In this document: piece by piece, positions 1-64,000 of the stretch
Numbering within the stretch: position 1 is the stretch's first letter
How the letters are laid out: each line of letters starts with the position of its first letter
Virus record (IMG/VR): IMGVR_UViG_3300042259_000159
Direction: 5' to 3' (one strand)
Source of the DNA: a virus
DNA length: 64,000 bases
Notes under the pieces: model-generated
The model's database searches: none
Seen by the model: only the letters and a program-made list of their open reading frames with translations
What the model was told of the DNA's origin: nothing
Position numbers and translations under genes: made by a program

Positions 1-407
1 GTATGGGTGTTAAGTATCAACTCGTTCGCGTGAACAACACCGTTGCGCTTTTTCTGGGCCAATCCGCCGTCGTCCATGTACCAAATGGCGATGTGGATTG
101 CAGACAGCCTGTTCAGGAGTTTCCGGTTGTAGATGTTTTTATAGCCATCTTTGTATAATATCCTTCTCAGTGTTTTACCCCATTTAGTTGTGCTTATATA
201 AGTTCGGTAGCTATCAAATCCGTTATTATTTTTGTAGGTGATGTCAGAGCACTTCACCCCTTCGGAACGTAGATACGCGATTTTCCACAGCAAGTAATCT
301 TTTTGAGCTGCGCAGTGCAGTATCGATCCGCTCCCAGTTTTACCTAAGTGTCCGTCGCCCAAGATGACACTTAGTAATGCAGTTCGTGAACTTCTGTTAA
401 ACTTCAT
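1..407 (-). CDS. LAGLIDADG homing endonuclease (N-terminal part; ORF runs off left edge)
   Basis: Minus-strand ATG at 407..405 preceded by GGAGG. My translation is MKFNRSSRTALLSVILGDGHLGKTG...IHIAIWYMDDGGL, which shows two LAGLIDADG-type motifs. Absent from the ORF track because it is truncated. Confidence 0.7.
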   Translation of the reverse strand, partial: MKFNRSSRTALLSVILGDGHLGKTGSGSILHCAAQKDYLLWKIAYLRSEGVKCSDITYKNNNGFDSYRTYISTTKWGKTLRRILYKDGYKNIYNRKLLNRLSAIHIAIWYMDDGGLAQKKRNGVVHANELILNTH

Positions 408-463
408 GTTAAGCCTCCAAGCACTGTTGTGCTGTTTAAGTCGACATTTAGTCGTTGCACCTT

Positions 464-955
464 CTACCATAAGTAGTTACGGGAGATGTCCTTATAAGAT
501 CTCCGACTACGGATGTCGTCGTAGATATGCTTAGGTATCCCCATAAGGTCTCGAATTTCCTTTGCAGAGTGTCTGCCATCGGCAATCATCTGGCAAATTC
601 TATGCACCTTGTCATCAGGGAGTGTGCTATGTGGACGCTTGCACAACTTGTTCTTGAATGCGTGCTTCCGATTTTCAGATGGCGTCACCCACTCAAGATT
701 GTTCTTGTGGTTATCAATCTTAATCCCATTCTTATGATTGACAACTTTGCCTTCTTCGTAGCCTTGCACATATGTGTAAGCCACAAGTTTATGCACAAAG
801 ATACGAAGAGTCTTTCCTTCAGAGGAGAGGGTTACTCGCTTGTAACCTGTTCTATTAAGGTCAGTGCGCAACACTCTTCCTGTTTCTGAATTTAAGACAA
901 CACCCTCTTCATTAACGAGGTACTTTTCAAAACCTTTTATTGCGACTGGTCTCAC
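464..955 (-). CDS. HNH homing endonuclease
   Basis: Motif NHKNGIKIDNHKNNLEWVTPSENRKHA (HNH_3-like) with a NUMOD4-like N-terminus. GTG start preceded by AAGGAG. Lies inside the putative intron. Confidence 0.8.
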   Translation of the reverse strand: MRPVAIKGFEKYLVNEEGVVLNSETGRVLRTDLNRTGYKRVTLSSEGKTLRIFVHKLVAYTYVQGYEEGKVVNHKNGIKIDNHKNNLEWVTPSENRKHAFKNKLCKRPHSTLPDDKVHRICQMIADGRHSAKEIRDLMGIPKHIYDDIRSRRSYKDISRNYLW

Positions 956-1041
956 ACCTAATCTCCTTATAGTAGCTTGGCTCAGGATTGTCTCTGAGAG
1001 AGTTCCCCTGAATTCACACAGTTTTACGCGGGCATCAATTT

Positions 1042-2010
1042 ACCCGCCCCGAAGTAGAAGGTCTCTCCTAGTCTTCGTCCTCTTGTGGCTTTTGTCAGGC
1101 CAAGCCAAGGCCACGGCCTTCCGTATTCGGGCTTAGTTCTTGCTTTTTCTTTTAAGGTAGAACCCTTGACGATACGGGTGTTCTTTGGGACTACAGTCTT
1201 CCACTTGGTGGCTTGCAGACACTCCGCTACCTTCCCTTCGAGGAGACAGTCATTAACATCCTTACACGGAAGCTCAGCAACATGCCCTCCGGGGAAGATA
1301 CGAACAAACTCTTCTGCTGCTTTCTGACCGGGTTCGTCCATGTCAGGGACGTACACTACCTTCTCAAACAGCTGACGAATCTTGTTTGCATGTTGGAGAA
1401 CAGCCTTCTGCACACTTCCTGCTCCTGAAGGAAGGCTCACAACAGCAGGAATGAGATGTTTGTATTGGGTGTTTGCTACGCTATCCCTGAGCATTTGATA
1501 CAAAGACATTGCATCAATCTCACCTTCGGTGATGTACAGAGTCTTTGCTCCAGCTGTGATAGCTTGTTTCCAACCAAAGAACGAAGCCCCTTTCAAAGAG
1601 CCTATAGCCCACATCCTCTTATCTTTCAGGATTCGTGCTTTATAAGCAGTGAGCTGCCCTCCTTCATCCGTGTAAGGAAAGAATACGATGTCAGGAGTAG
1701 AGCCATCCATAGGTGAGACACCTACTTTGACATTGAAATGCTCAAGGGTTTCTTTCCTCAGCTTTCTTGAAGGAAGAGGATGAGAGAGAAGACTAATTAT
1801 GTGTTTAATTTCTTCGTCTATCTCTTCCTTCGTCTTTTTAGCCACTACAGGAGTGTAGCCTTCAGGTTTGTCCTTATAGGGGTCAGGGACATATTTTCCA
1901 CAAGAGAAACAGTAGCCATCATAGCTGCCATCTTCTTGTAAAAACACTTGTAAACCTGAAGCTGTTCCACAAGAGTGAGGCAATTTTTCTACGCATACTC
2001 CTCGTTTCAT
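1042..2010 (-). CDS. T7 gp4-like DNA primase-helicase, exon 1 (Zn-ribbon plus TOPRIM; helicase domain cut off)
   Basis: Cys cluster HSCG...CFSCGKY, TOPRIM motifs YITEGEIDAMSLYQ and VPDMDEPGQKAA, and the start of a helicase domain (GLTKATRGRRLGETFYFGAG). The track ORF is 1024..2010; the exon end is inferred. Confidence 0.7.
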
Positions 2011-2093
2011 ACCTCCTCCATGTTAGAAGTTAAAGGGGGAATTAACTTCCCCCTATTTATATATACGTCACAGACGAGAGAATGTGACAATTT

Positions 2094-2879
2094 TTATTGC
2101 ATATAATTCCGAATTGCTCTAGCGTATGCTTCAAGAGCAGTGCCCATAATGCCCGGAGCAGTGTTCACTTCCAAGACGTAAGCCATATTCGCCCGCTGGT
2201 TGTAGATAACATCCACTGCTCCGAAGTCAAGCCCAAGAGCTTTAACAGCGAGGAGAGCCTGATTCTGAACTTGGAAGGGGCAGGTGTCATTTACGTCAGC
2301 TCCGTCTTTGTCAGTCCGAACAAAGATGAATCCCTTCTCATGGTTGCGGATACGCCAATCCACATTCTTAATATTCATTTCGGGATTGAGGGCTTTCCTC
2401 GTGATGTCGATGATTCTCCCGTTAAAGACATGGACACGATACTCCTGCTTTTTCTTGATGTAAGCAGTGTAGAGAGGAGCCTCAGGAACTTTGCCATGAG
2501 GCTCCACCAATTCAATTCCCTTTCCGCCATACCCAACGAGAGTGTGACGAACGACTACACAACCTCCGTTTTCCGCCCACAACTGAGCTCTGTCTCGGTC
2601 GATAGTGAAGGCGGGAAAATTGACATACTCTTCATCTTCAAACACTTCAAAAGTACGAAGCTTGTTGGAAGCAATTGCCACTGCCTCAAAGTCGTTAAGC
2701 ACACGACAATCCTCAGGGATGTGCTTAGGACGGGTAGAGCAGCCCCAGTTGAGCACCATTTTATCGGGGGTCCATTTCCACTTGCTGCGTTCAGCTCGAA
2801 TGCGGAGAACACCCAATTCAGTAGCAAGGGCTTTAGCGGACGTAGACTCCATTTTGTAAGGCAGAATAAACAGTTTCAT
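2094..2879 (-). CDS. ATP-grasp family ligase
   Basis: VVVRHTLVGYGGKGIELV, EYRVHVFNGRIID, GLDFGAVDVIY...VLEVNTAPG are typical ATP-grasp (RimK-like) motifs. Confidence 0.7.
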   Translation of the reverse strand: MKLFILPYKMESTSAKALATELGVLRIRAERSKWKWTPDKMVLNWGCSTRPKHIPEDCRVLNDFEAVAIASNKLRTFEVFEDEEYVNFPAFTIDRDRAQLWAENGGCVVVRHTLVGYGGKGIELVEPHGKVPEAPLYTAYIKKKQEYRVHVFNGRIIDITRKALNPEMNIKNVDWRIRNHEKGFIFVRTDKDGADVNDTCPFQVQNQALLAVKALGLDFGAVDVIYNQRANMAYVLEVNTAPGIMGTALEAYARAIRNYMQ

Positions 2880-2889
2880 TTTTTGTCTC

Positions 2890-3714
2890 CTAGATGTCTA
2901 TTAAAGGTTCGTCGATAAACACTGCGTTCATAAAGTCAATGCCATTGACAATAGAGTAGCAGCGATAAAGCTGTCTTTTGAACGAAGCGTTAAAGTCTTC
3001 GTAGGCAAGAGCGAAGGGAAACACTTCCCTCGTAAAGGCTATTGCGTCTTTAGACGCTTCTTTCAGGAGGGCATGAGGGTCTTCAAAAGTACAAGCTTTC
3101 TCCCGAAGAGAGAGGAGAAGGCGGAGCCACTGCTCAATCACTGCGATGTCCACAGTCCCACGCATAGCTCTGAACTCAATCGAACCATACTGAGGCGTAG
3201 CCTTGATGTTCATGCTTGCATAACGAATGTCGTTGTCATCCAAGGCATTAAAGTTCATGCTTTTTGCAAGACCCTCCAGTTTGAAGATGAGTCCTTCCGC
3301 ATCAAAGGAAGAGAGGCAGAAGAGATTGCCTTTACGCGTTTCTCCACAAAACTCCAGAAGAGCGTCTTCATAAAGCAAGTAGAGTATAACAAAGTTGAAC
3401 CACTGGCCCACTGTCAATTTTTGAACGTTAATATGAACATGAACAGATGTTCTGTCCGAGAGGACAACATCCGCTCTCCTGAGATGTTCTCTCAGCATAC
3501 GGAGCCGACGACAAGCCCCCGGGAAGCTGATGGGTTGAGGAAGGACGTATTCCTTCGGGTCATGCCCCCCAATAGGACGAAGAGAAGGTTCGATATGTAC
3601 CTGCCACCCATTCACCTGACGGGGGAGGTCACGACCTTCCACCTCTATTTCAATGCCAATGTCCCCATTCTTAGGGACCAACCCCAGCATATCGGCAATA
3701 GTTATTTCAGCCAT
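2890..3714 (-). CDS. Amidoligase (Amidoligase_2 / GCS2-like COOH-NH2 ligase)
   Basis: IGIEIEVEG, TSVHVHINV, YGSIEFRAMRGT match the pattern I recall for the Amidoligase_2 family. Confidence 0.6.
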   Translation of the reverse strand: MAEITIADMLGLVPKNGDIGIEIEVEGRDLPRQVNGWQVHIEPSLRPIGGHDPKEYVLPQPISFPGACRRLRMLREHLRRADVVLSDRTSVHVHINVQKLTVGQWFNFVILYLLYEDALLEFCGETRKGNLFCLSSFDAEGLIFKLEGLAKSMNFNALDDNDIRYASMNIKATPQYGSIEFRAMRGTVDIAVIEQWLRLLLSLREKACTFEDPHALLKEASKDAIAFTREVFPFALAYEDFNASFKRQLYRCYSIVNGIDFMNAVFIDEPLIDI

Positions 3715-4268
3715 TCTTCTCCCACCACCTCTTTGATGTAGTTAGCATAGAAGTTGTCTGCCACAATAAACTTTTCTTCATCAATATCTGCCACAGGCAT
3801 AGTCCGATAGAAAAGACTCCGCTCCCCAATAGCGAATTCCCTATGGAAGGCTATGCTTCTTCTTCGAGAACGGTCTTTCTCAAAGCATTCTTCCACCGTA
3901 GGGTAGTCGGCTATAATGGTCTTTGCCAAGTCTCTTACATTGGGTTGAGCACTTATCCCTACATAGTTGGAACGAAGGTCCAGACGGTCAAGAACCAATC
4001 CTTGCTTCTGCTTCCGATGGGGCCAGCGAGCCACATACATTGAGACCCCAACTAGGGTGTTCACATAGCCCAAAGGAGGAGAGGCAAAGTCCCATCCCTC
4101 ATCCCTAATGTGGATGCGAGCATCTTCTCCTTCTTCATCAAGAATGTCATACCCATTAGCAAATCCATCTTCCACATGCCGGATGTAGAAGGGGCTGCCA
4201 TTATACCTCACTACCGTTCCTGCCAGACGCATATTAGCGTCATGGTCGTTATTAAATTTCAACAGCAT
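3702..4268 (-). CDS. hypothetical protein within the amidoligase cluster
   Basis: 188-aa ORF overlapping both neighbours by a few nt; no motif recognised. Confidence 0.5.
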   Translation of the reverse strand: MLLKFNNDHDANMRLAGTVVRYNGSPFYIRHVEDGFANGYDILDEEGEDARIHIRDEGWDFASPPLGYVNTLVGVSMYVARWPHRKQKQGLVLDRLDLRSNYVGISAQPNVRDLAKTIIADYPTVEECFEKDRSRRRSIAFHREFAIGERSLFYRTMPVADIDEEKFIVADNFYANYIKEVVGEEWLK

Positions 4269-5043
4269 GGGGCACTCCCAGATTGTACTTCTTAATAAGA
4301 GCGACTGCCGAATCTACATCCGAAGTGTTGATGATGTTGGTGATGTCTCCCTCTTCCTCAGCCAAGTCTCTTCCTGCAAGCAAGTCAACAACAGCTTGTC
4401 GGGAAGCGGAGAACACCCAACGCATCAGACGCTCTTCTTTAAGCCAAGCATTGGACAGAGTGCGATATTCCATGCCGTAAGGCTTAACACGAAAAGCCCC
4501 TGCCTTCCCGTAGAGTTCTCTCCTTTTGGTGTCCTTGTCGAACAGAAGAGAAGGCAATCCAAGGTAGAAATCCAGCTGCCGTGCAAGCTGACACGAAGCA
4601 AGGAAAGCTCCGAAGTCGTTCACATCATGCTCCATATAGCCGATATGAACATGCCCAGCAGCAGTGCGGAAGTCTCGATTACCGTCAGGAGAAGGGTTGA
4701 TGTCCTGCGTCCACCCATTGTAGTCGGGGTCACACCCCAATTCAAGAGCGGCAGGAGGCTGAGTAGCCATATACTCCTTGCCAAAATGAGCCACAGGCTC
4801 AATGACAATTTCCTCCTTCACCATACGACGAAGCTGAGCGAATACATGCTCAATGTTGCTGACGAAGGTGTTTTCATCAGCTGCCGGCTCAATGTTAAAC
4901 TCAAGAGCCATACCATCCACCTGTACAGCCCCCTTCTCAACAGGGAAAGGGGCTTCCTTAGTCCCGGGAATGAGGCCGTAGCCGGAGATGAACTTCCCAT
5001 TGTCCTTCACAAACAGTTCGGGGTCGGTGCCAATGTATATCAT
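4252..5043 (-). CDS. phiEco32-like COOH-NH2 ligase type 2
   Basis: N-terminus MIYIGTDPELFV, then DGMALEFNIEP and AAGHVHIGY, resembling the phage COOH-NH2 ligase type 2 family. Confidence 0.55.
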   Translation of the reverse strand: MIYIGTDPELFVKDNGKFISGYGLIPGTKEAPFPVEKGAVQVDGMALEFNIEPAADENTFVSNIEHVFAQLRRMVKEEIVIEPVAHFGKEYMATQPPAALELGCDPDYNGWTQDINPSPDGNRDFRTAAGHVHIGYMEHDVNDFGAFLASCQLARQLDFYLGLPSLLFDKDTKRRELYGKAGAFRVKPYGMEYRTLSNAWLKEERLMRWVFSASRQAVVDLLAGRDLAEEEGDITNIINTSDVDSAVALIKKYNLGVPHAVEI

Positions 5044-5054
5044 GTTATTCCTCC

Positions 5055-6266
5055 TTAAAAGGGTATATTAGAGTCATACAGGGAGACAAAGTCTTTGTCT
5101 TTCAGGCATTCCAAACAAACAGAATCGTATTCCGAGATGATTGCGATTTTCTCATTCCTCTCATAGAACTTCCCGCACCAGTCGCAGGAGTGGTAAGGGT
5201 GATGCGGGTAGCTTATCTTATACTCAATCTTAGGGGCTTCTTCCTCCTTCTGATTGATGGGAATGATGGAACCCACAGTGAAATACGTCTTCTTGTCGAG
5301 CGTTTGCCCGATGAACAATATCTTTGCCCGAAGGGGGACGCCCACAGGAACATCCGAGTTGCCATATGCGAAGTGACGAGCTTCAATATCCTCTCCAATC
5401 ACCTCACCGAAGTAGTCGACATTCTTCCCATATGTGCTTTCCCTTTTGTGGAACTTCACAGTGGCATACTCATCTTCTCGATAGGTGCGAAGATTCCCCA
5501 CTGCTTTTCGTGTTGCCCTCTCCCAATTATTCCACCCTTGGTGGATGTACGTTGTCTTGACAGGAGGCGTGTACGAGCAAGGAGTGAGCTTCTTGGTAGT
5601 GAGTTTAAGGCCGTTGCTCAAGTTCCACGAGTAGAGAACATTTTCTTTCACTTCGCAAGCTTTCATGCAGGGTATTTTGTTTCTCCAACATGCCGCATGA
5701 ATGAAGAAAGGCTCAGAAGCCCAGAACACCACCTTCTTTTCTTTGTCAAGCATATAGTAGAGAGGCCGCTTATCGTTCCGCAGCATGTTGAGCGTGTCTT
5801 CGTTTTCGTCATACCAGACAAGAGCAGCTGCCCCGCAAAGATTCTGCCAAGTGTCTTCCACACCATGTATGGACATATGGTGGTAGATGTTGGAAGAATC
5901 AACATCGAATTTCTTGTAATCCGCCAGAAGATGTTGGGCTGTAAGTGTTCCGTTATGCACTCCTGTAATGTGCCCATGCTGAAACGGATGAGCGTTTTCC
6001 TCGATAATAGTTCCTTTCGTTGCTGCTCTATTATGCCCTATAAGGCATTTCAACACTTGTGAAAAGATAGGCTGTACTTTACCAATGGTGACAAAGTCAT
6101 AGGCTGCCAGAAGAGATTTTTCGATAGTGACTTTCTTCGTATGGCGATTTACTCCAGCGAGACCCACGGAATCAACTCCGCGTATTTCGTCAAAGATGAG
6201 CATATCCTTGACTGCCTTCTCCTCTTTCGTTGTAATCAGTCCAGCTGCTCCAATAATACCACACAT
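5055..6266 (-). CDS. Class II (Ntn) glutamine amidotransferase with C-terminal Zn-ribbon region
   Basis: N-terminal MCGIIG (catalytic Cys2), GHNRAATKG, and C-terminal CDWCG...CLEC. Confidence 0.7.
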   Translation of the reverse strand: MCGIIGAAGLITTKEEKAVKDMLIFDEIRGVDSVGLAGVNRHTKKVTIEKSLLAAYDFVTIGKVQPIFSQVLKCLIGHNRAATKGTIIEENAHPFQHGHITGVHNGTLTAQHLLADYKKFDVDSSNIYHHMSIHGVEDTWQNLCGAAALVWYDENEDTLNMLRNDKRPLYYMLDKEKKVVFWASEPFFIHAACWRNKIPCMKACEVKENVLYSWNLSNGLKLTTKKLTPCSYTPPVKTTYIHQGWNNWERATRKAVGNLRTYREDEYATVKFHKRESTYGKNVDYFGEVIGEDIEARHFAYGNSDVPVGVPLRAKILFIGQTLDKKTYFTVGSIIPINQKEEEAPKIEYKISYPHHPYHSCDWCGKFYERNEKIAIISEYDSVCLECLKDKDFVSLYDSNIPF

Positions 6267-6391
6267 AGAATACTCCTTTTTCGCACAGAAAAGGGGTTTT
6301 AAGCCCCGTTTATTTGTTTTGTGGACAATGAGATGTCATTGCATCTACCATCGCTTAGAACCAATTCTCGAAAGAATTGGCTCCAAGAGGG

Positions 6392-7006
6392 TTAGATGCC
6401 GAATACATCCTTCAGTACAGTGAAGAACAGCGTTCGAGTGTCATCCTTCCCACCATATTCAGGATGGGGTTGGAAGCACAGGCTCTTAGTCTTCGGGTAG
6501 ACGACAATTTCAGCTTGGTCGTCACGAAGAACAGAGCGCACCCTTCTTTCAGCCGAGAGAAGAGTGTTGTCGATGCAGTCTTCCACTTCTCCGAATCCTT
6601 CAAGACGACCATGACGGGCAGGAATCATCATCTGGTGGTGAGTGGAGGTGACTTTGTACTTTTCTCCCCTCCAATCGAGAGTGTGTGTGCCTCTGATGGC
6701 ATGACCCGTGACATCCTGCCGCATACTTCCACCATTCATCACATTGAGGAATTGCCCCCCACGGCATATTCCCACCAATGCTGCGTTGTGTTGTGTGGCA
6801 AAGAGGTAGTTGGTTATGTCAGCAATGTCTCGCTGAATACAATTATGGGAAGCCCTGTTGAGTTCACCATACAGAGAAGGGGTGACATCATATCCGCCAG
6901 AGAACACAAAGAGGTCAGCTTCCTCCATCTGTGTTGTCATCTGGTAGCCTGCATTGAGGAACATGGTGGACACAGCAATGTCTTGCGTAGACATAAAGAA
7001 TTTCAT
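6392..7006 (-). CDS. Class I glutamine amidotransferase-like / peptidase C26 (gamma-glutamyl hydrolase type)
   Basis: Nucleophile elbow GICRGGQFLNV and THHQMM motif. Confidence 0.65.
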   Translation of the reverse strand: MKFFMSTQDIAVSTMFLNAGYQMTTQMEEADLFVFSGGYDVTPSLYGELNRASHNCIQRDIADITNYLFATQHNAALVGICRGGQFLNVMNGGSMRQDVTGHAIRGTHTLDWRGEKYKVTSTHHQMMIPARHGRLEGFGEVEDCIDNTLLSAERRVRSVLRDDQAEIVVYPKTKSLCFQPHPEYGGKDDTRTLFFTVLKDVFGI

Positions 7007-7815
7007 CGAAATCTCCTCAGGTTGTCTATTGTGTTGACGACAATTTCATCAGTGCCGGGAATATCTTTGTCGTATTCCAGCATGAGAGTATTGCCATTCC
7101 GTGTCACTCTTTTCCCGCTCTCTTTGAGAGCAGATTCAATAAGGTCTATGACAAGAGGCCGATTGGTGTAACGGTTCAGAGTTTTTTCTACTCCTCTGCC
7201 CCAGTCACCCCCATTAAACGGGTCATCCAAGTGCCTTTTTTCCAACTGCTCCCCGTATATGAAGGCGGACGCAGACCTCACCGTAAGACCAGTATCGAAG
7301 AGGGAATGAGGTCCTCTTCTCGACGCAATATATTTCTCCCCACGATAGAAGTAGGCACTAAGCAACGCCACGGGTGGAGACACTTCAAACTTCTTCATAT
7401 ACTCCACCATCTTTTCTATACGGAAATCCTCATGGACGTCCCACGGAAGACGAGCAAGAGTAGCTGCCGTCAGCAAGATGTTTCTGGGAGCGTCCAGAGA
7501 AATGTACACCCCTCCTTTCTTCTTGTTTGTGTTGTTCTCATAATAGCCCTTGAAGCCGCTTTTCTTGAACAGCCAAGGCCAGTAGTGTTCTTTCAAGAAC
7601 TCACCTTCAGACCTAATACCTCCTGCCGGCCCGGGGACACAGCAGAGGTGAGTATATCCATTTTTGAGGGTGTGCGAATTCTTGAGCCATGCAAGGCACA
7701 CTTCGTTCGGAAAAGATTCACACTCTCTCGTTTTTTCGTTCACGAGAAGGTAGGGTTGAGACCTTACGTTATCATCCTCCTGACATTTCTTCACTTCCTT
7801 AAAGAAACTCCTCAT
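7003..7815 (-). CDS. hypothetical protein (first gene of the amidoligase cluster)
   Basis: 270-aa ORF, ATGA-type overlap with 6392..7006, RBS AAAGGAG upstream. Confidence 0.5.
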   Translation of the reverse strand: MRSFFKEVKKCQEDDNVRSQPYLLVNEKTRECESFPNEVCLAWLKNSHTLKNGYTHLCCVPGPAGGIRSEGEFLKEHYWPWLFKKSGFKGYYENNTNKKKGGVYISLDAPRNILLTAATLARLPWDVHEDFRIEKMVEYMKKFEVSPPVALLSAYFYRGEKYIASRRGPHSLFDTGLTVRSASAFIYGEQLEKRHLDDPFNGGDWGRGVEKTLNRYTNRPLVIDLIESALKESGKRVTRNGNTLMLEYDKDIPGTDEIVVNTIDNLRRFR

Positions 7816-7835
7816 GTTTCTCTCCTTTCTTCTCT

Positions 7836-7882
7836 CTGTATAATATATATATATATATTATATAATAATATATATTATACAG
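7836..7882. repeat. AT-only palindrome (14-bp perfect arms CTGTATAATATATA / TATATATTATACAG)
   Basis: Read directly; sits immediately upstream of the RBS of 7003..7815. Confidence 0.8.
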
Positions 7883-8077
7883 AAGTTAATAGTTTAGTTA
7901 AGAGCAGGAAATCCTGCCCTCTCTAAAGTATTAACAGTAAGGGTCTTCGTCCTCTATCGACCAGTCAATCGGCTCCTCAGGCATAATCGTCACCATTTAT
8001 TTGCGAGTAATCTATTCCTTGTTATTGAAAGTTTCTTGTCACATTTTCCATTTTCCAACGTATAATATATTAAGAGA

Positions 8078-8479
8078 CTAGTTCTTGCGACACCAGATTC
8101 CGTCACAAGACGGAGGCTTATTCATCTGGTCAACGTGGAGAGACACACTCTCAATAGGGTATACAATCATGTTATCGTCCCCTTCTTCTTCCACATTGAG
8201 GTAGTAGGACGACTGTTTTTCAAAGTCAAAGTACCTCACTGATGTAACTTTCAGACAAACATGAGCGTTCTCTTTGTAGAAGAAGTCCCCAACATCAAGG
8301 TCGGTGAAAGCCCTCTTCAGGCTAGTATGTCGGCTAACAACTGCAACTCTGGTCATACTCTCTTCTCCTTCGTTTTCTTCCTTACCTTTCAGATAGGGAA
8401 TTTTCAATATTGCAAACACGCTGATACCCATAGCCGCTACCAGAAAGAAAGCTTCACTCCATAACATAGGAGGCTCCAT
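8078..8479 (-). CDS. hypothetical protein (N-terminal TM segment)
   Basis: ORF track. Hydrophobic FFLVAAMGISVFAIL. The start may be the second ATG at 8467 (GGAG upstream). Confidence 0.4.
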   Translation of the reverse strand: MEPPMLWSEAFFLVAAMGISVFAILKIPYLKGKEENEGEESMTRVAVVSRHTSLKRAFTDLDVGDFFYKENAHVCLKVTSVRYFDFEKQSSYYLNVEEEGDDNMIVYPIESVSLHVDQMNKPPSCDGIWCRKN

Positions 8480-8481
8480 GA

Positions 8482-8691
8482 TTAGCGTTCAAGCCAAGAA
8501 TACTCTTCAGTAATACGGAAAAGTGAACAAAGTGGGTATTTATATACGACACGCTTCTTATCTTCCTCAACCAAAATACAGAAAAGACCGCCTTTTGTAT
8601 ATGTGTTGACGACATTCTCAAGCGTAATTGGTTGGCTGGATTCATTTCTATGTATTGAAATTTTCATACCTTTCTCAATAGCGTCAGTCAT
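8482..8691 (-). CDS. hypothetical protein
   Basis: ATG at 8691 preceded by AAAGGAG (MTDAIEKGMK...). Confidence 0.4.
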   Translation of the reverse strand: MTDAIEKGMKISIHRNESSQPITLENVVNTYTKGGLFCILVEEDKKRVVYKYPLCSLFRITEEYSWLER

Positions 8692-8963
8692 TGTACTACT
8701 CCTTTTAAGTATGCGCACCCTACGTATATAGAGCCGATGTGGAATTTCGTACCCTTAAGTTCAGGCTGTTTCCTTCCAACTTTCTTCAGAAATCTTCTGA
8801 AAGCACGGAGGGTACGACAGGGAGGCCCATGACTGGAGAAGCCTTTCTCTGTCGTACACTCTTCAAGCGGAAGCCAGATGCCATCACAATACCAGAGACC
8901 ATCGGACGCAGGTCTCCAGAAGTAACGTCGCAAACGGGCACCTCGCGAGCTAAAAAGTTTCAT
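8688..8963 (-). CDS. hypothetical protein
   Basis: ORF track; overlaps the start of the downstream gene by 4 nt. Confidence 0.4.
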   Translation of the reverse strand: MKLFSSRGARLRRYFWRPASDGLWYCDGIWLPLEECTTEKGFSSHGPPCRTLRAFRRFLKKVGRKQPELKGTKFHIGSIYVGCAYLKGVVQ

Positions 8964-9028
8964 CAGTCTCCCCTACCTTGTAAATGGCACTATTTTTCAA
9001 AACCCTGTCTAGGCTTTTTGCAGACATC

Positions 9029-9274
9029 TTACTTCCTCCTCTCCATCCATATCTGACGTATCTCTTGGAAGAGACTAAGACCTTCATGAAGAATAAGTGC
9101 AAGCACCCCTACCCAAGACAACACCGCAACAATAGCACAAACGATGAGTGCCTCACCAAATGTGTTGACATAACATCCATACGTCCTTTGTAGGCCAATA
9201 AGGACTAGGCAGCCTATATATGCAACAACTACCCCGCTCAGGTAAGTGGAAACGACAAGCTCTATTCCCGTCAT
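9029..9274 (-). CDS. small membrane protein
   Basis: 81 aa, with two or three hydrophobic segments. Confidence 0.4.
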   Translation of the reverse strand: MTGIELVVSTYLSGVVVAYIGCLVLIGLQRTYGCYVNTFGEALIVCAIVAVLSWVGVLALILHEGLSLFQEIRQIWMERRK

Positions 9275-9427
9275 TTTACTTCCTCCGTGCTTTGTCCAGC
9301 ATCATCCTCTGGTTTTCAGACAGTTGTCCCCAATACACTTGGGGATTGTACAAGGCTTTCCACGAGGGCAGACGCAGTTCCTTAGCCAGTGACTTTTCTA
9401 TTGCGTTAGGCATAACCTTCATCCTTG

Positions 9428-9766
9428 TTAATATTCATAGTATTCGCGTAAAGCGTCGTTGTTCCATGCCGGCTCATACACAGGCTTGTCATGTGCTTCT
9501 GCGAGCTTGTGAAGCACGTCGACAATGAAGGAAACGCCATTCTTTGCTTTCTTCGGATTGTTCTTCAGCTGGGCTTCAGCCGCAAGTCTCCCTACCCACT
9601 TCACATATCGGTCAGAGTTGGAACACTTCGCCACACCATACTCCACCTCTCCACTAGGGAGAGAACGGTATGCCACCGTAGCTCCACCGAAAGGATGATA
9701 AGGGTAGAAGTCACCGTTACGGTTGATGTAGCTGCGGCGGTAGTGAAAGAACGACACTTTATCCAT
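9428..9766 (-). CDS. hypothetical protein, PFGGATV paralog family member 1
   Basis: Motif HPFGGATVAYR...YGVAKCSNSDRYVKWVGRLAA, shared with 9784..10050 and 28094..28573. Confidence 0.55.
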   Translation of the reverse strand: MDKVSFFHYRRSYINRNGDFYPYHPFGGATVAYRSLPSGEVEYGVAKCSNSDRYVKWVGRLAAEAQLKNNPKKAKNGVSFIVDVLHKLAEAHDKPVYEPAWNNDALREYYEY

Positions 9767-9783
9767 TTCTATTCTCCTTTGTC

Positions 9784-10050
9784 CTATTCCCAGCGACCAC
9801 GGTAGTCAGGTGTATTGTATGCTGCTCTTATGTACGCTACTATTCCATCGAACACGTCTTTTTTCATTGTTAAAGGGGCAGACAGAGCGTCTATGTATGC
9901 GAGGTTACGCCCGATGCGTTTCACATACTGTTCAGAGTTACAGCATCGGGCAAGGCCAAATGCTACAGCATCCCCTACCTTGCGGTAGAAAACAGTAGCG
10001 CCACCAAACGGATGAAGACGCAATTCACCTTTACGGCTTATGTAGGGCAT
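9784..10050 (-). CDS. hypothetical protein, PFGGATV paralog family member 2
   Basis: HPFGGATVFYR...FGLARCCNSEQYVKRIGRNLA. Confidence 0.55.
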   Translation of the reverse strand: MPYISRKGELRLHPFGGATVFYRKVGDAVAFGLARCCNSEQYVKRIGRNLAYIDALSAPLTMKKDVFDGIVAYIRAAYNTPDYRGRWE

Positions 10051-10069
10051 TGCTCCCTTCTCTTAATTG

Positions 10070-10312
10070 CTACAACACATCACACACACGAGTCCCATTG
10101 TTATAGTAGTATCGGTATTCCCGCACCTTAACAAGTTGTCCTTCCTTGTTAGGTGACATTACACCAATGGAAATGGAAGGAAATATTCCTAGCTCCAATT
10201 CATGCAATGCTACCTTATAAGCGGCGTCGAATGTTGAAAACAATTGGTATCGGTAGGTGTATACGGACATTACACTGTCTTCCAGAATAATTTCATTCCG
10301 CAGACTTTTCAT
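10070..10312 (-). CDS. hypothetical protein
   Basis: ORF track; GAGGAA RBS upstream of the ATG. Confidence 0.4.
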   Translation of the reverse strand: MKSLRNEIILEDSVMSVYTYRYQLFSTFDAAYKVALHELELGIFPSISIGVMSPNKEGQLVKVREYRYYYNNGTRVCDVL

Positions 10313-10428
10313 ATTATTTCCTCACTTTCTTTCATCAATCGATTTGCAATCCCACCGAATGATGATAGTAGCTTATGCTACCAACAAGGGAAGGGGCGAC
10401 GCATAGACGCATCACCCCTTCCCTTGCT

Positions 10429-10797
10429 TTAGAACACCATATCGAGAACCGCCGACACGGCTTTGTTTAGTGTATGGAATCTTGCTTCTTCTTCCATCCT
10501 ATCGCCCGTGATATTCACGAGCACAATGCTATCGAGGTGCGGAAGGAGGGTATAGTCCTCCTCGTTGATAGAAAAGAAAAGCCCTTCCTCGCTTTCATAT
10601 GCGGCGATAAGGCGCTTGGCTACGTCCTGTTTATCCTTCTCCAGCCGGAGACGCTTTACGGCCTCGCTGTTTTCAACGTAGTCATGGCAATCCGTTCCAC
10701 CTTTACGGGCAACGAACGCACCACCGCCACAAGTCAGGGGCTTTCCTTCACCCCACCGGCAAGTCTGGCAATATTGTGTGTTTTGCATAGCAGTCAC
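10429..10797 (-). CDS. hypothetical protein
   Basis: ORF track; Cys pair YCQTCRW near the N-terminus. Confidence 0.4.
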   Translation of the reverse strand: MTAMQNTQYCQTCRWGEGKPLTCGGGAFVARKGGTDCHDYVENSEAVKRLRLEKDKQDVAKRLIAAYESEEGLFFSINEEDYTLLPHLDSIVLVNITGDRMEEEARFHTLNKAVSAVLDMVF

Positions 10798-10866
10798 TAC
10801 TCCATTGGTTATGGTTCATCACATAATTGCAAGCCCTATTGCTAGGGCCTGCTATATGGGACGAAG

Positions 10867-11532
10867 CTAATCAAGGGAAATGCCGCAATCAAATGCGAGG
10901 CTTTTCACACGGTCGAGAAATTCTTTCATATTGTCCTCGGGAATGTATTGTCCCTCGGCCAGTTTTTTCAAGTCAGACTTGATTGCATTGACTGCTTTTC
11001 CCTTGTACGGTTTTTCAGGCTTGGCAGGATTAAAATCATACCATGACTGAGCCGCGAGGCGGGCTTTCACGCTCATGACATTAAAAGACTTGGCGATAAG
11101 CTTCCCTTTTTTGTACGGTTCGCCGTTCGGATCGAGAAGCGTTTCACCGTCCGCTTTCTCCTTCGCCGTTTCGAATTTCCCCTTTTTCATATTCCAGCGT
11201 ATAGCGGACGCGCTTGCGTCCAGAACCGGCTTGTTGTCCTTATCGTATTGTATGGGACCGTCGCAGAATACCCATAACATATAGTTTTGTACTGCCGTGA
11301 TGTTAATTGCCCGTGTGCCGCCGATACGTGTCATGAATTCGCTCATAAGGCGGCAACCTACTTCGCCGTCAGTATCTTCCGCCTTCGCCATTACAGCGTC
11401 GACGATAACCGCCTGGACGGCTTCGCGGAAGGACAATGCCATTGCCTCGATATCCGGCATGGCGGCTGCGAACCTTTCAGCATGCTGGCGGACAACAGGA
11501 TTACTAATCTTGCTTGCGTCGAAGTTGCTCAT
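10867..11532 (-). CDS. hypothetical protein
   Basis: ATG at 11532 preceded by GAGGT (MSNFDASK...); the track ORF extends to 11592. Confidence 0.5.
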   Translation of the reverse strand: MSNFDASKISNPVVRQHAERFAAAMPDIEAMALSFREAVQAVIVDAVMAKAEDTDGEVGCRLMSEFMTRIGGTRAINITAVQNYMLWVFCDGPIQYDKDNKPVLDASASAIRWNMKKGKFETAKEKADGETLLDPNGEPYKKGKLIAKSFNVMSVKARLAAQSWYDFNPAKPEKPYKGKAVNAIKSDLKKLAEGQYIPEDNMKEFLDRVKSLAFDCGISLD

Positions 11533-11868
11533 GGTCTTTACCTCACTTACGTTATTTGTTTGTGGTATGAATGAACAAGCCACCTTGCGCATTCAAGCCC
11601 ACAAACAAACAAAACCTTGCTAGGGCTTGTTTGTCTATGGCGCACAAAGCGTCTATCCTACTTTTCGCCATAGTCCATGATGCGCGTTCCCCGATAGCCT
11701 AGGAATAATTTGTCCTTTCTAAGCGAAGAAATACGCGGAACCATGCTACTTTTCGAATATCCGCTTTGCTTTTCGGAGCGGTGGCCCGCTGCAACCACTT
11801 AAGGAGTCTAGACCACGTCACGCCGCTGAATTCTATCAACGGTCTGCGATGTAAGACGGTACGGAACC

Positions 11869-11897
11869 TATATAGGACGGTTACCTATCGGTGTCAA
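11869..11897 (-). promoter_or_regulatory. sigma70-type promoter (TTGACA-N17-TATATA)
   Basis: Minus strand reads ccggTTGACAccgataggtaaccgtccTATATAgg, about 330 nt upstream of 10867..11532. Confidence 0.5.
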
Positions 11898-12502
11898 CCG
11901 GTTTTTTCGTCCGCTTGCCGTACCGTGCCGGTATGCCGCTGATATAGCATACGCCGTGCCAACGTGTGCAACATGTTGAAATATCAGCACTATTTTTTGT
12001 GCCCTGAAACGCTATGCCCTAACCGCTTTATGTAAACCGTTGAAATGACTAGCTTTTCATATAATGCCGGTTAAAAATTTTGTACCGCTTTTCTGCTAGT
12101 GAATGAAAACTATGGCAATGCCGTAATGTAAGCGCCTGATATAATTGGCGGTTTAAAAAATTATACCATTTCAGGCAAAAGTATAAAAAATTGAACCGAC
12201 CATTTTCTTGTATAATGAGACGCGATTGCAATTATTATGCCAAACTGAATGGAACGCCTTGTGCTTATGCAATTGCCATGCCAATTGATATGGCACAATA
12301 AGTGCATAAGCAAGCATTGTGCCAACAAAGTTATCAGCCAGTTTAGCATGAAGCGTGCCATAATGTCATAAGTGAATGATAGCAGCATGATAGCATGGTT
12401 CAGCAATCTGAATATAGAATGTTATGTCTCGTTTATTGATCATTGCATATAAGCAAAATGATCAATAAGAGAGACAATATTATATAATAAGTATATACTT
12501 GT

Positions 12503-12527
12503 GTCGAGCGTAAGCGAGACGATATAA
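12503..12527 (+). repeat. direct repeat GTCGAGCGTA(A)GCGAGACGATATAA, copy 1
   Basis: Second copy at 12821..12844 differs by a 1-nt indel. Confidence 0.8.
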
Positions 12528-12618
12528 TACTATATAGAATACACGTAAGTGCCCATAATGATTGGACTATAGGTGAATGAGTAGTTGAAACATGATAGCA
12601 GTAGGGTAATGACCTATA

Positions 12619-12668
12619 TATGCCGTAGGCGATATAGGATACCAGATAAATATGCCGTAGGCGATATA
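12619..12668 (+). repeat. tandem pair of TATGCCGTAGGCGATATA (18 bp, 14-bp spacer)
   Basis: Identical 18-mers at 12619..12636 and 12651..12668. Confidence 0.85.
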
Positions 12669-12820
12669 ATATTCCCTAACCGATATAGATTTACAGGGGG
12701 GTAGTAGGGGGTGAGGGGGTGTCCTTTTGGATGCACTACCCCTTAAAAATTTCTCATAGAAATTATCGCCCCAGCCAAAAATATTTTCTCCAATTCCCCC
12801 GCACATTTACACACAAATAT

Positions 12821-12844
12821 GTCGAGCGTAGCGAGACGATATAA
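12821..12844 (+). repeat. direct repeat GTCGAGCGTAGCGAGACGATATAA, copy 2
   Basis: See 12503..12527. Confidence 0.8.
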
Positions 12845-13057
12845 AAATATTTTGTCACACTTTTGATTTTCTTACGTATATACATATAGGGGGATAAGGG
12901 GGGAAGAGGAATAAGTATTATAACGAAAGAAGAAGAAGAAGAAATAAGATGGTAGATATATAAAGGGGAGGGCTCTGCTAAGAAAGCAGCCCTCCCCTTA
13001 TAAGAAATAGATGAGGAAGAGAGAGGCTAACATAACAAAGGAAAAGTAGGAGAGAAG

Positions 13058-14956
13058 ATGGCTAAGATAAACATTCCTAATATTTCTTCTCCTTATGCGT
13101 CTCAGAATGCTTTGAATGAAAGATTCAAGATGATTGAGGACGTATTGAATGACAAGGTGTTGTGGAGAGACAACCCTATCGGAGAAGTGAACACGTTAAA
13201 GAATGACATAGACCTAGGCAACAACGACCTGCTTAATGTAGGCTTAGTTAGTGCTTCGTCTATTATGGTGCAGGGGCAGGGGCTAGAAGAAGGCATTACA
13301 GAAGCCTTGTCTCGTTGTACTGAAAAGGCTGACGAGGCTGAGGCTTCTGCTAATGCAGCTGCTGCTAATGCAGCCAGTGCTGAGGCTTCTGCTATTAGGG
13401 CGGAGGCTGCTGCGTCTCAAGTTGACCTGCCTGCCGTCTCCCCCGGAGATGAGGGGAAAGTTCTTACAGTTTCTCCTTCGTTAGAGAAGGAGTGGGCAGA
13501 GGTGCCTGAGGAGCTCCCTCCTTACAGCGTTGCAGACGAAGGGAAGGTTCTTAAGGTTTCTTCGTTGGGGGAGACAGAGTGGGGGATGGAAGAGAAAGAG
13601 CTTCCTTCCTACACACCGTTGGATGCTGGAAAGACCCTGTCTGTTAACGAAACAGGAAACGCAGTAGAGTGGACAGAGCCTCCTAAAGGGAGTGTTAATA
13701 TTGCTCCACAAACGATAGTGAGGGCTCAAGTGGGTCCTCGTCCCGACGGCTGGACGGCTGCTGACTGTGACGCCCCCGTGCAGAGTATGTCTGCGGAAAG
13801 CGCAGTCATCGTGAATAACGATGTACTCCCGGTGTTCTCTAGCTCTAACAGCAGCGGTGGGATGACGGTGTCAGCGCAGTCCATTTACAGTAGCACCTAC
13901 CCTGTATGGAAAGCGTTCAACAAGCAGGCCGTGAATTATACGGATAGTTGGCAATCAGGAAATGACTTCGCAAGTGACACCGGAGTTGGTAGCAGTTGGA
14001 TTCAAGTTGACATGGGCAGTCAGTTCAATGTGGCGCGTATCGTCCTGTATCCTCGAAATGAAGACGGGACGTTCAACACAAATTTCCCGTATGACTTCGA
14101 TATTGTCATAGACGGCGTGAAGGTGAAAGAGGTCAGAAATGCTATCCCGCCAAGCAGCACTGCGCGAATGGAGTTCGACCTAGATTCTCCGGTAACTGGG
14201 CAGATAGTCCGGTTGGACATTACGAGGACAGGCGGGGCCAGTGTGACTTCACTAGGCCAGTTTTATGTCTATGATGCGGAGGTAGTAAGTGGGAGCGCTC
14301 TTGTACAGATAGCCGCAGGGCTTCAAGTCGCTTACGCAGATGAGGGCAGGGTACAGTTGTCTGATGTTTTAGATTCAGCACATGCAGTTGACCTGTCGGC
14401 AGCGGCGGACGGGACGAGCTACATTTACGCGGATCTCTCGGAGGATGGGGCTTTCTCCGGTTTCGGTGCGACTGCCGTTGCGCCTGAGGTCGGGGCGGAA
14501 AAGGCCGACACATTGGCCGACCACTTCAACCCCGCAGAGGTTGTAATGTACAACGTCGCGGGTTCACCAGTCCGCCGCGTCTACATCGGCACGGCTGAAA
14601 AAGCGTCCGGAGCGATTACGAGTGTTCACTGCTATAGCCTTGGAACAGTAGTCACTATGCCCATAAACAGCGGCAACCCTGTGGCTACGCAGTCCCTTGT
14701 TCTTGATGAACTTCCTTATGCCTACAGCAGGATGATGCAGGTTGAACCGCAGTTGTACGGTGAAGGCATATGGGGCAAAGCTGGATGGATTTATACGTCT
14801 GCTGGCCTCGGTGTGTCGGCCACCGTGCGAAAAGAGGCAATCCGTGTTGTGACAGGCACTGGTCTTACTGCACAGTATGCGTCTATTGGTGGTGACTTTA
14901 ATGCAAACATACCGAGTCCGGCAAAAATCCGCGTCACGGTGCACAGGGGGTACTAA
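13058..14956 (+). CDS. tail fibre / receptor-binding protein with discoidin (F5/8 type C)-like domain
   Basis: The N-terminus (NERFKMIEDVLNDKVLWRD...DIDLGNNDLLNVG) is typical of tail fibre or spike adaptors. Three tandem (D/A)EGKVL.VS...EW repeats. SWIQVDMGSQFNVARIVLYPR resembles a carbohydrate-binding discoidin fold. Confidence 0.6.
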   Translation: MAKINIPNISSPYASQNALNERFKMIEDVLNDKVLWRDNPIGEVNTLKNDIDLGNNDLLNVGLVSASSIMVQGQGLEEGITEALSRCTEKADEAEASANAAAANAASAEASAIRAEAAASQVDLPAVSPGDEGKVLTVSPSLEKEWAEVPEELPPYSVADEGKVLKVSSLGETEWGMEEKELPSYTPLDAGKTLSVNETGNAVEWTEPPKGSVNIAPQTIVRAQVGPRPDGWTAADCDAPVQSMSAESAVIVNNDVLPVFSSSNSSGGMTVSAQSIYSSTYPVWKAFNKQAVNYTDSWQSGNDFASDTGVGSSWIQVDMGSQFNVARIVLYPRNEDGTFNTNFPYDFDIVIDGVKVKEVRNAIPPSSTARMEFDLDSPVTGQIVRLDITRTGGASVTSLGQFYVYDAEVVSGSALVQIAAGLQVAYADEGRVQLSDVLDSAHAVDLSAAADGTSYIYADLSEDGAFSGFGATAVAPEVGAEKADTLADHFNPAEVVMYNVAGSPVRRVYIGTAEKASGAITSVHCYSLGTVVTMPINSGNPVATQSLVLDELPYAYSRMMQVEPQLYGEGIWGKAGWIYTSAGLGVSATVRKEAIRVVTGTGLTAQYASIGGDFNANIPSPAKIRVTVHRGY

Positions 14957-15306
14957 TGGCAATTTACGCAAAAGTAGGCGAGAGCGTGCAATATGTAATG
15001 ACAGAGGCTCAGGCACGGAAAATGCCTGACTTGGTTTTGATGTCAGGGGAGAGACCCTCCCTAGGACATATTGCTCAAGCAGATGGAACATGGTTGGGTC
15101 CAGACAGCATACAAAAACAAATAGAAGCCATCGAAAAAAAGTATAAGACAAAAGAAGATGCTATAAAAGAACGCCTCCTGAATATACGATTATCTGATGG
15201 AACTTCAGAAGAGGCAAGAACCCTTGAAATACAAACGGCGTGGGCAGGAATACAGGCTGCAAAAACACAGGAAATAGAAACAATTTTACTAGGAGGTTTA
15301 GAGTAG
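14956..15306 (+). CDS. hypothetical protein (possible tail-fibre chaperone)
   Basis: Start overlaps the tail-fibre stop (TAATG). The function is inferred from position only. Confidence 0.4.
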   Translation: MAIYAKVGESVQYVMTEAQARKMPDLVLMSGERPSLGHIAQADGTWLGPDSIQKQIEAIEKKYKTKEDAIKERLLNIRLSDGTSEEARTLEIQTAWAGIQAAKTQEIETILLGGLE

Positions 15307-15461
15307 TGCCTACACTTCATTGTTCGGCTTGTGATAGTAAGAATCTTACACAGGAAGGCTTACCAGCTTCAGCCATCAAGTATGGCTATTATAGGTGTTT
15401 AGATTGCGGAAACCTCGTAAGACCTATTGTTATGCCAGACCTTGTAAACGAACCACTATAG
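15306..15461 (+). CDS. small Zn-ribbon protein
   Basis: GTG start overlapping the upstream stop; CSAC...CLDC pairs. Confidence 0.35.
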   Translation: MPTLHCSACDSKNLTQEGLPASAIKYGYYRCLDCGNLVRPIVMPDLVNEPL

Positions 15462-15470
15462 GGGGTAATT

Positions 15471-15752
15471 ATGTCTCTTGGTTACGTTCCACTACGTGCA
15501 GGAGACAGCAGTGATTGGTTGGGGAGAGATATTGTTATTAATATCTCTTCCTCATTAGACCTCACTGGCTGGTCTGCAAAGTTCAAATTGCAAGAAGTCA
15601 CTAAAGACTTCCCTGATATTTCTTCTAAACAAATATCTATTGCACTAACAAAGGAGGATACCTCCGGCCTTACTAAGGGCTTCCATTACGGGTATCTTAA
15701 AATATATGACAATGATGGTGGAAGCATAAAATCAGTTGGAGGGTTTATCTAG
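15471..15752 (+). CDS. hypothetical protein
   Basis: ORF track. Confidence 0.45.
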   Translation: MSLGYVPLRAGDSSDWLGRDIVINISSSLDLTGWSAKFKLQEVTKDFPDISSKQISIALTKEDTSGLTKGFHYGYLKIYDNDGGSIKSVGGFI

Positions 15753-15964
15753 TGTTAGATTCTATTTTGAGGCTCTTGCTGCTTCTTGTCGATTTAATTA
15801 AAACATCTGTGAGGAAGCAGGAGGTAGAGAATGTTAAAAAAGAATATAAGGATATTAGTTCTGATAGTAGTGATGAGTGGTCTTCTTGTTTCGGGGTGTC
15901 TATCGACAGGAAGCCAACAAAGCATGATAAAGAGCCTGCCTCCAAAACCAGTTCTGGAAAATAG
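15752..15964 (+). CDS. putative i-spanin (Rz-like)
   Basis: GTG start, N-terminal hydrophobic ILRLLLLLVDLI, charged remainder. Overlaps the lipoprotein ORF in another frame. Confidence 0.4.
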   Translation: MLDSILRLLLLLVDLIKTSVRKQEVENVKKEYKDISSDSSDEWSSCFGVSIDRKPTKHDKEPASKTSSGK

Positions 15965-16064
15965 TTGGATAGATGAAGAGGGAACGCTTCATATCCCAAA
16001 AGGAGATAAAGAAGAACTAATGCTCTATATAAAACAACTTGAAAATATATGTTCAGGATATTGA
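15831..16064 (+). CDS. putative o-spanin (Rz1-like lipoprotein)
   Basis: Signal peptide plus lipobox LLVSGC. Starts inside 15752..15964 in the +1 frame and extends beyond it (overlapped spanin architecture). Confidence 0.55.
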   Translation: MLKKNIRILVLIVVMSGLLVSGCLSTGSQQSMIKSLPPKPVLENSWIDEEGTLHIPKGDKEELMLYIKQLENICSGY

Positions 16065-16069
16065 CTTTC

Positions 16070-16240
16070 GGTGGTAAAATGATTATCTTATAGGTAACAC
16101 ACCATAAGCCGGTCTATTTAACATAGAAACAAAAACTCTTGGAACAAGAGGGTTAGCTCGGTCCGTTTTCGTTGGCTAGTAAAAGCAACGATAAGCCGAG
16201 AAGCCCCCCACTTCAATTAGACCGCAAGGTCAATAAGTGG
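16070..16240 (+). ncRNA. candidate structured RNA (unclassified)
   Basis: Nested hairpins: CTCTTggaacAAGAG; GCTCGG...[CGTTGgctagtaaaaGCAACG]...CCGAG; CCACTTcaattaGACCgcaaGGTCaataAGTGG with a GNRA loop. No convincing ORF. Confidence 0.3.
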
Positions 16241-16489
16241 TGGGCAGTTCACAAAATTCCTATACAACACGTCACAACCCTACAACACACCATACAAGAG
16301 AATGCTTGCAAGACATGGCAAACTTCTGTCATGTAAACATGTATACATATGACAGGAATTTGAACCAGTGGCGAAGCATGGGTTTTCAGGAAATGCAGCA
16401 AATAATGATGGGGAATGGTATACCACAAAGTATGATACAATCCCTTATGTACGGAACAAGAATTTAAAACCCCCTAGGAGGACAACACA

Positions 16490-16711
16490 ATGGAAGCAAT
16501 TATTACATATCTGGTAGCTAATGGAGGAACAATCCTCGCTGCCCTATCCGCCATTATTGGTGGATTTTCTATTATAGCAACGCTAACACCGAACCAAACA
16601 GATAACAAGGTTATTAATGCTTTATTGAAGGTTATTAACTTTCTTGCTGCTAACTTCGGTAATGCTAAAAATGACCCGAATGTTGGAGTTATAAAAAAGA
16701 GCGAAAAATGA
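16490..16711 (+). CDS. small membrane protein (holin candidate)
   Basis: 73 aa; hydrophobic AIITYLVANGGTILAALSAIIGGFSIIATL with a charged C-terminus; followed by a hairpin terminator. Confidence 0.4.
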   Translation: MEAIITYLVANGGTILAALSAIIGGFSIIATLTPNQTDNKVINALLKVINFLAANFGNAKNDPNVGVIKKSEK

Positions 16712-16737
16712 CGCTCATATTTAGGCTGTGAGCGTTT
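16712..16737 (+). terminator. rho-independent terminator
   Basis: CGCTCAtatttaggctgTGAGCG followed by TTT. Confidence 0.5.
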
Positions 16738-16953
16738 CTAATATCAACACAACCCTTACATCATAATACTGGAAAAAGTGTCTGATAAGGCATGTTCTGT
16801 TAAAAAGAGCCTGCATACGGCCCATAGTGTGTGGGCATACACATAGTGTATATGCACACATTTGTGTGCACATCTTTCCGGTTGTGTTGTATGGGTGTTG
16901 CTATTTCTTGGTAGAAACGGCGAGAGGCGGTAAGGTTTCCCTACCGCCTCTTT

Positions 16954-17502
16954 TCATATCATGCTTGTATCTTTTATAAACCGCCAAGTATATCCAGCAC
17001 TTTTACCCTTTTTGTTTTTGCAGCACTTGGTTATACCCGACCCACTCTTAAGCCCTACCGCTTTTGCAGCCTCCTTATCATCACTAAATATTTTTCCTGT
17101 CTCTAGACATACAATAAACTCCCCCCTTCTCCTCCTTCCATGTATGGTTCTCTGTCTGCGTTGTTCAGCGGTAACAGATTTATGACACGCTTTGCAAAGA
17201 ACCCTTAATTTGCTCTCATCACAAAACATCCTCTCCATTACCTCAGACCAATCCATTTCATAAATAGTCTTCTCAAGAGGTATTACAGGGACAATATGGT
17301 CTACCTCAACACCGGATGCTCCATAGGGCTTTCCACATATACTGCAAATAAAGACCCTCCCCCCTCTCGGTCCACGAAGTGTTGGATGTGTGGCCTTATT
17401 CAGCACATTGCGTACAATGGGCGAGCGCGAAAAAGTTCTCCGCATACAAGACATGATGGCATTGTGTGGTTTCCATGTTTTTTTATCCTTCTTCGTTTTC
17501 AT
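16954..17502 (-). CDS. HNH homing endonuclease with C-terminal NUMOD-like DNA-binding module
   Basis: CSICG...VEVDHIVPV...LRVLCKACH (HNH), and C-terminal GKIFSDDKEAAKAVGLKSGSGITKCCKNKKGKSAGYTWRF. Confidence 0.8.
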   Translation of the reverse strand: MKTKKDKKTWKPHNAIMSCMRRTFSRSPIVRNVLNKATHPTLRGPRGGRVFICSICGKPYGASGVEVDHIVPVIPLEKTIYEMDWSEVMERMFCDESKLRVLCKACHKSVTAEQRRQRTIHGRRRRGEFIVCLETGKIFSDDKEAAKAVGLKSGSGITKCCKNKKGKSAGYTWRFIKDTSMI

Positions 17503-18064
17503 ATATCTCCATAAAACTCTTTACCACCTCCAAACTGTCATAAGGGTAGAAGTTTCTACCAAACATTTTTACAGAGATGTTATACGGTTTTCTAGGCATC
17601 ATTATTCTTATCCTAGAATCATCAAACATCTGAACTGTGTGTGGATGGTCATCAACAAAGACAAGGACATTATTCTCTTCACAAAAAGGGTGTTTCTCAT
17701 CCCAGTCACGGTTGAATATTCTAAAAACAATATCATCGCCGTATATCTGGTGTAACATACCCTGTGTGTCTGCGTTTGTTTCTCTTTTACGTGCAGTGAG
17801 AATATCAACACTACCAAAAAGTTTCATGCTTTTACCAACCACATTAACAGAATAATCAACAGGTTTGCTGTGTTCCGCATACTTAAAAACATAGTCACAA
17901 AGAAGAGAATGTGTCTCCTTCTCACTCATATTTCCAACAGTTTTAATATACTCATTTCCTGTAGTATGAATACCATGCTCCATCTTTAGTCCATAAACAA
18001 TACATGGAAAGGTTTCAACAAGGGTATTATCAAGATCAAAAACAAAAGGGTTTAGTGCCTTCAT
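17483..18064 (-). CDS. HAD-family 5'(3')-deoxyribonucleotidase-like phosphatase
   Basis: Motif I FVFDLDNTLVET; later VLVFVDDHPH. Confidence 0.55.
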   Translation of the reverse strand: MKALNPFVFDLDNTLVETFPCIVYGLKMEHGIHTTGNEYIKTVGNMSEKETHSLLCDYVFKYAEHSKPVDYSVNVVGKSMKLFGSVDILTARKRETNADTQGMLHQIYGDDIVFRIFNRDWDEKHPFCEENNVLVFVDDHPHTVQMFDDSRIRIMMPRKPYNISVKMFGRNFYPYDSLEVVKSFMEIYENEEG

Positions 18065-19104
18065 TAGAACCGCTCCTCATACTCATAAAGGGTTGTTATA
18101 TGGCCTCTCTTCTCAAGCATTCGCAGAAGAATGAAATTTTCATTCATCATCTCTTTCCAGTTACGGGTTATCTCATCACCTCTCCAACCGGTGTATGTGT
18201 AATTATCTCCATAATAATCTTTGTAAGCTTCTGACACGGCTACATACATATCCCTTTCAGTGTTACATCCTTCGAGGTACTTCTCTGCGCCTTTGGGACC
18301 AACGCCTTTGGATTTTCTAATTCCAAACTCTTTCCTTATTTCATCTGTGAAATTATGCAGGCCAAGGATGTTGTCGGTAGCATCTCCTGTCAACATCTGT
18401 GTCCAAAACCGTCTTGCAGCAATATCAATACCAACCCACTCTGGAATAATCTCTTTGTCTAGATAATTAAGGTGATAGCCTGCAACCTGATAAAGATCCT
18501 TATCACAGGCACATATAGTGATGGGTGATGCATCCATATTTCCAGCCTTAACGGCCTTATGATATCCCCACCAACCAAGGACGGAAACAACATCATCAGC
18601 TTCAAATCCGTCTTCCCACACAACCTTGTCTTTGTATGCATCTTTAACAAAATCTTTAACAGCATCAAATCTAAGCGGTTTATCTATCCTGTTCCCTTTG
18701 TATTTCTGTATTGTAGCAATGTCATCACGAAAATTACCACAGCCGCCTATAACTATTTTATAATCTTTGCATAAGGGGTGCTTAATAATCCTCTCAAGGC
18801 TTGCTTCAAATCTGCCGAAGGCGACAAAATCTTCATTTGTTATTTCCACAAGAGGTTCTATCTCAAAGCACTCCGGTGTGAAGGGTGGTTTTCCGTTAGC
18901 CTCCCGTTCTGCATTTAAGTCCGCTAGCCACCCCCCGTCTTTTTTTGAGAAGTTACCTCCCCAGAAGGCTGTTCTGTTTTTAAATATTTTTTTCTTATCA
19001 CTACCTTTGTGCTTCACAACAACACGTTCTTCTTGGCAAGCCAGTGCAGATCTAACAAGGAGTGTATCGGCATCAATAGCAAAAAGCTTTTTATTTTTCT
19101 TCAC
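18064..19104 (-). CDS. 5'-3' exonuclease / flap endonuclease (FEN, T7 gp6 / T5 D15 class)
   Basis: FAIDADTLLVR, YKGNR, GFEADD, LTGDATDNILGL. Confidence 0.75.
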   Translation of the reverse strand: MKKNKKLFAIDADTLLVRSALACQEERVVVKHKGSDKKKIFKNRTAFWGGNFSKKDGGWLADLNAEREANGKPPFTPECFEIEPLVEITNEDFVAFGRFEASLERIIKHPLCKDYKIVIGGCGNFRDDIATIQKYKGNRIDKPLRFDAVKDFVKDAYKDKVVWEDGFEADDVVSVLGWWGYHKAVKAGNMDASPITICACDKDLYQVAGYHLNYLDKEIIPEWVGIDIAARRFWTQMLTGDATDNILGLHNFTDEIRKEFGIRKSKGVGPKGAEKYLEGCNTERDMYVAVSEAYKDYYGDNYTYTGWRGDEITRNWKEMMNENFILLRMLEKRGHITTLYEYEERF

Positions 19105-19158
19105 TATCCCTCCACAAGTGAAAGGGGTTACATTGTAACCCCTTGGAATATAACAGAA

Positions 19159-19986
19159 CTAGAACGGAATATCATCCATTTCGAAGTCTTCTTCACCGCC
19201 ACCAACACTGTCGTCATTAACATATTCATCAGGTTCAAAAGGAGGTTCATCAGGGAGTACAGGTGTTTCAGGTTCTTTTGTCTTCTCCTCCGCTACAGGG
19301 ATTTTACCCTCTTTGACATATTCTGTAACCGGCTTAACCAGTTGAAGAACCCAGATAGCTTTTTCCTGAATCTCATCCTCTTTCTTAGCAATATCACAAG
19401 CATTAAGAATGGCGTGACCCACGGCAGCACCAACATCATAGTCACTCATATCGGGGTGCTTCTTTGCATAAGCGGCCTTAAGCTTGGTTGTCAGGTCATG
19501 AATGAAGCAAGCCGTCTTAATGACAACGCTGTCATCTGCAACCTTTCCACCCTTAAGGAAACGGAATGCTCCGTTGAGTGCGTGACCGACACTAACCCCT
19601 GTCATATCTTTTTTGAAAGACTGCTTTTGCTGCCCACCGCCGGTCTGCTTGCTTTTTGCAGCAGCCTGCTTAAGCTTTATGCTTTTGCCGTTGTAGTAGG
19701 TAACACCGTTGGCACCTGTGTTTGTGGTTAGCGTGAAAGTAATTTCATCTCCTTCTTTCAGATCATGAAATCCTGCACCAAGCTTGATGGCAAACCTCTT
19801 ATCTTTTCTTCCTCCAATATTTACTTTAATACCATCAAAGGATACAGTCTCCATTTTATCCATATCCATACCCTTGACTTCACCATCAAACTGTGCCACC
19901 ACTCTTACCGTGTTTCCATAGTTATCAGGTTGCTTAAGCTCATTAAACCAAAGCTTGCTAATAACACCATTTACAACCATACTCAT
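19159..19986 (-). CDS. single-stranded DNA-binding protein (T7 gp2.5-like)
   Basis: Acidic C-terminal tail EEDFEMDDIPF. ATG at 19986 preceded by AAAGGAGG. Lies in the replication module. Confidence 0.55.
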   Translation of the reverse strand: MSMVVNGVISKLWFNELKQPDNYGNTVRVVAQFDGEVKGMDMDKMETVSFDGIKVNIGGRKDKRFAIKLGAGFHDLKEGDEITFTLTTNTGANGVTYYNGKSIKLKQAAAKSKQTGGGQQKQSFKKDMTGVSVGHALNGAFRFLKGGKVADDSVVIKTACFIHDLTTKLKAAYAKKHPDMSDYDVGAAVGHAILNACDIAKKEDEIQEKAIWVLQLVKPVTEYVKEGKIPVAEEKTKEPETPVLPDEPPFEPDEYVNDDSVGGGEEDFEMDDIPF

Positions 19987-20607
19987 ATCTTTCCTCCTTT
20001 TATCTAAAGCTTTAATATTTAAACTAACCAACTTAAAAATAGACTATACATATTTTCTAAGTATAAGTCAAGAGTTTATTTATTTTATTATTATTTATCT
20101 TAATATTTCATATCTCTACACCTGAAAGGGATTCGATGGGTTTGAAGAGGTTTGGATAGACCACCCCCTATATACCAAGTATTAATACTTAGCTAGAGGG
20201 TCTTTCTATCCATTGATTCGATTGGGAATCAGATGGTCATATCCACAGACTTGATTGCAATCCTTGATTATAATCAGTCGTACCTTTCTCAGTACGGGAT
20301 ATGGGGAGTATATACACGTTGTGCTAGACATATATACCCTACTGGAATCATAACGAAGGATAGCTCCTCCGGCAGCACCCACACCAGTATTAGACCTAGG
20401 CTCTTGCTTCGCTGCGTCCCTCAAGTAACAAGTTCACCACATTTTGCGGCTTATACCCTGCTGGCCCTTGTTGGGGGTCGTCACAACCAACAGGCAGGAG
20501 TCTTGACAAAAGACCTCCTGTCACATACAGTATATGAAAGTGGGCGAACCAAAATCTTTTTGCATGTGAAAAATAAATATACAACAGAGTTTTCAAAAAG
20601 TCAAGAC

Positions 20608-20635
20608 TTGACTTAAACAAAAAATAGTGTATAGT
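20608..20635 (+). promoter_or_regulatory. sigma70-type promoter (TTGACT-N16-TATAGT) embedded in inverted repeat AGTCAAGaCTTGACT
   Basis: Read directly; 30 nt upstream of the RBS of 20668..21051. Confidence 0.5.
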
Positions 20636-20667
20636 CTTAAGATAATCAAAAGGGAGGTAAAATATAC

Positions 20668-21051
20668 ATGAGAACACTGGATAAACAAATAGGCGGGAGT
20701 CATTATACAAAACAAAAAATACAACCAATACAGGGGTATGCGCTCATTGGAATTGAAAAGCAAGCCTTTATGTCAAACATTATCAAGTACATTACGAGGT
20801 TTAAAGACAAGAACGGTCTTCAGGATATCCAAAAAGCAGACGACTATCTTGACCTTATGAAGCTGGGATTTGAAGGTGGTCTTGAGACAGATATGCTAAG
20901 CCTTAGAGAGTATTGTGAAGCAAATAAATTTACAGAAGATCAAACCTCTGTGGTATGCCTCTCTTGGCTCTACATGTTGACAGGAAGAGATGAATACTAC
21001 ACCTATGCAAAGCAGAAGATAGCGAATATACTCAAGGGGTTGGAAGATTAA
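20668..21051 (+). CDS. DUF3310-like protein
   Basis: QIGGSHYTKQKIQPI...NIIKYITRFKDKNGLQDIQKADDYL resembles the DUF3310 signature. Confidence 0.5.
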   Translation: MRTLDKQIGGSHYTKQKIQPIQGYALIGIEKQAFMSNIIKYITRFKDKNGLQDIQKADDYLDLMKLGFEGGLETDMLSLREYCEANKFTEDQTSVVCLSWLYMLTGRDEYYTYAKQKIANILKGLED

Positions 21052-22685
21052 TGGCAATAGGAGGTTATACAAATATGCGGAAAAGGTCTTTTGAGTATAC
21101 CCCGACAGAGACGGTTGAAGAGGTTAATAAGTACCCTTTTGCCATATGGGATGAGAGAGGAATTAGACCAGAAACATTCAAACGTTTTGGTGTAAGAATG
21201 GCCCGTTCCAGCGACGGTCTTTCTGTTTCAGCTATATATTACCCCTTTTATTCTCAGGACAAGAAGGTTTGTGGATATAAGAAGCGCGACCTGACAAAAG
21301 ACAAGCATGAGAGAGGCCACTTCACTGTGATAGGGCATGTCGGGGTAGATTGCATGCTGTTCGGGCAGAACCTTGCAAAAAAATCAAAGAAGGTTTTTAT
21401 TGTTGAGGGAGAAAACGATGTACTGGCTTCATATCAGGCCATGAAGGACTTCATCCTTAAAGGCAAGCCAGAATACAGAAACATGGAACCACCTGTGGTA
21501 GGCTTGTCATGTGGAACAGCAAATGCAGCAGCTGCTGTTGCAACAAACATAAGTTTTATAAACAGTTTTGATGAGGTCGTTCTTGGTCTTGACAATGATG
21601 AAGCAAACCTTGTCGAAAAAAGAAAAGGGGTGAAGAAGGGGAAAGAGGCTACGGAGGATGTTGCAGGCATCCTTATGCGCGACAATATCTTTGTGGCGCA
21701 CTACGAGGATGGATTTAAAGATCCAAACGATTATCTCATGCAAGGTAAGAGCACTCTTCTTGCAAACACGCTCATGTTTACAAAAAACAGGTATGTTGCA
21801 GAGAAGGTGGTGGGTGCCTCAAGCTTTTCTTTTGAGGAGATTATTGCTGAAAAAGAAAAAGGTGTTTATGTAGAGTCTTTCCCGAAAGTTATGGACATGA
21901 TATATGGGATAAGAAAAAGGGAGATGATTGTTATTACCTCAATGTCCGGTGTTGGTAAAAGCTATTTTACATCAGAAATAGGTTACAGTCTTCTGGAGAA
22001 AGGTGCCACAGTGGGAGCAATTTTCCTTGAAGAAGAGGGTAAAGAGACAGTGCAGAGGATTGTGGCAAGAAAGGCCAAGATAAACTTCAACAAGTTCAGA
22101 TTTGCTTGCAAGAGCCTTGCCTCTATTGAGCAGTTGAGGCAGGCATACGATTGGACAACGGGGAAAGATATAGGGAAAGAAAGGCTTTATACCCTTAACC
22201 ATTTTGGTTCCTTGCGTATTAATGACTTGATGAATAAGATAAAGTATTTGACATATGTTTGTAAATGTGACTATATCCTTCTTGACCATTTAAGTGCTGT
22301 TTTGTCTGGACAAGATAGTAAAGATGAACGCAAGGAATTTGATATCCTTATGACCGAGCTTGCTGCTTTTGTATCCTCAAACGATGTTGGCATCATTGCC
22401 GTGTCACATCTTAATAGAAATGCAGCAGAGGAGATTAGAGGTCTTTCAAACCTTAAAGAACCTAAATGGATATGCACCAAGAAGGAAGACCTCAGGGGTT
22501 CAGCGAGCCTTGAGCAGTTCTCATGGATAATTCTTGGGATTGACTTTGAGGTTAGACCTGATAGAACCAGAGGAAGAGCACGGATTACCGTTCTTAAAAA
22601 TAGACCTCTGGGAACAATCGGTGTTGGTGATGTTTTTATATTGGACAATGATACTGGCCTCTTTATTAACGCAGATATTGTATAG
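21051..22685 (+). CDS. DNA primase-helicase (TOPRIM plus DnaB/gp4-type helicase), no Zn-ribbon
   Basis: VFIVEGENDVLASYQ and LGLDNDEAN (TOPRIM), Walker A SMSGVGKSY, Walker B YILLDHLS, then SHLNR. Confidence 0.8.
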   Translation: MAIGGYTNMRKRSFEYTPTETVEEVNKYPFAIWDERGIRPETFKRFGVRMARSSDGLSVSAIYYPFYSQDKKVCGYKKRDLTKDKHERGHFTVIGHVGVDCMLFGQNLAKKSKKVFIVEGENDVLASYQAMKDFILKGKPEYRNMEPPVVGLSCGTANAAAAVATNISFINSFDEVVLGLDNDEANLVEKRKGVKKGKEATEDVAGILMRDNIFVAHYEDGFKDPNDYLMQGKSTLLANTLMFTKNRYVAEKVVGASSFSFEEIIAEKEKGVYVESFPKVMDMIYGIRKREMIVITSMSGVGKSYFTSEIGYSLLEKGATVGAIFLEEEGKETVQRIVARKAKINFNKFRFACKSLASIEQLRQAYDWTTGKDIGKERLYTLNHFGSLRINDLMNKIKYLTYVCKCDYILLDHLSAVLSGQDSKDERKEFDILMTELAAFVSSNDVGIIAVSHLNRNAAEEIRGLSNLKEPKWICTKKEDLRGSASLEQFSWIILGIDFEVRPDRTRGRARITVLKNRPLGTIGVGDVFILDNDTGLFINADIV

Positions 22686-22698
22686 AAGGAGTAGTGAA

Positions 22699-25119
22699 AT
22701 GAGATTCTTTACAATGGACTCTGAAGGAGATGGACTTGTAGATGAAATAACTAAGTTCCACTGTATTGTCTTCAAGGAGTATAAAAAGGAAAACATTTTT
22801 GTGTTTGTCGACAAAGAAAGAATGACAAAAGACATCTCAAAAGGTATAGAAAATGTATTCTCTAAATACCGTTTTACTTGGGGGTATATAGAGGATTTTC
22901 CCAGATTCCTTAAGAGTGATATTGTTGACGGATTTCATTGTCATAACTTCTTCGGATTTGATCAGAAGGCCATTGAGAAACTGATACCGGAAATAAAGTT
23001 TAACCCCTTCATCAGACGTGAGGGGGTTCCGAGTACTGTTAATGTTGGTGGTTTTGAAAGAGACATACACATTTATGACACCCTTCCAATGAGCAGAACG
23101 CTGCACCCAGACAGACCCCTACCTTCTGGGTGTCCTGCTAGGATTAAGAACCCTATAACAGGGAAGATGCAAAATGTTGGCCCCCACGGTTTTCAGGCTT
23201 GGGGATACCGTGTTGCAAGAGCAAAGCCGCAGATCGATGATTGGATAAATGACACACTTTTTAACTATATACAACGGTGTGTTGCAGATACTGAAATCGG
23301 TGAAAAGGTTTGGGATGCCCTAAGGGTGGAGGCTCAAGACATAGCCACGGGTGGGGATTGGAAAAAACCGCTTAAGACATCAATGATAGATTTTTTTCTG
23401 TTTTGTGGTCAAGAGCAGGAAGGTGCCTTGTTGGATAAAGAGAAAGCGAAGACCCTTTGGGAAAGTATAAATAAAATGATGAAGGAGATAGCAGATGATG
23501 TAAATGCCTATCTTCTTGAGAAGAATGTTAGAAGGCCCCTTCCAAAAACAAAACAACCTAAATATCCTGCACAAACGTTTAAAAAAGACGGCACTCTAAC
23601 AAATAATGCACTCAAGTGGTGTGATAGGGTTGGTATACCAGAAAAAGACGCTGAGAAGGCCATTCTGTGCATAAATAAGGCACTTAAAGAAGGGGATGAG
23701 AGTGTCCTTGAAAGGTATGTTTTGACGGAACAAGTCACTATTGCACACGATGCAGCCATTAAGGAGTATCTTGTGGAAGAGGGTTGGGTTCCTACTCTTT
23801 GGAATATAAAAAACGCTTTTGTGAATCAGAAGAAAAAGGACTACACTCCTGAAGAGGTAGATGCAAACATTGCAAAGTATATCAGTGAACTGAAGACAAG
23901 CCCTTATAAAAGATTTATTCTTAAAGAGTTGGATTGGGAAGGCATGGACACTGATAGAGCTTTAAGTACCGAATCCTTCAGGAAGCATGTAAAAAGTAAA
24001 GGTAGGCAGCTTCCCACAACACCTAAAATAAAGGATGCCGCCACGGGTCGTATATGTCACAACCTTGAAGAGATGGATGGTGATTTTGCAAAGAAGGTTG
24101 TGAAATATGGTAGTTTGGAAAACAGACGTAATGTAATTCTTAGTGATAATGGAACTGGTTGGCTAACACACCCTAGACTTGAAAGGGACGGAAGAATACC
24201 TGCCAGCCATACAGGAACCACAAATACACACAGAGTTAAGCATTCAAACATCGTTAATATACCCAAGCCCGATCCTAAGGTTCTTTTGGGGTATGAGATG
24301 CGTGATCTTTTTGTTGCTCCTGAAGGGTGGATGTGTGTTGGGTGGGATAGTGCCGCTCTTGAAAACAGGGTTGCGGGGAGTGCTGCATACCCCTATGATG
24401 GGGGCAGATATGCAGATATTCTTCTCTTAGCGGACAGCCATACCCTTAATGCCCAAGCTTATTCTAAAGCAGCGGGGAAGGAAATCACAAGAAATAATGG
24501 CAAGTCTGTGACGTATGGAATTTTATACGGAGCACAGGCAAAAAAGGTTGCAAAAATGCTTGACATTTCCGTGGAAAAAGCACAAGATGTTATCAATGCT
24601 TTTTGGGATTCCAACGATGGTTTGAAGAAGTTTAAAGAGCATCTTGAGGCTTATTGGGAGAGCACAGGGAAAAAATACATCCTCGGACTAGATGGTAGGA
24701 AGGTTTATACAAGAAGTAAGCACAGCCTTGTAAATGCAGCCTTCCAATCCTGCGGTGCCATTCTTATGTCGCACACTATGGTGGAGATTGAGTATAGAAG
24801 GAGAGAGCAGGGTCTTATTGCTCCTCGTTGGGGATTTTATCATGATGAGGGGCAGTATTATATTCCTTTTACAAAAGATAAAAGTCTTTTTGATTTTGTG
24901 ATTCAGGATGAAAAGGATACCCCAAAACCAGATGACAGGATGTGGACAAAAGCAAGAGAGATAAAAGAAGGCAAGGCGGCAGGCAAGTTTGTGAGGTATT
25001 ACAGCCGTTTTGGAGAGTTGTGTGTTGAAACCCATAGGGATGTAGGTGTAATGCTTGGTATGAATATTCCTCTTGACGGGGAATACATGGTTGGTAAGAG
25101 TTGGGCACAAACACATTAA
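22699..25119 (+). CDS. Family A DNA polymerase with 3'-5' exonuclease domain
   Basis: ATG at 22699 after AAGGAG. Exo I FTMDSEGDGL, motif A GWDSAALENRV, motif B KSVTYGILYGAQ, motif C YHDEGQY. Confidence 0.85.
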   Translation: MRFFTMDSEGDGLVDEITKFHCIVFKEYKKENIFVFVDKERMTKDISKGIENVFSKYRFTWGYIEDFPRFLKSDIVDGFHCHNFFGFDQKAIEKLIPEIKFNPFIRREGVPSTVNVGGFERDIHIYDTLPMSRTLHPDRPLPSGCPARIKNPITGKMQNVGPHGFQAWGYRVARAKPQIDDWINDTLFNYIQRCVADTEIGEKVWDALRVEAQDIATGGDWKKPLKTSMIDFFLFCGQEQEGALLDKEKAKTLWESINKMMKEIADDVNAYLLEKNVRRPLPKTKQPKYPAQTFKKDGTLTNNALKWCDRVGIPEKDAEKAILCINKALKEGDESVLERYVLTEQVTIAHDAAIKEYLVEEGWVPTLWNIKNAFVNQKKKDYTPEEVDANIAKYISELKTSPYKRFILKELDWEGMDTDRALSTESFRKHVKSKGRQLPTTPKIKDAATGRICHNLEEMDGDFAKKVVKYGSLENRRNVILSDNGTGWLTHPRLERDGRIPASHTGTTNTHRVKHSNIVNIPKPDPKVLLGYEMRDLFVAPEGWMCVGWDSAALENRVAGSAAYPYDGGRYADILLLADSHTLNAQAYSKAAGKEITRNNGKSVTYGILYGAQAKKVAKMLDISVEKAQDVINAFWDSNDGLKKFKEHLEAYWESTGKKYILGLDGRKVYTRSKHSLVNAAFQSCGAILMSHTMVEIEYRRREQGLIAPRWGFYHDEGQYYIPFTKDKSLFDFVIQDEKDTPKPDDRMWTKAREIKEGKAAGKFVRYYSRFGELCVETHRDVGVMLGMNIPLDGEYMVGKSWAQTH

Positions 25120-25145
25120 AAACTTTTAGTAAAGAAGGAGAATGT

Positions 25146-25394
25146 ATGAATCTTTATGTAGTAGAAACACCTGTTATGCCTAAGAATGATTGGGATACCT
25201 ATCACAGAGCCTTTACGAGGGTAGAGGCTGTTGATCCCCTCCATGCGGTTAAGATAATTCTGTCTCAGCTTGACGATAAGGAAAAATACCGTGATTACAT
25301 TGTGAGCTGTGATGGTATGTGTGATGACAAGGGTGTTTCTTGTCAAACCCTTATTAGGGTTGATACAGCAGGAATTTCAACATATTATATTTAG
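25146..25394 (+). CDS. hypothetical protein
   Basis: ATG after AAGGAG. Confidence 0.45.
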   Translation: MNLYVVETPVMPKNDWDTYHRAFTRVEAVDPLHAVKIILSQLDDKEKYRDYIVSCDGMCDDKGVSCQTLIRVDTAGISTYYI

Positions 25395-25402
25395 GAAACA
25401 AT

Positions 25403-25753
25403 ATGAACATCTTTAACAAAACAGATAAAGAAACGGCAGACGACCCAGAAAACGAAGGCATGTTCTTTACCCTAGCCAAAAACTTTGATGATGACTTTGA
25501 TTCACAAGAACAAAAAGAAAAACATAGTGGGTGGGTAAAAATTGCGGTAGGGGAATTGGGGTGTAATGCCGTTCTTGATTATGAAAAAGGCATTTCAGAC
25601 TTTGCACTTGAAATGCTCAAAGAAGATATAAAGGATCAGAATGTTGATCTTGGAGAGGTTGGTGTGTACACGTTTAACATAAATGTGGACTGTGAATCAG
25701 ATTACTATGGTGACTATGATTGTTACCTTGAATATGAGAAAATTGAAGACTAA
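25403..25753 (+). CDS. hypothetical acidic protein
   Basis: ORF track; D/E-rich by eye. Confidence 0.45.
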   Translation: MNIFNKTDKETADDPENEGMFFTLAKNFDDDFDSQEQKEKHSGWVKIAVGELGCNAVLDYEKGISDFALEMLKEDIKDQNVDLGEVGVYTFNINVDCESDYYGDYDCYLEYEKIED

Positions 25754-25793
25754 ACACTACTGACCGAATTAAACAAAAAGGAGAGTTGATCAT

Positions 25794-26186
25794 ATGAATT
25801 ATAAAGAACACCTTATTGCAAACATGAAAGTTGCTGCCAACTCATTTAAAATGATGGTATTTCATGCCTTGCACGGTATCATTCCTTGCAAATACACAAG
25901 TCATGATTATTGGGCTGTCAACGACAATTCAAAGGATATCAAAACATCGGAGTTTATTCCCTGCAAAGAGCGATTGCCGGAAAACAAAGGATATTATTGG
26001 GCTACTGTTAAAGAATCGGGTAGCCCGTATAGTGAAACCGGCACTAGTTACTATATAGAAACAGTTTGGTACAGCCCTGAAAATGGAAATGGCTGGTACA
26101 TTGCGAATTGCCGCAAAGATAATCCTGATTGGACATTTGAAGTTACTGCGTGGATGGAACGCGCCAAGCCTTATAAAGGAGATTGA
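25794..26186 (+). CDS. DUF551-like protein
   Basis: The C-terminus WYIANCRKDNPDWTFEVTAWMERAKPYK resembles DUF551. The N-terminal HALHGIIPCKYTSH is shared with 58444..58596. Confidence 0.4.
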   Translation: MNYKEHLIANMKVAANSFKMMVFHALHGIIPCKYTSHDYWAVNDNSKDIKTSEFIPCKERLPENKGYYWATVKESGSPYSETGTSYYIETVWYSPENGNGWYIANCRKDNPDWTFEVTAWMERAKPYKGD

Positions 26187-26288
26187 TAGTGCCCAAGAAC
26201 TACATACCTGTTTGGACGGGTTGGGGAGGGCAAGCCCTACTTGTAGATAAAGCGTGAAACGCTTTGTTTCTAAAACCTATATTTTCTA

Positions 26289-26317
26289 TTGACAAAAGTG
26301 TTCGGTCTTGATAGGTT
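26289..26317 (+). promoter_or_regulatory. sigma70-type promoter (TTGACA-N17-TAGGTT, then GTATTTAAC)
   Basis: Same architecture at 32237 (+) and 56322 (-). Confidence 0.5.
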
Positions 26318-26357
26318 GTATTTAACGAAACAACATAAACAAACAAAAGGTTCAGAC

Positions 26358-26768
26358 ATGCGTAAAACTCTTTTTATTATTCGGGGTGCTTCCGGTTCCG
26401 GTAAAAGCACTCTTGCTGATGAGATTGATAACATTTTGCAGGTTTGGGAAGCAGATATGTATTTTACAGATGCCATTACTCAGGAATATAACTTCATCCC
26501 TAAACTCCTCCCGCTGGCTCATAAGTGGTGTCAAAATCAGATCCGTAAGTGTATGGAGCGCGGTGACAAGAGAATTGCTGTGGCAAATACCTTTACAAAA
26601 AACTGGGAAATGAAACCATATCTTGACATGTGTGAAGATTTTGGTTACACTCCTTTCGTAATTCGCTGTGAGAATGCTTTTGACAATATCCACGATGTAC
26701 CTGAAGATGTTGTCAAGAAACAACGCGAACGTTTTGAAGATTATGGAGTAACTAAAGATGTCTCGTAG
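26358..26768 (+). CDS. P-loop kinase-like protein (AAA_33-like)
   Basis: Walker A GASGSGKST at the N-terminus. Confidence 0.5.
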   Translation: MRKTLFIIRGASGSGKSTLADEIDNILQVWEADMYFTDAITQEYNFIPKLLPLAHKWCQNQIRKCMERGDKRIAVANTFTKNWEMKPYLDMCEDFGYTPFVIRCENAFDNIHDVPEDVVKKQRERFEDYGVTKDVS

Positions 26769-26988
26769 GGTATACACAAAAACTATCAAGACAGAAAAGG
26801 AAGTCGCATTTACCGAATTAACATGTGACGAGTGTGGCAGAAAAGAAGAAACAAGCGCAGACGAATTGTTCGGATGGGATGCTATGACGTATGGTGGTAA
26901 GGTATACGATATATGCCCCTCGTGTGCTGAGGCTTTGGCTACTATTGTACAATCTATGAAAATAGAAAAGCAAGAAAATCTATACTAA
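26758..26988 (+). CDS. Zn-ribbon protein
   Basis: CDECG...CPSC. Confidence 0.45.
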   Translation: MSRRVYTKTIKTEKEVAFTELTCDECGRKEETSADELFGWDAMTYGGKVYDICPSCAEALATIVQSMKIEKQENLY

Positions 26989-27011
26989 CCTGTTATAAGA
27001 AAAGGCTAACT

Positions 27012-27545
27012 TTGGACATCTTCTTTATAACTTTTATTCTGTGGTTTGGAGGGGAGACTATTCCCGATGATCTCCTGCACGATACAATCAGTGAGGTTGT
27101 CGATATTGTATGTTCTCAGCACCACATACCGGACAAGGAAAGTTTTAAAAGGCTTTTATATGAGACTGCTCAATATGAAAGTGAGGGTGGAATATATATA
27201 GAACAGCTTTCCGGAGGAGGAGCAAAAGGTATCTATCAGATAGAGCCTTTCACAGCGGAGTGCATAAAAAGCAATTGGATGAAATATAACGCTTCCAGCG
27301 GTGTTGAGACACTTTATAAAAATGCCTATGAAAGCGGCATGGGCTTGGAGTGGAATCTAGAGGTTAATCTGGGGTTTCAAACACTTATAGCCTCTTTGAT
27401 TTACATTTCAAGAATGAATAAAAAAGACCATGCCCTAATAAAAACCTTGACAGGAAGGGCAAAAGTGTATAAGAAGTATTTTAATACACCACTTGGAAAA
27501 GGAACAGTTCAAGGGTATATAACCAAAAACAAAAAGGAGAAATGA
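27012..27545 (+). CDS. lytic transglycosylase (SLT-like) with N-terminal hydrophobic segment
   Basis: YETAQYESEGG ... GAKGIYQIEP. TTG start as in the ORF track. Confidence 0.45.
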   Translation: MDIFFITFILWFGGETIPDDLLHDTISEVVDIVCSQHHIPDKESFKRLLYETAQYESEGGIYIEQLSGGGAKGIYQIEPFTAECIKSNWMKYNASSGVETLYKNAYESGMGLEWNLEVNLGFQTLIASLIYISRMNKKDHALIKTLTGRAKVYKKYFNTPLGKGTVQGYITKNKKEK

Positions 27546-27802
27546 TGAGTATTTACACACCGAAAGAGGTAGCAAATGTAGCAATGGATATCGTTCTGAA
27601 GGAGGGCATTGCACGTCTTGAGTATGATAAAGATTTTATCCGAAAGATTGAAAACACCCTTCAAGAAGCAGGGTACTTTAAGGTAAACATTACCGATGCA
27701 CAGAAGCGTCACATTGCAAAAGCAATGCTTAAGGATGTGACACGATGGCATGAAAGTCGCCGTAAATATATGGCAGAAAGCCGTGGACATAAGAACTGGT
27801 AA
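27542..27802 (+). CDS. hypothetical protein
   Basis: ORF track; ATGA overlap with the upstream gene. Confidence 0.45.
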   Translation: MMSIYTPKEVANVAMDIVLKEGIARLEYDKDFIRKIENTLQEAGYFKVNITDAQKRHIAKAMLKDVTRWHESRRKYMAESRGHKNW

Positions 27803-27852
27803 GTCTTAATTCCTCGACTGGCCAGTCCCATTCAGACGTTTAAGGAGTACAA

Positions 27853-28041
27853 ATGCTTGCTTTTTGTTCGCAAGACGAGTTTGATTTTTCAGAGGAAAAA
27901 CAGGAAAGACGTGTAAACCGTATGAAGAAGGGAAGTAAACGGCTTACTAAAGAAGATCGTAAGAAGATAGTTAAACAAAGGCGTATACTTAAGAACAAAG
28001 AGGGCTTCAGGGATGAAGAGCATGATGGTGAGTATATCTAG
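27853..28041 (+). CDS. hypothetical basic protein
   Basis: ORF track. Confidence 0.35.
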   Translation: MLAFCSQDEFDFSEEKQERRVNRMKKGSKRLTKEDRKKIVKQRRILKNKEGFRDEEHDGEYI

Positions 28042-28093
28042 CGCACCACACTCAAAATGCCTGAGAAAAAATAAGGAGAACACTGTGGAAAAG

Positions 28094-28573
28094 ATGAGTG
28101 AAAATATGAGCCTCTATGATTTTATTCTTGAGGATCTTGCAAAACTTAAAGGTACTACGAAATACGGGCACTACCGTCACAAAATGTTAAAGCTGCTTCC
28201 ACGTATAGGCTTTTTGGGTGATGCCGGTTACTACCCCTTTGGAGGATGTACTGTAGCACTTGAGTTCACTAATGTAGGTGTTGCTATAAAATACGGAGTA
28301 TGCAACGAGGTCGATCGCTTTGTTAAAAGCCTCGGAAGGGCTTGTGCAAGATCAAAAAAGCCCTCACAATTTTATCCGTATGAGAAACTTCTAGAAGACA
28401 TCCTTCAGGATGAAGAATGCCTTACGGATGACAGCCTTGCATGTAAGCTTGATATCGCACTGACAACCCTAGATACCTTTAGACGCATGATCATACAAAG
28501 AGCCTACCAGAAAGCCGAGGAAGGTCTTAAGAAGGCAGGATTTAAAGAGAAAACATTCTACATTCTGAAATAG
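28094..28573 (+). CDS. hypothetical protein, PFGGATV paralog family member 3
   Basis: YYPFGGCTVALEF...YGVCNEVDRFVKSLGRACA; start uncertain (28013-28106). Confidence 0.5.
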   Translation: MSENMSLYDFILEDLAKLKGTTKYGHYRHKMLKLLPRIGFLGDAGYYPFGGCTVALEFTNVGVAIKYGVCNEVDRFVKSLGRACARSKKPSQFYPYEKLLEDILQDEECLTDDSLACKLDIALTTLDTFRRMIIQRAYQKAEEGLKKAGFKEKTFYILK

Positions 28574-28647
28574 GCATTTATCACCTTGACAAGCATCTTA
28601 TCTTAGGATAGGGTGCTTTTATTATTTTCAATTACAAGGAGGATGCT

Positions 28648-30024
28648 ATGGAGATGTTTTTTAGCAACAAAGAGGTTATCAGGGCTTGGGAAAATGTTGT
28701 GAAAAAACTTAACGCCAGCGGTTTTAAAGGTGCCATTGTTGGCGGTGCAGTTAGGGATGTTTTTATGGGAAAGACTCCCACAGATATAGACATTGCTACA
28801 AATGCAACACCAGAGGAGGTTTGTAGCATCTTTAAAGGTGCTAAACTTGTTGGTGAAAGCTTTGGTGTTTGCCGTTGGAATGGCTATGAAATTGCTACTT
28901 ATCGAAACGATGTCCACAACGGTATTGGTGATACTTGTTGCACCGTGAGGTATACAGACGATCTCATTGAAGACCTTAGGCGTAGAGACTTCACAATGAA
29001 TGCTTGTGCATATGAGAGGCATCCTGACGGGACAACGCATTTTGTTATGGCACAGGCAGGTTGTCTGGATGACATCGAGAATAAGCGTCTTGATTTTGTA
29101 GGCAATGCTGAAGATAGAATCAGGGAAGATCCCAACCGCAGCTTCAGAGCATACCGCATGATTTGCAAAACAGGCTTTCTGCCGTCATATGCTACAGCAA
29201 AGATAATATACAACAGAGGTATTGTTGAAAAATATCTTCCGTACATTGCACCTGAGAGGATAGGTAAAGAGCTTATAAAATCTATGGAGGAGCCTTTCTC
29301 TTGGAATTTTTTTAGGTGTCTTTACAGGTCTGGTATTATGTACACTCTCATCCCTGAGATGGCACAGGCTTGGAATATTTGGGGAGGAAAATACCATGCA
29401 GAGTACGTTGGTGAACACCTTATGGCTGTTGGTATGGGTATCTCTGCAAAATTCCCCTTGCTGAGGCTTGCAGGGTATCTGCATGATGTTGGTAAGGGGG
29501 TAACACACGAGGATGGCAGCTTCATCCGGCATGAAAAAGAGGGCGTGCATATTGCGCGGAGGTTTCTTAAAAGCCTTAAGTTCTCTACAAAAGATACAGA
29601 GAAGGTTTGCAATATAATTCGTTGCCATATGCGTAGATTTGGTGAGAATGAAACGCCTGCTACAAACAGGCGAACCCTTGCATATCTTGCAAAACACAAT
29701 GTCTGCACATACGATTTCATCCGTTTGCGGATTGCGGATCACAACGGCAACTTTGCATGCAAGAAGATGAAATTCAGAGATATTAAGTCCCTTGTCAGAT
29801 GTTGGGACACCTATCAGTTTGAAAAACAAGCTGCCCATAGTAGGAAAATGCTTGCCATTAATGGCAGGGATATTATGAAAGAGTTTAATATCCCTCCGTC
29901 AAGACTTGTTGGGGAGATGATTGAATTTGCCCATAATATTGTTCTTGACAATGTTGATAAAAACGAATATAGTATCCTTATCAATGAAATTAAAAAGCGG
30001 TTCGGAGGTAGCAATGGCGAATGA
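28648..30024 (+). CDS. cca: tRNA nucleotidyltransferase (CCA-adding enzyme) with HD domain
   Basis: GAIVGGAVRDVFMGKTPTDIDIAT and GYLHDVGK; AAGGAGG RBS. Confidence 0.8.
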   Translation: MEMFFSNKEVIRAWENVVKKLNASGFKGAIVGGAVRDVFMGKTPTDIDIATNATPEEVCSIFKGAKLVGESFGVCRWNGYEIATYRNDVHNGIGDTCCTVRYTDDLIEDLRRRDFTMNACAYERHPDGTTHFVMAQAGCLDDIENKRLDFVGNAEDRIREDPNRSFRAYRMICKTGFLPSYATAKIIYNRGIVEKYLPYIAPERIGKELIKSMEEPFSWNFFRCLYRSGIMYTLIPEMAQAWNIWGGKYHAEYVGEHLMAVGMGISAKFPLLRLAGYLHDVGKGVTHEDGSFIRHEKEGVHIARRFLKSLKFSTKDTEKVCNIIRCHMRRFGENETPATNRRTLAYLAKHNVCTYDFIRLRIADHNGNFACKKMKFRDIKSLVRCWDTYQFEKQAAHSRKMLAINGRDIMKEFNIPPSRLVGEMIEFAHNIVLDNVDKNEYSILINEIKKRFGGSNGE

Positions 30025-30202
30025 ACTTAATCTAAGGCTTAAGCTTAACGATGTGGAGAGGGAGGCAGCCACCTACAGGGCGGTATGCAAGATGTTGTTT
30101 AATAGAATGTCTTCAGCAGGAGACCTTGCATTCATCCACAAAAAGGATCTTCAAAAAGCACTTGACAAATATAAGGAGGTATCACAAGATGCAAATATAT
30201 AA
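30014..30202 (+). CDS. hypothetical protein
   Basis: ATG at 30014 overlapping the cca 3' end. Confidence 0.4.
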   Translation: MANELNLRLKLNDVEREAATYRAVCKMLFNRMSSAGDLAFIHKKDLQKALDKYKEVSQDANI

Positions 30203-30608
30203 ACCGAGCCACTTCAGGATTGAAGAACTTGTTGACAAAAAAACTTTCAACGACAGAGGCGAGAAGGCTTGGCAACTTTTGGATGACAGGGCTTTGTTTG
30301 TTCTTCAGCTTCTCAGAAAGCGTTATGGACCCATTACAGTTAACAACTGGCTGTGGGGAGGGGACAGACAGTGGAGCGGCCTTAGAACAAAAGAGTGCAG
30401 TATTGGTGCAACATATTCTCAGCACAGGTTCGGAAGAGCCTTTGACTGTCTTATTAAAAACGCCACTGCCGAAGAAGTTAGAAAAGATATGCTTGACTTC
30501 TGGCCAAAACAGATGTATAACTTCCCTATCACGATGGAAGACGATGTAAGCTGGTTCCATTTTGATACGCGGCAACAGGAAAATCCAGTAACCATTTTTA
30601 AACCGTAA
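30189..30608 (+). CDS. peptidase M15 family cell-wall hydrolase (endolysin candidate)
   Basis: SQHRFGRAFD and WFHFD (H..D...H zinc ligand pattern); AAGGAGG RBS. Confidence 0.7.
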   Translation: MQIYKPSHFRIEELVDKKTFNDRGEKAWQLLDDRALFVLQLLRKRYGPITVNNWLWGGDRQWSGLRTKECSIGATYSQHRFGRAFDCLIKNATAEEVRKDMLDFWPKQMYNFPITMEDDVSWFHFDTRQQENPVTIFKP

Positions 30609-30874
30609 AGGCGAATATCTGCCTAGCGTAACTCATAGGATACATGGACTTCGCAAGTACAAGAATCAAATTAAAAAGGAACTTTAACTATGGATATAGC
30701 GGTATCACACAAGATACGACTGCCGTGGTTCCCCTCCAAATCCTTCTGTGCTAAATCTTAACGCCTGTGGACAGAATGACCTCTGTATCTACCAACCAAT
30801 GGAAGATATAAGTCAGCTGGTTGAAGCAGGAATTAAGTCCGGATTAATAGAAATTAATAGGAATTAAGGAGCAG

Positions 30875-31042
30875 ATGAATATGTTGATTACGAACAATAA
30901 AGAACACCTTCGCTCATACCATGATATCATGCGTCTTTGGAAGATTGGTATCTTCACAGACAAGGCAAAGGATAAGTATTTGAATAAGCTTTATATTCGT
31001 GCTATGCACGACGGTAGGGTTCTTACAGAAAAAGAACATTGA
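30875..31042 (+). CDS. hypothetical protein (55 aa)
   Basis: ATG after AAGGAG; below the ORF-track size cut-off. Confidence 0.35.
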   Translation: MNMLITNNKEHLRSYHDIMRLWKIGIFTDKAKDKYLNKLYIRAMHDGRVLTEKEH

Positions 31043-31051
31043 GGGATAGCA

Positions 31052-31393
31052 GTGGACAATGTACCTTTTCTTGACCTTAATAGGGTCTCTGTAAATATGC
31101 TTATCAAAGCACCTGAATTACTTGTTAAAACAGATGCACAGATACATTCCGTAAAACACATTATAGAGGATCTGAATCTAGATGCTGTTAAACTTGTAAA
31201 GATGGCCGTCCTTCTACGTACTCTTTTGAGGCAGAGGAGGTATTATAAAGAGATCACGGCCTTGCATAATTCAATGTGTGTTGATAGTGAAAGGGTACTG
31301 AACTGGAAAAAGAAAAGCGATAGGCGGTTGATGGGGTATAAAGATCAATCCGAGCAACAGCTTGAATACTATGAGAAGAAATACAATCTCTGA
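31052..31393 (+). CDS. hypothetical protein
   Basis: ORF track (GTG start). Confidence 0.4.
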   Translation: MDNVPFLDLNRVSVNMLIKAPELLVKTDAQIHSVKHIIEDLNLDAVKLVKMAVLLRTLLRQRRYYKEITALHNSMCVDSERVLNWKKKSDRRLMGYKDQSEQQLEYYEKKYNL

Positions 31394-31408
31394 TACAGGA
31401 GGAGAAAG

Positions 31409-31600
31409 ATGAAGATGGGTTTTATGACTATTCTGGGTCTTATCTTTATTACGCTGAAACTTACAGGGCATATCCTGTGGTCTTGGTGGTGGGTATTGGC
31501 ACCTTTCTGGGGTCCAGCAGTAATTGCACTGATTTGCTTGATTTGTTTTGTAGCAAGCAACCTGCTGTTTAATACGAACAAAGGCAAAAATAGACTTTAA
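31409..31600 (+). CDS. small membrane protein
   Basis: Two hydrophobic segments; W-rich WSWWWVLAPFW. Confidence 0.45.
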   Translation: MKMGFMTILGLIFITLKLTGHILWSWWWVLAPFWGPAVIALICLICFVASNLLFNTNKGKNRL

Positions 31601-31609
31601 GATTAATTT

Positions 31610-31647
31610 AAAAACCGCTTGACAAAATCAGGCGGTTTTTCTATTGT
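31610..31647 (+). promoter_or_regulatory. composite terminator hairpin / sigma70 promoter (AAAAACCGCttgacaaaatcagGCGGTTTTT; TTGACA-N17-TATTGT)
   Basis: The -35 hexamer lies in the loop of a U-tailed hairpin. Near-identical copy at 38080..38116. Confidence 0.55.
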
Positions 31648-31706
31648 GTTCCTACGGCAACGAGGAAAAGAACACAAATACGCAACAAACAAAAGGGGAA
31701 ATAAAG

Positions 31707-32058
31707 ATGAAATGGTTGGAACAGTTTGAACCTATCAGTAACACCACAAATGTAAAAGCAATTTATGAAGTTGCAGGTATCGTAGATGGTCTTGGGGGAT
31801 CTTTCTGACGAAACATTCAGTAGCTGGCAGGATGTTTTCAAGAAGTGCACGCCTCTTTATGCAGACTGCGTAGGAAGGAGTACATATCAGGTTGTCACCT
31901 ATCTTAGAGAAATTAATGAAATGACCTACCAAGAAGCTGTTTCCTACATGTTACAGGAGATGCTCCCTTTATTTGGAAAGCCCATCTTCTGGCACAGTAA
32001 ACATATACAGCTTTGGGATTATCTCTCAAAGCACGGTGTTAGTAAGAAGAAGGCGTAA
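31707..32058 (+). pseudogene. hypothetical gene split by a frameshift at a G5 run (31707..31805 plus 31786..32058)
   Basis: MKWLEQFEPISNTTNVKAIYEVAGIVDGLGGSF* and MVLGDLSDETF... become one ORF if the GGGGG at approx 31793-31797 changes length by 1 nt. Confidence 0.4.
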
Positions 32059-32236
32059 GGCTCCTATAGACTTTTCAAAGAACTAGTTGGGGCATCAACT
32101 AGTGGAGTAGGGCATGTCAGACTGGAGAAATCTAGCAATGCCTGTTGATACCAGAATCCCAAGAACTTTAGCCTTGGGAGTATGTCAAGGACAAGTTGTG
32201 AATCGATTTGTTTTTTACAAAAAACACAAATTTCTA

Positions 32237-32265
32237 TTGACAAAACTTCTTAGCTTGGATATGTT
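32237..32265 (+). promoter_or_regulatory. sigma70-type promoter (TTGACA-N17-TATGTT, then GTATTTAAC)
   Basis: Read directly. Confidence 0.5.
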
Positions 32266-32310
32266 GTATTTAACAAAAACATTTTTTACATCAGAAAAAG
32301 AGAGAAGATC

Positions 32311-32466
32311 ATGATGTATAAAGAAATGACAATCATGCAGTTTTTGGCAAAACTGGCAAATGCCTCTGGAGATGAGGCACTTGACCTTGTTGGGGAATGG
32401 CAATGTGGAGGTCTTGTTGTTGGTGGAATCAGTCTTGATGATGCTGAAGAATTTGAAGCTAAATAA
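32311..32466 (+). CDS. hypothetical protein (51 aa)
   Basis: ATG after AGAGAAG; below the ORF-track cut-off. Confidence 0.35.
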   Translation: MMYKEMTIMQFLAKLANASGDEALDLVGEWQCGGLVVGGISLDDAEEFEAK

Positions 32467-32493
32467 AACACATTTAATAAAAAAGGATTGACA

Positions 32494-32928
32494 ATGACCG
32501 AAAACAATTGTACAAAGTTTCTTGCACGTGAGAAGTACGAGGAAGCATGGATTTGCATGATAACAGCACTGGAACATATTGAGAGTGCAAAATACCTTAT
32601 CGGGCTTTGTAACAGTGTGCATGTCGGCGATGCAACCTATAACCTGAATCGTGCCACCGATGATATGCAAACGGCACACAGTTTCTACAAAGAATTCTTC
32701 GATACTCTGACGATTGGTTGTGATGACGAGGATGAACAAAATGTTTATCAAAGTGAGGAAGAAATTAACGAGGCACTGTGTGACCTAGACATAATGGGGA
32801 TAGACAGTAAAACTGTATGCATTTCTTGTTTTTATTGTGGGGGTATTTGCCCCAAAGACCCCGTTAGTTGCAATCAAGCAACACATTTTTATAAGTTCCT
32901 TCACAAGGATACAGGAGAGCGAGCATGA
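32494..32928 (+). CDS. hypothetical protein
   Basis: ATG at 32494 (the track begins at a TTG at 32488). Confidence 0.45.
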   Translation: MTENNCTKFLAREKYEEAWICMITALEHIESAKYLIGLCNSVHVGDATYNLNRATDDMQTAHSFYKEFFDTLTIGCDDEDEQNVYQSEEEINEALCDLDIMGIDSKTVCISCFYCGGICPKDPVSCNQATHFYKFLHKDTGERA

Positions 32929-33263
32929 ACAAGTGTCAAGAAGAAATCCTTACTTTTGTTGTTGGGGTGGTTGCGGAGATGGAGCGTGAAACAGGAGCGG
33001 ATATTTTTGTAAGTTACTCTCCCCACGTGTCTTGCATCAATGTTAATTTCCACGCTAATAAGTGGATAAGTGGACATGGATCAGATTTTGATGTGGTGTT
33101 TTATCTTGATTCTGAAGAGTATGATGATATAGCTGAAAGTTTCCTGTCTCTGGAGAATGCTAGGGATTTGATTGAAAAGCATCAACAAGATACCCTGCTT
33201 AGAAAGCAAAAAGCCATTAAGGAACTTGAAGAGCAGCTTAAACGCCTGAAAGAAGAGCAGTAA
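32925..33263 (+). CDS. hypothetical protein
   Basis: ATGA overlap with the upstream gene; followed by a strong terminator. Confidence 0.45.
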   Translation: MNKCQEEILTFVVGVVAEMERETGADIFVSYSPHVSCINVNFHANKWISGHGSDFDVVFYLDSEEYDDIAESFLSLENARDLIEKHQQDTLLRKQKAIKELEEQLKRLKEEQ

Positions 33264-33270
33264 GTATTGA

Positions 33271-33295
33271 GGCCGGAAATAATCCGGCCTTTTTT
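33271..33295 (+). terminator. rho-independent terminator
   Basis: GGCCGGAaataaTCCGGCC followed by TTTTTT. Confidence 0.75.
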
Positions 33296-33377
33296 ACGTC
33301 TAAATCCAGAGGACTTTTTCATTTTAAAAGGTCTAGAGAGGTTTTTCATTTTGGGAGGTCTAAAGAACATTTTCAAT
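33288..33377 (+). repeat. 90-bp direct repeat, copy 1 (identical copy at 37862..37951)
   Basis: CCTTTTTTACGTCTAAATCCAGAGGACTTTTTCATTTTAAAAGGTCTAGAGAGGTTTTTCATTTTGGGAGGTCTAAAGAACATTTTCAAT is present at both sites. Confidence 0.9.
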
Positions 33378-33443
33378 TTACAACCAAAAGTAAAAAGTCT
33401 AGAGAACATTTTTAATTTGAGGTCTAAAGAGGATTTTCATTTT
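33297..33443 (+). repeat. array of five approx 23-bp iterons (G)GTCTA(A/G)AGA-N4-6-TTTT(C/A)ATTT
   Basis: Units start at approx 33297, 33330, 33357, 33397 and 33421. Confidence 0.7.
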
Positions 33444-33456
33444 CAGATTTTTGTAT

Positions 33457-33558
33457 GAAAATGATACTCATTATCACCGATAATGGTCGTTGAAAACGAC
33501 ATTCATTATCAACGATATTGATAATCATTTTCAATGATATTGAGTTTCATTATCAATC
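33457..33558. promoter_or_regulatory. cluster of Fur-box-like sites
   Basis: GAAAATGATACTCATTATC (33457-33475) matches GATAATGATAATCATTATC at 17/19. TGATAATCATTTTCA (33519-33533) matches the 7-1-7 TGATAATNATTATCA at 14/15. Additional CATTATCAA half-sites are present. Confidence 0.4.
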
Positions 33559-33828
33559 TAAATAGTAACTATTACTAATAATAAAAATTGTGCAGGGGCG
33601 GTTTATAATGGATCTTAACCATGTGCCGGAATGCCTTTGATTTTTTCCTCGCTGGCAAAGACAGAATATTAAAAATGCAAACGGCGGTCAAGCGGAAAAT
33701 GAAAAAATATTAAAAATATTTTTTCGGCTTGCCATATCATTATATAGACGCTATATCCATCCCATACCACAGACAATGAATGGAACGCGGAGGAATGGAG
33801 TTTTTATTAAAAATCGTCTGAAAAACAC

Positions 33829-33857
33829 TTGACAGTGATTCCGCTTTGTGTTTAGTT
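33829..33857 (+). promoter_or_regulatory. sigma70-type promoter (TTGACA-N17-TTAGTT)
   Basis: Read directly; precedes 33894..34043. Confidence 0.4.
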
Positions 33858-33893
33858 TTTCACCTACAAGAACACAAAAAAGAGGTAAAGAAA

Positions 33894-34043
33894 ATGCCAA
33901 CCATGTATCAATTTGCTAGTGCAACGCCCTACATCATTATTATTGTATCCATGCTGATCTGTGTCGGGATCGGATCAACCCTTTCCAGTAAAAAAGATAG
34001 TAAGCACGCTTGGAACACAACATACAACGGTAAAAATATCTAG
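33894..34043 (+). CDS. small membrane protein (49 aa)
   Basis: ATG after AGAGGT; hydrophobic YIIIIVSMLICVGIG. Confidence 0.4.
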   Translation: MPTMYQFASATPYIIIIVSMLICVGIGSTLSSKKDSKHAWNTTYNGKNI

Positions 34044-34053
34044 GAGGCTAAAA

Positions 34054-34236
34054 ATGTCTGATTTTCTTACTCTTTTCAAGAGCATTGCGGCGGAGGTACT
34101 GGCCGAAGAGGAAACATCCCGCGCAGCTGCTACTACACTTGACGCTTGGCAATGGGCAACGGATGAAACGGACGGATTGCCCGAACAGGTATGCAAACAT
34201 ATAGGTCTGTGGGAGGAACAGGAAAATGAAAGATAA
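34054..34236 (+). CDS. hypothetical acidic protein
   Basis: ATG after TAGGAGG. Confidence 0.45.
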   Translation: MSDFLTLFKSIAAEVLAEEETSRAAATTLDAWQWATDETDGLPEQVCKHIGLWEEQENER

Positions 34237-34327
34237 GCAGGTTTTGATTGATCTTGTCACGGCTTGCGGATACATTTGCATTCTTTTTGCTATCCTTTAT
34301 ATATGCCTTTTTATACATGCAGCCTAG
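34226..34327 (+). CDS. small membrane peptide (33 aa)
   Basis: ATG after GGAGGAACAGG; CGYICILFAILYICLFI. Confidence 0.3.
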   Translation: MKDKQVLIDLVTACGYICILFAILYICLFIHAA

Positions 34328-34341
34328 TCGGGAGGTGTGAA

Positions 34342-34572
34342 ATGCTTTTTTCAGATTTTTGTAGGGCGCTCCAGTGCACGCCGCTTGCCGGTATCCGGAT
34401 TATTGAGGAGTGGGCAGAAAAGCACAGTACAGTCACCTGTAAAAATATTGTACCGTTCCGGCCTTGGCGGGCTGGACAAATATATGTTAATGAATTGTGC
34501 CCTGAAATATTTGACACCGTATATAAATGGTTTATCGGCAGGGGGGTAGTAAATAATGAAGACAAAGAGTGA
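34342..34572 (+). CDS. hypothetical protein
   Basis: ATG after GGGAGG. Confidence 0.45.
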   Translation: MLFSDFCRALQCTPLAGIRIIEEWAEKHSTVTCKNIVPFRPWRAGQIYVNELCPEIFDTVYKWFIGRGVVNNEDKE

Positions 34573-34843
34573 AAAAGATTTTTTCATGAAAAACTTTTGT
34601 TCCTATGGTTTTACACGCAAAAGCGTTTTGGCACTATATGACGCTGTACAGGAGTGGGAAGGCAAAGAACAGGATACATACAATTTAGACGGTATACACG
34701 GCTACATACAGGAATGGCTTGCAATTAATCCGCCGGAGGTATTAGCATGCAAAATAACGTTACGCCGTGCCCGTGCCGATGATATTAACGCCGATCCAGA
34801 ACAAATAACACTGTGGAGGAGGAATGCCGGTAAAAATACTTAA
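34556..34843 (+). CDS. hypothetical protein
   Basis: ORF track. Confidence 0.45.
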   Translation: MKTKSEKDFFMKNFCSYGFTRKSVLALYDAVQEWEGKEQDTYNLDGIHGYIQEWLAINPPEVLACKITLRRARADDINADPEQITLWRRNAGKNT

Positions 34844-35174
34844 AAATTGCATGGATGGATATAAAGATGCTATATTTTTTACCGAGGAGGATAAAAACGG
34901 CTGGACAGGAAACGAAACATTTAGTATGGAAGCGGAGGAGGTGATTTTCAAAGACTGCTCGCACTTTGTGGATACCATTATAGGCTATTTACCTATTGAT
35001 TTTTGTGAATATGATCAACTAGGCTTTGATTTTTGGCTTACACGCAACGGGCAAAACGCTTTTGCAAAGCGTATAATGCTTTACAATGGTGCAGCAAAAA
35101 TACTAACACAGGTATCTGAAGTTTTTGGCACTGTTTATGCCTACGCTGAAAATGATGAAATATTTTTGAAATAA
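34824..35174 (+). CDS. hypothetical protein
   Basis: ORF track. Confidence 0.45.
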   Translation: MPVKILKNCMDGYKDAIFFTEEDKNGWTGNETFSMEAEEVIFKDCSHFVDTIIGYLPIDFCEYDQLGFDFWLTRNGQNAFAKRIMLYNGAAKILTQVSEVFGTVYAYAENDEIFLK

Positions 35175-35177
35175 CGC

Positions 35178-35206
35178 TTGACAATGCTAAAAGTACAGAT
35201 TAGAAC
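35178..35206 (+). promoter_or_regulatory. sigma70-type promoter (TTGACA-N17-TAGAAC)
   Basis: Read directly. Confidence 0.4.
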
Positions 35207-35232
35207 AAGACAAACAACAGCAAAAAAGGAGC

Positions 35233-35829
35233 ATGGAAATGAAAATTATCGAAGCTTTTGAAATGTGGGAAAATGAAGTGCAGCCCTTCATCGTTGAAAA
35301 ATACGGTGAAAATGACTTTCCGGCACTTGCGGAAAGCTGGAATGACTTCACAGACATTCTTTGCAAGGACGGAGAATTGACGTCCTTGCAGTATCACTAT
35401 GCACCGGCATATGATGAAGGTATGCCCGACGATGATCTGGAGTACATCCTTGACCAGCTTGGCATTGAGTTCCATTGCGAGACCATACCTGCACGTACAG
35501 ACGGGCTTATGTCTGATATGCCTGCCGGTACGCGGCACTTTGAGTGCACATTCTATCAGGGCAACACTCCGGCTCTTGTTGTGCAGTACTCGCAAGGTCC
35601 TGCACACATGGGCATGCCCACTCGCGAGGAGGTTTTGCAAAGCATCATGCAAGATATCGCCTATGCCGATTACGATTTTGAGGAGTTTTGCAACGAAATG
35701 GGCTACGATACTGACAGCAGGACGGCAGAAAGTATCTATAATGCAGTAGTGGAACAAAACGAAATTGTCCAAGCCATGTTTACGGCGGATGAAATTGCCG
35801 ATCTTCAGCAGCTTTTTTACGATTTTTAA
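35233..35829 (+). CDS. hypothetical strongly acidic protein
   Basis: 198 aa, D/E-rich by eye; own promoter. Confidence 0.5.
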   Translation: MEMKIIEAFEMWENEVQPFIVEKYGENDFPALAESWNDFTDILCKDGELTSLQYHYAPAYDEGMPDDDLEYILDQLGIEFHCETIPARTDGLMSDMPAGTRHFECTFYQGNTPALVVQYSQGPAHMGMPTREEVLQSIMQDIAYADYDFEEFCNEMGYDTDSRTAESIYNAVVEQNEIVQAMFTADEIADLQQLFYDF

Positions 35830-35839
35830 CGAATAGTGC

Positions 35840-35868
35840 TTGACAGGTGCTGTATTAACCTATAATAC
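35840..35868 (+). promoter_or_regulatory. sigma70-type promoter (TTGACA ... TATAAT) overlapping inverted repeat CTGTATTAacctaTAATACAG
   Basis: Read directly. Confidence 0.55.
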
Positions 35869-35907
35869 AGTACCTACTCAACCACTATTAAAAACGGAGT
35901 AAAAGCC

Positions 35908-36492
35908 ATGCGTGAAATTATTACGAAAATTTACCGCTTTGAGGAATTGTCTGAAAAATCCCAAGCCCGTGCACTTGAAAAATATCGTGACATTTTTGTG
36001 TCTGATAGCCTTTGGTATGAGGATTTGCTTGAGGAATACAAGGCATGCCTCGAAAAATGTGGGTTCTATGATGCAGAAATACTTTTTTCTGGCTTTTTCT
36101 CGCAAGGGGATGGAGCCTGTTTTGACGCACAACACATTGACGTTGCGGAAGTGCTCAATGCAATAATTATGACTGATCAGGCATGCATTGACCGCGAATT
36201 TATCCGCTTTTACACACTGGCGAATCATGATGCAATCGAGTGCGACATTCTTCAGCGGTCATCCCTTTATGTTCATGAGCATACCAGATACATAGGCGCG
36301 GATAGCCCGTTTTTGACTGAAATGGAAACAAAACGCCTTGAGGAAATTATTGAAAATTTTCGCCTTGATCTGTGCTATACCATATACAACCGCCTTGAGG
36401 CGGAGTATCAATATCAGACCAGTGATGAAGTTTTGCGTGAGTTTTTCATTGATATGGAATGCGAGTTCTATGAAAGCGGGAAGATGGTATAA
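35908..36492 (+). CDS. hypothetical acidic protein
   Basis: ORF track; FSGFFSQGDGACFD motif, family not identified. Confidence 0.5.
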   Translation: MREIITKIYRFEELSEKSQARALEKYRDIFVSDSLWYEDLLEEYKACLEKCGFYDAEILFSGFFSQGDGACFDAQHIDVAEVLNAIIMTDQACIDREFIRFYTLANHDAIECDILQRSSLYVHEHTRYIGADSPFLTEMETKRLEEIIENFRLDLCYTIYNRLEAEYQYQTSDEVLREFFIDMECEFYESGKMV

Positions 36493-36552
36493 CTATCAAA
36501 AATAGTTAGCAATGTTTGAGAGGAAAGAAAAATAATTTTTTATAAAAACCGC

Positions 36553-36581
36553 TTGACAGGTGTAGGGCATATTTGTATGGT
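36553..36581 (+). promoter_or_regulatory. sigma70-type promoter (TTGACA-N17-TATGGT) overlapping inverted repeat GTAGGGCA...TGCCCTAC
   Basis: Read directly. Confidence 0.5.
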
Positions 36582-36614
36582 TGCCCTACAGACAACAAAA
36601 AAGGACGGTTAAAA

Positions 36615-36890
36615 ATGACAAAGCTTGAAAAACAGAACGCTAAAAAATGGGATGAAATTTGCAACCTCCTCCGCGCCCACGGCTATGAAATGGACCGTTA
36701 TGGCAATATGGTCAAGGGCGAAAAGGGTAGTGCCGTGAGATATAAGAAGATGGCTCGCAATGTGCGCAAAGAGCGTGATTTTTATACGGAAGGGTATGAC
36801 GGGAAAATGGAAAGGCTTTGGCGTAAAGTGTGGTCCATACCGCTTAAGCAGCTTGCCATTGTGGATGGAAAAATAACAAAAAATAAGTGA
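36615..36890 (+). CDS. hypothetical basic protein
   Basis: ATG after AAGGACGG. Confidence 0.45.
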   Translation: MTKLEKQNAKKWDEICNLLRAHGYEMDRYGNMVKGEKGSAVRYKKMARNVRKERDFYTEGYDGKMERLWRKVWSIPLKQLAIVDGKITKNK

Positions 36891-36978
36891 TTTGGTGCAT
36901 TGCGGGGAATCCTGAAAATAATCCTGACAGGATTCCCTGCCCCAGCGTGTCAAAAAACAAAACAGATTGGAGGATACA

Positions 36979-37206
36979 ATGATAGATGAAAATATCCGCT
37001 TCATTAGCATAGAACACGATTATCAGAATAGTGCGGTTCGAAGCTGGTTTAATGTTGACGGTCAGGATTGGTGTATTCACCTTTCCACTATGACAGGGGA
37101 GCGAACTATGCTTGACAGTGAGGGCTATCCAGTTTATCCGCGCAATAGACGTGAAGATGCTATCTGGCGTAGGCTTTTGCAACACGTATATAGGGAGCAG
37201 GTATGA
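36979..37206 (+). CDS. hypothetical protein
   Basis: ATG after GGAGGA. Confidence 0.45.
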   Translation: MIDENIRFISIEHDYQNSAVRSWFNVDGQDWCIHLSTMTGERTMLDSEGYPVYPRNRREDAIWRRLLQHVYREQV

Positions 37207-37460
37207 AAAATATAAAAGCAGTGGATAGAAAAAAGGACCTTTCCACAGGAACCATTGAGTTGATTCATTGGTTTCAGGATCAAGCGCACTGGCAAAAGGA
37301 TCCGTGTTTCAATAGGATGTGCATTCATGTCGCTGATTGCCTTGAGTGTGGGACAATTACACCGATGGAGGGTTATGATATACAGGCATATGTACATCTA
37401 TACGGATTATTCCCGGAGTGGCCGAAGGCGCGGGCGTCAAACTACTCACATACCATCTAG
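37203..37460 (+). CDS. hypothetical protein
   Basis: ATGA overlap with the upstream gene. Confidence 0.45.
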   Translation: MKNIKAVDRKKDLSTGTIELIHWFQDQAHWQKDPCFNRMCIHVADCLECGTITPMEGYDIQAYVHLYGLFPEWPKARASNYSHTI

Positions 37461-37478
37461 TACACCAAGGAGCATATT

Positions 37479-37808
37479 ATGACCACAGTGAAAAGATTAC
37501 AGAAGCTGGTTGAAGACATTGCAAGAGACATTGAAAACGGCGTAATTGATTGCGAACCCGTGGACGGTGAAGAGCCTACGGCATTTGATTACCTACAAAA
37601 CGCACTTGCTATTGAGTACATTGTCAGCAGCAGGAAAGAATATCTTGGCGCACGCATCATGGTTGCATGTGGCGGACCTGATATCTGGATTAATACACGC
37701 ACAAACACTGTGGAAGGCTACTGGGGCTCTAATGCAGCCGTGGCCATGGCCTCGGCATTGTTCCGCCGTCACGGAAAAGCGCTGGAGGAATTATACTTGT
37801 GTAGTTAG
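37479..37808 (+). CDS. hypothetical protein
   Basis: ATG after AAGGAG. Confidence 0.45.
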   Translation: MTTVKRLQKLVEDIARDIENGVIDCEPVDGEEPTAFDYLQNALAIEYIVSSRKEYLGARIMVACGGPDIWINTRTNTVEGYWGSNAAVAMASALFRRHGKALEELYLCS

Positions 37809-37861
37809 GGGCTACGTTAAAATTAGCAAAAACTTCAAAAAAGGCGTTGACAAGGTTGACG

Positions 37862-37951
37862 CCTTTTTTACGTCTAAATCCAGAGGACTTTTTCATTTTA
37901 AAAGGTCTAGAGAGGTTTTTCATTTTGGGAGGTCTAAAGAACATTTTCAAT
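37862..37951 (+). repeat. 90-bp direct repeat, copy 2
   Basis: See 33288..33377; it also follows a terminator hairpin. Confidence 0.9.
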
Positions 37952-38087
37952 CCGATGCAGCCTTTGCCGCGTATAGCCGTGACCGCATTGGTTTGGATGG
38001 AGAACTGGAGGGATTGTATGCGTGTAAGCCTCCGCTAACACACATAAGGCTGCTTACAGTAAAAATAGAAAAACTATTCAAAACCGC

Positions 38088-38116
38088 TTGACAAAACCGG
38101 GCGGTTCTTCTATTGT
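38088..38116 (+). promoter_or_regulatory. composite hairpin / sigma70 promoter, second copy (AAACCGCttgacaaaaccgGGCGGTT; TTGACA-N17-TATTGT)
   Basis: About 45 nt near-identical to 31610..31655. Confidence 0.55.
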
Positions 38117-38157
38117 GTTCCTAACGAACACAAACACTCAACAAAGAGAGGTAAAGA

Positions 38158-38502
38158 ATGTTTCCTATCAAGATGAATGTCAAGCATTTTTATGCCGCCA
38201 GAAAAGCGTTCCTGCATGCATTTATGCGCCACAACAACCCCGACAGTATATTCGACGAGACAGATTGCGCGATCAATGCCGTAAATCGTGAAAGAATCTA
38301 TAAAAAAAGAGAAAAGGACGCGTTTGTTGTTGGATTTCTTGCGTTTTTGTCTGATATTGACAATATCAAAGAGCTGTACAGACAGCACGGGGAAGATGCT
38401 GTTATGAAGACTTGGCTAGTAGACAAAAAACTGGTGCTTACCGGTGACGAAGATATGATAGACGATGTTCTGTATAGGGTAGGGCTCAAGGTAGCTAAAT
38501 AA
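38158..38502 (+). CDS. hypothetical protein
   Basis: ATG after AGAGAGG. Confidence 0.45.
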   Translation: MFPIKMNVKHFYAARKAFLHAFMRHNNPDSIFDETDCAINAVNRERIYKKREKDAFVVGFLAFLSDIDNIKELYRQHGEDAVMKTWLVDKKLVLTGDEDMIDDVLYRVGLKVAK

Positions 38503-38742
38503 TCAAAAAACCTCAAAACAACATAAATAACAGGAGCACACTATAACTGACCGCACATTCTTTATCCACCTTATATCCGGCCACGTTGCTACGCTCGAAG
38601 AGTGGAGGGCAGACTATAAGTCAATGGATGCAGAACTATGGCACGGCAAGCCCGCTGAAGAGTGCAACCCTGATGAATGGCTTAAAGACGGCCTCCTTGA
38701 GGAATATGAAGCGGATCCCAACGAATAAAGCAGTTACACCAC

Positions 38743-38768
38743 AGAGGCACCTATGAGGTGCCTCTTCT
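38743..38768 (+). terminator. rho-independent terminator
   Basis: AGAGGCACCtatgAGGTGCCTCT followed by a T-rich tail. Confidence 0.6.
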
Positions 38769-39136
38769 TATGCCTACTAGCGCCGTTATCAGGGTAACGG
38801 CAGGAATCAGCGGGAAACATGTATATAAGGAAAGAAAAACTAAAAGATAACCTAGGACATACGTAAGAGGTAAAAAGCATTAGAAGGCGCATAAGGGGCA
38901 CTAAATATGCCCCTTATTTGTTTGTGTGTCTAATAGGCTTTGTGTGTGCAAAAAGGCTTGTATAGCGGCTTTATCATGGAAGCCGCGCATACAGGCAAGG
39001 CTTTTAGCACTATATATGCACAGATACGGTGTATCCGTGAATATGGTTAATAATCTCTAAATACCTGCCCGAAAGATATGAAATATCTTGAGGGGGGAAA
39101 CACACAATAATCCTCCTGTCAAGTGTTACTGATTTT

Positions 39137-39273
39137 GAATATCATTATCAATGGAGATATTGTCATTGAACAGCATAACGCTGTTATACACACGGATCAA
39201 TTAATTCCCATCGATCAGCATTTCGCTGGTGCTGCTGGAATCAACACTTGTTGAGATAATGACATCCATTATC
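39137..39273. promoter_or_regulatory. Fur-box-like sites in the non-coding region
   Basis: GATAATGACATCCATTATC (39255-39273) matches the 19-mer at 16/19. GAATATCATTATCAAT lies at 39137-39152. Confidence 0.35.
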
Positions 39274-39302
39274 AATGCTGTTCAATGGCCGTTTTCAACG
39301 GC

Positions 39303-39322
39303 AATGTTTCACGTGAAACATT
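39303..39322. repeat. perfect 20-bp palindrome AATGTTTCACGTGAAACATT
   Basis: Self-complementary by inspection; flanked by hairpin GCCGTTttcAACGGC (39288-39302). Confidence 0.9.
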
Positions 39323-39526
39323 CCTGATCAGAATACTGGCAAGAAACATTGATAACGACAATCTTTATCAACGTATCTGGCGATCCTTTCAGGTTAACAC
39401 AAATCTGGAAGAAAGTAAAGTAATATAAATTTTAATAAGGGGTTGACATCTTCCTGATATTTTGATATTATAGAAAGAGAGGCGTATGGGGAGGGGGGAG
39501 GCCTTAAGCACCGGTATACTTATATA

Positions 39527-39576
39527 CCAAGTACCCCTATAGGTTCATGCCGGATATTTGCCCAAGTACCCCTATA
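39527..39576 (+). repeat. direct repeat CCAAGTACCCCTATA x2
   Basis: Copies at 39527-39541 and 39562-39576. A related TATACCAAGTA occurs at approx 20171. Confidence 0.8.
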
Positions 39577-39967
39577 ATGGTATACCGATATACTTATACA
39601 CACCATATCTGCACACAGAAGGTATAGGGGGATATTTCCTGCTAGGATATTTCCACACAAAAAGGGGGAGTATATGGGAGGGATATTCCTGAAGGGAATA
39701 GATATTTTAGACAGGTATATATATATTATCTCTATGCTATATATACTCTATATATGTATATTCCATATATACATATTTCTTCTTATTCTATTCTTCTATT
39801 TCTACTAATGAGATATATACATATTAGGACAGCATATGCATGTGTCTACATCACATGTAGACACATATATACACATTCCCTTTCCTAACGGACAGCCGTA
39901 TTATAACATATTTTTTGGATTTTGTCAAGAACTTTTTTGTATTTCACATGGAAAATATTTCATACCG

Positions 39968-40085
39968 GCTATTCCTTTTGGGAATAGCCTATTCCATTTT
40001 GGAATAACCATTCCTAGGGGAATAGCCTGTTCCCAGAGGGAACAGACATACCCGAAGGGAATAGATATGCCCATTGGAAATAGCA
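39968..40085. repeat. array of inverted repeats built on GGAATAGC / GCTATTCC
   Basis: GCTATTCCttttgGGAATAGC, CTATTCCattttGGAATAA, CATTCCtaggGGAATAG, CCTGTTCCCagagGGAACAG, GGGAATAGA, GGAAATAGC. Confidence 0.8.
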
Positions 40086-40187
40086 AAAGCCCACACACCT
40101 GTAAAGATATGTGGGCTGATAACATTAACAGTGTTAATAACATTAGCGAAGCTAATAATATTTTATCCTATCAATCAATACCTGTAG

Positions 40188-40418
40188 CTACGTGATCGAG
40201 GCAGAGCACCTGTGGTCGAGGTAGAACACCTTGCCAATGCAGAAGGTATGCCCTTCCTTCATAATGCGGAATGTTGCTTGCATGGGCACATTTACCTCCA
40301 CTACCCACTGGATGCCTTGTTCAGGCCAGAAACTCAAGCTGCCGTTAAACTCAAAAGGCTTTGCTTCACAACCCTTCACAGCGGTATTTATCTCTTCCAT
40401 ACCATCTTCACCAGTCAT
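40188..40418 (-). CDS. hypothetical protein
   Basis: ATGA overlap with the methyltransferase stop. Confidence 0.4.
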   Translation of the reverse strand: MTGEDGMEEINTAVKGCEAKPFEFNGSLSFWPEQGIQWVVEVNVPMQATFRIMKEGHTFCIGKVFYLDHRCSASIT

Positions 40419-41269
40419 GACTCCACGGAATCAAGCAAACTTGGCTGCTTATTTCTACGGCTAATAGCCTCGGCGTCTAGCCGCTTAGCGATTATCTCGC
40501 AGTACTTTTCTTCGCGCTCTATCAGGATCCAGCGGCGGCTAGCACGCTCGGCTGCAACTGCTGTTGTGCCGCTGCCCGCGCAGAAATCAAGCACTGTTTC
40601 ACCTTCGTTGGTGTAGGTTTTGATGAGGTATTCCATTAGGGCAACAGGTTTTTGGGTTGGATGGAGTGCTTCAGAGTCTTGGCTAAATTTAATAACACCG
40701 CGAGGGTAGTTTGTAAATTCTTGTTTATAGCTTTCAGATTTGGTCAGATCATTATGTACACTTGTCCTATCCCCATTCTCTTTTAGAGAATCCTTCCGTG
40801 TCTTTGTCCCCGTGTTTTTTACCACCTTGTCCACCTTTACAAGCCCCTGCGCGTTATAAGTTGGCTGCTTGCGGTAGAATACAAGCACGTCCTCAAATCC
40901 TTTTAGCGGCATCCTTTTGGCATTGGGGAAATTTGTTGGACGACCTTTCTCCCAGACCCATGTGTATTTAAGCATTTTGAGATTACTAGCCCCCAAAAGA
41001 CTTGTAAACGGCTGGCTAGCAGTCATAACAACAGCCCCACTAGGCTTGATAGCCCGCTTCAACTGCTCCCACATTGGCTCTAGCGGAATAATGCTATCCC
41101 ACTTACACGCCGTCATTCCAATTCAGCCGTAGGGTGGATCGCATAACACCAGGTCTATAGAGCCGTCTGGGATATATTTCATAACCTCAAGACAATCTCC
41201 ATGAACCAACGTGTTAGGCAATACGCACCCTACGTGCTGTATCTCCTTTTCGTTAGTTATAGTAAACAT
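40415..41269 (-). pseudogene. N6/N4 DNA methyltransferase (beta class) with an in-frame TGA after DPPYG
   Basis: ATG 41269 ... VLCDPPYG-TGA(41125..41123)-IGMTACKWD ... HPTQKP ... FCAGSGTT, all in one frame. The track ORF 40415..41116 is the downstream part. Confidence 0.7.
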
Positions 41270-41811
41270 TAAATAAAATACTCCTGTATGTTTAGTTTCA
41301 AATTATTCCAATCTGTTTGTGTCATATCATTTTTGCACCTATTTTCAAACCACGACAAAAACTGCAAGTTTTCTATGTCATTAGTTCCTCCTTTTGCTTT
41401 TGGTGTTATGTGGTCTATTGATGGCTTTTTGTATTTTTCTTTACCGCCGCTAACCCATCTTTCATAAATCCTATTAAATTGATCGTCATAGTAAAACCTA
41501 CTTATATAACTTTTGTACCATTCAGTTGATATGTCCCATCTGCCTGAACGATTCGTAATTACATCATTTAACAGCTTTAATTTATCAAAATCCTTAAACT
41601 GCATTAACCAATCAGTCGTTACGTCAAACCTCAAGTGTGTTGCCATGTTGTTATAATTGCGCTCAATATCACAATTAAATTTTTTAACACCTCTTAGATT
41701 CTTGGGCTTTCTGGTCTGTACCCCATTTCTCTTCAGGATTCTTGATATTAGTTTGTGATTAGTACCTAGCTTATCCGCTATAGAGCGCATTGAATCGCCA
41801 CTTTTGTACAA
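41269..41811 (-). CDS. HNH endonuclease with N-terminal HTH
   Basis: SIDHITPKAKGGTNDIENLQFLSWFENRCKND. Its stop overlaps the methyltransferase ATG (TAATG). Confidence 0.75.
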   Translation of the reverse strand: MYKSGDSMRSIADKLGTNHKLISRILKRNGVQTRKPKNLRGVKKFNCDIERNYNNMATHLRFDVTTDWLMQFKDFDKLKLLNDVITNRSGRWDISTEWYKSYISRFYYDDQFNRIYERWVSGGKEKYKKPSIDHITPKAKGGTNDIENLQFLSWFENRCKNDMTQTDWNNLKLNIQEYFI

Positions 41812-41816
41812 TTCAA

Positions 41817-42218
41817 CTAATGGATAAATAGGTAATCCCCAATCTCCTCGGGGCGTTTAGCATTTTTTACCTGCTCATTATAAGGAAGAACCAAGAGTTC
41901 ACCAACAGCATCCCTTTTGGATACAGGCAGTTTTTCTTCCAGCCGTTTTTGCATAGACTCGGAGTCCATTCCCATCAACAGCTCAAAAATCTCCAAATCT
42001 TTTAGACGATTATCGGTGGCAGGTAGAAGCGATCCAAGTATACAGGCTTTATTGAGTATCAGGGGTTTGCGCCCTTTCCAGTAACTGCCAAGAGCGGTCA
42101 ATGTTTTGCTCTGAACAGCGCTCTGTTCTTTAAAACTTTCAGCGGATATTTTTTGCACTGGAAAGAGATGTTCAATCAGTGCCGGTTTATCTTTCCATTC
42201 GAACGGTTTCAGTGCCAT
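41817..42218 (-). CDS. DUF1156-like N-terminal fragment (domain normally at the N-terminus of large DNA methylases)
   Basis: From MALKPFEWKDK: LIEHLFPVQKISAESFKEQ...YWKGRKPLILNKACILGSLLP resembles DUF1156. Only about 133 aa; it ends 5 nt before the HNH gene. Confidence 0.4.
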   Translation of the reverse strand: MALKPFEWKDKPALIEHLFPVQKISAESFKEQSAVQSKTLTALGSYWKGRKPLILNKACILGSLLPATDNRLKDLEIFELLMGMDSESMQKRLEEKLPVSKRDAVGELLVLPYNEQVKNAKRPEEIGDYLFIH

Positions 42219-42448
42219 CAGATATCTCCCTTTTCTATAAATCCAACAAGAGGAAGGACTTCTTGTTTTGCTTGTATATTGTACATCTGGCAAAGATCAG
42301 TAAGATTGTCAGAAGATGTAACCCACTTACCAACCTGATTTTTGACATCGAAAAAGGTAACACCCTTATTGTGATTGCATGGTAAGAGGTTTTCAAAAAG
42401 ATTATGGCACCCCCTTAAGGAGGGCTTTTGTATCATAACACCTTCCAC
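42218..42448 (-). CDS. hypothetical protein
   Basis: ORF track. Confidence 0.3.
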   Translation of the reverse strand: MEGVMIQKPSLRGCHNLFENLLPCNHNKGVTFFDVKNQVGKWVTSSDNLTDLCQMYNIQAKQEVLPLVGFIEKGDI

Positions 42449-42592
42449 AGGTGGGACAAAATATTAAACTGGTTAGTTCTGTTTGGTGTATAGTCATCAA
42501 CACACCCTCCCATCACTTGTCATTTGCTTGCTCCTCTGTGTTTTTTGTATGGTTTTATAGCCTCGGCATCGCCCCTGCTTTCTGCCCATTGC

Positions 42593-43417
42593 TTAGATGA
42601 TTGCTTTATTCTCATGTGCACTCTCAATGCGCCGCTTGGCAATGTTGAAATAGCCTTGGTCTAGCTCAATACCGATAAAGCAGCGGTTCAGCAGCTTGGC
42701 CATCTTGCCAGTCGTACCGCTGCCCATGAAGGGGTCGAAAATCGTATCGCCTTCGTTTGACCAGCTTGATATATGTCTTTGCGCTAATTTTTCAGGAAAA
42801 ATTGCAGGGTGCTTAAACGCCTCACTATCCATTGTTGAGTGACCTTTACCTGTCGTTATGTACCATATATTTCCATCTATCTTATCTAATCCAACTGGTT
42901 TCCTTTTCTTGCCACTTCTGGCACTGCGCATTTTTTCAGTTGTAGATGAAAAATAACTGTTCTGACGTGAAGTTTCTTTTTCCGGATATTTTGTCGGAAC
43001 TCGAATGGCGTTAAAGGTTTTAGGTCTACCCTTACTAAAAACAAACATATACTCAAAATCTTGTTCGTATCTGTTGTGGTTTTTCGGTAGTGCGTTTTTA
43101 TGGTATATCATCGTATCATGCAGCCGGAAGCCGCACTCCATAGCCCACAATGCTTGCTTAAAGCTAGTACCTGTCTCACTACCCTTAATCGTGGCGTCAC
43201 CAACAACCCAAACAACAACCCCACCATCTTTAGTAACACGGTATAGGTCTTTAATAACCGCCTTCCAAACATGCTCTCCCCACAACGCATTATTGCCGTT
43301 ATAAGTGCGCAGATTATCGTATGGTGGGCTTGTTACCGTTAAATCAACAATACCATCAGGTATTTCTTTCATCCGCTCAAGGCAATCGCCTAGCATCAGC
43401 TTAATCATCATCACCAC
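42593..43417 (-). CDS. N6/N4 DNA methyltransferase (SPPY type)
   Basis: LTVTSPPYDN, HPAIFPEKL, FDPFMGSGTTG. Confidence 0.8.
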   Translation of the reverse strand: MVMMIKLMLGDCLERMKEIPDGIVDLTVTSPPYDNLRTYNGNNALWGEHVWKAVIKDLYRVTKDGGVVVWVVGDATIKGSETGTSFKQALWAMECGFRLHDTMIYHKNALPKNHNRYEQDFEYMFVFSKGRPKTFNAIRVPTKYPEKETSRQNSYFSSTTEKMRSARSGKKRKPVGLDKIDGNIWYITTGKGHSTMDSEAFKHPAIFPEKLAQRHISSWSNEGDTIFDPFMGSGTTGKMAKLLNRCFIGIELDQGYFNIAKRRIESAHENKAII

Positions 43418-43613
43418 CCATCAGCCCGTCAAACAAATCATCGGTATATCCTTCAATTTTCCCTTCAATATGCCCATCAATCCATGCCCCACCGTATGTT
43501 TTAGGGTAGGGGCTAGTAACACCTTCTAGCTTGTTACGGCTATCCTGTTCACAACACAAGGGGATGTACTTGTTCTGTTCATTTTCACAATCCACCTCAA
43601 TCACATATCTCAT
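43401..43613 (-). CDS. hypothetical protein
   Basis: ORF track. Confidence 0.4.
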   Translation of the reverse strand: MRYVIEVDCENEQNKYIPLCCEQDSRNKLEGVTSPYPKTYGGAWIDGHIEGKIEGYTDDLFDGLMGGDDD

Positions 43614-43634
43614 GATTTCTCCTTTTATTCGCTC

Positions 43635-44351
43635 TTATATTTCCGAAAGACGCTTGTTTCCCCTGAACCTTTTACCTTCCGAGTAATTTATTCTCTCCTC
43701 AAGATCAAGCATCCTCGCCCACAATTCCGGCTTATTATTTTTAACAGCCAAAAGGCTGTCCAAGGGTTGAAGGGGGCAGCAATAGCAGGATACCCTATTC
43801 ATGTGTTTGTAGAGGCCCCCCCAATCAAAGCCCCTATCATAGCAGTATTCAAGGGCTGATTTTTCGTCCATATCCCACTCTATCAAAGGAAAACGAAGAA
43901 TCCATCCATGTTTTTCAGCATTAGCATTCATTGTTCTAGAGAGCGCCCTCTCTGATTCATCTTTTGCAAAGCCAATACACTTAACAATGTTACCATCTAT
44001 TTTTTTATAGCTCATCCCCCTCAAATAGTAATCAAAAGCTTTTATCTTTTCTCTTGTACACCACCTTCTAGACGGTGATGGCCATCCAACACCACGGCAC
44101 CTTACTTCTTTAGTCCCCCTAGAGACCACTTCGTGCTCCGTAAGCCAATAATCAAAGGGTTTGTTTGGTTTGAGTATGGTGATTTTGCGAGAAATATAGT
44201 CTTCAACCTTTTTGATATGATCATACATCTCGGGAAATTCCCAACCTGTGTCAAACATAACAATGTCTTCAATCTTTTCTCCACATTCAATGGCCTTCAA
44301 AAGCATTGCTGTAGAATCCTTTCCCCCGCTAAAACTAAAAAATTGTCGCAT
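43635..44351 (-). CDS. PAPS reductase-like PP-loop ATPase
   Basis: N-terminal FSFSGGKDSTAMLL (SGGKDS PP-loop). Confidence 0.65.
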   Translation of the reverse strand: MRQFFSFSGGKDSTAMLLKAIECGEKIEDIVMFDTGWEFPEMYDHIKKVEDYISRKITILKPNKPFDYWLTEHEVVSRGTKEVRCRGVGWPSPSRRWCTREKIKAFDYYLRGMSYKKIDGNIVKCIGFAKDESERALSRTMNANAEKHGWILRFPLIEWDMDEKSALEYCYDRGFDWGGLYKHMNRVSCYCCPLQPLDSLLAVKNNKPELWARMLDLEERINYSEGKRFRGNKRLSEI

Positions 44352-44371
44352 ATACTACTCCTTTTTGCAAT

Positions 44372-44599
44372 CTAACGTTTATTAACATATTTTCCTCTGA
44401 CAGGTACTCCCCTGTAAAGCACAGGTGTATCAAAATAGTACTCTTCTGTCAACCTGTTTAGAGGAGTATAATGCCAAGTTTGGTTTTTATTTGATGTCCA
44501 TGAAAAATGAGGAAAGGGGAATATCTTTTCACAATTAACCCTCCCTCCACATGTAATTTGTTTCCAGATTGCCCAGATAAGACAGTTACCGTACCGCAT
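44372..44599 (-). CDS. hypothetical protein
   Basis: ORF track. Confidence 0.4.
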   Translation of the reverse strand: MRYGNCLIWAIWKQITCGGRVNCEKIFPFPHFSWTSNKNQTWHYTPLNRLTEEYYFDTPVLYRGVPVRGKYVNKR

Positions 44600-44631
44600 A
44601 AACTTACCACGTATAAAAGAGGATATAAAAG

Positions 44632-44943
44632 TTAAAGTTTGTCATCCAACCCCTTTATCCACCGACTATACTCTGTATCTGAGAGGCCAAAATATTCTTG
44701 AAGGGTAACACCTTCACATTCATCGCCACCATACCGCTTATCGATCATGTTGTCAACAATTTTCCTGTTTATCTTTTGAGGCTTATTTAATGTTGATGCC
44801 ACATACTTAACATCTAGAACGTGGTATACATACAGGAGAACAATCCAAATAAACGGAGTCATCCCACTAAAGGTGGCATAAAGGGTCGCTACAAACAAGG
44901 TAGCAATAGTGGCAAAGTAAGAAACAATAAAAACAGGGTACAC
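44632..44943 (-). CDS. membrane protein
   Basis: Two N-terminal TM segments. Confidence 0.4.
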   Translation of the reverse strand: MYPVFIVSYFATIATLFVATLYATFSGMTPFIWIVLLYVYHVLDVKYVASTLNKPQKINRKIVDNMIDKRYGGDECEGVTLQEYFGLSDTEYSRWIKGLDDKL

Positions 44944-44954
44944 GGCAACACCTC

Positions 44955-45152
44955 CTAAATATGTTCTTCTATAAGATTCTTTGTACTTATAACACAGAAC
45001 CTGATGGAGCTATACAGCCCAAGGAGCAAACCTGTGGTAATGAAGCCGCTAACAACTATGCTTCCTGACAAAGCCATAACCAGAAGATAGGCAAAGAAGA
45101 GACAACCACACAACGATCCTGCAAAATCAAGCAGTGTTTTAAAGCCTTTCAT
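44955..45152 (-). CDS. small membrane protein
   Basis: ATG at 45152 after GGAG (MKGFKTLLDF...). Confidence 0.4.
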   Translation of the reverse strand: MKGFKTLLDFAGSLCGCLFFAYLLVMALSGSIVVSGFITTGLLLGLYSSIRFCVISTKNLIEEHI

Positions 45153-45693
45153 GTTGTTCTTTCTCCATAATATATTGACAAATAACTTTTGCTGCTTTTT
45201 CGTCACTTACTAGGTTTATAAAAGGTATATTATACTCTATAAGAAAGTTTTTTATCTTAATATCTACCTCTTCAGCCTCTTTTACATCCTTTTGGGTGCG
45301 TCCCTTTGAATCATAGGGGAACTTTTTATTTCTTTCCAAGAGGATGTTAACGTTGTCATATGCATTGAAAGTTTCAACAACAAGGTGTTGAAATGCGTTT
45401 TTAGGAACAAAACCATCAACCTTGCAATAGATGGCTGATAGGAGTATAGGGCTGTCTGTAACCACGAAGTCTGCCTGCCCATAGATACTTTTCTGTTGCA
45501 GTAGCTGTTTTGCGAAAATGTAGAGTTGCTCTTCTTGGAGAATCTTCTCTCTGCCCTGATATACCAAGCTTTTAGCATACTCTGTTACCAGTTCAGTGCT
45601 CAGATGTCTCCTTTTCATTACTGAGAAAAGATCCGCAGCGACAGTGCTTTTACCGGCACAAGGCCCACCAAAGATGTTGATTATTTTAGTCAT
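45139..45693 (-). CDS. P-loop NTPase (AAA_28-like)
   Basis: Walker A GGPCAGKST; later VVTDSP. Confidence 0.5.
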   Translation of the reverse strand: MTKIINIFGGPCAGKSTVAADLFSVMKRRHLSTELVTEYAKSLVYQGREKILQEEQLYIFAKQLLQQKSIYGQADFVVTDSPILLSAIYCKVDGFVPKNAFQHLVVETFNAYDNVNILLERNKKFPYDSKGRTQKDVKEAEEVDIKIKNFLIEYNIPFINLVSDEKAAKVICQYIMEKEQHERL

Positions 45694-46076
45694 TATCCCT
45701 CCAAACCTTCTTCAACAATCCACCAATTCTTTACAAGGAGTGTGTGGTATACACTCCCGTCCTCCAAAGACACCACACACGCAAGAGGGATTCCATCATA
45801 TATACCAATAACCTCTTGAATAATAAAAACACACCCCTCCTCTACCTGACACGGCTCATACTCCTCAACAAAATAATCATAGAGATTACCATCCTTGAGA
45901 ACAATAACGGCAAGCATCCCCACCAAAACCTCTTTAGTTTGTGTAACAACGGCTGTACCGTTTGAGGTGGCCTTGCTACCAATCAGAGAAGCTGCGCTAC
46001 TATCTCTTACAAGGCTCAGGAGAAATACCATCCCCACAAGCAGATAAATTATTAGTAAAGTCTTCTTCTTCAACAA
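45693..46076 (-). CDS. membrane-anchored hypothetical protein
   Basis: TTG start after AAGGAG inferred; TM LLIIYLLVGMVFLLSL. Confidence 0.3.
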   Translation of the reverse strand: MLKKKTLLIIYLLVGMVFLLSLVRDSSAASLIGSKATSNGTAVVTQTKEVLVGMLAVIVLKDGNLYDYFVEEYEPCQVEEGCVFIIQEVIGIYDGIPLACVVSLEDGSVYHTLLVKNWWIVEEGLEG

Positions 46077-46215
46077 AATACTCCTTTTTTTGTATTCTTG
46101 CTTTATATTCTTCCCCACAATCCAAACAAACAACGGATCCCGCTGTGTAGACACCGTCCGGTTGTTCTTCAAACTGAAAAACACATCTCCCTGAGCACTT
46201 CGGGCAAACCATCAT
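46000..46215 (-). CDS. Zn-ribbon protein
   Basis: CPKCSG...CLDCG. Confidence 0.35.
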   Translation of the reverse strand: MMVCPKCSGRCVFQFEEQPDGVYTAGSVVCLDCGEEYKARIQKKEYFVEEEDFTNNLSACGDGISPEPCKR

Positions 46216-46388
46216 ACCGAATCCTCCTTTTCATTCATCTCTTTTAGGCATTGTAAACAGATATGCTCCCAATCTTCATCAAACTTAACCTTCTTTGATT
46301 CCACGATGGAAGCGATGGGGTATATGACCTCGTAATCATCTGTTACCCCGCAGCAGTCACAAAGGAAAGCCTCTTTCAAATACTTCAT
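46212..46388 (-). CDS. Zn-ribbon protein
   Basis: ATG at 46388 after GGAGG; CDCC...CLQC. Confidence 0.4.
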   Translation of the reverse strand: MKYLKEAFLCDCCGVTDDYEVIYPIASIVESKKVKFDEDWEHICLQCLKEMNEKEDSV

Positions 46389-46471
46389 AACAACCTCCAT
46401 GAAAAGAATATACACATAACAAAGAAGAAAGTCAAGCAAAAAAAAAAGGAGAGCCGAAGCTCTCCGTAAAT

Positions 46472-46870
46472 CTACCCTTTCTGACTTCTCTCAATGTAGT
46501 CATCAATGAGGGCATCTTTCTTTTTAATCCTTCCATCCAGATCGACACCTTCTTTGAAGGCTTTTGACTTAATCTCCTCAATGGAGAGATTCTCAAGCTC
46601 CTCCCGCAAGGTGTTTTCCGCTCCTGTGGCAACCTCCTGCATCTTCTCTTCCTCTTTTACCGTTGTCTCAACCACAACACTCTCTGGGTCATTGATAGCC
46701 TCTCCCGCACTTTTAGGTACGGTTACAGAATATTGACTGCCAAAACGGTTCATTTTTACACCCGCAAGAGACACACCAGCAACGCCAAGACAGTAGGCAA
46801 TACGTGCATAATCACGATGGTTGAACGCACTGTAAACATAAAAATCAATAAGCTCTTTTGTATAAAACAC
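46472..46870 (-). CDS. hypothetical protein
   Basis: ORF track (GTG start adjacent to the ligase stop). Confidence 0.4.
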   Translation of the reverse strand: MFYTKELIDFYVYSAFNHRDYARIAYCLGVAGVSLAGVKMNRFGSQYSVTVPKSAGEAINDPESVVVETTVKEEEKMQEVATGAENTLREELENLSIEEIKSKAFKEGVDLDGRIKKKDALIDDYIERSQKG

Positions 46871-46871
46871 C

Positions 46872-47999
46872 TTAATCCTCCCTGATATATTGTCCTACAG
46901 TATTCCCTTGCGGAATACCATCTTTCGAAAACTCCTGAAACTTAACATTAAGCCACTTGCCAATATAGCTGTCTTTGTACTTTATAATTTGCTCTCTATA
47001 GGCATCCTCCCCCATAGGTCTAACTTCAAAAATCTTTTTATTCTGGGTTTCACAGACAAACATACCTTGGCGGTATGCAACACACCCGTCTGTATTATAG
47101 ATTGGTTTTGTTTCCACCACATCTACAATTTTAAACTCATTATCCATAAAGCTTTTATATTTCCACAGGTGAGGAGACCTAGTACATTCATAGGGGGCAT
47201 CTATTCTTATTATTATGCCCTCAAATCCTTGCTGAACACGTTCGTTACATATCTTCTCCAAGGAATCACAGGAAGGCAGTCTCATATCCTTCTGCTGGAG
47301 GAGGGTGTTTGGGGTAAGAAAGGCAGTTCTTTCCCTATAAGTAAGATGCTCCATCCCCTTAATATAAACATCAAATACTACAAAGTCAATATCATATATT
47401 TCAGCATTACCTGTCTTTACAAATGAGTTGATATCTTGTAAGGGCATCCCGTGCTTATAAAACTCCCCATCAAGTATTACATTCTCCTCCTTGGCCTTCA
47501 TCCCTCTTGCAATCCTTGATATAAGAGCCTCTGACTGGTAATACGCACGGCATTGTAAAGGCACCTTGGAATATTCTACATTTTTACGTGAGAAAAACAG
47601 CCTTCTCCTGTCAACTTCTTGGAAGGTGGCTCGTAACCCGTTTAACTTATTTTGAAGCACCACAGACCCGCCCACGGCCATTTTTTCCATACGTCTATAG
47701 TTTTTCCTTCCGTCCTGCGCCTTCATAGGGTAGAAGGTGGAACCCCACTGTTCAATATCTTCGACATACCCTTTACGCTCTATCTGCTTCCTGTGCAGGG
47801 CGGCAGCTTCAAGACGTGCCTGTTCCTCTGCTGTTGTCTCATTTGCTTTCCCTATATTCTTACCGTTGCAAACCGTTTTTCTTTTTGTTTGTTTACCGCC
47901 CTGTGTTCCGTGGATAACAGTGAAGGAATCTCCCTCAACAAAGATCCTCCACTCCCTGATTTTGCCTTTTCTATCTTTAGCATATAGTGTGGAAAACAC
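46872..47999 (-). CDS. ATP-dependent DNA ligase
   Basis: Motif I QNKLNGLR (adenylation Lys), ILDGEFY, FEGIIIR, LWKYK. Confidence 0.7.
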   Translation of the reverse strand: MFSTLYAKDRKGKIREWRIFVEGDSFTVIHGTQGGKQTKRKTVCNGKNIGKANETTAEEQARLEAAALHRKQIERKGYVEDIEQWGSTFYPMKAQDGRKNYRRMEKMAVGGSVVLQNKLNGLRATFQEVDRRRLFFSRKNVEYSKVPLQCRAYYQSEALISRIARGMKAKEENVILDGEFYKHGMPLQDINSFVKTGNAEIYDIDFVVFDVYIKGMEHLTYRERTAFLTPNTLLQQKDMRLPSCDSLEKICNERVQQGFEGIIIRIDAPYECTRSPHLWKYKSFMDNEFKIVDVVETKPIYNTDGCVAYRQGMFVCETQNKKIFEVRPMGEDAYREQIIKYKDSYIGKWLNVKFQEFSKDGIPQGNTVGQYIRED

Positions 48000-48053
48000 A
48001 AAGAACCCCTGTACATAAAAAGTTTTCTGGAATAAAACAAAGGAAATACATAA

Positions 48054-48287
48054 TTAACCTTTATTCAGAAGAGATGTTAGCATTTCTGTAAAAGCCGCTA
48101 CCTCGTCCATCTCGTCTGAGAAGTTTTGTTTGTGAACAACCTTAACCACCCTATTGAACAAAGCAGGCTTGATATCAAACTCCTCTTTGGCAGTTTTTGC
48201 CAACTCTTTGCGCTGCTCTTTTATTTGATTTTCTTCTTCCATAAGTACTGCTGCCGATTCAATCATGTTCTTAAGCTTCTGTTCCAT
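48054..48287 (-). CDS. hypothetical protein
   Basis: ORF track. Confidence 0.4.
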   Translation of the reverse strand: MEQKLKNMIESAAVLMEEENQIKEQRKELAKTAKEEFDIKPALFNRVVKVVHKQNFSDEMDEVAAFTEMLTSLLNKG

Positions 48288-48296
48288 AATTCCTCC

Positions 48297-48848
48297 TTAT
48301 TTAACTCCTGTGCTTCCGTGACCACCACGATTTTTACCACTGAGGCTATCAACCTGTTTCAAAACAAAACCCTCACTGCGCATCGTGGATGTTACCCTGA
48401 ATTGGCAAACCCTATCATTTTTTGCTACTCTCCCATCACGCATAGCTATGACAGGGAAAAGCCACTCATCCCCCTCACCGCAGTAGGTGTTATCAATAAT
48501 GCCCATACTATTAGTGAGAAGAAATCCATAGTTTTTAAAGGTGGAAGATCGGGGAACAACATGTGCCTCGCTTCCCTCTGGTAGCTGCACTGCTATGCCA
48601 AGGCGGATTCTTAAATAATCGTTAGGATAATAATACCAATATTGTCCAGTATTTACCAAGGGCTTAAAAATAATCTCCCCTGTGCTTTTACACATATACC
48701 CTTTCTCAATGCTAGAAACACGAAGGTCAATCCAATCCCCGATATCAATTACCTCCGGCGGGATAAGGTCTTTATCCAAAACCTTAAAACAAATCTCCTT
48801 TCTCAAAACTACCTCCTTTTTAGGGGGTCGTAACCCCCTTTTTTTCAA
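48297..48848 (-). CDS. dut: dUTPase
   Basis: GIIDNTYCGEGDEW (motif 3) and NRGGHGSTG (motif 5). Confidence 0.8.
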   Translation of the reverse strand: MKKRGLRPPKKEVVLRKEICFKVLDKDLIPPEVIDIGDWIDLRVSSIEKGYMCKSTGEIIFKPLVNTGQYWYYYPNDYLRIRLGIAVQLPEGSEAHVVPRSSTFKNYGFLLTNSMGIIDNTYCGEGDEWLFPVIAMRDGRVAKNDRVCQFRVTSTMRSEGFVLKQVDSLSGKNRGGHGSTGVK

Positions 48849-51800
48849 CTAAATGCTTTTATCTACAAACTTTCTCTGTGGAAAATCAAATTCCCGCCTT
48901 GTTTTATTCCAAGCTTTTACGGGTGTAAAAAACCCAACAACCCTTGTCAGCTGTGTACTTATATCTTCCGAACATATGGGGCATGTACTGAAGGAACCCA
49001 TAGAGACATGGGAGTTGATACACTCAGAGTATACGGTATTAATGGCAAAATGTTCACATCCACAACCCAAAGCAAAACAGATAATTTTCTTGGCCTGCTC
49101 TCTTGTCAGCCTCTGCCCGACAGTGGCATGAACAATCCCCCCGCCTGTTAGGTTTTTAGTATATTCTCCGTCAATTCTGAGCCTGTCCCACAGAGATGCC
49201 TCTTCCCACAAAGGAACAAACTGGTTTGCATAGAGAGGGTATTCTATAAAAGTATCGCCGTGAATGATCTTATCTGCGCTGCAAACTTTTACAGCCATAC
49301 TCTCTGCTGGGATTTGCTCAATGTTGAAGACATATCCTGCGTTCTTCTTGGTATACAATCTAGCTTTTCTGTTAAGAAATGTCAAGATCTTTTTCTTCAA
49401 ATCCCCCTCAACACCGAACCTTTGTTTAAGAACCTTTTCACACTCGTAAAGACCAAGAATACCAAACGTTGAAAAGAGCCTGTTGAGGTCTATCCACCCA
49501 CGCGTTATAAAAGGCTGAAGACCTATTTGTTCAAGGACATGAATCAAGACCTTATGAGCAATCAGAATATCTTTAGCAGCCTCTACACGGTACGTGTATA
49601 TTTTCCAAAAATCATCAATACTCTCGGCCTCAATTGCCATCTTGTTGAAATTAAGAGTAACAACTCTATGGCTCCCGATGCTGGAAAGAACACCGGCACC
49701 GAAAGAATTGGAGGTGGATGCCACATCTAACATCTCTTCATCATTGATCAATCGGCAACAGCTAGCGATCTTTGTGCTCTCAGATGTGAAAATATTGTAG
49801 CGCGAAATGTCTCTATTAAGAAATATTTCCAAACTCTCTTCGTCTGCAAGGATGTAATCATCGCCGTCCTTAGTTTTTGAAATGTTCATCGTGCAAACAG
49901 GGAACCTGTAAGGCATCCCGTTATTTGAGGGATCTCCTTTATCAAAGATGTCTAGGAATATTTCCTGCAATTCAAAAACATAGTCAACACACTCTTCTAT
50001 ATCTACAACACCACCATCTGAAAACATCCACAAAAGATGTTCCTTTATGATGTACCTGAGTTTGTGTTTATCAAACACCGATACATTGGTAAAGGGACTC
50101 TCAACTCCGTCACGACTCAAATGGTTTACGCTGTGAATAAGCTGTTGAAACTCGTTTTCTATCTCTTTCCTCACAGCCTTATCGTTTTTAAGCACATCAA
50201 GGGGAACCTTATTCTTTATCATGAGAAGGTGAGCAACATCTATAAATACAGTACCTATGGCTAGAGCACCAGCAACATGCGATGACATTTGGTGGATTGT
50301 CTCACACAGGGCGGCAATATAACTATTAACTCTTTTTGCCGGTTTAGAGGGCAATACTCCAAAAGTTCTTCCTTCTGTAATGAGATTTGTTGCGTTTAAA
50401 GAATAACAATTATGTTGCACCATTCCGTTTGCATAAAAACGGCCCGTTGCTGTTGTCAAATCATATACGTCTTGAAGCTCCTCTCTAAGCTTTCTTGTAC
50501 TAGGAATGTCTTCAAGATTAAACCTGATGATTTTTACAACCCTGTTGCTTTCGCCCTTGGTGTTTGCTTTTTCATTATACTTATCATAGTCTTCTTTATG
50601 CATCTTCATCTTATCAGAAAGATCAACCATCTTATTCGTACTTGACGGGACAAAGGAAAGGGCATAAATCGAATTAGAAATATCACTCCCTTTTATCCTT
50701 TTTCTAAGGCATCGAATACCTTCAATGCCTCTAAGGACGTCATAAAGTGTGTTTATTACTGCCATAGACTGCAAACAAATCTCCACCCTGCCATTCTTTT
50801 TGTAGGTATATCCGTCCGCGTCTACAAGCCCCGCAACAAGTGCCTCTACAGAATCATTTGTCCAAGAGAGGATGTTCTTAGGAAGAACCTTTGTGAAGCT
50901 ATTTTCTTTGTTCCCGAAACCAAAAAAGGCACTTACAAGAAAATTCATATCATAAGAAGACCAATTAATCTGTCTCTCGACTTTATCACTGGGCTTAAAA
51001 AGATTCGCATCAGGAAACAAGTCTTTTATGATACTATAAATTCTTGAGTTATCAATATCGTTTTGATAAACACTGCAAAGCGTTCCCCCTCTTGTAAATC
51101 TGAAAGAGCCTTTTATGTCCTTACCGTTCATTACGCCATCATCAACACAATACCCTTCAAAGTTCCCATCACCAAGCATAAAGCCAAGAAGGTAGGCCAG
51201 CTTTTCTGGAACAATTATTGTTTTTTCCACGGAGGGCAAACAAGTCTCTGTCAAAACAGCATCCCCAACAGAAAGTTCTGAGGCTATTTTTTCAGTTCCA
51301 TCTTCCATATAGATTGGGTGGTTGTCTGTTACCAAAGCAAAGTGCCCTGCCTCTGTCTGATACAAAGAGAATCCTGTATCCGTTTTATGCTTGATAATAC
51401 GTTGTACAGCAACCCATCCATTGTTTGTATCCCAAACCTCTATATTAACTTTTTCACTCACATTGCAGGCCAACTTACCGGAACGACCTTTTGCGGTGTT
51501 CTTGTTAGTGATGTTCGCACTCACATTATTACGCAGCATTGCTGTTGTAATCTCTAGATCTCTTGTAAGGCCTTTTGTGTTAATTTCCTCATGCGTACCC
51601 CTATTTTCGGAGTGTATTGCAAACATATTGAAAAGCTTTTTAAGAGGAATACAAATAATCTCTCCGTTAATTCTGACAAAAACAGGCGTGTTTCCATAAT
51701 ACGAATATGGAAGGTTTAGCTTCGTGCTGTCGGAGATGGGAAGACTGAAATCCAACATTTCTCCTATAAGCCTTTTAGCCCTCTTCTTGCCGTAGAGTTC

Positions 51801-52184
51801 CTTCATAACACGGTAGAGGAAATCGTACCCTGCAATTTTTTTCTGGGGGGCACTTGCCTCACTCTGTATTCCGGCAATTGTCTTCTCATTCTTATTAGCA
51901 TTGTCATCAATAGAGACATCATTAATGTTTGCATTTAATTGTTTTTGAAACATCTTGAGAAAGTCTGTATTGTCCTGCGAAAGACCATGCAGACGCATAA
52001 GTTTTTCAGCTTTTGTATCAATCTCTTCTTGAGAAAGGGTTGTTTTACGAGAAAGATTCCTTTTCAAAGCCTTAAGCATCTGTTTCCGTGTGTATTCAAT
52101 CTCAGCATCATTTGTAAAAGATGAAGAAAAACCTTTAGCTATGCTATTCAAAGCAGTAAACTCCTTCTTTTGTAAGTTTAACAT
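48849..52184 (-). CDS. nrdD: anaerobic ribonucleoside-triphosphate reductase (class III), intein-containing
   Basis: C-terminal CPICS Zn site and glycyl-radical region TRVVGFFTPVKAWN. Likely start MLNLQKKEF at 52184, overlapping the nrdG 3' end. A 432-aa insert carries intein blocks. Confidence 0.8.
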   Translation of the reverse strand: MLNLQKKEFTALNSIAKGFSSSFTNDAEIEYTRKQMLKALKRNLSRKTTLSQEEIDTKAEKLMRLHGLSQDNTDFLKMFQKQLNANINDVSIDDNANKNEKTIAGIQSEASAPQKKIAGYDFLYRVMKELYGKKRAKRLIGEMLDFSLPISDSTKLNLPYSYYGNTPVFVRINGEIICIPLKKLFNMFAIHSENRGTHEEINTKGLTRDLEITTAMLRNNVSANITNKNTAKGRSGKLACNVSEKVNIEVWDTNNGWVAVQRIIKHKTDTGFSLYQTEAGHFALVTDNHPIYMEDGTEKIASELSVGDAVLTETCLPSVEKTIIVPEKLAYLLGFMLGDGNFEGYCVDDGVMNGKDIKGSFRFTRGGTLCSVYQNDIDNSRIYSIIKDLFPDANLFKPSDKVERQINWSSYDMNFLVSAFFGFGNKENSFTKVLPKNILSWTNDSVEALVAGLVDADGYTYKKNGRVEICLQSMAVINTLYDVLRGIEGIRCLRKRIKGSDISNSIYALSFVPSSTNKMVDLSDKMKMHKEDYDKYNEKANTKGESNRVVKIIRFNLEDIPSTRKLREELQDVYDLTTATGRFYANGMVQHNCYSLNATNLITEGRTFGVLPSKPAKRVNSYIAALCETIHQMSSHVAGALAIGTVFIDVAHLLMIKNKVPLDVLKNDKAVRKEIENEFQQLIHSVNHLSRDGVESPFTNVSVFDKHKLRYIIKEHLLWMFSDGGVVDIEECVDYVFELQEIFLDIFDKGDPSNNGMPYRFPVCTMNISKTKDGDDYILADEESLEIFLNRDISRYNIFTSESTKIASCCRLINDEEMLDVASTSNSFGAGVLSSIGSHRVVTLNFNKMAIEAESIDDFWKIYTYRVEAAKDILIAHKVLIHVLEQIGLQPFITRGWIDLNRLFSTFGILGLYECEKVLKQRFGVEGDLKKKILTFLNRKARLYTKKNAGYVFNIEQIPAESMAVKVCSADKIIHGDTFIEYPLYANQFVPLWEEASLWDRLRIDGEYTKNLTGGGIVHATVGQRLTREQAKKIICFALGCGCEHFAINTVYSECINSHVSMGSFSTCPICSEDISTQLTRVVGFFTPVKAWNKTRREFDFPQRKFVDKSI
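50409..51704 (-). mobile_element. intein with LAGLIDADG homing endonuclease domain inside NrdD
   Basis: Block A SYYGNTPVFV (Ser1), block B LVTDNHPIY, LAGLIDADG motifs LAYLLGFMLGDGNF and LVAGLVDADGYTY, C-terminal FYANGMVQHN followed by extein Cys (CYSLN). Confidence 0.8.
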
Positions 52185-52659
52185 AATTATTATTATAAAG
52201 TTCTTGGTTAGACGAACCAAGTACGAGTTTTGTCCTTTGCCCTTTTGTTGTATCTGACTGGTGCAGTTCTTTTATATACTCTCCTGTTTTTATAAATTTG
52301 AAACCGTTAAGATTAAGGTATTTAACAGTGTCAATATCGTATCCAGTATAAATACATATGTTAAAACACCCACCGTATTGTTCTAAGAACTGTGCTGTAA
52401 ACCCTCTGTTGCAGGAGGCTAGCGGATCTCCACCAAGAAGTACAATATTATTTGTGCGGTATTTTAAGGTCTCCTGTTTACAATGGTTGTAGAAGTCTTC
52501 AATGGAAAATTCCACACCACCCTGATATTCAGGGTTTTGCAGGGAGGGGTTATGACACCCCTTACAGGAAAAATCACACCCACACATAAAAAGACTTACT
52601 GCCCACCCATCCTTTGAGGGGTAGTCTGTAAATGTCATCTCAGAACCTGCAAATCTCAT
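52144..52659 (-). CDS. nrdG: anaerobic RNR activating enzyme (radical SAM)
   Basis: CGCDFSCKGCHNP (CxxxCxxC cluster). Confidence 0.8.
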   Translation of the reverse strand: MRFAGSEMTFTDYPSKDGWAVSLFMCGCDFSCKGCHNPSLQNPEYQGGVEFSIEDFYNHCKQETLKYRTNNIVLLGGDPLASCNRGFTAQFLEQYGGCFNICIYTGYDIDTVKYLNLNGFKFIKTGEYIKELHQSDTTKGQRTKLVLGSSNQELYNNNYVKLTKEGVYCFE

Positions 52660-52661
52660 TT

Positions 52662-53258
52662 TTATCCTTCTCTTTCCAGAGCAACATCTATAAGGGATTG
52701 GAACTCCGGCGGGAGGCTGTTATACATTTTTTGTGCCATTTCCCTTATTTCCCACTGTGCGTCTTTTGCCATACGGAGTTTTAGAAAATTGATTAATGCT
52801 CTTAGATTCATTGTTACCATAATTTTTGTGGTAGTTGCGTTCGGGAACACAAAACGTGCATCCTCTTTTTTAACCCCAGCATCAAGCAGGCGATTGTATG
52901 TGTCCCATATAACCTCCATTGTATCTTCATAAAGATCACGAATATAGCCATCCTCGTGCTCTGATATGCTTGGTGGAGTGACATAAGAAGGCTCTTCTGT
53001 CTTTACATACCTTTGACTTGCCTGTGTATATGATGCAATACGGTGTCTTACCTGTTGATGTGTTAGTGCGCGGGATACCCCTGTAATTTCAAAACAAAAA
53101 GCAGAATGCTCCACAACACTTTCGTGTCCTTTCTTAATACACTTTTTAACAAGCGCTGTATCACTCGCACCCCCATTGTCAGAAACACTTTCATAGGGTA
53201 TTCTGGCAGCACGACAAATAGTTGTGTATTTCAAACAATCAACAAGTTCTACTTTCAT
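52662..53258 (-). CDS. thyX: flavin-dependent thymidylate synthase
   Basis: ThyX motif QVRHRIASYTQASQRY. ATG at 53258 after AAAGGAGG. Confidence 0.8.
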   Translation of the reverse strand: MKVELVDCLKYTTICRAARIPYESVSDNGGASDTALVKKCIKKGHESVVEHSAFCFEITGVSRALTHQQVRHRIASYTQASQRYVKTEEPSYVTPPSISEHEDGYIRDLYEDTMEVIWDTYNRLLDAGVKKEDARFVFPNATTTKIMVTMNLRALINFLKLRMAKDAQWEIREMAQKMYNSLPPEFQSLIDVALEREG

Positions 53259-53422
53259 TACGCCTCCTTTTTTACCCAAGATGTGGGCTTATAATCATTG
53301 CCTATTCGGCAGTTTTTACACTCTACCTTCCTGTGGTGTCTATAGGGGCCACTTGCACAGCTTATGCATGTAAGATTTGTCTCAACATGCCCACGGTTTT
53401 TCCTCTCTACAAAGACATTCAT
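53258..53422 (-). CDS. Zn-ribbon protein (54 aa)
   Basis: ATG after AAGGAG; CISC...CKNC. Its stop overlaps the thyX ATG (TAATG). Below the track cut-off. Confidence 0.4.
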   Translation of the reverse strand: MNVFVERKNRGHVETNLTCISCASGPYRHHRKVECKNCRIGNDYKPTSWVKKEA

Positions 53423-53604
53423 CGTTTCTCCTTTTTGCGTTGATAGGTGAATTTAATATTCCCAACCCTTGCAGGTATAACACTCTTTTCAATAACACGC
53501 CCACATGCCTTTTCAGGAATGGAGAAGGTATCTATAATTTCCCCATTACTATTAAACACCACTATAGTATCCACAAAACCCCCTAAAGGCTGAAAAAGCC
53601 GCTT

Positions 53605-54579
53605 TTAGCGGCAAAAATAAATGTCTGGTGAGAAGGTTAGAAGATCTTTTGTATGCACTGAGTATGAGATATCGTTCAAATCCTGTGCTTCGTGTAAAAT
53701 ATCAAACACAAGGAACCCGAAATCTACTGTTCCAGAACATTTCCTCTCTCCGAAAATTGTCTTTGGACCTTGAAGAGATGGACAAGACATCGCCATATAT
53801 TTTGTTGTACTGTTTGCAATGTGGTAGTGAACATGCCCACGGAGAATTACATCGCTTTTAGGCTGCATCTTTTTCTCTTCCCATAGGCGATTCCAGACAT
53901 ATTCTTTCGAAAGCTGTGTTGCCCTCCCGTGAGGGATTCCACTACTTCCAATGGCATGTCTGAGGTCAAAAAGAATCCCATTAATATCTACCCACAACCT
54001 ACCATCAAAAATAGCACCTATCTCTTTAGCTAGAACCTCTTCAAAATCCTCACCACCGGCATATGTATGGTAACCTGTCCCACCAACTAGAAAAATATTC
54101 TTACACGGGATTGAATCGAAGACTTGAACAGCTATATCTACTTGCTCGTTGAGGGATGAGGTTATCAGTCCATTTCCACCATCCTTAGATGCCTTGCCAT
54201 CAATTGCATCGCCTATGTGAAAAAGTGCATCGATATGGCCTAAGGATGAAACCCCTGTAGAGAAAAAGTCCCACATCTCTTCTTGCATAGAGGCAATCTT
54301 CTTTCTTTCCTCTTTGCTTCCTCCTTGAACGTTAAACATCCAGTCTGGAGGTGTCAAACCAACCTTACTTCCGCAGTGGGTATCCGAGATAACCAAAACC
54401 CTTGAGAAATCCCTTTTACACCTTTCCTCCTCTTTTTCCCACTTTGTGAGACCCTTATACTTATCCTTAAGAAAGTCGTGAACAGAAGATTTTGGAACCC
54501 CTGTTGCGGCAGAAATCTGCCTTATAGACTTCCCAGCCTTTTGCATTATAAGAGCAACCTCTTTCTGATATTCCTCCAT
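53605..54579 (-). CDS. calcineurin-like metallophosphoesterase with N-terminal HTH
   Basis: VISDTHCG, IGDAIDG, RGHVHYH. N-terminal GKSIRQISAATGVPKSSVHDFL. Confidence 0.6.
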   Translation of the reverse strand: MEEYQKEVALIMQKAGKSIRQISAATGVPKSSVHDFLKDKYKGLTKWEKEEERCKRDFSRVLVISDTHCGSKVGLTPPDWMFNVQGGSKEERKKIASMQEEMWDFFSTGVSSLGHIDALFHIGDAIDGKASKDGGNGLITSSLNEQVDIAVQVFDSIPCKNIFLVGGTGYHTYAGGEDFEEVLAKEIGAIFDGRLWVDINGILFDLRHAIGSSGIPHGRATQLSKEYVWNRLWEEKKMQPKSDVILRGHVHYHIANSTTKYMAMSCPSLQGPKTIFGERKCSGTVDFGFLVFDILHEAQDLNDISYSVHTKDLLTFSPDIYFCR

Positions 54580-54616
54580 CTAACCTCCTTTACTCCTGTT
54601 TTTGGGAATAGAAATA

Positions 54617-54646
54617 TGGTACTGGCAGCGGGATTCGAACCCACAC
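54617..54646 (-). tRNA. orphan tRNA 3' fragment (T-arm, acceptor 3' strand, CCA)
   Basis: Minus strand reads GTGGGTTCGAATCCCGCTGCCAGTACCA with no upstream D or anticodon arms. Its acceptor strand complements the 5' acceptor ACTGGTA at 55323..55317. Confidence 0.6.
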
Positions 54647-54658
54647 TGAAGGGGGGAT

Positions 54659-55108
54659 TTACTTATCTCTCTGGTAGTAGTGCTTTGATATTGCACTTCT
54701 TTCCATTTTTTGAATTTTTTTATTCTGAACGTCGGACCCATAACGTCCAGAACACGTTCTGGAACAAAAGGGCCCAGCTTTATTTTTAATGTTTCTCTGT
54801 GTCACCGTTGGCGTAAAAAGAGAATCGCAATATGGACACTTTACTTCTTCCACTCTCACCCTTACCACATCAAGCGAAGCATGGGAGGATCTACACAAAA
54901 CTTGTAAATTTTCAATTTTGTTGTTCAGTGGATTTCTATCAATGTGGTCAACTGTCTCAGATGGATCTAAAACTCTGCCCAGATGCACTTCCATTATAAT
55001 TCTGGAAGCCTGTTTAGCAGTTCTTTTAATTCCATCATATAAAACAATGACCAGTCTACCGTCTTTCCTTAAATATGGCCCATAAATTTTTTTACACTCT
55101 GGGTACAA
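54659..55108 (-). CDS. HNH homing endonuclease
   Basis: VDHIDRNPLNNKIENLQVLCRSSHA plus C-terminal CPYC...CSRTC. The track ORF extends to 55192 but overlaps tRNA-Leu; a TTG at 55108 is proposed as the start. Confidence 0.65.
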   Translation of the reverse strand: MYPECKKIYGPYLRKDGRLVIVLYDGIKRTAKQASRIIMEVHLGRVLDPSETVDHIDRNPLNNKIENLQVLCRSSHASLDVVRVRVEEVKCPYCDSLFTPTVTQRNIKNKAGPFCSRTCSGRYGSDVQNKKIQKMERSAISKHYYQRDK

Positions 55109-55122
55109 TTTTTGAATGTGTT

Positions 55123-55206
55123 TGGTAGGAGAAGAGAGATTCGAACTCTCAAGGAATAATCCGTCGAGGCTTAAACTCGATGTGTTTACCATTTCACCAT
55201 TCTCCC
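55123..55206 (-). tRNA. tRNA-Leu (anticodon UAA), type II with long variable arm, CCA encoded
   Basis: GGGAGAA/TTCTCCT acceptor, anticodon arm TCGAG-TTTAAGC-CTCGA, T-arm GAGAG-TTCGAAT-CTCTC. Confidence 0.75.
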
Positions 55207-55245
55207 GTATTTTTTATCTACCATTCCGCCATTCCCGCATTTATT

Positions 55246-55323
55246 TGGTACCCACTGTGAGATTCGAACCCACACTAATCAGTTTCTAAGACTGATGCCT
55301 CTGCCAAGTTGGGCTATACCAGT
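55246..55323 (-). tRNA. chimeric / possibly defective tRNA (anticodon UAG, short variable loop)
   Basis: Good D, anticodon (TCAGT-CTTAGAA-ACTGA) and T arms. However, 5' acceptor ACTGGTA pairs poorly with the local 3' strand AGTGGGT and well with TGCCAGT at 54617..54646. Confidence 0.45.
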
Positions 55324-55581
55324 ATTATGCTTATTATTTTATTTTGAAAGGCCATATGTATACACATATATATATATACATATATATATGTATAGAGCAA
55401 CCAAAATGGTTAAATAAAAAGGTGTTTTGTGGAGACACCAAACTCCTCCAGTTTTAGTGATCTGGAAACAATAAGCGGCGCAGGTGCTCTTTAAAACACG
55501 TGCTACCAAGCGTATAAATTGTCTAGGGGATTTCACCAAACACATTATGTTATTGGAGGGATCTTTCCCTAGACTCAGTAA

Positions 55582-55654
55582 AGCTCCTGACAGGACTTGA
55601 ACCCGCAACCGGCTGATTACAAATCAGCTGCTCTGCCAGTTGAGCTACAGGAGC
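55582..55654 (-). tRNA. tRNA-Thr (anticodon UGU), no encoded CCA
   Basis: GCTCCTG/CAGGAGC acceptor, GCTGA-TTTGTAA-TCAGC. Confidence 0.8.
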
Positions 55655-55658
55655 AGAA

Positions 55659-55730
55659 CAGAGGGAGAAGGATTCGAACCTTCGAATGACGGGACCAAAA
55701 CCCGTTGCCTTACCGCTTGGCTACCCCTCT
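55659..55730 (-). tRNA. tRNA-Gln (anticodon UUG), no encoded CCA
   Basis: ACGGG-TTTTGGT-CCCGT anticodon arm, T-arm GAAGG-TTCGAAT-CCTTC. Confidence 0.75.
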
Positions 55731-55738
55731 AAATTTTT

Positions 55739-55815
55739 TGGCTCCGGCGGCAGGATTTGAACCTACATTCGCAATGGTTAACAGCCATTTGCCTTACCAA
55801 TTCGGCGACACCGGA
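55739..55815 (-). tRNA. tRNA-Asn (anticodon GUU), CCA encoded
   Basis: AATGG-CTGTTAA-CCATT, TTCAAAT T-loop, acceptor TCCGGTG/CGCCGGA. Confidence 0.75.
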
Positions 55816-55860
55816 ATGAACTTTTTATTTGTTATCAGCATTGTTTTGCTTTATTTTAAA

Positions 55861-55939
55861 TGGTCTCGGTGATTAGATTTGAACTAATGATTATTCCTGC
55901 TCCCAAAGCAGGTGCCATACCAAGCTAGGCGACACCGAG
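55861..55939 (-). tRNA. tRNA-Pro (anticodon UGG), CCA encoded
   Basis: CCTGC-TTTGGGA-GCAGG, T-arm ATTAG-TTCAAAT-CTAAT, acceptor CTCGGTG/CACCGAG. The variable region is slightly long. Confidence 0.65.
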
Positions 55940-56293
55940 ATCAGGTGTGGTACCAAACTCCACTATGGGCAGAGGTTATAAGAAGGTCCGTACATGATAT
56001 AGACAGATATTCTTCCATAACAGCGGTACGGACGCTGTCTCATTTTTATATCTTTCAGTGTGCTATTACGCCAAAGGGAAATTAAGCCTTACCAGTTACG
56101 GGGTGCCCTTTTACTATCCACAAAGAATTTCAAATCGCGTGCATTCTAAGTATCGGAAAATTCTACAACCACTTAAAGTACACCTCGTTTAAGAGATAGC
56201 GACCTGTGCTTCGTCCCACTCTTTAAAGGATGGCTGCCTCAAAGCCCACCTCCTGAAAAATGCATGAAGGATTATCCCTCCTTCGCTAAATAC

Positions 56294-56322
56294 AACCTAT
56301 CAATTTTAAGGGTTCTTGTCAA
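56294..56322 (-). promoter_or_regulatory. sigma70-type promoter (TTGACA-N17-TAGGTT, then GTATTTAGC) facing the tRNA cluster
   Basis: The minus strand has the same architecture as the promoters at 26289 and 32237. Confidence 0.5.
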
Positions 56323-56423
56323 GAACATTTTAAGGTTTTTGAAATTTTTGTTGAACGCTGATTTGCTACGCGGGTACAGCGTTCGAAACCTCGATAGCAT
56401 CCTTGCCGTTGGCAAAGCTGTCA

Positions 56424-56505
56424 GGAGCCGCAGGAGGAGAATTGAACTCCTCTGGCATCAACACGCAGTCACCACAACTACATCTACCGTTACGGGTATG
56501 GCTCC
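56424..56505 (-). ncRNA. degenerate tRNA-like element
   Basis: GGAGCC/GGCTCC acceptor-like helix, hairpin GTAGT-TGTGGTG-ACTGC, perfect T-arm AGGAG-TTCAATT-CTCCT. It has extra nucleotides and a non-canonical anticodon loop. Confidence 0.3.
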
Positions 56506-56519
56506 CCATCCTAGTCACC

Positions 56520-56790
56520 TGTTGATACCTTATAGGTTCAGCCCTACCAAGGGCACTGCGGCTTAAGTGGGTTGGTTGGTGCAGATTGTGAACGTACCCC
56601 CGCCTATAGAGGCGGAAGCTTCCTGCTTCAGCGAGAACAGCACCAGTAACTCCGAAGAGTTGTGGCGAATTACACTCTCTCCACAGGCGTAAATTCCCGT
56701 GCGACCCACGGTACTTTATGAGTTACGCTAGGCAGATATTCGCCCAGCTTCTTCTCTAATATTTATTGCAGCGTTCTTGTCACGGTTATG
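56520..56790 (-). ncRNA. expected TnpB omega-RNA (reRNA) region
   Basis: Located by position at the 3' end of tnpB plus downstream sequence. Hairpins CCGTGGGTCGCACGG, ACTCttcgGAGT and CCGCCtctataGGCGGGGG are present; the exact ends are unknown. Confidence 0.3.
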
Positions 56791-57976
56791 ATGACTGCCA
56801 CACTTAAGGCAATCCCATTCCCGCACAGACAAGTCTTTGGTATCCTTGTTCTGGTAGCCACAGACATGGCATAGCTGACTGCTTGGATACCATTTGTCTA
56901 TCTTGATAAGTTGCTTACCCTGCCATGCAAGTTTGTATTTCAGCATACTTGTGAACATGCTCCAGCCGTTGTCGGATATGGATTTACCAAAGTTGAACTT
57001 GCCACCCTTCTTTCGCTTCGCCATGTCCTTTACGCTAATGTCCTCTATGCCAATCACATCATAGCGGTCTGCAAGATAACGAGCTTTCTTATGCAGGAAG
57101 TCGCGGCGTTGATTAGCAATTTTCTCATGGAGTACAGCCAAACGTAGTCTTTGTTTATTCCTATTACGGCTCCCTTTTTGTCTCTTGGAGAGTTTTCTTT
57201 GTGCCTTGATCAATCTCTTTTCGGCTTCCCGTAAGAAATTTGGATAATCGGCGTTGTCCTCATCGGAAGCAACATACATCCCGTGCATAGCAAAATCCAA
57301 TCCAAGAAAATTCTTCGGTATGATGGGAAGTATTTGGTTTTCATACTCCACCAAAATACTAATATAGTATTTTCCTGACGGTGTTTTACTTATGGTTACA
57401 GTCTTTATGGTGCTATTCTCCATCAATGGACGATGCAGACACAGCTTTACCCAACCTATTTTCGGCAGCTTGACTTTGTTTCCCTCGATTCTTACAGAGC
57501 CATGTTGGTTGTTCGTAGAATATGAAGCATGACCCGCTTTCTTCGACTTGAAGCGTGGCTTGCAAAAATGCTTCCTATTGCTCCAAAAGTTGTTATACGC
57601 CTTGTTCAGGTTTATTTGGGCATTGGCGAGAGCAAGGCTGTCAACCTCTTTCAGCCAAGGAAACTCTTTCTTGTACTGTGCAGGTGTGTTGTTCAGCCTC
57701 TCTCCTGTTTCCTTATAGTGATCAAGACGATCTCCAAGCATCTTGTTATAGATGAATCTGGCACTGCCGAAAGTCTTGGCAAACATAATCTTCTGTTCAA
57801 TTGTCGGGTAGAGTCTATATCGGTATGCCTTATTCACTATAATCACCTGCCTTGATTTTCTATGTATTTACGAATTGTCTCAAACGGAGCAATTATCTGG
57901 CTCAACTACTTACGTAAATTCGCTAGACACACCTTCATCCCCCACCTTAGAGGTGGAGGGCTTCTGGCGGGTTAGG
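56560..57976 (-). mobile_element. IS200/IS605-family TnpB-only element (boundaries approximate)
   Basis: tnpB is flanked by similar subterminal hairpins: LE CCCTCCACCtctaaGGTGGGGG (57939-57960) and RE CCGCCtctataGGCGGGGG (56597-56614). No tnpA is present. Confidence 0.55.
56728..57846 (-). CDS. tnpB: TnpB (OrfB_IS605) RNA-guided nuclease
   Basis: N-terminus AYRYRLYPTIEQKIMFAKTFGSARFIYN. RuvC-like GLDFAM / IGIEDISVKDM / RDKNAAINI. Zn-ribbon CHVCGY...CLKCGSHHNRD. Confidence 0.9.
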   Translation of the reverse strand: MIIVNKAYRYRLYPTIEQKIMFAKTFGSARFIYNKMLGDRLDHYKETGERLNNTPAQYKKEFPWLKEVDSLALANAQINLNKAYNNFWSNRKHFCKPRFKSKKAGHASYSTNNQHGSVRIEGNKVKLPKIGWVKLCLHRPLMENSTIKTVTISKTPSGKYYISILVEYENQILPIIPKNFLGLDFAMHGMYVASDEDNADYPNFLREAEKRLIKAQRKLSKRQKGSRNRNKQRLRLAVLHEKIANQRRDFLHKKARYLADRYDVIGIEDISVKDMAKRKKGGKFNFGKSISDNGWSMFTSMLKYKLAWQGKQLIKIDKWYPSSQLCHVCGYQNKDTKDLSVREWDCLKCGSHHNRDKNAAINIREEAGRISA

Positions 57977-58013
57977 TTAAATCCCTTGTGTCTACTAATT
58001 CCACCAATCGGGC
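57977..58013 (-). pseudogene. truncated tRNA-Leu(UAA) 5' half ending at the anticodon (..AAGGGATTTAA)
   Basis: GCCCGATTGGTGGAATTAGTAGACACAAGGGATTTAA, then unrelated sequence (the IS left end). It duplicates the 5' half and upstream spacer of the tRNA at 58023..58109. Confidence 0.7.
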
Positions 58014-58022
58014 TAAAATCTT

Positions 58023-58109
58023 TGGTGCCCAATGCAGGACTCGAACCTGCACGCCATTTCAGGCAGGAGGGCTTAAACCTCGTGTGTCTACCAATTCCAC
58101 CAATCGGGC
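58023..58109 (-). tRNA. tRNA-Leu (anticodon UAA), type II, CCA encoded
   Basis: Close to E. coli leuZ-type layout: GCCCGAT..GTGGAATTGGTAGACAC..TTTAAGC..TGCAGGTTCGAGTCCTGCATTGGGCACCA. Confidence 0.8.
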
Positions 58110-58118
58110 TAAAATCTT

Positions 58119-58202
58119 TGGTGCCTCAGACAGGATTCGAACCTGCACGGATCTCTCCACTTGGTCCTAAGCCAAGCGTGTCTGCCATTCCACCACTGAG
58201 GC
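58119..58202 (-). tRNA. tRNA-Leu (anticodon UAG), type II, CCA encoded
   Basis: GCCTCAG acceptor, CTTGG-CTTAGGA-CCAAG, long variable arm, GCAGGTTCGAATCCTGT. Confidence 0.8.
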
Positions 58203-58260
58203 TGAAATTTTAATTAAAGTTTGACATACTCCCCACGGATAAATCCGGGGGATTCTGGAT

Positions 58261-58413
58261 TCAAACAGCAACGGCGGGTGCAAGCACCCTTCTGTCTGTC
58301 ATTGAGGCAGTCGCCTTAGAACCAGCCGCTGCACCGAACTCGCTACCGCTGGGCGCTCTGCAAGAACACACTCCCAGATATGTATGCCAATAGCAATTTT
58401 TGTCATGTTTCAT
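58261..58413 (-). CDS. small Cys-rich protein (50 aa)
   Basis: ATG after GGAGGTAAAC; below the track cut-off. Confidence 0.35.
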   Translation of the reverse strand: MKHDKNCYWHTYLGVCSCRAPSGSEFGAAAGSKATASMTDRRVLAPAVAV

Positions 58414-58443
58414 GTTTACCTCCGCTCGCAGGTGAGCTATTCG

Positions 58444-58596
58444 TTATATGTCGTAAAATTCATGGCTCGTGTATTTGCACGGGATTACCCCATGCAAAAC
58501 GTGCAGGAAGGCAAGCACAGCCTGACGCACGGCCTCCCTTAATGCCTTTTTTGCTACGGCAAAATTCGCCATCATGTGCTTAAAATAGATCATCAT
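58444..58596 (-). CDS. small protein homologous to the N-terminus of 25794..26186
   Basis: HVLHGVIPCKYTSHEFY compared with HALHGIIPCKYTSHDYW; weak RBS. Confidence 0.3.
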   Translation of the reverse strand: MMIYFKHMMANFAVAKKALREAVRQAVLAFLHVLHGVIPCKYTSHEFYDI

Positions 58597-58646
58597 ATAA
58601 CCAGTCAATCAACCGGATTTGCTATGCTCTCCGGTTATTTCGGTCG

Positions 58647-59057
58647 TTAGCCTTCCATCGCCAGCTTGATTGCCCGGCGAACTTTCCCAAAATCGTGAAT
58701 CGAAAACAGGCATCCGCCGAAATTATACCGGCAGACCATCTCCGCATCCAGCCAGCGCAACACCTCCAGCATTTCAGGGGCGGCTGCAATAAGTTTGGCG
58801 TTGGCCTCCATGATTGGCACGCGTCCTTGCACGCCACGGGCAGAGGTTGCACATACCGGGTTGCCGTTGCAATCCTCTACTATCAACCGGCCTTTTCGGT
58901 CCGGCACAACTCCGGCAGTAACCGACCACGGGCCGGGACTATGCACAGGATAATCTTCCCTGTTGTAGGCTGTTTTCCCATCCGTTATAATTGTCGGCGT
59001 TTCGCTATCTTTGCAAACCTTTCCCCGATATGTATTTCCGTCACCGTAGCTATTCAT
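58647..59057 (-). CDS. hypothetical protein
   Basis: Contains EANAKLIAAAPEMLEVL, a motif I recall from many phage and prophage hypothetical proteins. Confidence 0.5.
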   Translation of the reverse strand: MNSYGDGNTYRGKVCKDSETPTIITDGKTAYNREDYPVHSPGPWSVTAGVVPDRKGRLIVEDCNGNPVCATSARGVQGRVPIMEANAKLIAAAPEMLEVLRWLDAEMVCRYNFGGCLFSIHDFGKVRRAIKLAMEG

Positions 59058-59107
59058 TGGTGTTATCTCCTTCTTCGGCCATTATTCTTAAAAATTCTTC
59101 AAAGTTG

Positions 59108-59281
59108 TATGCGGCCTTATTCGTCATCTCTATACACCTCCACTTGCTCATGTGATTGTCGGAAACTTTCGGCAACTTTTTCGGCGACATCTTTTGTCAT
59201 TAGGCCAGTCCTATACCACTCTCCGGCTTGTTCGTTAATCCATCTCCAGTATTTCACTCGATAATTAACATTTTTTGGCAT
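59108..59281 (-). CDS. hypothetical protein (57 aa)
   Basis: ATG after GGAGGAG; below the track cut-off. Confidence 0.35.
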
Positions 59282-59284
59282 TGT

Positions 59285-59551
59285 CTATCTCCTCCGCAAG
59301 TTGCGCTCTCTGGTCAAGCCACCATTTTTTTCTGACACGTCTTTGTCTCTTTCAATCGTGTAGAGAAGGTTTTCGGATTTGTCTATCAATTCCTGTAATT
59401 GATGATATATTTTCCGGTATTCGTCGTGCGAAATATCCAAAAGTTCCCGCATTCCGTCTCTGGTATTCTTAAACAACAAGCAATCTGCATCACCACGAGA
59501 AAGGCCAAGGTTTGCTTCCATATAATTAAACGGGCAAACAGGCTTTTTCAT
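59285..59551 (-). CDS. hypothetical protein
   Basis: ORF track; ATGA overlap with the upstream gene. Confidence 0.45.
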   Translation of the reverse strand: MKKPVCPFNYMEANLGLSRGDADCLLFKNTRDGMRELLDISHDEYRKIYHQLQELIDKSENLLYTIERDKDVSEKNGGLTRERNLRRR

Positions 59552-59808
59552 GTTGTCTCCTTTATTTCTTCAATAAGTGTTTCCAGGTCTGAACACTCCT
59601 GCTCAAGTGCCTTGTGCAGTGCTTTATTCTCATGAGCACCTTGCATTTCCGAGTACAGCCGCCCGAGCAACGATGCTTCCAAGTATGGCAAAACCCTTTT
59701 CAACAGTTCACCTCGCAACAAATTTTCAGTAACCTGCTTTTCTTGGTGGTTCTTCATCAGGCAAGAACCGCAAATAATATTCTCGCTGTGGTTACAGGAC
59801 GTTATCAT
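59548..59808 (-). CDS. hypothetical protein
   Basis: ORF track; overlap-coupled. Confidence 0.45.
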   Translation of the reverse strand: MITSCNHSENIICGSCLMKNHQEKQVTENLLRGELLKRVLPYLEASLLGRLYSEMQGAHENKALHKALEQECSDLETLIEEIKETT

Positions 59809-60047
59809 ACAAACCCCTCAAAATAGCATAACGGCAGCCAACCCCGAATAAGGTGCGTGTCGTGACCATCTATCAAGAACCTATCTTCACAACATATCCA
59901 ATCATACTCGCCGTCGTCTTTCGCGTCGTTCTCCGGAGCAACATTAGAAAACCACGCACTACAAACTGTTCCGTCATGCAAAAACAACAATATCTGCTGA
60001 CCGTTTGTCGGTAGTGTTTCCGGGCCATTCAATCGTATTTGATTCAT
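59805..60047 (-). CDS. hypothetical protein
   Basis: ORF track; overlap-coupled. Confidence 0.45.
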   Translation of the reverse strand: MNQIRLNGPETLPTNGQQILLFLHDGTVCSAWFSNVAPENDAKDDGEYDWICCEDRFLIDGHDTHLIRGWLPLCYFEGFV

Positions 60048-60257
60048 TTACAGTCCTCCAAATGTATTTTCCATTGCCGTAAACCCGCAGCCTTTTCCAT
60101 CTGCAAGCGTTTCAACTGCGGCATTAAAACCACGGACGAACGCCGGTGGCGGGTCCGGTATGTCGTCATCGTCAGTACCCCAATACTTACGCCAGCTATC
60201 CATCATCGTTTTGTTAATCATTTCACTCATCTTCAAAGCCCTCCACGTGCAAATCAT
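60048..60257 (-). CDS. hypothetical protein
   Basis: ORF track. Confidence 0.4.
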   Translation of the reverse strand: MICTWRALKMSEMINKTMMDSWRKYWGTDDDDIPDPPPAFVRGFNAAVETLADGKGCGFTAMENTFGGL

Positions 60258-60432
60258 TGCTCAGATCCAAGTCAACAAACACCTGCGCCGGTTCCTCTTC
60301 CTCGCCGTAATTACCCGATTGCCTGACGGGGCCGGTGAGTATTCTGATGTCTCTTATCATGCATAACAACTGTGATCCGTCGAAAGAGAGATTAAACAGC
60401 TGAGACAGTTATGCAGGCGTTAACGTTCTTAT

Positions 60433-60461
60433 TATATAGCACAGGAGAAACACTTTGTCAA
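60433..60461 (-). promoter_or_regulatory. sigma70-type promoter (TTGACA-N17-TATATAAT)
   Basis: Minus strand reads gcTTGACAaagtgtttctcctgtgcTATATAATaag. Confidence 0.55.
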
Positions 60462-60611
60462 GCTTTTTATAAAACTATTTTAAAAAAGAACTGTTTCGCT
60501 GTACATAATTCTGACTTAAGGCCTAGAACAAATAGTAAAACCGGAGGAGGAGCTTCTTTTCATCTAGGATGTGACTTCCATGTCTGATAGGCTTTCCGGC
60601 GTGTTAAGAAG

Positions 60612-60640
60612 AATATAACAAACAACACAGGCCTTGTCAA
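60612..60640 (-). promoter_or_regulatory. sigma70-type promoter (TTGACA-N17-TATATT)
   Basis: Minus strand reads cTTGACAaggcctgtgttgtttgtTATATTc. Confidence 0.5.
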
Positions 60641-60713
60641 GTGTTTTCTTACATCCCTTATGAGACTCCTTATTGTTTATATCACAACACCCTGCTGTCA
60701 TTGCTTCTTCCTC

Positions 60714-61423
60714 TTAGATAGTAAACAGTTTTTCAACACCTTTCTTGCTTCCCGTGTTCTTTGTCAGGCTGCTTACAATTTCTTTTTTCCAAATGCAAGT
60801 AAAATCTTCTGGAGCATTATATTCTGAAACAAACACCTTATGTCCCTCATTAGCCTTATCTCTGCACCACTGCCAAAACAACTCATGGTCAAAATCATTA
60901 GAGTACTTTGTTGTCCCTGAATAGGGCGGATCACAGTAGATTAAGCTGTTACTGGGGATATGTAGCTCATCATAAGGACAACACAAAAATTCTACATTTT
61001 GAATTAGCGAGGACTGTTTTATTGCTGATTGCTTACTACGTTTTGTTTGTATTATCATGTTTTCAATATCACCTTTTGTTCCTGCTTTGTCCCGCCTATA
61101 CCCCCCAAAAAATTTACCACCAAAAGACATTGAAAATGCTGTAAATCCAGTTAAACCATCAATATTTTTGTGTTTTTTCATTGAATTGTACATATCTTCT
61201 GTAATAATTTCAGGAATACTTTTTGGTGCATCGCGTATAAGTTTTAATGCTTCTATTACATACGGGCTGCAATGGCGGCCCCAATACGATTCCCATCAAC
61301 CTTATCAATCATGTTTCCACCTCCAACAAACGGTTCAACCCACCACTGGTCAGGTTTTCTTTCTGCAAGCATAATTGGGAGGATATACTTTGCTATTCTG
61401 TTTTTACTTCCCATGTATTTCAT
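60714..61423 (-). pseudogene. Dam-like (D12 class) N6-adenine methyltransferase split by a frameshift
   Basis: N-part MKYMGSKNRIAKYILP...WVEPFVGGGN (61256..61423). C-part ...SPYVIEALKLIRD...LIYCDPPYSGTTKY (60714..approx 61250) lies in another frame. The switch is near 61250-61265. Confidence 0.65.
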
Positions 61424-61772
61424 ACTTACCTCCTGTTTTTGTTTTAGTTGTAAGGTGCTTTTACCTGTCAATATCAAACTACCCCTATTCCCCCTGTTTG
61501 TCAATACCTTATTCTTATCTAAACATAAGATATATATATTATATATATATTCTTTATATAATATAAATATATATACTTTATATATAGTATATTTATATAA
61601 TATATATATGTATATAATATATATACTCCTACTCACTACGAGACACATACATAATATATACATTAACCCTTCCTGCAAAGGAAGCCGTAGGATACCATAA
61701 AAAAGAGATTTTGTCAAGCATTATTTTAAGAAATGTTAAAAATAATTTCCTAACCTAATCTCTATTTTTTAC

Positions 61773-61801
61773 TTGACAAAAAGACTTTATTGTGTTATAA
61801 C
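61773..61801 (+). promoter_or_regulatory. sigma70-type promoter (TTGACA-N17-TATAAC)
   Basis: Read directly. Confidence 0.5.
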
Positions 61802-61833
61802 ATAATAGAGGCTAATTTTATATGGAGGAAAAT

Positions 61834-62016
61834 ATGATATACACATACAGGTGTTCAATCTGCAACAAGCTTTTTACCTCGCACGAGGATGTATACGATG
61901 TATACTTAGAAAGCTTTGTTTGTCCTGAATGTCTGCGTGAGGGAAATATCTCCGCTGTCTATGGCGAGGATTTCTTAGATTCGCTGGACATGTTCGACAA
62001 CCCAGAAGATCTTTAA
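61834..62016 (+). CDS. Zn-ribbon protein
   Basis: ATG after GGAGGA; CSIC...CPEC. Confidence 0.45.
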   Translation: MIYTYRCSICNKLFTSHEDVYDVYLESFVCPECLREGNISAVYGEDFLDSLDMFDNPEDL

Positions 62017-62051
62017 TAAAGTATTTTATCAAAAAATAATTAAATAAAGAC

Positions 62052-62080
62052 TTGACAAATGGTTAAAAGTGTGTTATAAT
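62052..62080 (+). promoter_or_regulatory. consensus sigma70 promoter (TTGACA-N17-TATAAT)
   Basis: Read directly; followed at 62103-62125 by the AT-rich Fur-like site AAATGATAATGAATTTCATTGTC. Confidence 0.6.
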
Positions 62081-62219
62081 AGGTTTTGAATTAATAATTA
62101 AAAATGATAATGAATTTCATTGTCTTTTGTAATCTTCTAAGATGTCTTAGATAGGCATCCGAAAAGTATAGGGGAGTTTCCCTCCTTTTCTCCCCTATAA
62201 AATATTAACAGGAGGTAAT

Positions 62220-62540
62220 ATGGCTAGGCCGAAAGGTACAACAAAAGAGGTTCTTATGAACAGGAAGCTTCTTGCACAACTAGACATTATCAAAGAGAAG
62301 GTGTCTGATGATGTTGTAGAGGCTTATGAAACACTGGCCTTCTTGATGAGGGATAAGGCATCCTCTTCAAGTGTAAGAAAGGGTTCAGCGGAACAAATCA
62401 TTGGTCTCCACAAATCTTTTTGCAAGGAAGCAAGCGGTGATGTTGAGGATGTAGAGGAGGTAATGGAAGACGGTAGGACTTCTGGCGGGGGTATGGGTAA
62501 AATACTCAGCCTGAAAATGGTAGGAGGAGGCAATGACTAA
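62220..62540 (+). CDS. putative terminase small subunit
   Basis: Inferred only from its position directly upstream of terL and overlapping it (ATGACTAA). Confidence 0.35.
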   Translation: MARPKGTTKEVLMNRKLLAQLDIIKEKVSDDVVEAYETLAFLMRDKASSSSVRKGSAEQIIGLHKSFCKEASGDVEDVEEVMEDGRTSGGGMGKILSLKMVGGGND

Positions 62541-62604
62541 ACTCGCACCTGCATCAAGAAAGCAAGAAATGATGCTGGGTGCTGATGCCCAAATGACGGT
62601 AATT
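62533..62604 (+). CDS. terL: terminase large subunit, exon 1
   Basis: MTKLAPASRKQEMMLGADAQMTVI. A stop follows 2 codons later unless the transcript is spliced. Confidence 0.55.
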
Positions 62605-63082
62605 GGTAGATAACTGCCCTGTACACAGGAAACTGTGTATGTGTATCTCATTAAAACGGGGAACCCTAAGTGTACACGCATAAGGGAATCCCGTGACTAC
62701 GCAAGCCGAAAAAGGAGTAGGCATGAAAAATTTAGGATTTATGGGTTTTGATAAGTGTGCGGATATGTTCTGACCTAGAGAAGGGTTTTTCATGCTCTTC
62801 TACTGTAAGGAGGAATAAGGTTGGAACAAGCACGGTACATAGGATCTATAGAAGAAAAACGCATACTTCCATATCTAAGAATTTTTCTTGGGAGTAGTTG
62901 TAACGACTAGTTCATAAGAACGTAAGACACAAGTAGTCCTTAAGTGCAAGGACAAGGTGTTTGAAACATGAGACACTCTAACAAGTAATGTTGAGGGTGA
63001 AGAGATAGTCTGAACTGTATAGAAATATACAGCAGGAGAACATTTTAATGTTTTTCCGGCAGATGCCTTACGAACATCTGTG
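62605..63082 (+). ncRNA. group I intron 1 in terL (ORF-less, approx 478 nt)
   Basis: Core GTAACGACTAGTTC...GAAGAGATAGTCTGA, hairpin CTGTATAgaaaTATACAG, terminal CAGATG..CATCTG hairpin, ends in G. Confidence 0.6.
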
Positions 63083-63368
63083 AACATTTTGGGTGCCGCA
63101 GGTTCGGGAAAGTCATACATAATGAATATGATACCTTTGAGGTATGTCGATTGCCCCAACTTTAGGGGGATTGTCTTCCGAAGGGAAACGACACAGCTTA
63201 CAGGTGAAGGGGGGATGTGGGATACAGCAACGGAGATATACTCTGAGCTGCCTAAAAATATCAGGCCCAAAATATTGAAACATAACCTGAGAATGATTTT
63301 TCCGAATGGGGCAAAAATTAAGTTTTCACACATGGAAAATGATAATGATTTCAGGAAACATCAAGGGT
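63083..63368 (+). CDS. terL: terminase large subunit, exon 2 (Walker A)
   Basis: NILGAAGSGKSYIMN...GIVFRRETTQL...KFSHMENDNDFRKHQG. Confidence 0.7.
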
Positions 63369-63622
63369 TAATTAGTAGCCCCTTGTGTTGGTGACAGCGC
63401 AAGCAAACTAACCTAATTCGGTGGAAGCCCAAACATGTAGGATGTGGGTGATACCGAGCAAGCCACGGCGTGTGTAACGACTAGTTCTTAGGAACGTAGG
63501 CCCAAGCGGGTCGAAACGGTTAGCATCTTATTAAGATGAAGATATAGTCTACTCTGCATGGAAACATGCAGCGGACACTTTATGTGTCGGGCAGATGTTA
63601 GCGCCATCTGTTGAATATTATG
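63369..63622 (+). ncRNA. group I intron 2 in terL (ORF-less, approx 254 nt)
   Basis: GTAACGACTAGTTC...GAAGATATAGTCTAC (compare canonical AGATATAGTC), CTGCATGgaaaCATGCAG, CAGATG..CATCTG. U before the 5' junction and G before the 3' junction. Confidence 0.65.
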
Positions 63623-63739
63623 TACAATATACCCTGATATGCTTTGATGAGGCAACACATTTCACTTTCCAACAAGTTGAATACTTAATGTCACGTATGA
63701 GAAGTAAAAGTAAGTATGCTTCTCGTATGGTTCTGTCGT
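63623..63739 (+). CDS. terL: terminase large subunit, exon 3 (Walker B)
   Basis: (L)QYTLICFDEATHFTFQQVEYLMSRMRSKSKYASRMVLS; the 3' end is approximate. Confidence 0.65.
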
Positions 63740-64000
63740 GGATTACGCGACATGTATGGCGAAAGCTGTACTGGCAACTGTGTGAACTCAGGGAAACCTT
63801 AGCTGCTGCAATTGGGCAGAGGAAGAAGGCAATCCTGAGCGAAGCCTTCCCACCGGGAAGGAACGTGCAACGACCATCGAAAGCGTAACACCTGTTACAG
63901 TGAGTAGAGTACACCACACATGTGTGGTGGAAGCGCACAGCCCCTAACATGTAACGATGAGGGTGAAGATATGGTCTGAACCTACAGAAATGTAGAAAAA
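63740..64000 (+). ncRNA. group I intron 3 in terL (runs off right edge)
   Basis: CAACGACCATCG...GAAGATATGGTCTGA, with GACCA/TGGTC replacing the GACTA/TAGTC of introns 1 and 2. Hairpin CCTACAgaaaTGTAG(G). Confidence 0.55.

Follow-up and report, generated by a model that had tools for sequence, protein, structure and literature searches.

A stretch of 1525 nucleotides (nt) that is free of open reading frames (ORFs) separates the start of an early gene (position 11532, minus strand) from the ATG of a tail-fibre gene (position 13058, plus strand) in the viral DNA analysed here, a stretch of 64,000 nt from the IMG/VR record IMGVR_UViG_3300042259_000159 (the window). The original prediction was of a large non-coding region with only implausible ORFs, and stop codons of all three kinds are indeed common in all six frames. 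An alternative genetic code or a hidden long ORF was rejected, as reassigning any one stop opens at most 147 codons. The JGI gene caller places an ORF of 79 amino acids within the stretch (12567–12806, minus strand). A covariance search of the region against Rfam 15 gave no matches at the gathering score, the best relaxed E values being 0.5–5 and far under the thresholds, and a search of the region for tRNAs and tmRNA found none. The features listed in the original prediction are all present at or near their predicted places and are non-random.

On the early side, the stretch begins with the 5′ leader of the early operon (11533–11868, minus strand), i.e., the sequence from the promoter at 11897 to the ATG at 11532, which has GAGG 9 nt upstream. 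This leader is strongly structured: the RNA folds at −120 kcal/mol, compared with −94.5 ± 5.5 for shuffled sequences (z = −4.7), and none of 100 shuffles was as good. It includes a hairpin (11599–11640), found as an inverted repeat. The predicted length of about 330 nt is correct if translation starts at 11532; it becomes about 270 nt if the upstream ATG used by JGI (11592) is real. The promoter (11869–11897, minus strand), read directly from the reverse complement, is of the sigma-70 type (TTGACA-17-TATATA) and faces the early genes. It had been described as a consensus promoter, and the site is there, but it is not a perfect consensus (11 of 12 positions) and was omitted by the promoter scan because the final base of its −10 box is A. 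Upstream of the leader lies an AT-rich block (12050–12560) that had also been predicted, with 35% GC compared with 44–48% in its flanks. It contains promoter-like sites, among them two found by the scan on the minus strand: a sigma-70-like site at 12160–12187 (TTTATA-16-TATAAT with a TG extension) and a sigma-70-like promoter at 12479–12507 (TCGACA-17-TATAAT, 11 of 12 positions). The 221-amino acid protein encoded on the left flank has no match in Pfam or PHROG, and a tblastn search with it against phage records was empty.

The short (A/G)TGCC repeats were rightly called numerous, as there are 14 on the plus strand between 11870 and 12740, compared with 3.6 ± 1.6 in dinucleotide shuffles, and one occurrence of the complement. 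Some of these repeats are −24 halves, belonging to five sigma-54-consensus sites that face the early genes. Four of the five form an array (TGGCAY-N5-TTGCW; 12227–12360, minus strand) with a spacing of 36–41 bp. In a scan of the whole window, three sites of the array scored 11 of 11 (12242–12227, 12283–12268 and 12324–12309) and one scored 10 of 11 (12360–12345), as did the fifth site, TGGCACGGCGTATGCTA, which stands apart (11946–11961, minus strand). An inverted site on the plus strand (12291–12306) lies within the span of the array. The three perfect sites are the only ones on either strand of the 64 kb; three perfect sites and three with 10 of 11 fall within 415 bp, compared with only two sites scoring at least 10 in the other 62.5 kb. 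The five minus-strand sites resemble the −24/−12 promoters of sigma-54 (RpoN) in matching YTGGCAY-N5-TTGCW at 10–11 of 11 positions, with exact GG-N10-GC spacing, and in that the boxes are kept while the spacers vary from site to site. They differ in being arranged in tandem about 40 bp apart, and in that the phage is lytic and the sites lie in its early region.

Two kinds of longer direct repeats are also present, in both cases as predicted. The exact 18-bp tandem pair TATGCCGTAGGCGATATA is found at 12619–12636 and 12651–12668 (0.03 expected), and a degenerate third copy at 12670–12687 completes a series of 18-mers on the plus strand (12619–12687). The 24/25-bp direct repeat has a 25-mer, GTCGAGCGTAAGCGAGACGATATAA, as its first copy (12503–12527, plus strand), the left end of which is overlapped by the sigma-70-like promoter at 12479–12507, and a 24-mer as its second (12821–12844, plus strand). 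No further copies were found, either across the 64-kb window or across another 21 kb of this phage. The suggestion that the 24-mer could be a promoter for a phage RNA polymerase does not hold, because there are only two copies and there is no candidate polymerase among the ORFs and gene calls checked; according to the Klyazma paper, the phage Klyazma has no phage RNA polymerase. Direct repeats that bracket the junction in the manner of the 24-mer were not found in the four relatives examined.

Adjoining the last 18-mer is an element of about 80 nt (12688–12771, plus strand), here called the junction element. It comprises G-runs (12696–12719), TGCA (12732–12735), ACCCCTTAA, TTTCT (12750–12754) and a palindrome (AATTTCTnnnAGAAATT; AATTTCTCATAGAAATT at 12748–12764), with three G-runs upstream of the palindrome. 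The sequence tract noted in the original prediction is the G tract of this element (12697–12719). Further towards the tail-fibre gene are a purine-rich tract (12889–12945, plus strand), in which GGGGGATAAGGGGGGAAGAGG is followed by GAA repeats, and a hairpin with a perfect 12-bp stem (12963–12999, plus strand), 58 nt upstream of the tail-fibre ATG. This is the strong hairpin that had been predicted before the tail-fibre gene; the terminator scan did not call it, because it has no T-run. In relatives (L010, L012–L014 and L016), the corresponding place ahead of the first structural gene also holds a hairpin. The structural-side leader folds with z = −2.5. The structural operon begins with the tail-fibre gene (13058–14956, plus strand), the product of which has a Zobellviridae-type N-terminal anchor (residues 1–48 are about 48% identical to those of ICP2-type phages) and an exchangeable C-terminal part. 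Close tail-fibre relatives (L003–L009) share the C-terminal part only and have another large tail gene upstream, and thus give no comparison for the non-coding DNA.

The first 15 kb or so of the window are part of a Zobellviridae-like podovirus with a genome of about 47 kb. A contig of 46,990 bp from another sample carries the region together with a DNA polymerase A that is 53–56% identical to Zobellviridae polymerases, a candidate for a small sigma factor, and the amidoligase cluster that is also found in PQ867843. Contigs from several other samples run straight through the region, which counts against genome ends at this place, and their non-coding stretch is 100% identical, so this comparison carries no evolutionary or polymorphism signal. 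The window shows one terminase, of a different, intron-split type (Terminase_6N), which seems to be part of the other genome in the contig. With an alignment of five family terminases as the query, the best 80 of more than 558 loci did not include this contig. A further IMG/VR contig from that series of samples, which encodes a Zobell-type terminase (L077), was considered as a part of this phage and rejected, as there is no overlap.

All family members examined have an ORF-free stretch of 0.9–1.9 kb, with a leftward early/replication module on one side and a rightward tail/structural operon on the other. This layout was found in 12 relatives: PQ867851, PQ867840, PP21, FBPa8, HHBS10_2 and an IMG/VR contig, with a homologous tail N-terminus, and RIO-1, VpV262, ICBM1, ICBM2, Klyazma (where the stretch is 1509 nt, compared with 1525 nt here) and PQ867843. 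The Zobellviridae junctions of RIO-1, VpV262, ICBM1/ICBM2 and Klyazma have the same order as the present locus, i.e., early genes, about 0.6–1.1 kb without ORFs, the terminal repeat, 250–320 nt, and the first tail/structural gene. They also share with it a homologous G-run/TGCA/N14/TTTCT element, the homologous N-terminus of the tail protein, DNA polymerase A, the sigma factor and the amidoligase cluster. They differ in that the genome ends have been mapped in those relatives, whereas here they are predicted from the sequence, and in that the stretch outside the element is unrelated in sequence. Conservation of the repeats in relatives was a point on which the original prediction was staked, and the outcome is divided: the 18-mers and the 24-mer are restricted to this phage, whereas the G-tract element is conserved.

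The junction element is the only part of the region that is conserved outside this phage. Some 17 other phage lineages have it, in one copy per genome. In PQ867851, it is 83% identical over 70 nt, and the rest of the non-coding region beyond these 70 nt had no match in the phage records searched. When IMG/VR was scanned for the element with strict DNA patterns, the source contig alone matched, and a looser pattern added one more. A profile made only from the window and six relatives with unmapped ends matched the terminal-repeat junctions of ICBM1 (E = 3e-9), Klyazma (5.5e-8), ICBM2 (2e-6) and RIO-1 (0.015). The extended profile matched PQ867843 (1.8e-8) and another seven loci in IMG/VR; in every case the match has the orientation of the structural operon. 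Within the window, the element scores E = 2e-19 and the next match E = 2.3. It is likewise a single copy in the whole of PP21 and the whole of ICBM1, the exception being its G-rich half, which is repeated in the left terminal repeat. The element precedes the first structural gene by 40–350 nt, and the two share a strand in every case. In RIO-1, VpV262, ICBM1 and ICBM2, the termini of which were mapped by experiment, the annotated repeat ends inside the element, 12–14 nt before TTTCT. Thus, the corresponding boundary is predicted at 12735–12737 in this phage, with the repeat running leftward. In Klyazma, where the end was Sanger-checked, the repeat of 711 bp stops 44 nt before the element, which implies that the cut is not always inside it. 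Three other readings of the element were rejected: a structured RNA (there is no covariation, and it folds no better than shuffled sequence), a G-quadruplex (in the alignment, three G-runs are universal and a fourth is present only in some relatives), and a sigma-54 promoter (the spacing is wrong).

The stretch is probably the concatemer-junction (“ends-joined”) region of the podovirus, i.e., the place where the two ends of a linear genome of about 47 kb meet because it was assembled as a circle. Such a gene-free stretch is an ordinary feature of the family. The junction element would straddle the structural-side boundary of a short direct terminal repeat (121–172 bp in relatives, and 711 bp in one), and this boundary would be the expected cut site of the phage packaging enzyme on replicated concatemers. 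We infer that the virion DNA ends here and that the terminase recognizes the element. The repeat would run leftward from about 12735–12737 over the G-tract and probably over the 18-mers, making these candidate protein-binding sites inside the terminal repeat; short tandem repeats were also seen, by eye, within the terminal repeats mapped in ICBM2 and RIO-1. The second copy of the 24/25-mer would lie 86 nt outside the predicted boundary. On the structural side, 12738–13057 would be the unique leader of the structural operon, with the palindrome, purine tracts, hairpin and a Shine–Dalgarno sequence. On the other side, 11870–12560 would be the early control region by the other genome end, with its AT-rich DNA, the sigma-70-like promoters that would fire leftward, and the sigma-54-consensus array, followed by 11533–11868 as the long leader, with its strong structure, that precedes the first early gene. 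Of the “regulatory, origin or terminus” functions in the original prediction, the terminus is upheld by homology to the mapped terminal-repeat junctions of the Zobellviridae, and the regulatory part by the leftward promoters, the long structured leader and the layout kept across the family.

The left end of phage T7 has a terminal repetition, short repeats, the early promoters A1–A3, an RNase III site and gene 0.3. The present region can be seen as analogous in having what would be a short terminal repeat, short repeats, apparently strong promoters for the host polymerase and a leader of several hundred nt. It differs from T7 in that there is no sequence similarity, in that these phages have a sigma factor instead of a T7 RNA polymerase, and in that the modules of T7 are co-linear, whereas here the early module and the structural module each start at one end of the linear genome and point towards its middle, so that they diverge once the ends are joined. 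Within the present group, Bischoff et al. 2019 (PMC6775973) described short terminal repeats with a conserved G+C-rich end, matched the ORF-free region between two gene modules of SIO1 to those repeats, and inferred T7-like concatemer replication and packaging. This observation on cobaviruses of a conserved G+C-rich repeat end is now extended to phages of Pseudomonas, Klebsiella and Vibrio and to uncultured lineages; the conserved TGCA-N14-TTTCT/palindrome half outside the repeat is newly added. For annotation, a puzzling non-coding island would become a predictable landmark: in metagenomic contigs of Zobellviridae-like phages, the element of about 80 nt would mark both the point at which to open the linear genome and the first structural gene.

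Perhaps the element instead serves the structural operon above all as its late promoter or operator, a less probable reading that nevertheless deserves weight, in which host RNA polymerase with a phage sigma factor reads it, or a dimeric regulator binds the palindrome AATTTCTnnnAGAAATT, and the overlap with the repeat boundary is a by-product of a compact layout. The position of the element, 5′ of the first structural gene and on its strand, is equally that expected of a sole promoter for the structural operon, and this counts against the reading as joined ends. A single long operon could be served by one promoter; a sigma factor is annotated beside the DNA polymerase in relatives, with a candidate in this phage, and if shared by the whole family it would account for conservation across Pseudomonas, Klebsiella, Vibrio and Lentibacter hosts. 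Furthermore, the entire element lies outside the repeat in Klyazma. However, the most invariant bases (ACCCCTTAA, and the G-runs 20–50 nt upstream) sit where the spacer and upstream sequences of a promoter normally vary, and a promoter alone does not predict a repeat boundary that keeps the same register to within 2 nt in four genera. In addition, ICBM1 and PP21 have no second copy before any other late gene. A promoter function is in any case compatible with a concatemer junction, and the two do not exclude each other.

That the region is the replication origin of the phage, with the direct repeats serving as initiator iterons beside an AT-rich unwinding block and possibly with activation by transcription from adjacent promoters, is unlikely. 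Three 18-mers with a common orientation, two of them exact and one degenerate, adjoin a block of 510 bp with 35% GC and several promoters, as an origin might have, and the equivalent region of PQ867843 holds two perfect DnaA boxes. In the present region, however, there are no DnaA boxes, even with one mismatch allowed; the repeats number only two or three and are conserved in no relative; and no initiator gene was identified, the neighbouring 221-amino acid protein having neither a family match nor a homologue in the phage records. The GC skew turns here, but it tracks gene orientation throughout the window. The origin part of the original prediction is not upheld and keeps a low probability. 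It is more improbable still that a structured non-coding RNA, or small proteins missed by the ORF rules, are encoded here, since the strong fold of the minus-strand leader (11533–11870) and the 79-amino acid JGI call are offset by the lack of any Rfam family at gathering or relaxed thresholds, by a leader structure whose sequence is kept in no relative, by fold z-scores of −1.7 to +1.5 and no covariation for the conserved element, and by the finding that stop reassignment gives no long frame and that across the element there is no open frame in PP21 or ICBM1 and elsewhere no consistent frame or strand.

With the stretch read as a junction of genome ends, the sigma-54-type array remains unexplained. 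A similar array lies just inside the terminal repeat of VpV262, but the feature is not family-wide, being absent from RIO-1, ICBM1/2 and PQ867843. Judged on sequence, it is a tentative and rather doubtful proposition that a near-perfect tandem array by the genome end is functional, here and independently in VpV262. If it were, a podovirus without its own RNA polymerase might start its earliest transcription through the host RpoN holoenzyme and an unknown activator; no Sigma54-activator domain is among the Pfam matches listed for the phage genes. Alternatively, silent RpoN holoenzymes might be parked on the first DNA to enter the cell, where they could tether the DNA, form a roadblock or keep sigma-54 sequestered. 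In the literature searched, no lytic phage is described with RpoN-type promoter arrays in its early region, and for this reason the array is the one feature here that could open new ground. Nothing was found on sigma-54 sites or the non-coding region in Zobellviridae either, in a search whose coverage did not extend to the original genome papers of VpV262 and RIO-1.

A likeness to another non-coding region of the window, at 38.8–40.2 kb, had been proposed and is not borne out: the best local alignment between the two has E = 0.32, and there is no shared sequence. The region and 38760–40190 have 18 10-mers in common, compared with 7 ± 5 in random windows, and these are mostly of the TATATA type. 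The region at 38.8–40.2 kb appears to belong to a different phage, and the contig is probably chimeric. The IMG/VR contig, of 91.6 kb, probably consists of two phages joined after a shared tail-fibre end, which matters to any user of that IMG/VR record.

A stretch of 1525 nt separates the tail-fibre ATG at 13058 from the start of gene 10867-11532, which runs leftward (minus strand). In it, all three kinds of stop codon are present in each of the six frames, and reassigning any one stop codon gives a longest open frame of at most 147 codons. A search for tRNAs in this stretch found none, and no Rfam family was matched, relaxed thresholds included. Most likely the region is an ordinary genome-end junction, typical of the family, combined with an early control region; the phage adds a new member to a family already known. 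The features listed in the original prediction are all real: a near-consensus promoter, TTGACA-17-TATATA, read directly from the minus strand at 11897..11869; an AT-rich block (35% GC) at 12050-12560; an exact 18-mer pair at 12619 and 12651, with a degenerate third copy at 12670; a 25/24-mer pair at 12503-12527 and 12821-12844, the copies lying 318 bp apart; a G-tract at 12697-12719; a hairpin with a perfect 12-bp stem at 12963-12999; and an excess of (A/G)TGCC, found 14 times on the plus strand against 3.6 +/- 1.6 expected, and once as the complement. The guess at their function (regulatory, origin or terminus) was right in part, and the resemblance claimed to the non-coding region at 38.8-40.2 kb was not borne out: that region lies in the other genome part and has no sequence in common with this one.

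When the region was compared by BLAST with 50,697 phage records, the single match covered 70 nt around the G-tract, with 83% identity to PQ867851, an oyster-associated Zobellviridae genome. With shorter queries, another oyster phage and the Pseudomonas PA11-like phages also matched, and a degenerate pattern gave one more match, in an IMG/VR contig. Every match falls within 1.5-2 kb of ORF-free DNA, with leftward small early genes on one side and, on the other, a rightward tail gene whose N-terminus resembles that of the window's fibre. The core common to the matches is AGGGG..GGGGGT..GGGG, about 10-15 nt, TGCA, 2-3 bases, ACCCCTTAA, TTTCT and the palindrome AATTTCTnnnAGAAATT. The element (12688-12771) is present once in the 64-kb window, bracketed by the 25/24-mer pair, which is private to this phage. 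It has no covariation, on neither strand is it predicted to fold better than shuffled sequence (z -1.7 to +1.5), and no frame stays open across it consistently; it is therefore conserved as DNA sequence rather than as protein or folded RNA. The JGI gene caller placed a 79-aa ORF across it (12567-12806, minus strand); this candidate was rejected, and is very probably not a gene, because there is no conserved frame there in relatives.

Bischoff et al. 2019 (PMC6775973) report that the genomes of this phage group are bounded by short direct terminal repeats with a conserved, G+C-rich end, and that in SIO1 a repeat-matching sequence lies within the ORF-free region separating the two gene modules. 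Genome ends were compared for five relatives with termini annotated from experiment: RIO-1 (repeat of 121 bp), VpV262 (138 bp), ICBM1 (172 bp), ICBM2 (159 bp) and Klyazma (711 bp, Sanger-checked). Once the ends are joined, all five have the layout of the window, i.e., early genes followed by an ORF-free 0.6-1.1 kb, then the repeat and, 250-320 nt further on, the first structural gene. A first profile of the element, for which only the window and relatives with unmapped ends were used, matched the terminal-repeat junctions of ICBM1 (E 3e-9), Klyazma (E 5.5e-8), ICBM2 (E 2e-6) and RIO-1 (E 0.015). In RIO-1, ICBM1 and ICBM2 the match spans the repeat boundary, the G-runs being part of the repeat and the TTTCT/palindrome half lying beyond it; in VpV262 the outer half alone is kept. 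Across these four phages, TTTCT begins 12-14 nt beyond the repeat end, and transferring this rule to the window gives a predicted terminal-repeat boundary after 12735-12737. Klyazma shows that the rule is not absolute: there, the element lies 44 nt beyond the repeat end. With an extended profile, the element was found once in PQ867843, once in the whole PP21 genome, and once in the whole ICBM1 genome, together with its G-rich half in the left repeat. Among the best 80 of more than 558 IMG/VR loci centred on Zobell-type terminases, seven have the element, in each case on the strand of the terminase and upstream of it.

The element could also serve the structural operon as the promoter or operator used by the phage sigma factor. 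On the early side, three sigma-70-like sites face leftward: TCGACA-17-TATAAT (12507..12479), TTTATA-16-TATAAT with TG (12187..12160), and the TTGACA-17-TATATA site; the total number of such sites is not above that in shuffles. The 338-nt minus-strand leader has a fold z of -4.7. The order is the same in RIO-1, where an AT-rich block is followed by a TTGACA-17-TATTAT promoter and then a leader of about 500 nt. On the minus strand, the sigma-54 consensus TGGCAY-N5-TTGCW is matched at five sites whose -24 halves are (A/G)TGCC repeats; three of the sites are perfect (11/11), and there is no other 11/11 match on either strand of the 64 kb. Four sites form an array with a spacing of 36-41 bp (12227-12360). 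The same arrangement is seen in VpV262 (locus L017), where six sites lie at 173-346, just inward of the left terminal repeat, four of them spaced by about 41 bp, starting 35 nt after the repeat and facing the early genes. One or two sites occur in PQ867851 and PA11-like phages, and none in RIO-1, ICBM1/2 or PQ867843. No activator gene for these putative sites was found among the Pfam hits listed for the genes of this phage, and the literature searched had nothing on such arrays; the array is a side observation that deserves follow-up.

The origin that the original prediction also allowed for could conceivably lie in the AT-rich block, but DnaA boxes are absent from the region. In PQ867843 (L043), the closest annotated relative, a pair of perfect DnaA boxes (TTATCCACA), separated by about 50 nt, is present on the minus strand of the equivalent ORF-free region (about 9,890-9,950 of the record), a hint that this relative, at least, may place an origin next to its genome end.

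The region belongs to a Zobell-type phage. Its protein-coding flanks are carried in another sample by a 46,990-bp contig, which has a DNA polymerase A with 53-56% identity to Zobellviridae polymerases, a small sigma-factor candidate, and an amidoligase/glutamine-amidotransferase cluster as in PQ867843, and which ends 34 nt past the tail-fibre stop codon. The primase/helicase of this phage is split (window 464-955 and past the left edge, locus L021 10001-13032), with HNH and LAGLIDADG endonuclease ORFs between the Toprim part (1024-2010) and the helicase part.

At 15.0 kb, GC falls from 0.53 to 0.40-0.43, and contigs from other samples have only 75% identity over 14,900-15,412 and are unrelated further on. 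Window 1-15 kb is Zobellviridae-like; 15-64 kb holds a second primase/helicase, DNA polymerase A and NrdD, and a different, intron-split terminase. In the sample that has the 46,990-bp contig, the second part sits apart on a contig of 70,213 bp, encoding a Mu-type portal, a lambda-type capsid protein and a tail terminator; both replication modules are on the 91,584-bp IMG/VR contig. The window is therefore read as a probable chimeric join of two co-occurring phages, just after a tail-fibre end common to both (about 14,960-15,450). The region under study is untouched by the join: in at least five samples it runs without a break into the Zobell-type flank on either side. The IMG/VR contig would end at window 59,584, so that the window reaches 4.4 kb further. 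When window 13028-15400 was compared with loci from other samples (L026-L029), the non-coding stretch was 100% identical, and all 121 differences were in the tail-fibre gene and the next gene. The C-terminal 475 residues of the fibre are common to unrelated contigs (60-89%); the stretch is a recombination hot spot.

In the second part, a TTCC-N4/5-GGAA palindrome (GGAATAGCC-type) occurs six or seven times in the other non-coding region, at window 39960-40080, where the direct repeat CCAAGTACCCCTATA is also present twice; this stretch resembles an array of protein-binding sites belonging to the second phage, and it has no sequence relation to the region under study. NrdD, an anaerobic ribonucleotide reductase of 1123 aa (48849-52220, minus strand), may carry an intein, as an intein splicing domain is weakly matched in its first half, below threshold (30.3 bits; Pfam cut-off 35.8). 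Eight tRNA genes form two minus-strand clusters (55123-55939 and 58023-58202), in which a Leu(taa)/Leu(tag) pair occurs twice. Two group I introns (63359-63571 and 63728-63997, plus strand; Rfam 76-77 bits) lie within the Terminase_6N-type large terminase gene, the exons of which encode Walker A (GAAGSGKS) and Walker B (CFDEATHF) motifs.

Follow-up and report, generated by a model that had tools for sequence, protein, structure and literature searches.

The DNA analysed here, a stretch of 64,000 nucleotides from a virus (IMG/VR record IMGVR_UViG_3300042259_000159), is referred to as the window. The same phage is represented by the 91.6-kb IMG/VR contig IMGVR_UViG_3300042267_000152, whose positions minus 32000 give those of the window. 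The phage encodes a set of replication proteins (primase-helicase, family A DNA polymerase and ligase), NrdD with an intein, NrdG-like and ThyX proteins, a CCA-adding enzyme, several DNA methylases and eight tRNAs. Its DNA polymerase is only 38-40% identical to the polymerases of Vibrio phages PWH3a-P1 and ICP1, no nucleotide match to the phage was detected among INPHARED phages (near and distant) or PLSDB plasmids, and the CCA-adding enzyme used as a query against IMG/VR retrieved only itself. The phage TnpB protein is 94-96% identical to copies from Phascolarctobacterium and 85-94% identical to copies from Mitsuokella, Selenomonas and Megasphaera; from these relatives and the anaerobic ribonucleotide reductase we infer a host among the gut or rumen Negativicutes, with Phascolarctobacterium or another Selenomonadales-type bacterium as the likely candidate. 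The tnpB gene (56728-57846) belongs to the IS605 family and is flanked by duplicated tRNA-Leu(taa)/tRNA-Leu(tag) pairs (55123-55314 and 58023-58202); a 28-nt exact copy of its 3'-end region is found 26 kb away at 30610-30637, directly after the gene at 30051-30608, and contigs of sibling samples stop near window positions 59.2-59.6 kb. The nrdD gene (48849-52220, - strand) has an apparent intein interruption with an Intein_splicing match at residues 258-604, and an RlaP-like gene with a LAGLIDADG match is carried by the relative L049.

The + strand gene block at 21-39 kb consists of the replication genes followed by approximately 8 kb of small ORFan genes, and the iteron array described below lies inside this block. 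It is located in a conserved 630-bp spacer (33264-33893) that contains, in order, the intrinsic terminator T1 of the gene at 32925-33263, the iterons, a cluster of Fur-like boxes, a 43-bp palindrome and the promoter of the next operon. T1 folds at -17.6 kcal/mol (z = -5.3) and is followed by T6. A second terminator, T2, found after the gene at 37479-37808 (designated X1), folds at -17.3 kcal/mol (z = -5.1). An exact direct repeat, reported in the initial annotation as 90 bp with its second copy at 37862-37951, is real and measures 91 nt at 100% identity, the second copy being 37861-37951; the observation that both copies lie directly 3' of strong intrinsic terminators also holds (z of about -5 and T6 after each). 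The coordinates of the features are listed in Table 1.

Table 1. Features at the two repeat loci, in window coordinates
Feature	Position	Strand	Description
T1, intrinsic terminator of gene 32925-33263	33269..33295	+	stem GAGGCCGG/CCGGCCTT, then T-tract
91-nt repeat, copy 1	33287..33377	+	T-tract and units 1-3, minus the last 2 nt of unit 3
Iteron array, copy 1	33297..33445	+	five same-orientation 22-nt units and linkers, GC 30%
Partial box A ahead of unit 1	33298-33304	+	GTCTAAA
Unit 1, degenerate	33304..33325	+	ATCCAGAGG-ACT-TTTTCATTTT
Unit 2	33331..33352	+	GTCTAGAGA-GGT-TTTTCATTTT; 0 mismatches
Unit 3	33358..33379	+	GTCTAAAGA-ACA-TTTTCAATTT
Unit 4	33397..33418	+	GTCTAGAGA-ACA-TTTTTAATTT
Unit 5	33422..33443	+	GTCTAAAGA-GGA-TTTTCATTTT
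Fur-box-like palindrome cluster, overlapping, AT-rich	33456..33557	.	25% GC; starts 13 nt after unit 5
T2, after gene 37479-37808	37837..37869	+	stem-loop with TTGACA, flanked by A6 and T6
91-nt repeat, copy 2	37861..37951	+	units at 37905 and 37932, degenerate unit 1 at 37878
X1 second-allele 3' remnant	37952..38028	+	DAAFAAYSRDRIGLDGELEGLYAC, about 25 codons; starts exactly at the end of the 91-nt block

Five units on the same strand (+) occupy 33304-33443 and follow the 22-nt consensus GTCTARAGA-N3-TTTTYAWTTT. Each is built of box A (G-TCT-AR-AGA, a small dyad), a fixed 3-bp spacer and box B, the T-tract TTTTYAWTTT. The earlier description of five imperfect units was correct in their number, and its 23-bp unit with an N4-6 spacer is replaced by a 22-nt unit in which the internal spacer is fixed at 3 nt. 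Units 2 to 5 match the consensus perfectly, and the first unit, which is degenerate, has 3 mismatches to it. Spacing is thus fixed within units and variable between them, the start-to-start distances being 27, 27, 39 and 25 nt (the third interval is 38 in L052/L053); the 27-nt period was also picked up by TRF. Counting both copies of the repeat together, there are 8 matches to the motif in the window versus 0.32 expected from shuffled sequences, and none of 100 shuffles reached 8. The search for further copies proposed at the outset yielded none beyond the two loci: a weight-matrix scan of the 64 kb detected no weaker unit copies elsewhere, the exact unit pattern does not recur in the 91.6-kb source contig, and no similar repeats are present in the divergent region at 20-21 kb.

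The array is non-coding, in agreement with the initial annotation, since no open frame across it is kept among strains: a 1-nt deletion at 33392 in the long linker of L052/L053 disrupts both ORFs that span the array, and the 39- and 25-nt spacings break any repeat reading frame, which together rule out a protein-coding repeat. The array does not fold more stably than shuffled sequences on either strand (z = -0.17 and +0.30), and there is no Rfam match at this position.

Six contigs from samples other than the window's own were reached through homologues of both flanking genes (L049, L050, L051, which is identical to L022, L052/L053, L054 and L060), and variability was counted as variable alignment columns across six distinct strains. 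Within the units, only 1/105 positions outside R is variable, together with 2 of the 5 R positions. The linkers between units vary at 5/39 positions (13%) and the upstream gene at 66/339 (19%; 33% of third codon positions and 13% of first and second positions). Eight of 33 columns vary in the T1 region, where the stem is kept and the changes fall in the loop, in the length of the T-tract and at the two bases that separate stop codon and stem. In the rest of the spacer 17-27% of columns vary: 31/115 in the Fur-box-like cluster, which additionally has whole-unit indels, and 34/200 in the next 200 nt downstream. For the lower variability of the units, Fisher's test gives p = 9e-8 relative to the gene, p = 1e-4 relative to its first and second codon positions and p = 0.006 relative to the linkers. 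Units 2 and 3 are invariant in all strains; the sole between-strain changes in units 4 and 5 are G/A at 33402 and A/G at 33427, both R positions, which toggle between A and G as they do between units inside one genome. The sole core change, 33304 A>G in L060, brings unit 1 closer to the consensus. Every strain that spans the array has five units, in contrast to the adjacent Fur-like cluster, in which units are gained and lost.

The freezing of the units relative to their own linkers and to the upstream gene implies that the 22-nt units are selected as DNA words, and copy 1 is evidently under strong purifying selection, as judged from relatives that are all close (at least 85% nucleotide identity), i.e., from a shallow tree with about seven independent sequences. 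The flanking proteins are similarly restricted in range, the upstream 112-aa protein having three homologue clusters, all at least 86% identical, and the downstream 60-aa protein four, at least 79% identical. The strains are mosaic (the Fur-like cluster is 99% identical in L050 and 79% identical in L052), and a recombinational sweep of the array may have contributed in part to its uniformity.

The gene preceding copy 2, X1, belongs to a widespread family of phage proteins of about 108 aa with at least 170 homologues at approximately 50-60% identity. Its AlphaFold model (pLDDT 86.5) consists of a helix, a five-stranded meander and a second helix; X1 belongs to no Pfam family and gave no significant sequence or fold match in the PDB. 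Considered as a candidate binder of the array, it was discounted as evidence for DNA binding because it matches no DNA-binding fold, and a "DNA-binding" label near its Vibrio-phage homologue belongs to the neighbouring gene. Compared with L057 and L058, the allele in the window has a compensated frameshift (-4/+4 nt), by which 14 residues close to the C-terminus are replaced.

Copy 2 is unlikely to be an assembly artefact, because assemblies of at least three sibling samples independently yielded the same arrangement, one of the contigs being a 1.65-kb one that extends across copy 2, and because typical sequencing reads are longer than 91 nt. Both of its edges are informative. The left edge falls in the T-tract of the T2 stem-loop, where the 9 nt GCCTTTTTT, which are the last 9 nt of T1 and the left end of the 91-nt repeat, constitute the only homology between the otherwise unrelated T1 and T2. 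The right edge lies inside unit 3, 2 nt short of its end (...CAATCC instead of ...CAATTT), and is continuous with the last 25 or so codons of a second X1 allele; this remnant is 83-87% identical in nucleotides to the corresponding 3' gene ends in L057 and L058, and only a 22-nt patch of it matches the window's own X1. In L057 and L058, which are diverged (about 82% identity over X1) and were recovered from the samples that also gave L049 and L050, both with copy 1, there is no copy 2 after the homologous gene. X1 of L057 is followed by a stem-loop with TTGACA, then T5 and then TATTAT, i.e., a composite terminator/promoter, and in the window the iteron block stands in place of this TATTAT -10; in L058, X1 is joined directly to the sequence corresponding to window position 38506.

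Since it is absent from two diverged relatives that do have copy 1, cut within unit 3 and placed on a gene remnant, copy 2 is best described from its junctions and distribution as a strain-specific recombination scar (illegitimate or inter-strain) and not a conserved partner of copy 1. The perfect identity of the two copies had been taken as a sign of selection or of recent conversion. It is explained by the near-invariance of the array in every strain and not by either process acting on a two-copy system, and it carries no date because units 1-3 are 100% identical in the window, L049, L050, L051 and L054 even though the flanks differ by about 12%. Identical copies within a genome therefore need not mean recent duplication or paired function; here the identity follows from extreme constraint on one element together with recombination between strains. 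Copy 2 probably arose through an illegitimate recombination event, for which an exchange between related genomes or between concatemer copies is the simplest setting, with a deletion accompanying or following it. A simple tandem duplication with subsequent deletion was rejected as the whole origin, because the remnant is an L057-type allele diverged from the window's X1. Copy 2 would probably still bind the same protein as copy 1.

The proposal that the two copies bracket the small-gene island is accurate insofar as they enclose 4.57 kb with about 12 ORFan genes, and inaccurate as to the extent of the island, the ORFan region really running from about 30.8 to 38.8 kb. This region is hyperplastic, with gene-sized indels between relatives. 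Promoter cassettes at 31608-31654, 36542-36588 and 38077-38123, in which the -35 hexamer TTGACA is embedded in a terminator-like stem-loop (T2 is built alike), adjoin these indels. Recombination within the 91 nt of homology that copy 2 provides could delete the 4.57-kb segment. Domains of integrases, resolvases or transposases were not detected in the island, and excision or inversion between the copies is consequently unsupported beyond ordinary homologous recombination of 91-nt repeats.

Immediately downstream of the array, the 135 bp at 33446-33580 (25% GC, the fourth lowest 150-nt stretch of the window) consist of Fur-box-like palindromes. Seven sites in the window, all non-coding, match the 19-bp Fur-box consensus GATAATGATAATCATTATC (7-1-7 form TGATAATNATTATCA) with three or fewer mismatches versus 0.06 expected. 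The best sites (17/19 matches) are at 33457 and 33514, and others are at 39131-39149, 39255-39273, 39351-39369 and 62106-62124; the last of these begins 24 nt past the -10 element of the strong promoter at 62053-62081, which is an operator position. The cluster differs between strains by whole-unit indels and is 79-99% identical; it is possibly part of the same control region as the array. A tblastn search of the whole window with E. coli Fur revealed no Fur homologue. Two of the Fur-like boxes, 39255 and 39351, are placed symmetrically (about +/-46 bp) around a perfect chromosomal-type parS site, TGTTTCACGTGAAACA, at 39305-39320, and no ParB was found among the scanned window proteins. The parS site is inside a 1.3-kb repeat-rich non-coding region (38.9-40.2 kb) with further repeat families (GGGAATAGCC-type, GGTATACTTATATAC and ATATATACATATT); two large gene blocks converge at 38900-40200, strong promoters face each other there (39443-39471 on the + strand and 39928-39900 on the - strand), and the cumulative GC skew peaks in the same region. 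The conserved palindrome in the array's own spacer (33689-33731, CAAGCGG...GAAAAAATATT-AAA-AATATTTTTTC...GGCTTG) is overlapped in its left arm by a - strand promoter-like site at 33691-33663.

The units behave like protein-binding iterons, as originally suggested: they are non-coding, non-structured, set in one orientation and far more constrained than the linkers or the gene. Because they are conserved as DNA words, recognition by a sequence-specific protein is the simplest reading, and the array probably comprises sites for one such DNA-binding protein, probably encoded by the phage. The five sites would be occupied cooperatively by this protein to form a nucleoprotein complex situated just after T1 and beside the 100-bp AT-rich Fur-box-like cluster. 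Scans of 70 window ORFs against Pfam and/or PHROGs revealed no Rep, initiator, ParB or Fur-like gene; the island proteins are all ORFans in both databases. On balance, we consider it rather probable that the locus is a selected protein-binding array with copy 2 as a scar, a judgement that does not extend to a role of the array in replication origin function.

By analogy with iteron-containing origins, the array and its AT-rich flank might tentatively be assigned as an origin-type or control element, an assignment we hold to be possible though short of probable. The motif is unique in the genome, the array is downstream of the replication genes, and five 22-nt direct repeats in a single orientation are what would be expected of Rep/O-type iterons (three or more repeats of 17-22 bp). 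The spacing of 27/27/39/25 bp, however, does not correspond to integral helical turns, unlike that of classical 22-bp-phased iterons, and no recognisable initiator gene adjoins the array; the proteins neighbouring it gave no Pfam or PHROGs match to Rep, initiator or winged-helix families, and a novel ORFan initiator is possible. In addition, the cumulative GC skew turns at about 20 kb and 39.5 kb and not at 33 kb, and the repeat-rich non-coding region that contains parS looks more origin-like.

Control of transcription is a rather unlikely alternative, in which the units would serve as operators or activating sites for a phage regulator of a promoter in the Fur-like cluster, or as a roadblock for transcription past T1. 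The array does have a terminator on one side and a new transcription unit on the other, the Fur-like cluster contains weak promoter-like hexamer pairs 10-90 bp downstream of the array (33455-33484 and 33490-33519 on the + strand, 33534-33505 on the - strand), and box B read on the - strand at 27-nt spacing gives -35/-10-like pairs (33376-33348 and 33349-33321); the Fur-like box at the strong promoter 62053-62081 also has an operator position. Against these points, the local promoters score only 9-10 of 12 and 27 such sites are expected in the region by chance, about 385 bp separate the array from the closest strong promoter (-35 at 33829), the motif is present at no other promoter in the 64 kb, and no regulator gene was found. 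It is doubtful, and less probable still, that the whole spacer 33264-33893 is a phage control hub joining a phage iteron-binding protein to host regulators. If it were, the hub would tie replication or early-to-middle expression to host iron status and ParB in a large virulent-type phage of anaerobic gut Negativicutes, with the iteron complex as the phage-encoded part of the switch. The Fur-like boxes and parS hint at a phage that reads host regulators, which would be of wider interest if true, and this neighbourhood may be more surprising than the array itself.

We regard it as very unlikely that the array has no function, being a decaying minisatellite whose apparent conservation stems from recent recombinational spread among close strains. 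The closeness and mosaicism of the strains and the small number of independent sequences (about seven) leave some room for such a spread, but a sweep would not leave the linkers varying at the background rate (13%) and the units at 1% inside one 149-bp stretch; nor do in-unit substitutions confined to R or directed toward the consensus, and a unit number held at five beside a cluster that gains and loses units, agree with decay. Action at the RNA level appears highly improbable, whether as a sponge for a protein or of Hfq/CsrA type, as a ToxI-like decoy or as an antisense to gene 32925-33263. Purine-rich GAGG motifs with U-rich tracts are repeated on the + strand, and the weak - strand promoter-like sites would yield an antisense transcript, yet GAGG is absent from units 3 and 4, the array directly follows a strong terminator without an upstream promoter, neither strand has structure beyond that of shuffled sequences or an Rfam match, and the irregular unit spacing is unlike that of processed tandem RNA repeats. 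Repeats of the type III toxin-antitoxin (ToxI-like) kind were rejected because of the unequal spacing, the position after a terminator and the lack of any toxin family downstream. The least probable reading is one of res/att-like sites, in which a recombinase would act on the two direct copies, set on either side of accessory genes, to excise or shuffle the 4.57 kb of ORFans between them. Multi-sub-site arrays are typical of res sites, but the island has no recombinase domain, copy 2 is truncated, fused to a gene remnant and missing from relatives that keep copy 1, and copies in direct orientation cannot be transposon ends.

Searches with the motif recovered only the source contig in IMG/VR, zero matches among 185,579 reference genomes of GTDB, and in JGI metagenomes one true relative (L022) together with about 36 unrelated matches that share a 9-mer by construction. 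Two unrelated arrays with a GGTCTARAGA core were observed. One, in the 20% GC contig L046, has at least nine copies of 25-nt units (850-1300 on the + strand and 250-470 on the - strand), and the other, at 8300-8380 (- strand) in the 107-kb contig L041 (also in L044), has three copies of 22-nt units beside four CGAACGTTC repeats. None of these contigs has detectable homology to the window phage, and the shared core is probably a coincidence of the search pattern. Full-text literature searches with the box sequences returned only primers and other unrelated uses. As far as sequence goes, the array has no relative outside one shallow phage lineage and is, in kind, an ordinary iteron-like binding-site array.

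The array constitutes a tractable cis-element in uncultivated large gut phages whose early region contains only ORFans. With its five near-identical sites, the 149-bp array used as bait should recover its binder directly, which would provide a function for at least one ORFan and could locate an origin or a master switch.

Among known systems, the PeSL (promoter-early stem-loop) cassettes of T4-type phages drive modular shuffling, a documented case of repeat-mediated rearrangement in the ORFan regions of large phages (PMC2839356, PMC4122927). The window resembles them in having short repeated regulatory sequences at the gene borders of a hyperplastic ORFan region that act as recombination points, and its PeSL-like cassettes are those at 31608, 36542 and 38077 and T2. 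The 91-nt block differs in being joined through a 9-nt microhomology on one side and without homology on the other, instead of by exchange between two PeSL elements, and the phage is not T4-like; with neither a TTGACA/-10 pair nor a stem-loop of its own, the block was rejected as a PeSL-type mobile cassette. In the literature on ICP1 the origin is mapped by coverage only, and no comparable motif was found there.

The non-coding origins of phages of lactic acid bacteria (Sfi21, phi31 and the sk1 "per" elements) resemble the present locus in being clusters of direct and inverted repeats in AT-rich non-coding DNA downstream of replication genes. They have no sequence similarity to the array, and the window phage differs from these phages in being large and in having a T7-like replisome. 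The lambda origin consists of four O-protein sites and an AT-rich region. Compared with lambda ori, the plasmid P1, F and pSC101 origins and T4 oriE, the array has a spacing of 25-39 bp instead of approximately 22 bp and is without a recognisable initiator or a skew turn; it is like them in consisting of several 17-22-bp direct repeats in one orientation, with an AT-rich flank, a non-coding location and a motif unique in the genome. In Bacillus phage SPP1, the G38P boxes of oriL and oriR are found at two distant loci, one of them inside the initiator gene, and both are conserved and functional. The window phage resembles SPP1 in carrying the same block of binding sites at two loci and in having a probable Firmicute-type host, and differs from it in the second locus, a strain-specific and truncated one fused to a gene remnant.

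Follow-up and report, generated by a model that had tools for sequence, protein, structure and literature searches.

The 64-kb stretch of phage DNA analysed here (the window) carries, behind a gene for 112 amino acids (32925–33263), a 630-nt intergenic region that leads to a block of small genes with its first ATG at 33895. It contains the following features, with scores in bits taken from the matrix described further below:

33269–33296, plus strand: intrinsic terminator of the 112-aa gene, a 9-bp stem with six GC pairs followed by a T run
33305–33445, plus strand: five repeats of ca. 25 nt, GGTCTArAGArnaTTTTyCATTT (six matches in the window compared to 0.09 expected)
33457–33478, plus strand: array unit 1, GAAAATGATACTCATTATCACC (24.1 bits; 17/19 to the consensus)
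33479–33491, plus strand: truncated unit, GATAATGGTCGTT; in relatives L083 and L086, a full 22-nt unit occupies this position
33492–33513, plus strand: array unit 2, GAAAACGACATTCATTATCAAC (17.3 bits)
33514–33535, plus strand: array unit 3, GATATTGATAATCATTTTCAAT (22.3 bits), which includes the 7-1-7 element TGATAATCATTTTCA
33536–33557, plus strand: array unit 4, GATATTGAGTTTCATTATCAAT (18.9 bits)
33556–33589, no strand assigned: AT-rich stretch (88% A+T) that adjoins the array and is kept in relatives
33592–33602, plus strand: G-rich element GCAGGGGCGGT, directly after the array
33829–33857, plus strand: candidate promoter, TTGACA, 17 nt, TTAGTT, with TGTG before it; read by eye and missed by the promoter scan

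The core of this region (33457–33557) is an array of four tandem 22-nt units that resemble the sites bound by Fur, the iron regulator of bacteria. Units 2 to 4 lie exactly 22 nt apart, and the spacing of 35 nt between units 1 and 2 arises because the truncated unit intervenes. The extra half-sites reported in the initial annotation are indeed present but turn out to be parts of the four regular units. Unit 3 has a partner at an offset of 6 bp (33520; 10.6 bits), and the AT-rich stretch holds one more 7-1-7 palindrome, TAGTAACTATTACTA, at 33563–33577. The terminator, which forms the left edge of the intergenic region, is kept in relatives L083 to L088. Each of the ca. 25-nt repeats contains TTTTCATTTT, which on the minus strand amounts to two Fur-type hexamers (GAAAAT-GAAAA), and the repeats could themselves be weak or partial Fur-type sites; the first three of them are copied again after another terminator at 37868–37953, with no full Fur-type site in this second copy. 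On the other side of the array, the G-rich 11-mer is also found 3' of the array of coliphage DE16 and has GCAGGGGTGGT as its counterpart in coliphage phi92, a match with an E value of 0.28 on its own that only the shared position makes suggestive. The candidate promoter, called by analogy with promoters at 38088, 61773, and 62052, precedes the small-gene block and is kept in L084 and L086; guesses at a TATAAT at 33604–33609 and a leftward TTGACC at 33691–33686 remained weak. A Fur-controlled small RNA of the RyhB type beside the array was considered and dropped, with no Rfam match here or in phi92, and no RNA fold beside the array on either strand in either phage was better than that of shuffled sequence.

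Further sites of this kind are dispersed at 39 and 62 kb of the window, where promoters are also found:

39131–39152, plus strand: dispersed site GATTTTGAATATCATTATCAAT (18.5 bits)
39255–39276, plus strand: dispersed site GATAATGACATCCATTATCAAT (19.9 bits)
39351–39372, plus strand: dispersed site GATAACGACAATCTTTATCAAC (15.9 bits), overlooked in the initial annotation
39443–39471, plus strand: strong sigma-70-type promoter, TTGACA, 17 nt, TATTAT, with TG (11/12 matches)
62052–62080, plus strand: perfect consensus sigma-70 promoter (12/12 matches) with an extended -10
62100–62124, no strand assigned: two overlapping Fur-type boxes, 62100–62118 (16.2 bits) and 62106–62124 (21.2 bits)

The three 39-kb sites sit 70 to 310 nt upstream of the promoter at 39443–39471, and ca. 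270 nt separate the end of the main array from the candidate promoter that follows it. The perfect promoter heads an operon of a 106-aa gene (62220–62540) and an intron-split large terminase of which terminase-like exons were seen, and the two overlapping boxes span ca. +14 to +38 of this promoter. The proposed role of all these sites as operators thus suits the 62.1-kb pair near the transcription start, which alone is placed like an operator, but not the array or the 39-kb sites far upstream of theirs. Nor is this pair a weaker copy of the motif, as had been assumed, given that its main box reaches 21.2 bits and has a 16.2-bit partner 6 bp upstream. It is identical in relatives of 97% identity, but so is the whole region, which makes this conservation uninformative.

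All sequences quoted in the initial annotation were found in their places. When compared to the 19-bp Fur consensus GATAATGATAATCATTATC, GAAAATGATACTCATTATC at 33457–33475 agrees at 17 of 19 positions and the sites at 39131–39149, 39255–39273, and 62106–62124 at 16 each, as does the additional site at 39351–39369, while TGATAATCATTTTCA at 33519–33533 matches the 7-1-7 form at 14 of 15. Seven 19-mers of the window are within three mismatches of the consensus, whereas 200 shuffles that keep its dinucleotide content give an expectation of 0.01, and shuffling 33440–33570 alone reproduced its four sites in none of 5,000 trials, so that the proposed density and clustering of Fur-like sites are far above chance. 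For a matrix scan, we trained a symmetric Fur matrix on 14 promoter regions from E. coli MG1655 with genuine Fur regulation (fepA-fes, entS, entC, fhuA, cirA, fiu, fecA, fecI, exbB, tonB, fhuE, fhuF, ryhB, and sufA). The phage sites score 15.9 to 24.1 bits on this E. coli-trained matrix, and the training sites score 9 to 22 bits, or 4 to 20 bits when each is scored with a matrix trained without it. At least 16 bits are reached at nine positions of the window compared to 0.34 expected, well above the AT-rich background to which the initial annotation had looked for evidence against its proposal; a match of 18.0 bits at 63335 lies inside a terminase coding exon (MENDNDF) and is counted as chance. 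With one to four mismatches to the consensus compared to two to eight in real E. coli sites, the phage sites are, judged by their sequence, Fur boxes that equal or surpass the best of the genuine sites in E. coli.

This likeness extends to the internal logic of the sites. The Fur boxes of gamma-proteobacteria (iucA of aerobactin, fhuF, ryhB, entS) have the same consensus composed of two overlapping 7-1-7 sites, and the phage sites share their hexamer logic, with scores in the upper range of validated boxes. The Vibrio Fur consensus AATGATAATAATTATCATT is compatible with the phage sites as well (PMC7536154), and the nearest PolA relatives of the window phage are vibriophages with 38 to 40% identity. 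In genuine Fur clusters, sites overlap at offsets of 3 or 6 bp (Chen et al. 2007, PMC2189734), and pairs offset by 6 bp are seen at 62100/62106, in weaker form at 33514/33520, and also in phi92 and DE16. Unlike such clusters and unlike bacterial Fur boxes in general, the main array consists of complete boxes, four to five in number, that follow each other every 22 nt without overlap, off the -35 and -10 elements and in a virulent phage.

Close relatives of the window phage carry four or five exact 22-nt units between near-identical flanks, with single units reaching 18/19 to the consensus (GATAATGATATTCATTATC and GATAATGATAATCATTCTC), and the majority base of the aligned units, as read from the alignments, is the textbook Fur consensus. 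That the arrays have been reshuffled in relatives and their units still fit the motif suggests that they are maintained by selection. A hand count over these units, including those of relatives, gave 24 mismatches to the consensus in left halves and 16 in right halves; strong left-right asymmetry had been considered as an argument against a symmetric dimer but faded once the relatives' units were added. In a relative of 84% identity (L090), the whole array module is missing at the syntenic place, and the element is therefore dispensable or movable. The flanking genes were found only in near-identical metagenomic relatives, and a megablast of the region detected no close homolog among GenBank phages. 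No Fur-type array was found in the 49 kb of phage ICP1 that were scanned (27–76 kb) or in the 42 kb scanned of vibriophage 277E43-1, absences that we count against a function of the arrays as a Fur sink.

Similar clusters recur in unrelated phages of hosts that use Fur boxes. Phages phi92 (NC_023693; array within 136,990–137,110) and muut have five sites of 15 to 21.5 bits, several of them as 6-bp-offset pairs, and the 343-bp terminal repeat of phi92 carries sites of 23.6 bits and of 14.6, 22.0, and 13.9 bits. In Phapecoctavirus DE16, the sites score 19.4 and 21.8 bits. Both phi92 and DE16 have E. coli as their host and repeats containing GAAAATGAAAA adjoin their arrays. There is almost no protein similarity between the window phage and phi92. 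Homology of the whole module with phi92 was not upheld, with matches beyond the motif of only 11 to 12 nt (E values of 0.07 to 0.44), and matches to the array in Staphylococcus phages (26 to 36 nt, mostly within DNA polymerase coding sequence) were treated as noise. A scan of IMG/VR with a two-box pattern returned at least 120 stretches compared to 14 for a composition-matched permuted palindrome, and at least 30 viral contigs besides those named carry comparable arrays, in many cases upstream of terS-terL. Among the matches listed, 30 of 120 viral loci have four or more strong, non-overlapping sites within 300 nt compared to one of 120 loci for which the same two-box pattern served as seed in bacteria; the bacterial Fur loci obtained in this way rarely exceed two strong non-overlapping sites. 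Multi-copy arrays are therefore typical of viral DNA and not of bacterial Fur-regulated promoters. Unit spacing in the other phages ranges from 17 to 52 nt without uniform phasing, and the variants GAGAAT, GCAAAT, ATTCTC, and ATTTGC seen in phage arrays also occur in real E. coli sites. A large terminase is encoded within 3 kb of the array at 14 of 32 array loci (among the matches listed), usually with the array upstream of terS-terL, some arrays adjoin an HNH gene, and those of L144, L205, and L166 are located 90 to 230 nt upstream of perfect promoters. The only neighbors shared between arrays are large terminases, which fall into three unlinked similarity clusters, and the proteins at the terS position belong to different PHROG families or to none.

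A tblastn search with approximate queries for Fur of E. coli and of V. cholerae detected no Fur homolog in the window. When ca. 40 neighboring proteins, mostly orphans, were scanned against Pfam and PHROG, no DNA-binding family (HTH, Rep, or initiator) was found, and no DNA-binding protein family is common to the array neighborhoods. The consensus sequences of FNR, IHF, ArgR, LuxR/HapR, and DnaA were a misfit by eye, and a formal scan of 33200–33900 for DnaA boxes with up to one mismatch found none. In the literature searched, we found neither a prior description of phage Fur-box arrays nor a link between Fur and packaging.

We favor the interpretation, with a probability of roughly 45%, that the repeats are real, selected, and high-affinity binding sites of host Fur that may be used as a multi-copy sink or platform. 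The analysis shows the quality of the sites, the anatomy and varying copy number of the array, its recurrence in phages, and its rarity in bacterial genomes; beyond this, we infer that Fur is the ligand and that its capture and an occupancy-dependent control are the purpose. Dimers of Fur-Fe2+ would bind the repeats, two overlapping ones per 19-bp box, and the head-to-tail spacing of 22 nt, equivalent to two helical turns, would place all four boxes on one side of the DNA. Together with the flanking weaker hexamer repeats and the AT-rich stretch, the array would load ca. 8 to 10 Fur dimers per genome copy, so that replicating genomes could take up a large share of the cell's Fur and the box pair at +14 to +38 would make the terminase operon sensitive to the Fur that remains free. 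E. coli contains roughly 5,000 to 10,000 Fur monomers, and ca. nine boxes with two dimers each on at least 100 genome copies would presumably be of the same order. In the Fur titration assay (FURTA), multicopy Fur boxes derepress the regulon, and many high-affinity boxes on a high-copy replicon would lower free Fur in the same way, though FURTA is a laboratory cloning artefact whereas the phage arrays are natural, conserved, and virus-borne, with titration being putative here. The location of the array off any promoter and its multi-copy form typical of viruses therefore point to a sink or platform and not to a classical operator, and of the Fur-based possibilities raised initially, titration or iron control, the form of the array is more in line with titration, or with a structural platform, than with the usual repression in response to iron.

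Several observations count against a sink, among them the uneven phasing in other phages and the absence of the module from L090. A sink would be useful only if host transcription continues, and relatives such as ICP1 are described in a preprint as degrading the host chromosome (bioRxiv 10.1101/671271). A Keio screen with the V5-like phage LL12 identified only LPS genes as required and not fur (PMC7229145), though LL12 may lack arrays. The arrays near large terminases and the boxes in the phi92 terminal repeat fit a role in packaging or at genome ends as well as or better than a sink, and tandem, helically phased repeats in the same orientation by an AT-rich stretch also have the classic look of iterons.

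The main rival to host Fur is a phage protein with a similar palindrome, an alternative that we regard as doubtful but serious. A dimeric, phage-encoded DNA-binding protein would bind the sites as iterons of a replication origin or as terminase recognition repeats of the pac or cosB type, the dispersed copies would serve control, and the likeness to Fur boxes would stem either from deliberate mimicry or from independent convergence towards a palindrome rich in A+T. An array of four to five 22-nt units that run head to tail in one orientation, with a copy number that varies among close relatives, would suit such repeats, and semi-palindromic direct repeats are typical iterons (PMC7145576). At least three helically phased direct repeats of 17 to 22 nt, as expected of iterons, are found at 33492, 33514, and 33536 (with four to five units in relatives), the expected adjacent AT-rich element is matched by 33556–33589 on composition only, and a second repeat family adjoins the array while a second, dispersed cluster lies 5.6 kb away. 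The control loci of the P1 and F plasmids likewise have a second cluster, and tandem, phased, same-orientation semi-palindromes of 19 to 22 nt with an AT-rich stretch resemble the lambda origin (four 19-bp dyad-symmetric repeats and an AT-rich region), the iterons of P1, F, and R6K (ca. 22-bp spacing), and the RepA_N iterons of the PLE satellite. Unlike at iteron origins, neither a cognate initiator gene nor a DnaA box was found in the scans of neighboring proteins, whose many orphans may include an unrecognized initiator, and of 33200–33900, the motif is identical to the site of a host repressor, the module is missing at the syntenic place of L090, and nothing similar is seen in the mapped theta origin region of ICP1. 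Terminase recognition would agree with the specificity of arrays for viral DNA, with their position upstream of terS-terL or beside an HNH gene in other phages, with the phi92 terminal-repeat boxes, and with the window's own pair in the leader of its terminase operon. In lambda, the stretch from the genome end to the terS-terL genes includes cosB with R sites for TerS and a site for host IHF, much as many phages have arrays in the terS-terL operon leader or the terminal repeat, and IHF at cosB is a precedent for a host DNA-binding protein as accessory factor. However, a place next to the terminase or at a genome end applies to the 62.1-kb pair, the 14 of 32 array loci (among the matches listed), and phi92 but not to the main 33.5-kb array, which is 28 kb away from the terminase genes, and only the TerL family is common to array neighborhoods, with terS-position proteins differing in family. 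Moreover, in phages with almost no proteins in common, the consensus agrees with the Fur box at practically all positions, the tolerated variants also occur in real Fur sites, and the proteins found near the sites include neither an initiator-like nor an HTH protein.

That Fur of an iron-replete host would simply repress nearby phage promoters through ordinary operators, so that the terminase operon, the transcript that starts from 39443, and the block of small genes after 33895 would all respond to iron, appears unlikely to us. The quality of the sites does equal that of real operators, the 62100/62106 pair sits just past the start of a perfect promoter, and host-regulated phage promoters are known from Shiga-toxin phages, where the stx1 promoter has a Fur box, and from cyanophages, where Pho boxes precede pstS and phoA. 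Such boxes are host-factor sites in phage DNA, as here, but single operators of accessory genes and not multi-copy arrays. The array and the 39-kb sites lie well upstream of the nearest candidate promoters without overlap, a geometry that other phages share (L144, L205, and L166), bacterial Fur promoters need one or two boxes and not four to eight, and repressing packaging in healthy, iron-replete cells would be without obvious gain for a virulent phage. It is hardly conceivable that AT-rich intergenic DNA of low complexity produced the matches by chance: both the Fur consensus and the region itself (37% GC at 32–34 kb) are AT-rich, but this background is refuted by the shuffles (seven observed compared to 0.01 expected; none of 5,000 local shuffles of 131 nt), the matrix counts, and the permuted control pattern (14 stretches compared to at least 120), and the form of the units is kept across the reshuffled arrays of relatives.

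For host Fur as the ligand, we tentatively propose that consensus Fur-box arrays may be a widespread, previously undescribed non-coding element by which virulent phages load host Fur onto their own DNA. Such loading could soak up Fur and thereby either reprogram iron metabolism or use copy number to set the timing of late genes; another possibility is that genome ends or packaging sites recruit Fur as an architectural host factor, by analogy with the use of IHF by lambda. Examples for this proposal are the window phage, which is marine, coliphages similar to phi92 and phAPEC8, and dozens of phages that are uncultivated. Iron homeostasis is under the control of Fur as master regulator, and the supply of iron restricts both the growth of bacteria and the production of phages, above all in the sea. 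If true, Fur loading would give viruses a DNA-only route to sense or rewire a core host regulon without a protein effector, and it would account for conserved "orphan" intergenic repeats in well-studied therapeutic coliphages (phi92 and Justusliebigvirus phages of the BASEL type). Since phi92-like and Justusliebigvirus coliphages grow on E. coli K-12, a strain with available fur mutants, purified Fur, Fur titration strains, and ChIP protocols, the idea is readily testable. A phage protein with Fur specificity as the binder would instead represent regulator mimicry and help to locate origins or packaging sites in this group of phages. As minor observations, the GC skew in the window tracks the direction of transcription, and the flank GTGCAGGGGCGGTTTATAATG occurs in small JGI contigs.

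The 630-nt intergenic region 33264-33894 carries an array of sequences (33457-33557) that are, by every sequence criterion, boxes for the bacterial iron regulator Fur. All sequences that the initial annotation had quoted from this cluster, near 39 kb, and at 62.1 kb are found in the window, together with an additional full site at 39351 that it had overlooked. Seven 19-mers with no more than three mismatches from GATAATGATAATCATTATC occur in the window versus 0.01 expected from its dinucleotide shuffles, and four sites were never regained in 5000 shuffles of the local AT-rich 131 nt alone. For scoring, we used a symmetric 19-bp Fur matrix derived from 14 promoter regions of well-established Fur-regulated E. 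coli MG1655 genes, with the consensus as seed and one site per promoter region (for the Vibrio Fur consensus, see PMC7536154). This matrix reproduces the textbook consensus and gives its own training sites 9 to 22 bits, or 4 to 20 bits when each is left out in turn. The phage sites reach 15.9 to 24.1 bits on this E. coli matrix. Nine positions in the window score at least 16 bits versus 0.34 expected, clearly above background in the comparison that had been proposed along with the original reading; one of them, at 63335, falls within the coding part of the terminase gene and is probably a chance match.

From left to right, the main locus and the other sites of the window are composed as follows:

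33264-33894, main locus, leftmost: terminator of a 112-aa gene
then five repeats of ca. 25 nt, each with TTTTCATTTT
then four 22-nt units GAwAwyGAnnnTCATTATCAAy, starting at 33457, 33492, 33514, and 33536
then a stretch of 88% A+T with another 7-1-7 palindrome
then the G-rich GCAGGGGCGGT
then ca. 230 nt of conserved non-coding DNA
then a candidate TTGACA promoter, recognized by eye only
rightmost: a block of small orphan genes
39131, 39255, 39351: three dispersed full sites, followed after 70 to 310 nt by a strong promoter at 39443
62100 and 62106: overlapping boxes 6 bp apart, at ca. +14 to +38 relative to a perfect promoter, with a 106-aa gene and the large terminase downstream of it

Read on the other strand, TTTTCATTTT contains two Fur-type hexamers (GAAAAT-GAAAA), and the 35-nt gap between array units 1 and 2 is caused by a truncated 13-nt unit lying there. 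The first three copies of the TTTTCATTTT repeats recur at 37868-37953, after another terminator, with no full sites adjoining. An 85-nt segment (a T run, ACGTCTAAATCCAGAGGAC, and three GGTCTA-type repeats) is duplicated at 33280-33380 and 37868-37953, directly following two different terminator hairpins, and looks like a portable post-terminator element. Among the dispersed sites lie a perfect 20-bp palindrome (39303-39322, AATGTTTCACGTGAAACATT) and an inverted repeat with two perfectly matching 13-nt arms (39164-39176 and 39275-39287, CATTGAACAGCAT and ATGCTGTTCAATG), which may be sites for another protein. The adjacent 39478-39900 is an odd non-coding stretch with abundant TATATAC, GGGGG, GTACCCCTATA, and GGATATTTCC repeats, bracketed by convergent near-perfect promoters (39443-39471 on the plus strand; 39928-39900 on the minus strand, 12/12). 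It is similar in style to the DNA adjoining the terminal repeat of phage phi92 (400-560 of the phi92 piece L110) and may lie near a physical genome end.

The gene upstream of the array is shared with six metagenomic contigs at 86% to 96% identity. Close relatives have nearly identical array flanks and differ in the array itself, with four units in L083 and five in L086 and L087 at a spacing of exactly 22 nt throughout; these units vary in sequence yet fit the motif, some matching the Fur consensus at 18/19. Near-identical flanks around differing units that still fit the motif indicate rapid turnover by unit shuffling with the motif kept. L090, a more remote relative with 84% identity in a flanking protein, has tRNA genes in place of the entire segment 32925-38157, and no Fur-type site was found across its 14 kb. 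The array module is accessory or movable and not a fixed core feature. At 6254-9776 of L090, the array and ca. 15 small genes are replaced by an inverted homologue of the window’s tRNA cluster (55261-56295), by mosaic exchange between conserved neighbour genes.

In a sensitive BLAST search, the L083 array matched the phi92-like coliphages, with ca. 50 records of Justusliebigvirus and a Serratia phage. The phi92 intergenic region at 136.55-137.37 kb has three long repeats with GAAAATGAAAA, followed by five TGA(T/G)AATCATT(A/C)TCA palindromes of 15 to 21.5 bits, several of them in 6-bp-offset pairs, and then GCGCAGGGGTGG. This layout recurs in Phapecoctavirus DE16, where sites scoring 19.4 and 21.8 bits precede GCGCAGGGGCGGT, and the 343-bp direct terminal repeat of phi92 carries a box of 23.6 bits and a trio of 14.6, 22.0, and 13.9 bits spaced 6 bp apart. 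Genuine Fur clusters follow a rule of 3- or 6-bp spacing (PMC2189734). Almost no protein similarity is detectable between the window phage and phi92, and their modules share only short matches apart from the motif. The modules may have arisen by common descent or by convergence. The polymerase of the window phage has just 38% to 40% identity with its counterparts in vibriophages 277E43-1, PWH3a-P1, and ICP1; no array was found in 27-76 kb of ICP1, a stretch that takes in the region around its mapped theta origin, or in the 42 kb of 277E43-1 that were scanned. A strong promoter reading leftward (TTGACA, 17 nt, TATACT; 3372-3344 of phi92 piece L108) lies near the phi92 array, and the ca. 250 nt between the two are nearly identical in phi92 (L108 3123-3375) and DE16 (L112 2899-3147). 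This conservation across two genera is far above spacer expectation, and the stretch may encode a non-coding RNA, but it gave neither an Rfam hit nor a convincing fold.

We scanned for the two-box pattern AATCATTNTCA-N(4-26)-TGANAATCATT and counted as arrays all loci with at least four strong sites (non-overlapping, at least 15 bits) in 300 nt. IMG/VR viral contigs gave at least 120 stretches, with arrays in 30 of the 120 matches listed and eight sites in the largest of these; a composition-matched permuted palindrome gave 14 stretches there, none with four strong sites. Across 185,579 bacterial and archaeal genomes, at least 120 stretches were found, in taxa including Bacillus, Staphylococcus, Paenibacillus, Klebsiella, SAR86, and Pelagibacter. 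Only one of the 120 matches listed was an array, and 117 had two strong sites or fewer, the normal operator pattern. This difference between the listed viral and bacterial loci marks multi-copy arrays of consensus Fur boxes as a viral feature. The sole bacterial exception among the matches listed, with five strong sites in 300 nt (L248 7204-7390, Bacillota MAG JAMOAB010000035.1), may be a prophage or plasmid.

When proteins encoded up to 3 kb away from 32 arrays were clustered, just three separate families were common to unrelated loci (7, 4, and 3 loci), and in each of them the Pfam-recognized members are large terminases, the remaining ones having no Pfam match. These arrays usually occupy the divergent intergenic region that precedes the terS-terL operon and, where the operon has a recognizable promoter, lie 90 to 230 nt upstream of it; some other arrays adjoin a small terminase or HNH gene. 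Proteins at the terS position have differing PHROG assignments or no assignment at all. A run of at least four G or C lies within a few tens of nucleotides of most other-phage arrays (L166, L133, L129, L160, L220, L208, and L176; e.g., gggaggggcctaccccc, ttgggtgggggtag, or gaggggggtgc), a possible echo of GCAGGGGCGGT in the window.

The initial annotation had interpreted the cluster as Fur-box-like operators, of which the Fur boxes hold at the level of sequence and the operators give way to a phage-specific array, because the arrays lie outside promoters and their box number is far above bacterial promoter usage. Host Fur is suggested as the ligand since the consensus and the variants it tolerates match genuine Fur sites, with scores at the upper end of the natural range, and since the motif is common to phages with no proteins and probably no hosts in common, whose hosts nevertheless all use this Fur box. 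Furthermore, a phage-encoded partner is neither shared among the arrays nor recognizable nearby. Based on these arguments for host Fur and against operator function, we favour the array as a putative Fur-loading sink or platform, and the promoter-proximal pair at 62100/62106 would make the terminase operon responsive to free Fur.

The main rival explanation is that the repeats are iterons or packaging-recognition sites of a phage-encoded protein, which would account more naturally for the tandem, phased array, the AT-rich stretch adjoining it, and the association with terS-terL and with a terminal repeat, but needs the identity with Fur boxes to be coincidence or mimicry. Both could be combined if Fur acted as an accessory protein at phage packaging sites, as the host protein IHF does at lambda cosB. 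Direct experiments are feasible, as E. coli K-12 supports growth of close phi92 relatives. No account of phage-borne Fur-box arrays turned up in full-text literature searches, and the array appears to be an undescribed element, though the type of site itself is known. Published work on V5-like phages includes the rV5 genome paper, in which the origin could not be defined (PMC3606486), and a Keio screen with LL12, for which LPS genes alone were required (PMC7229145).

The window, which shows no difference from IMG/VR contig 3300042267_000152 in the parts compared, belongs to a large, virulent-type phage encoding a gp4-like primase-helicase, a family A DNA polymerase, a CCA-adding enzyme, a DNA ligase, tRNA genes, an NrdD with intein, and an intron-split large terminase. 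The terminase gene is broken by two group I introns (63359-63571 and 63728-63997; Rfam RF00028, 76-77 bits), with exons including 63080-63358 and ca. 63595-63727. A third intron may occupy 62600-63050, the stretch separating the 106-aa gene from the first exon, where similar sequence (gtaacgactagttc) is present. The anaerobic ribonucleotide reductase NrdD (1123 aa, 48849-52220, minus strand) has an intein-like insertion at residues 258-604 (Pfam Intein_splicing). A DNA methyltransferase (40415-42293, minus strand) is apparently split, its DUF1156 portion at the N terminus (41817-42293) and its N6_N4_Mtase portion (40415-41116) having an HNH/HTH endonuclease gene (41269-41811) between them, and is followed by a second N6_N4 methylase (42593-43417). 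Eight tRNA genes form two clusters (55123-55939 and 58023-58202, minus strand), in which a Leu(TAA)/Leu(TAG) pair is present twice.
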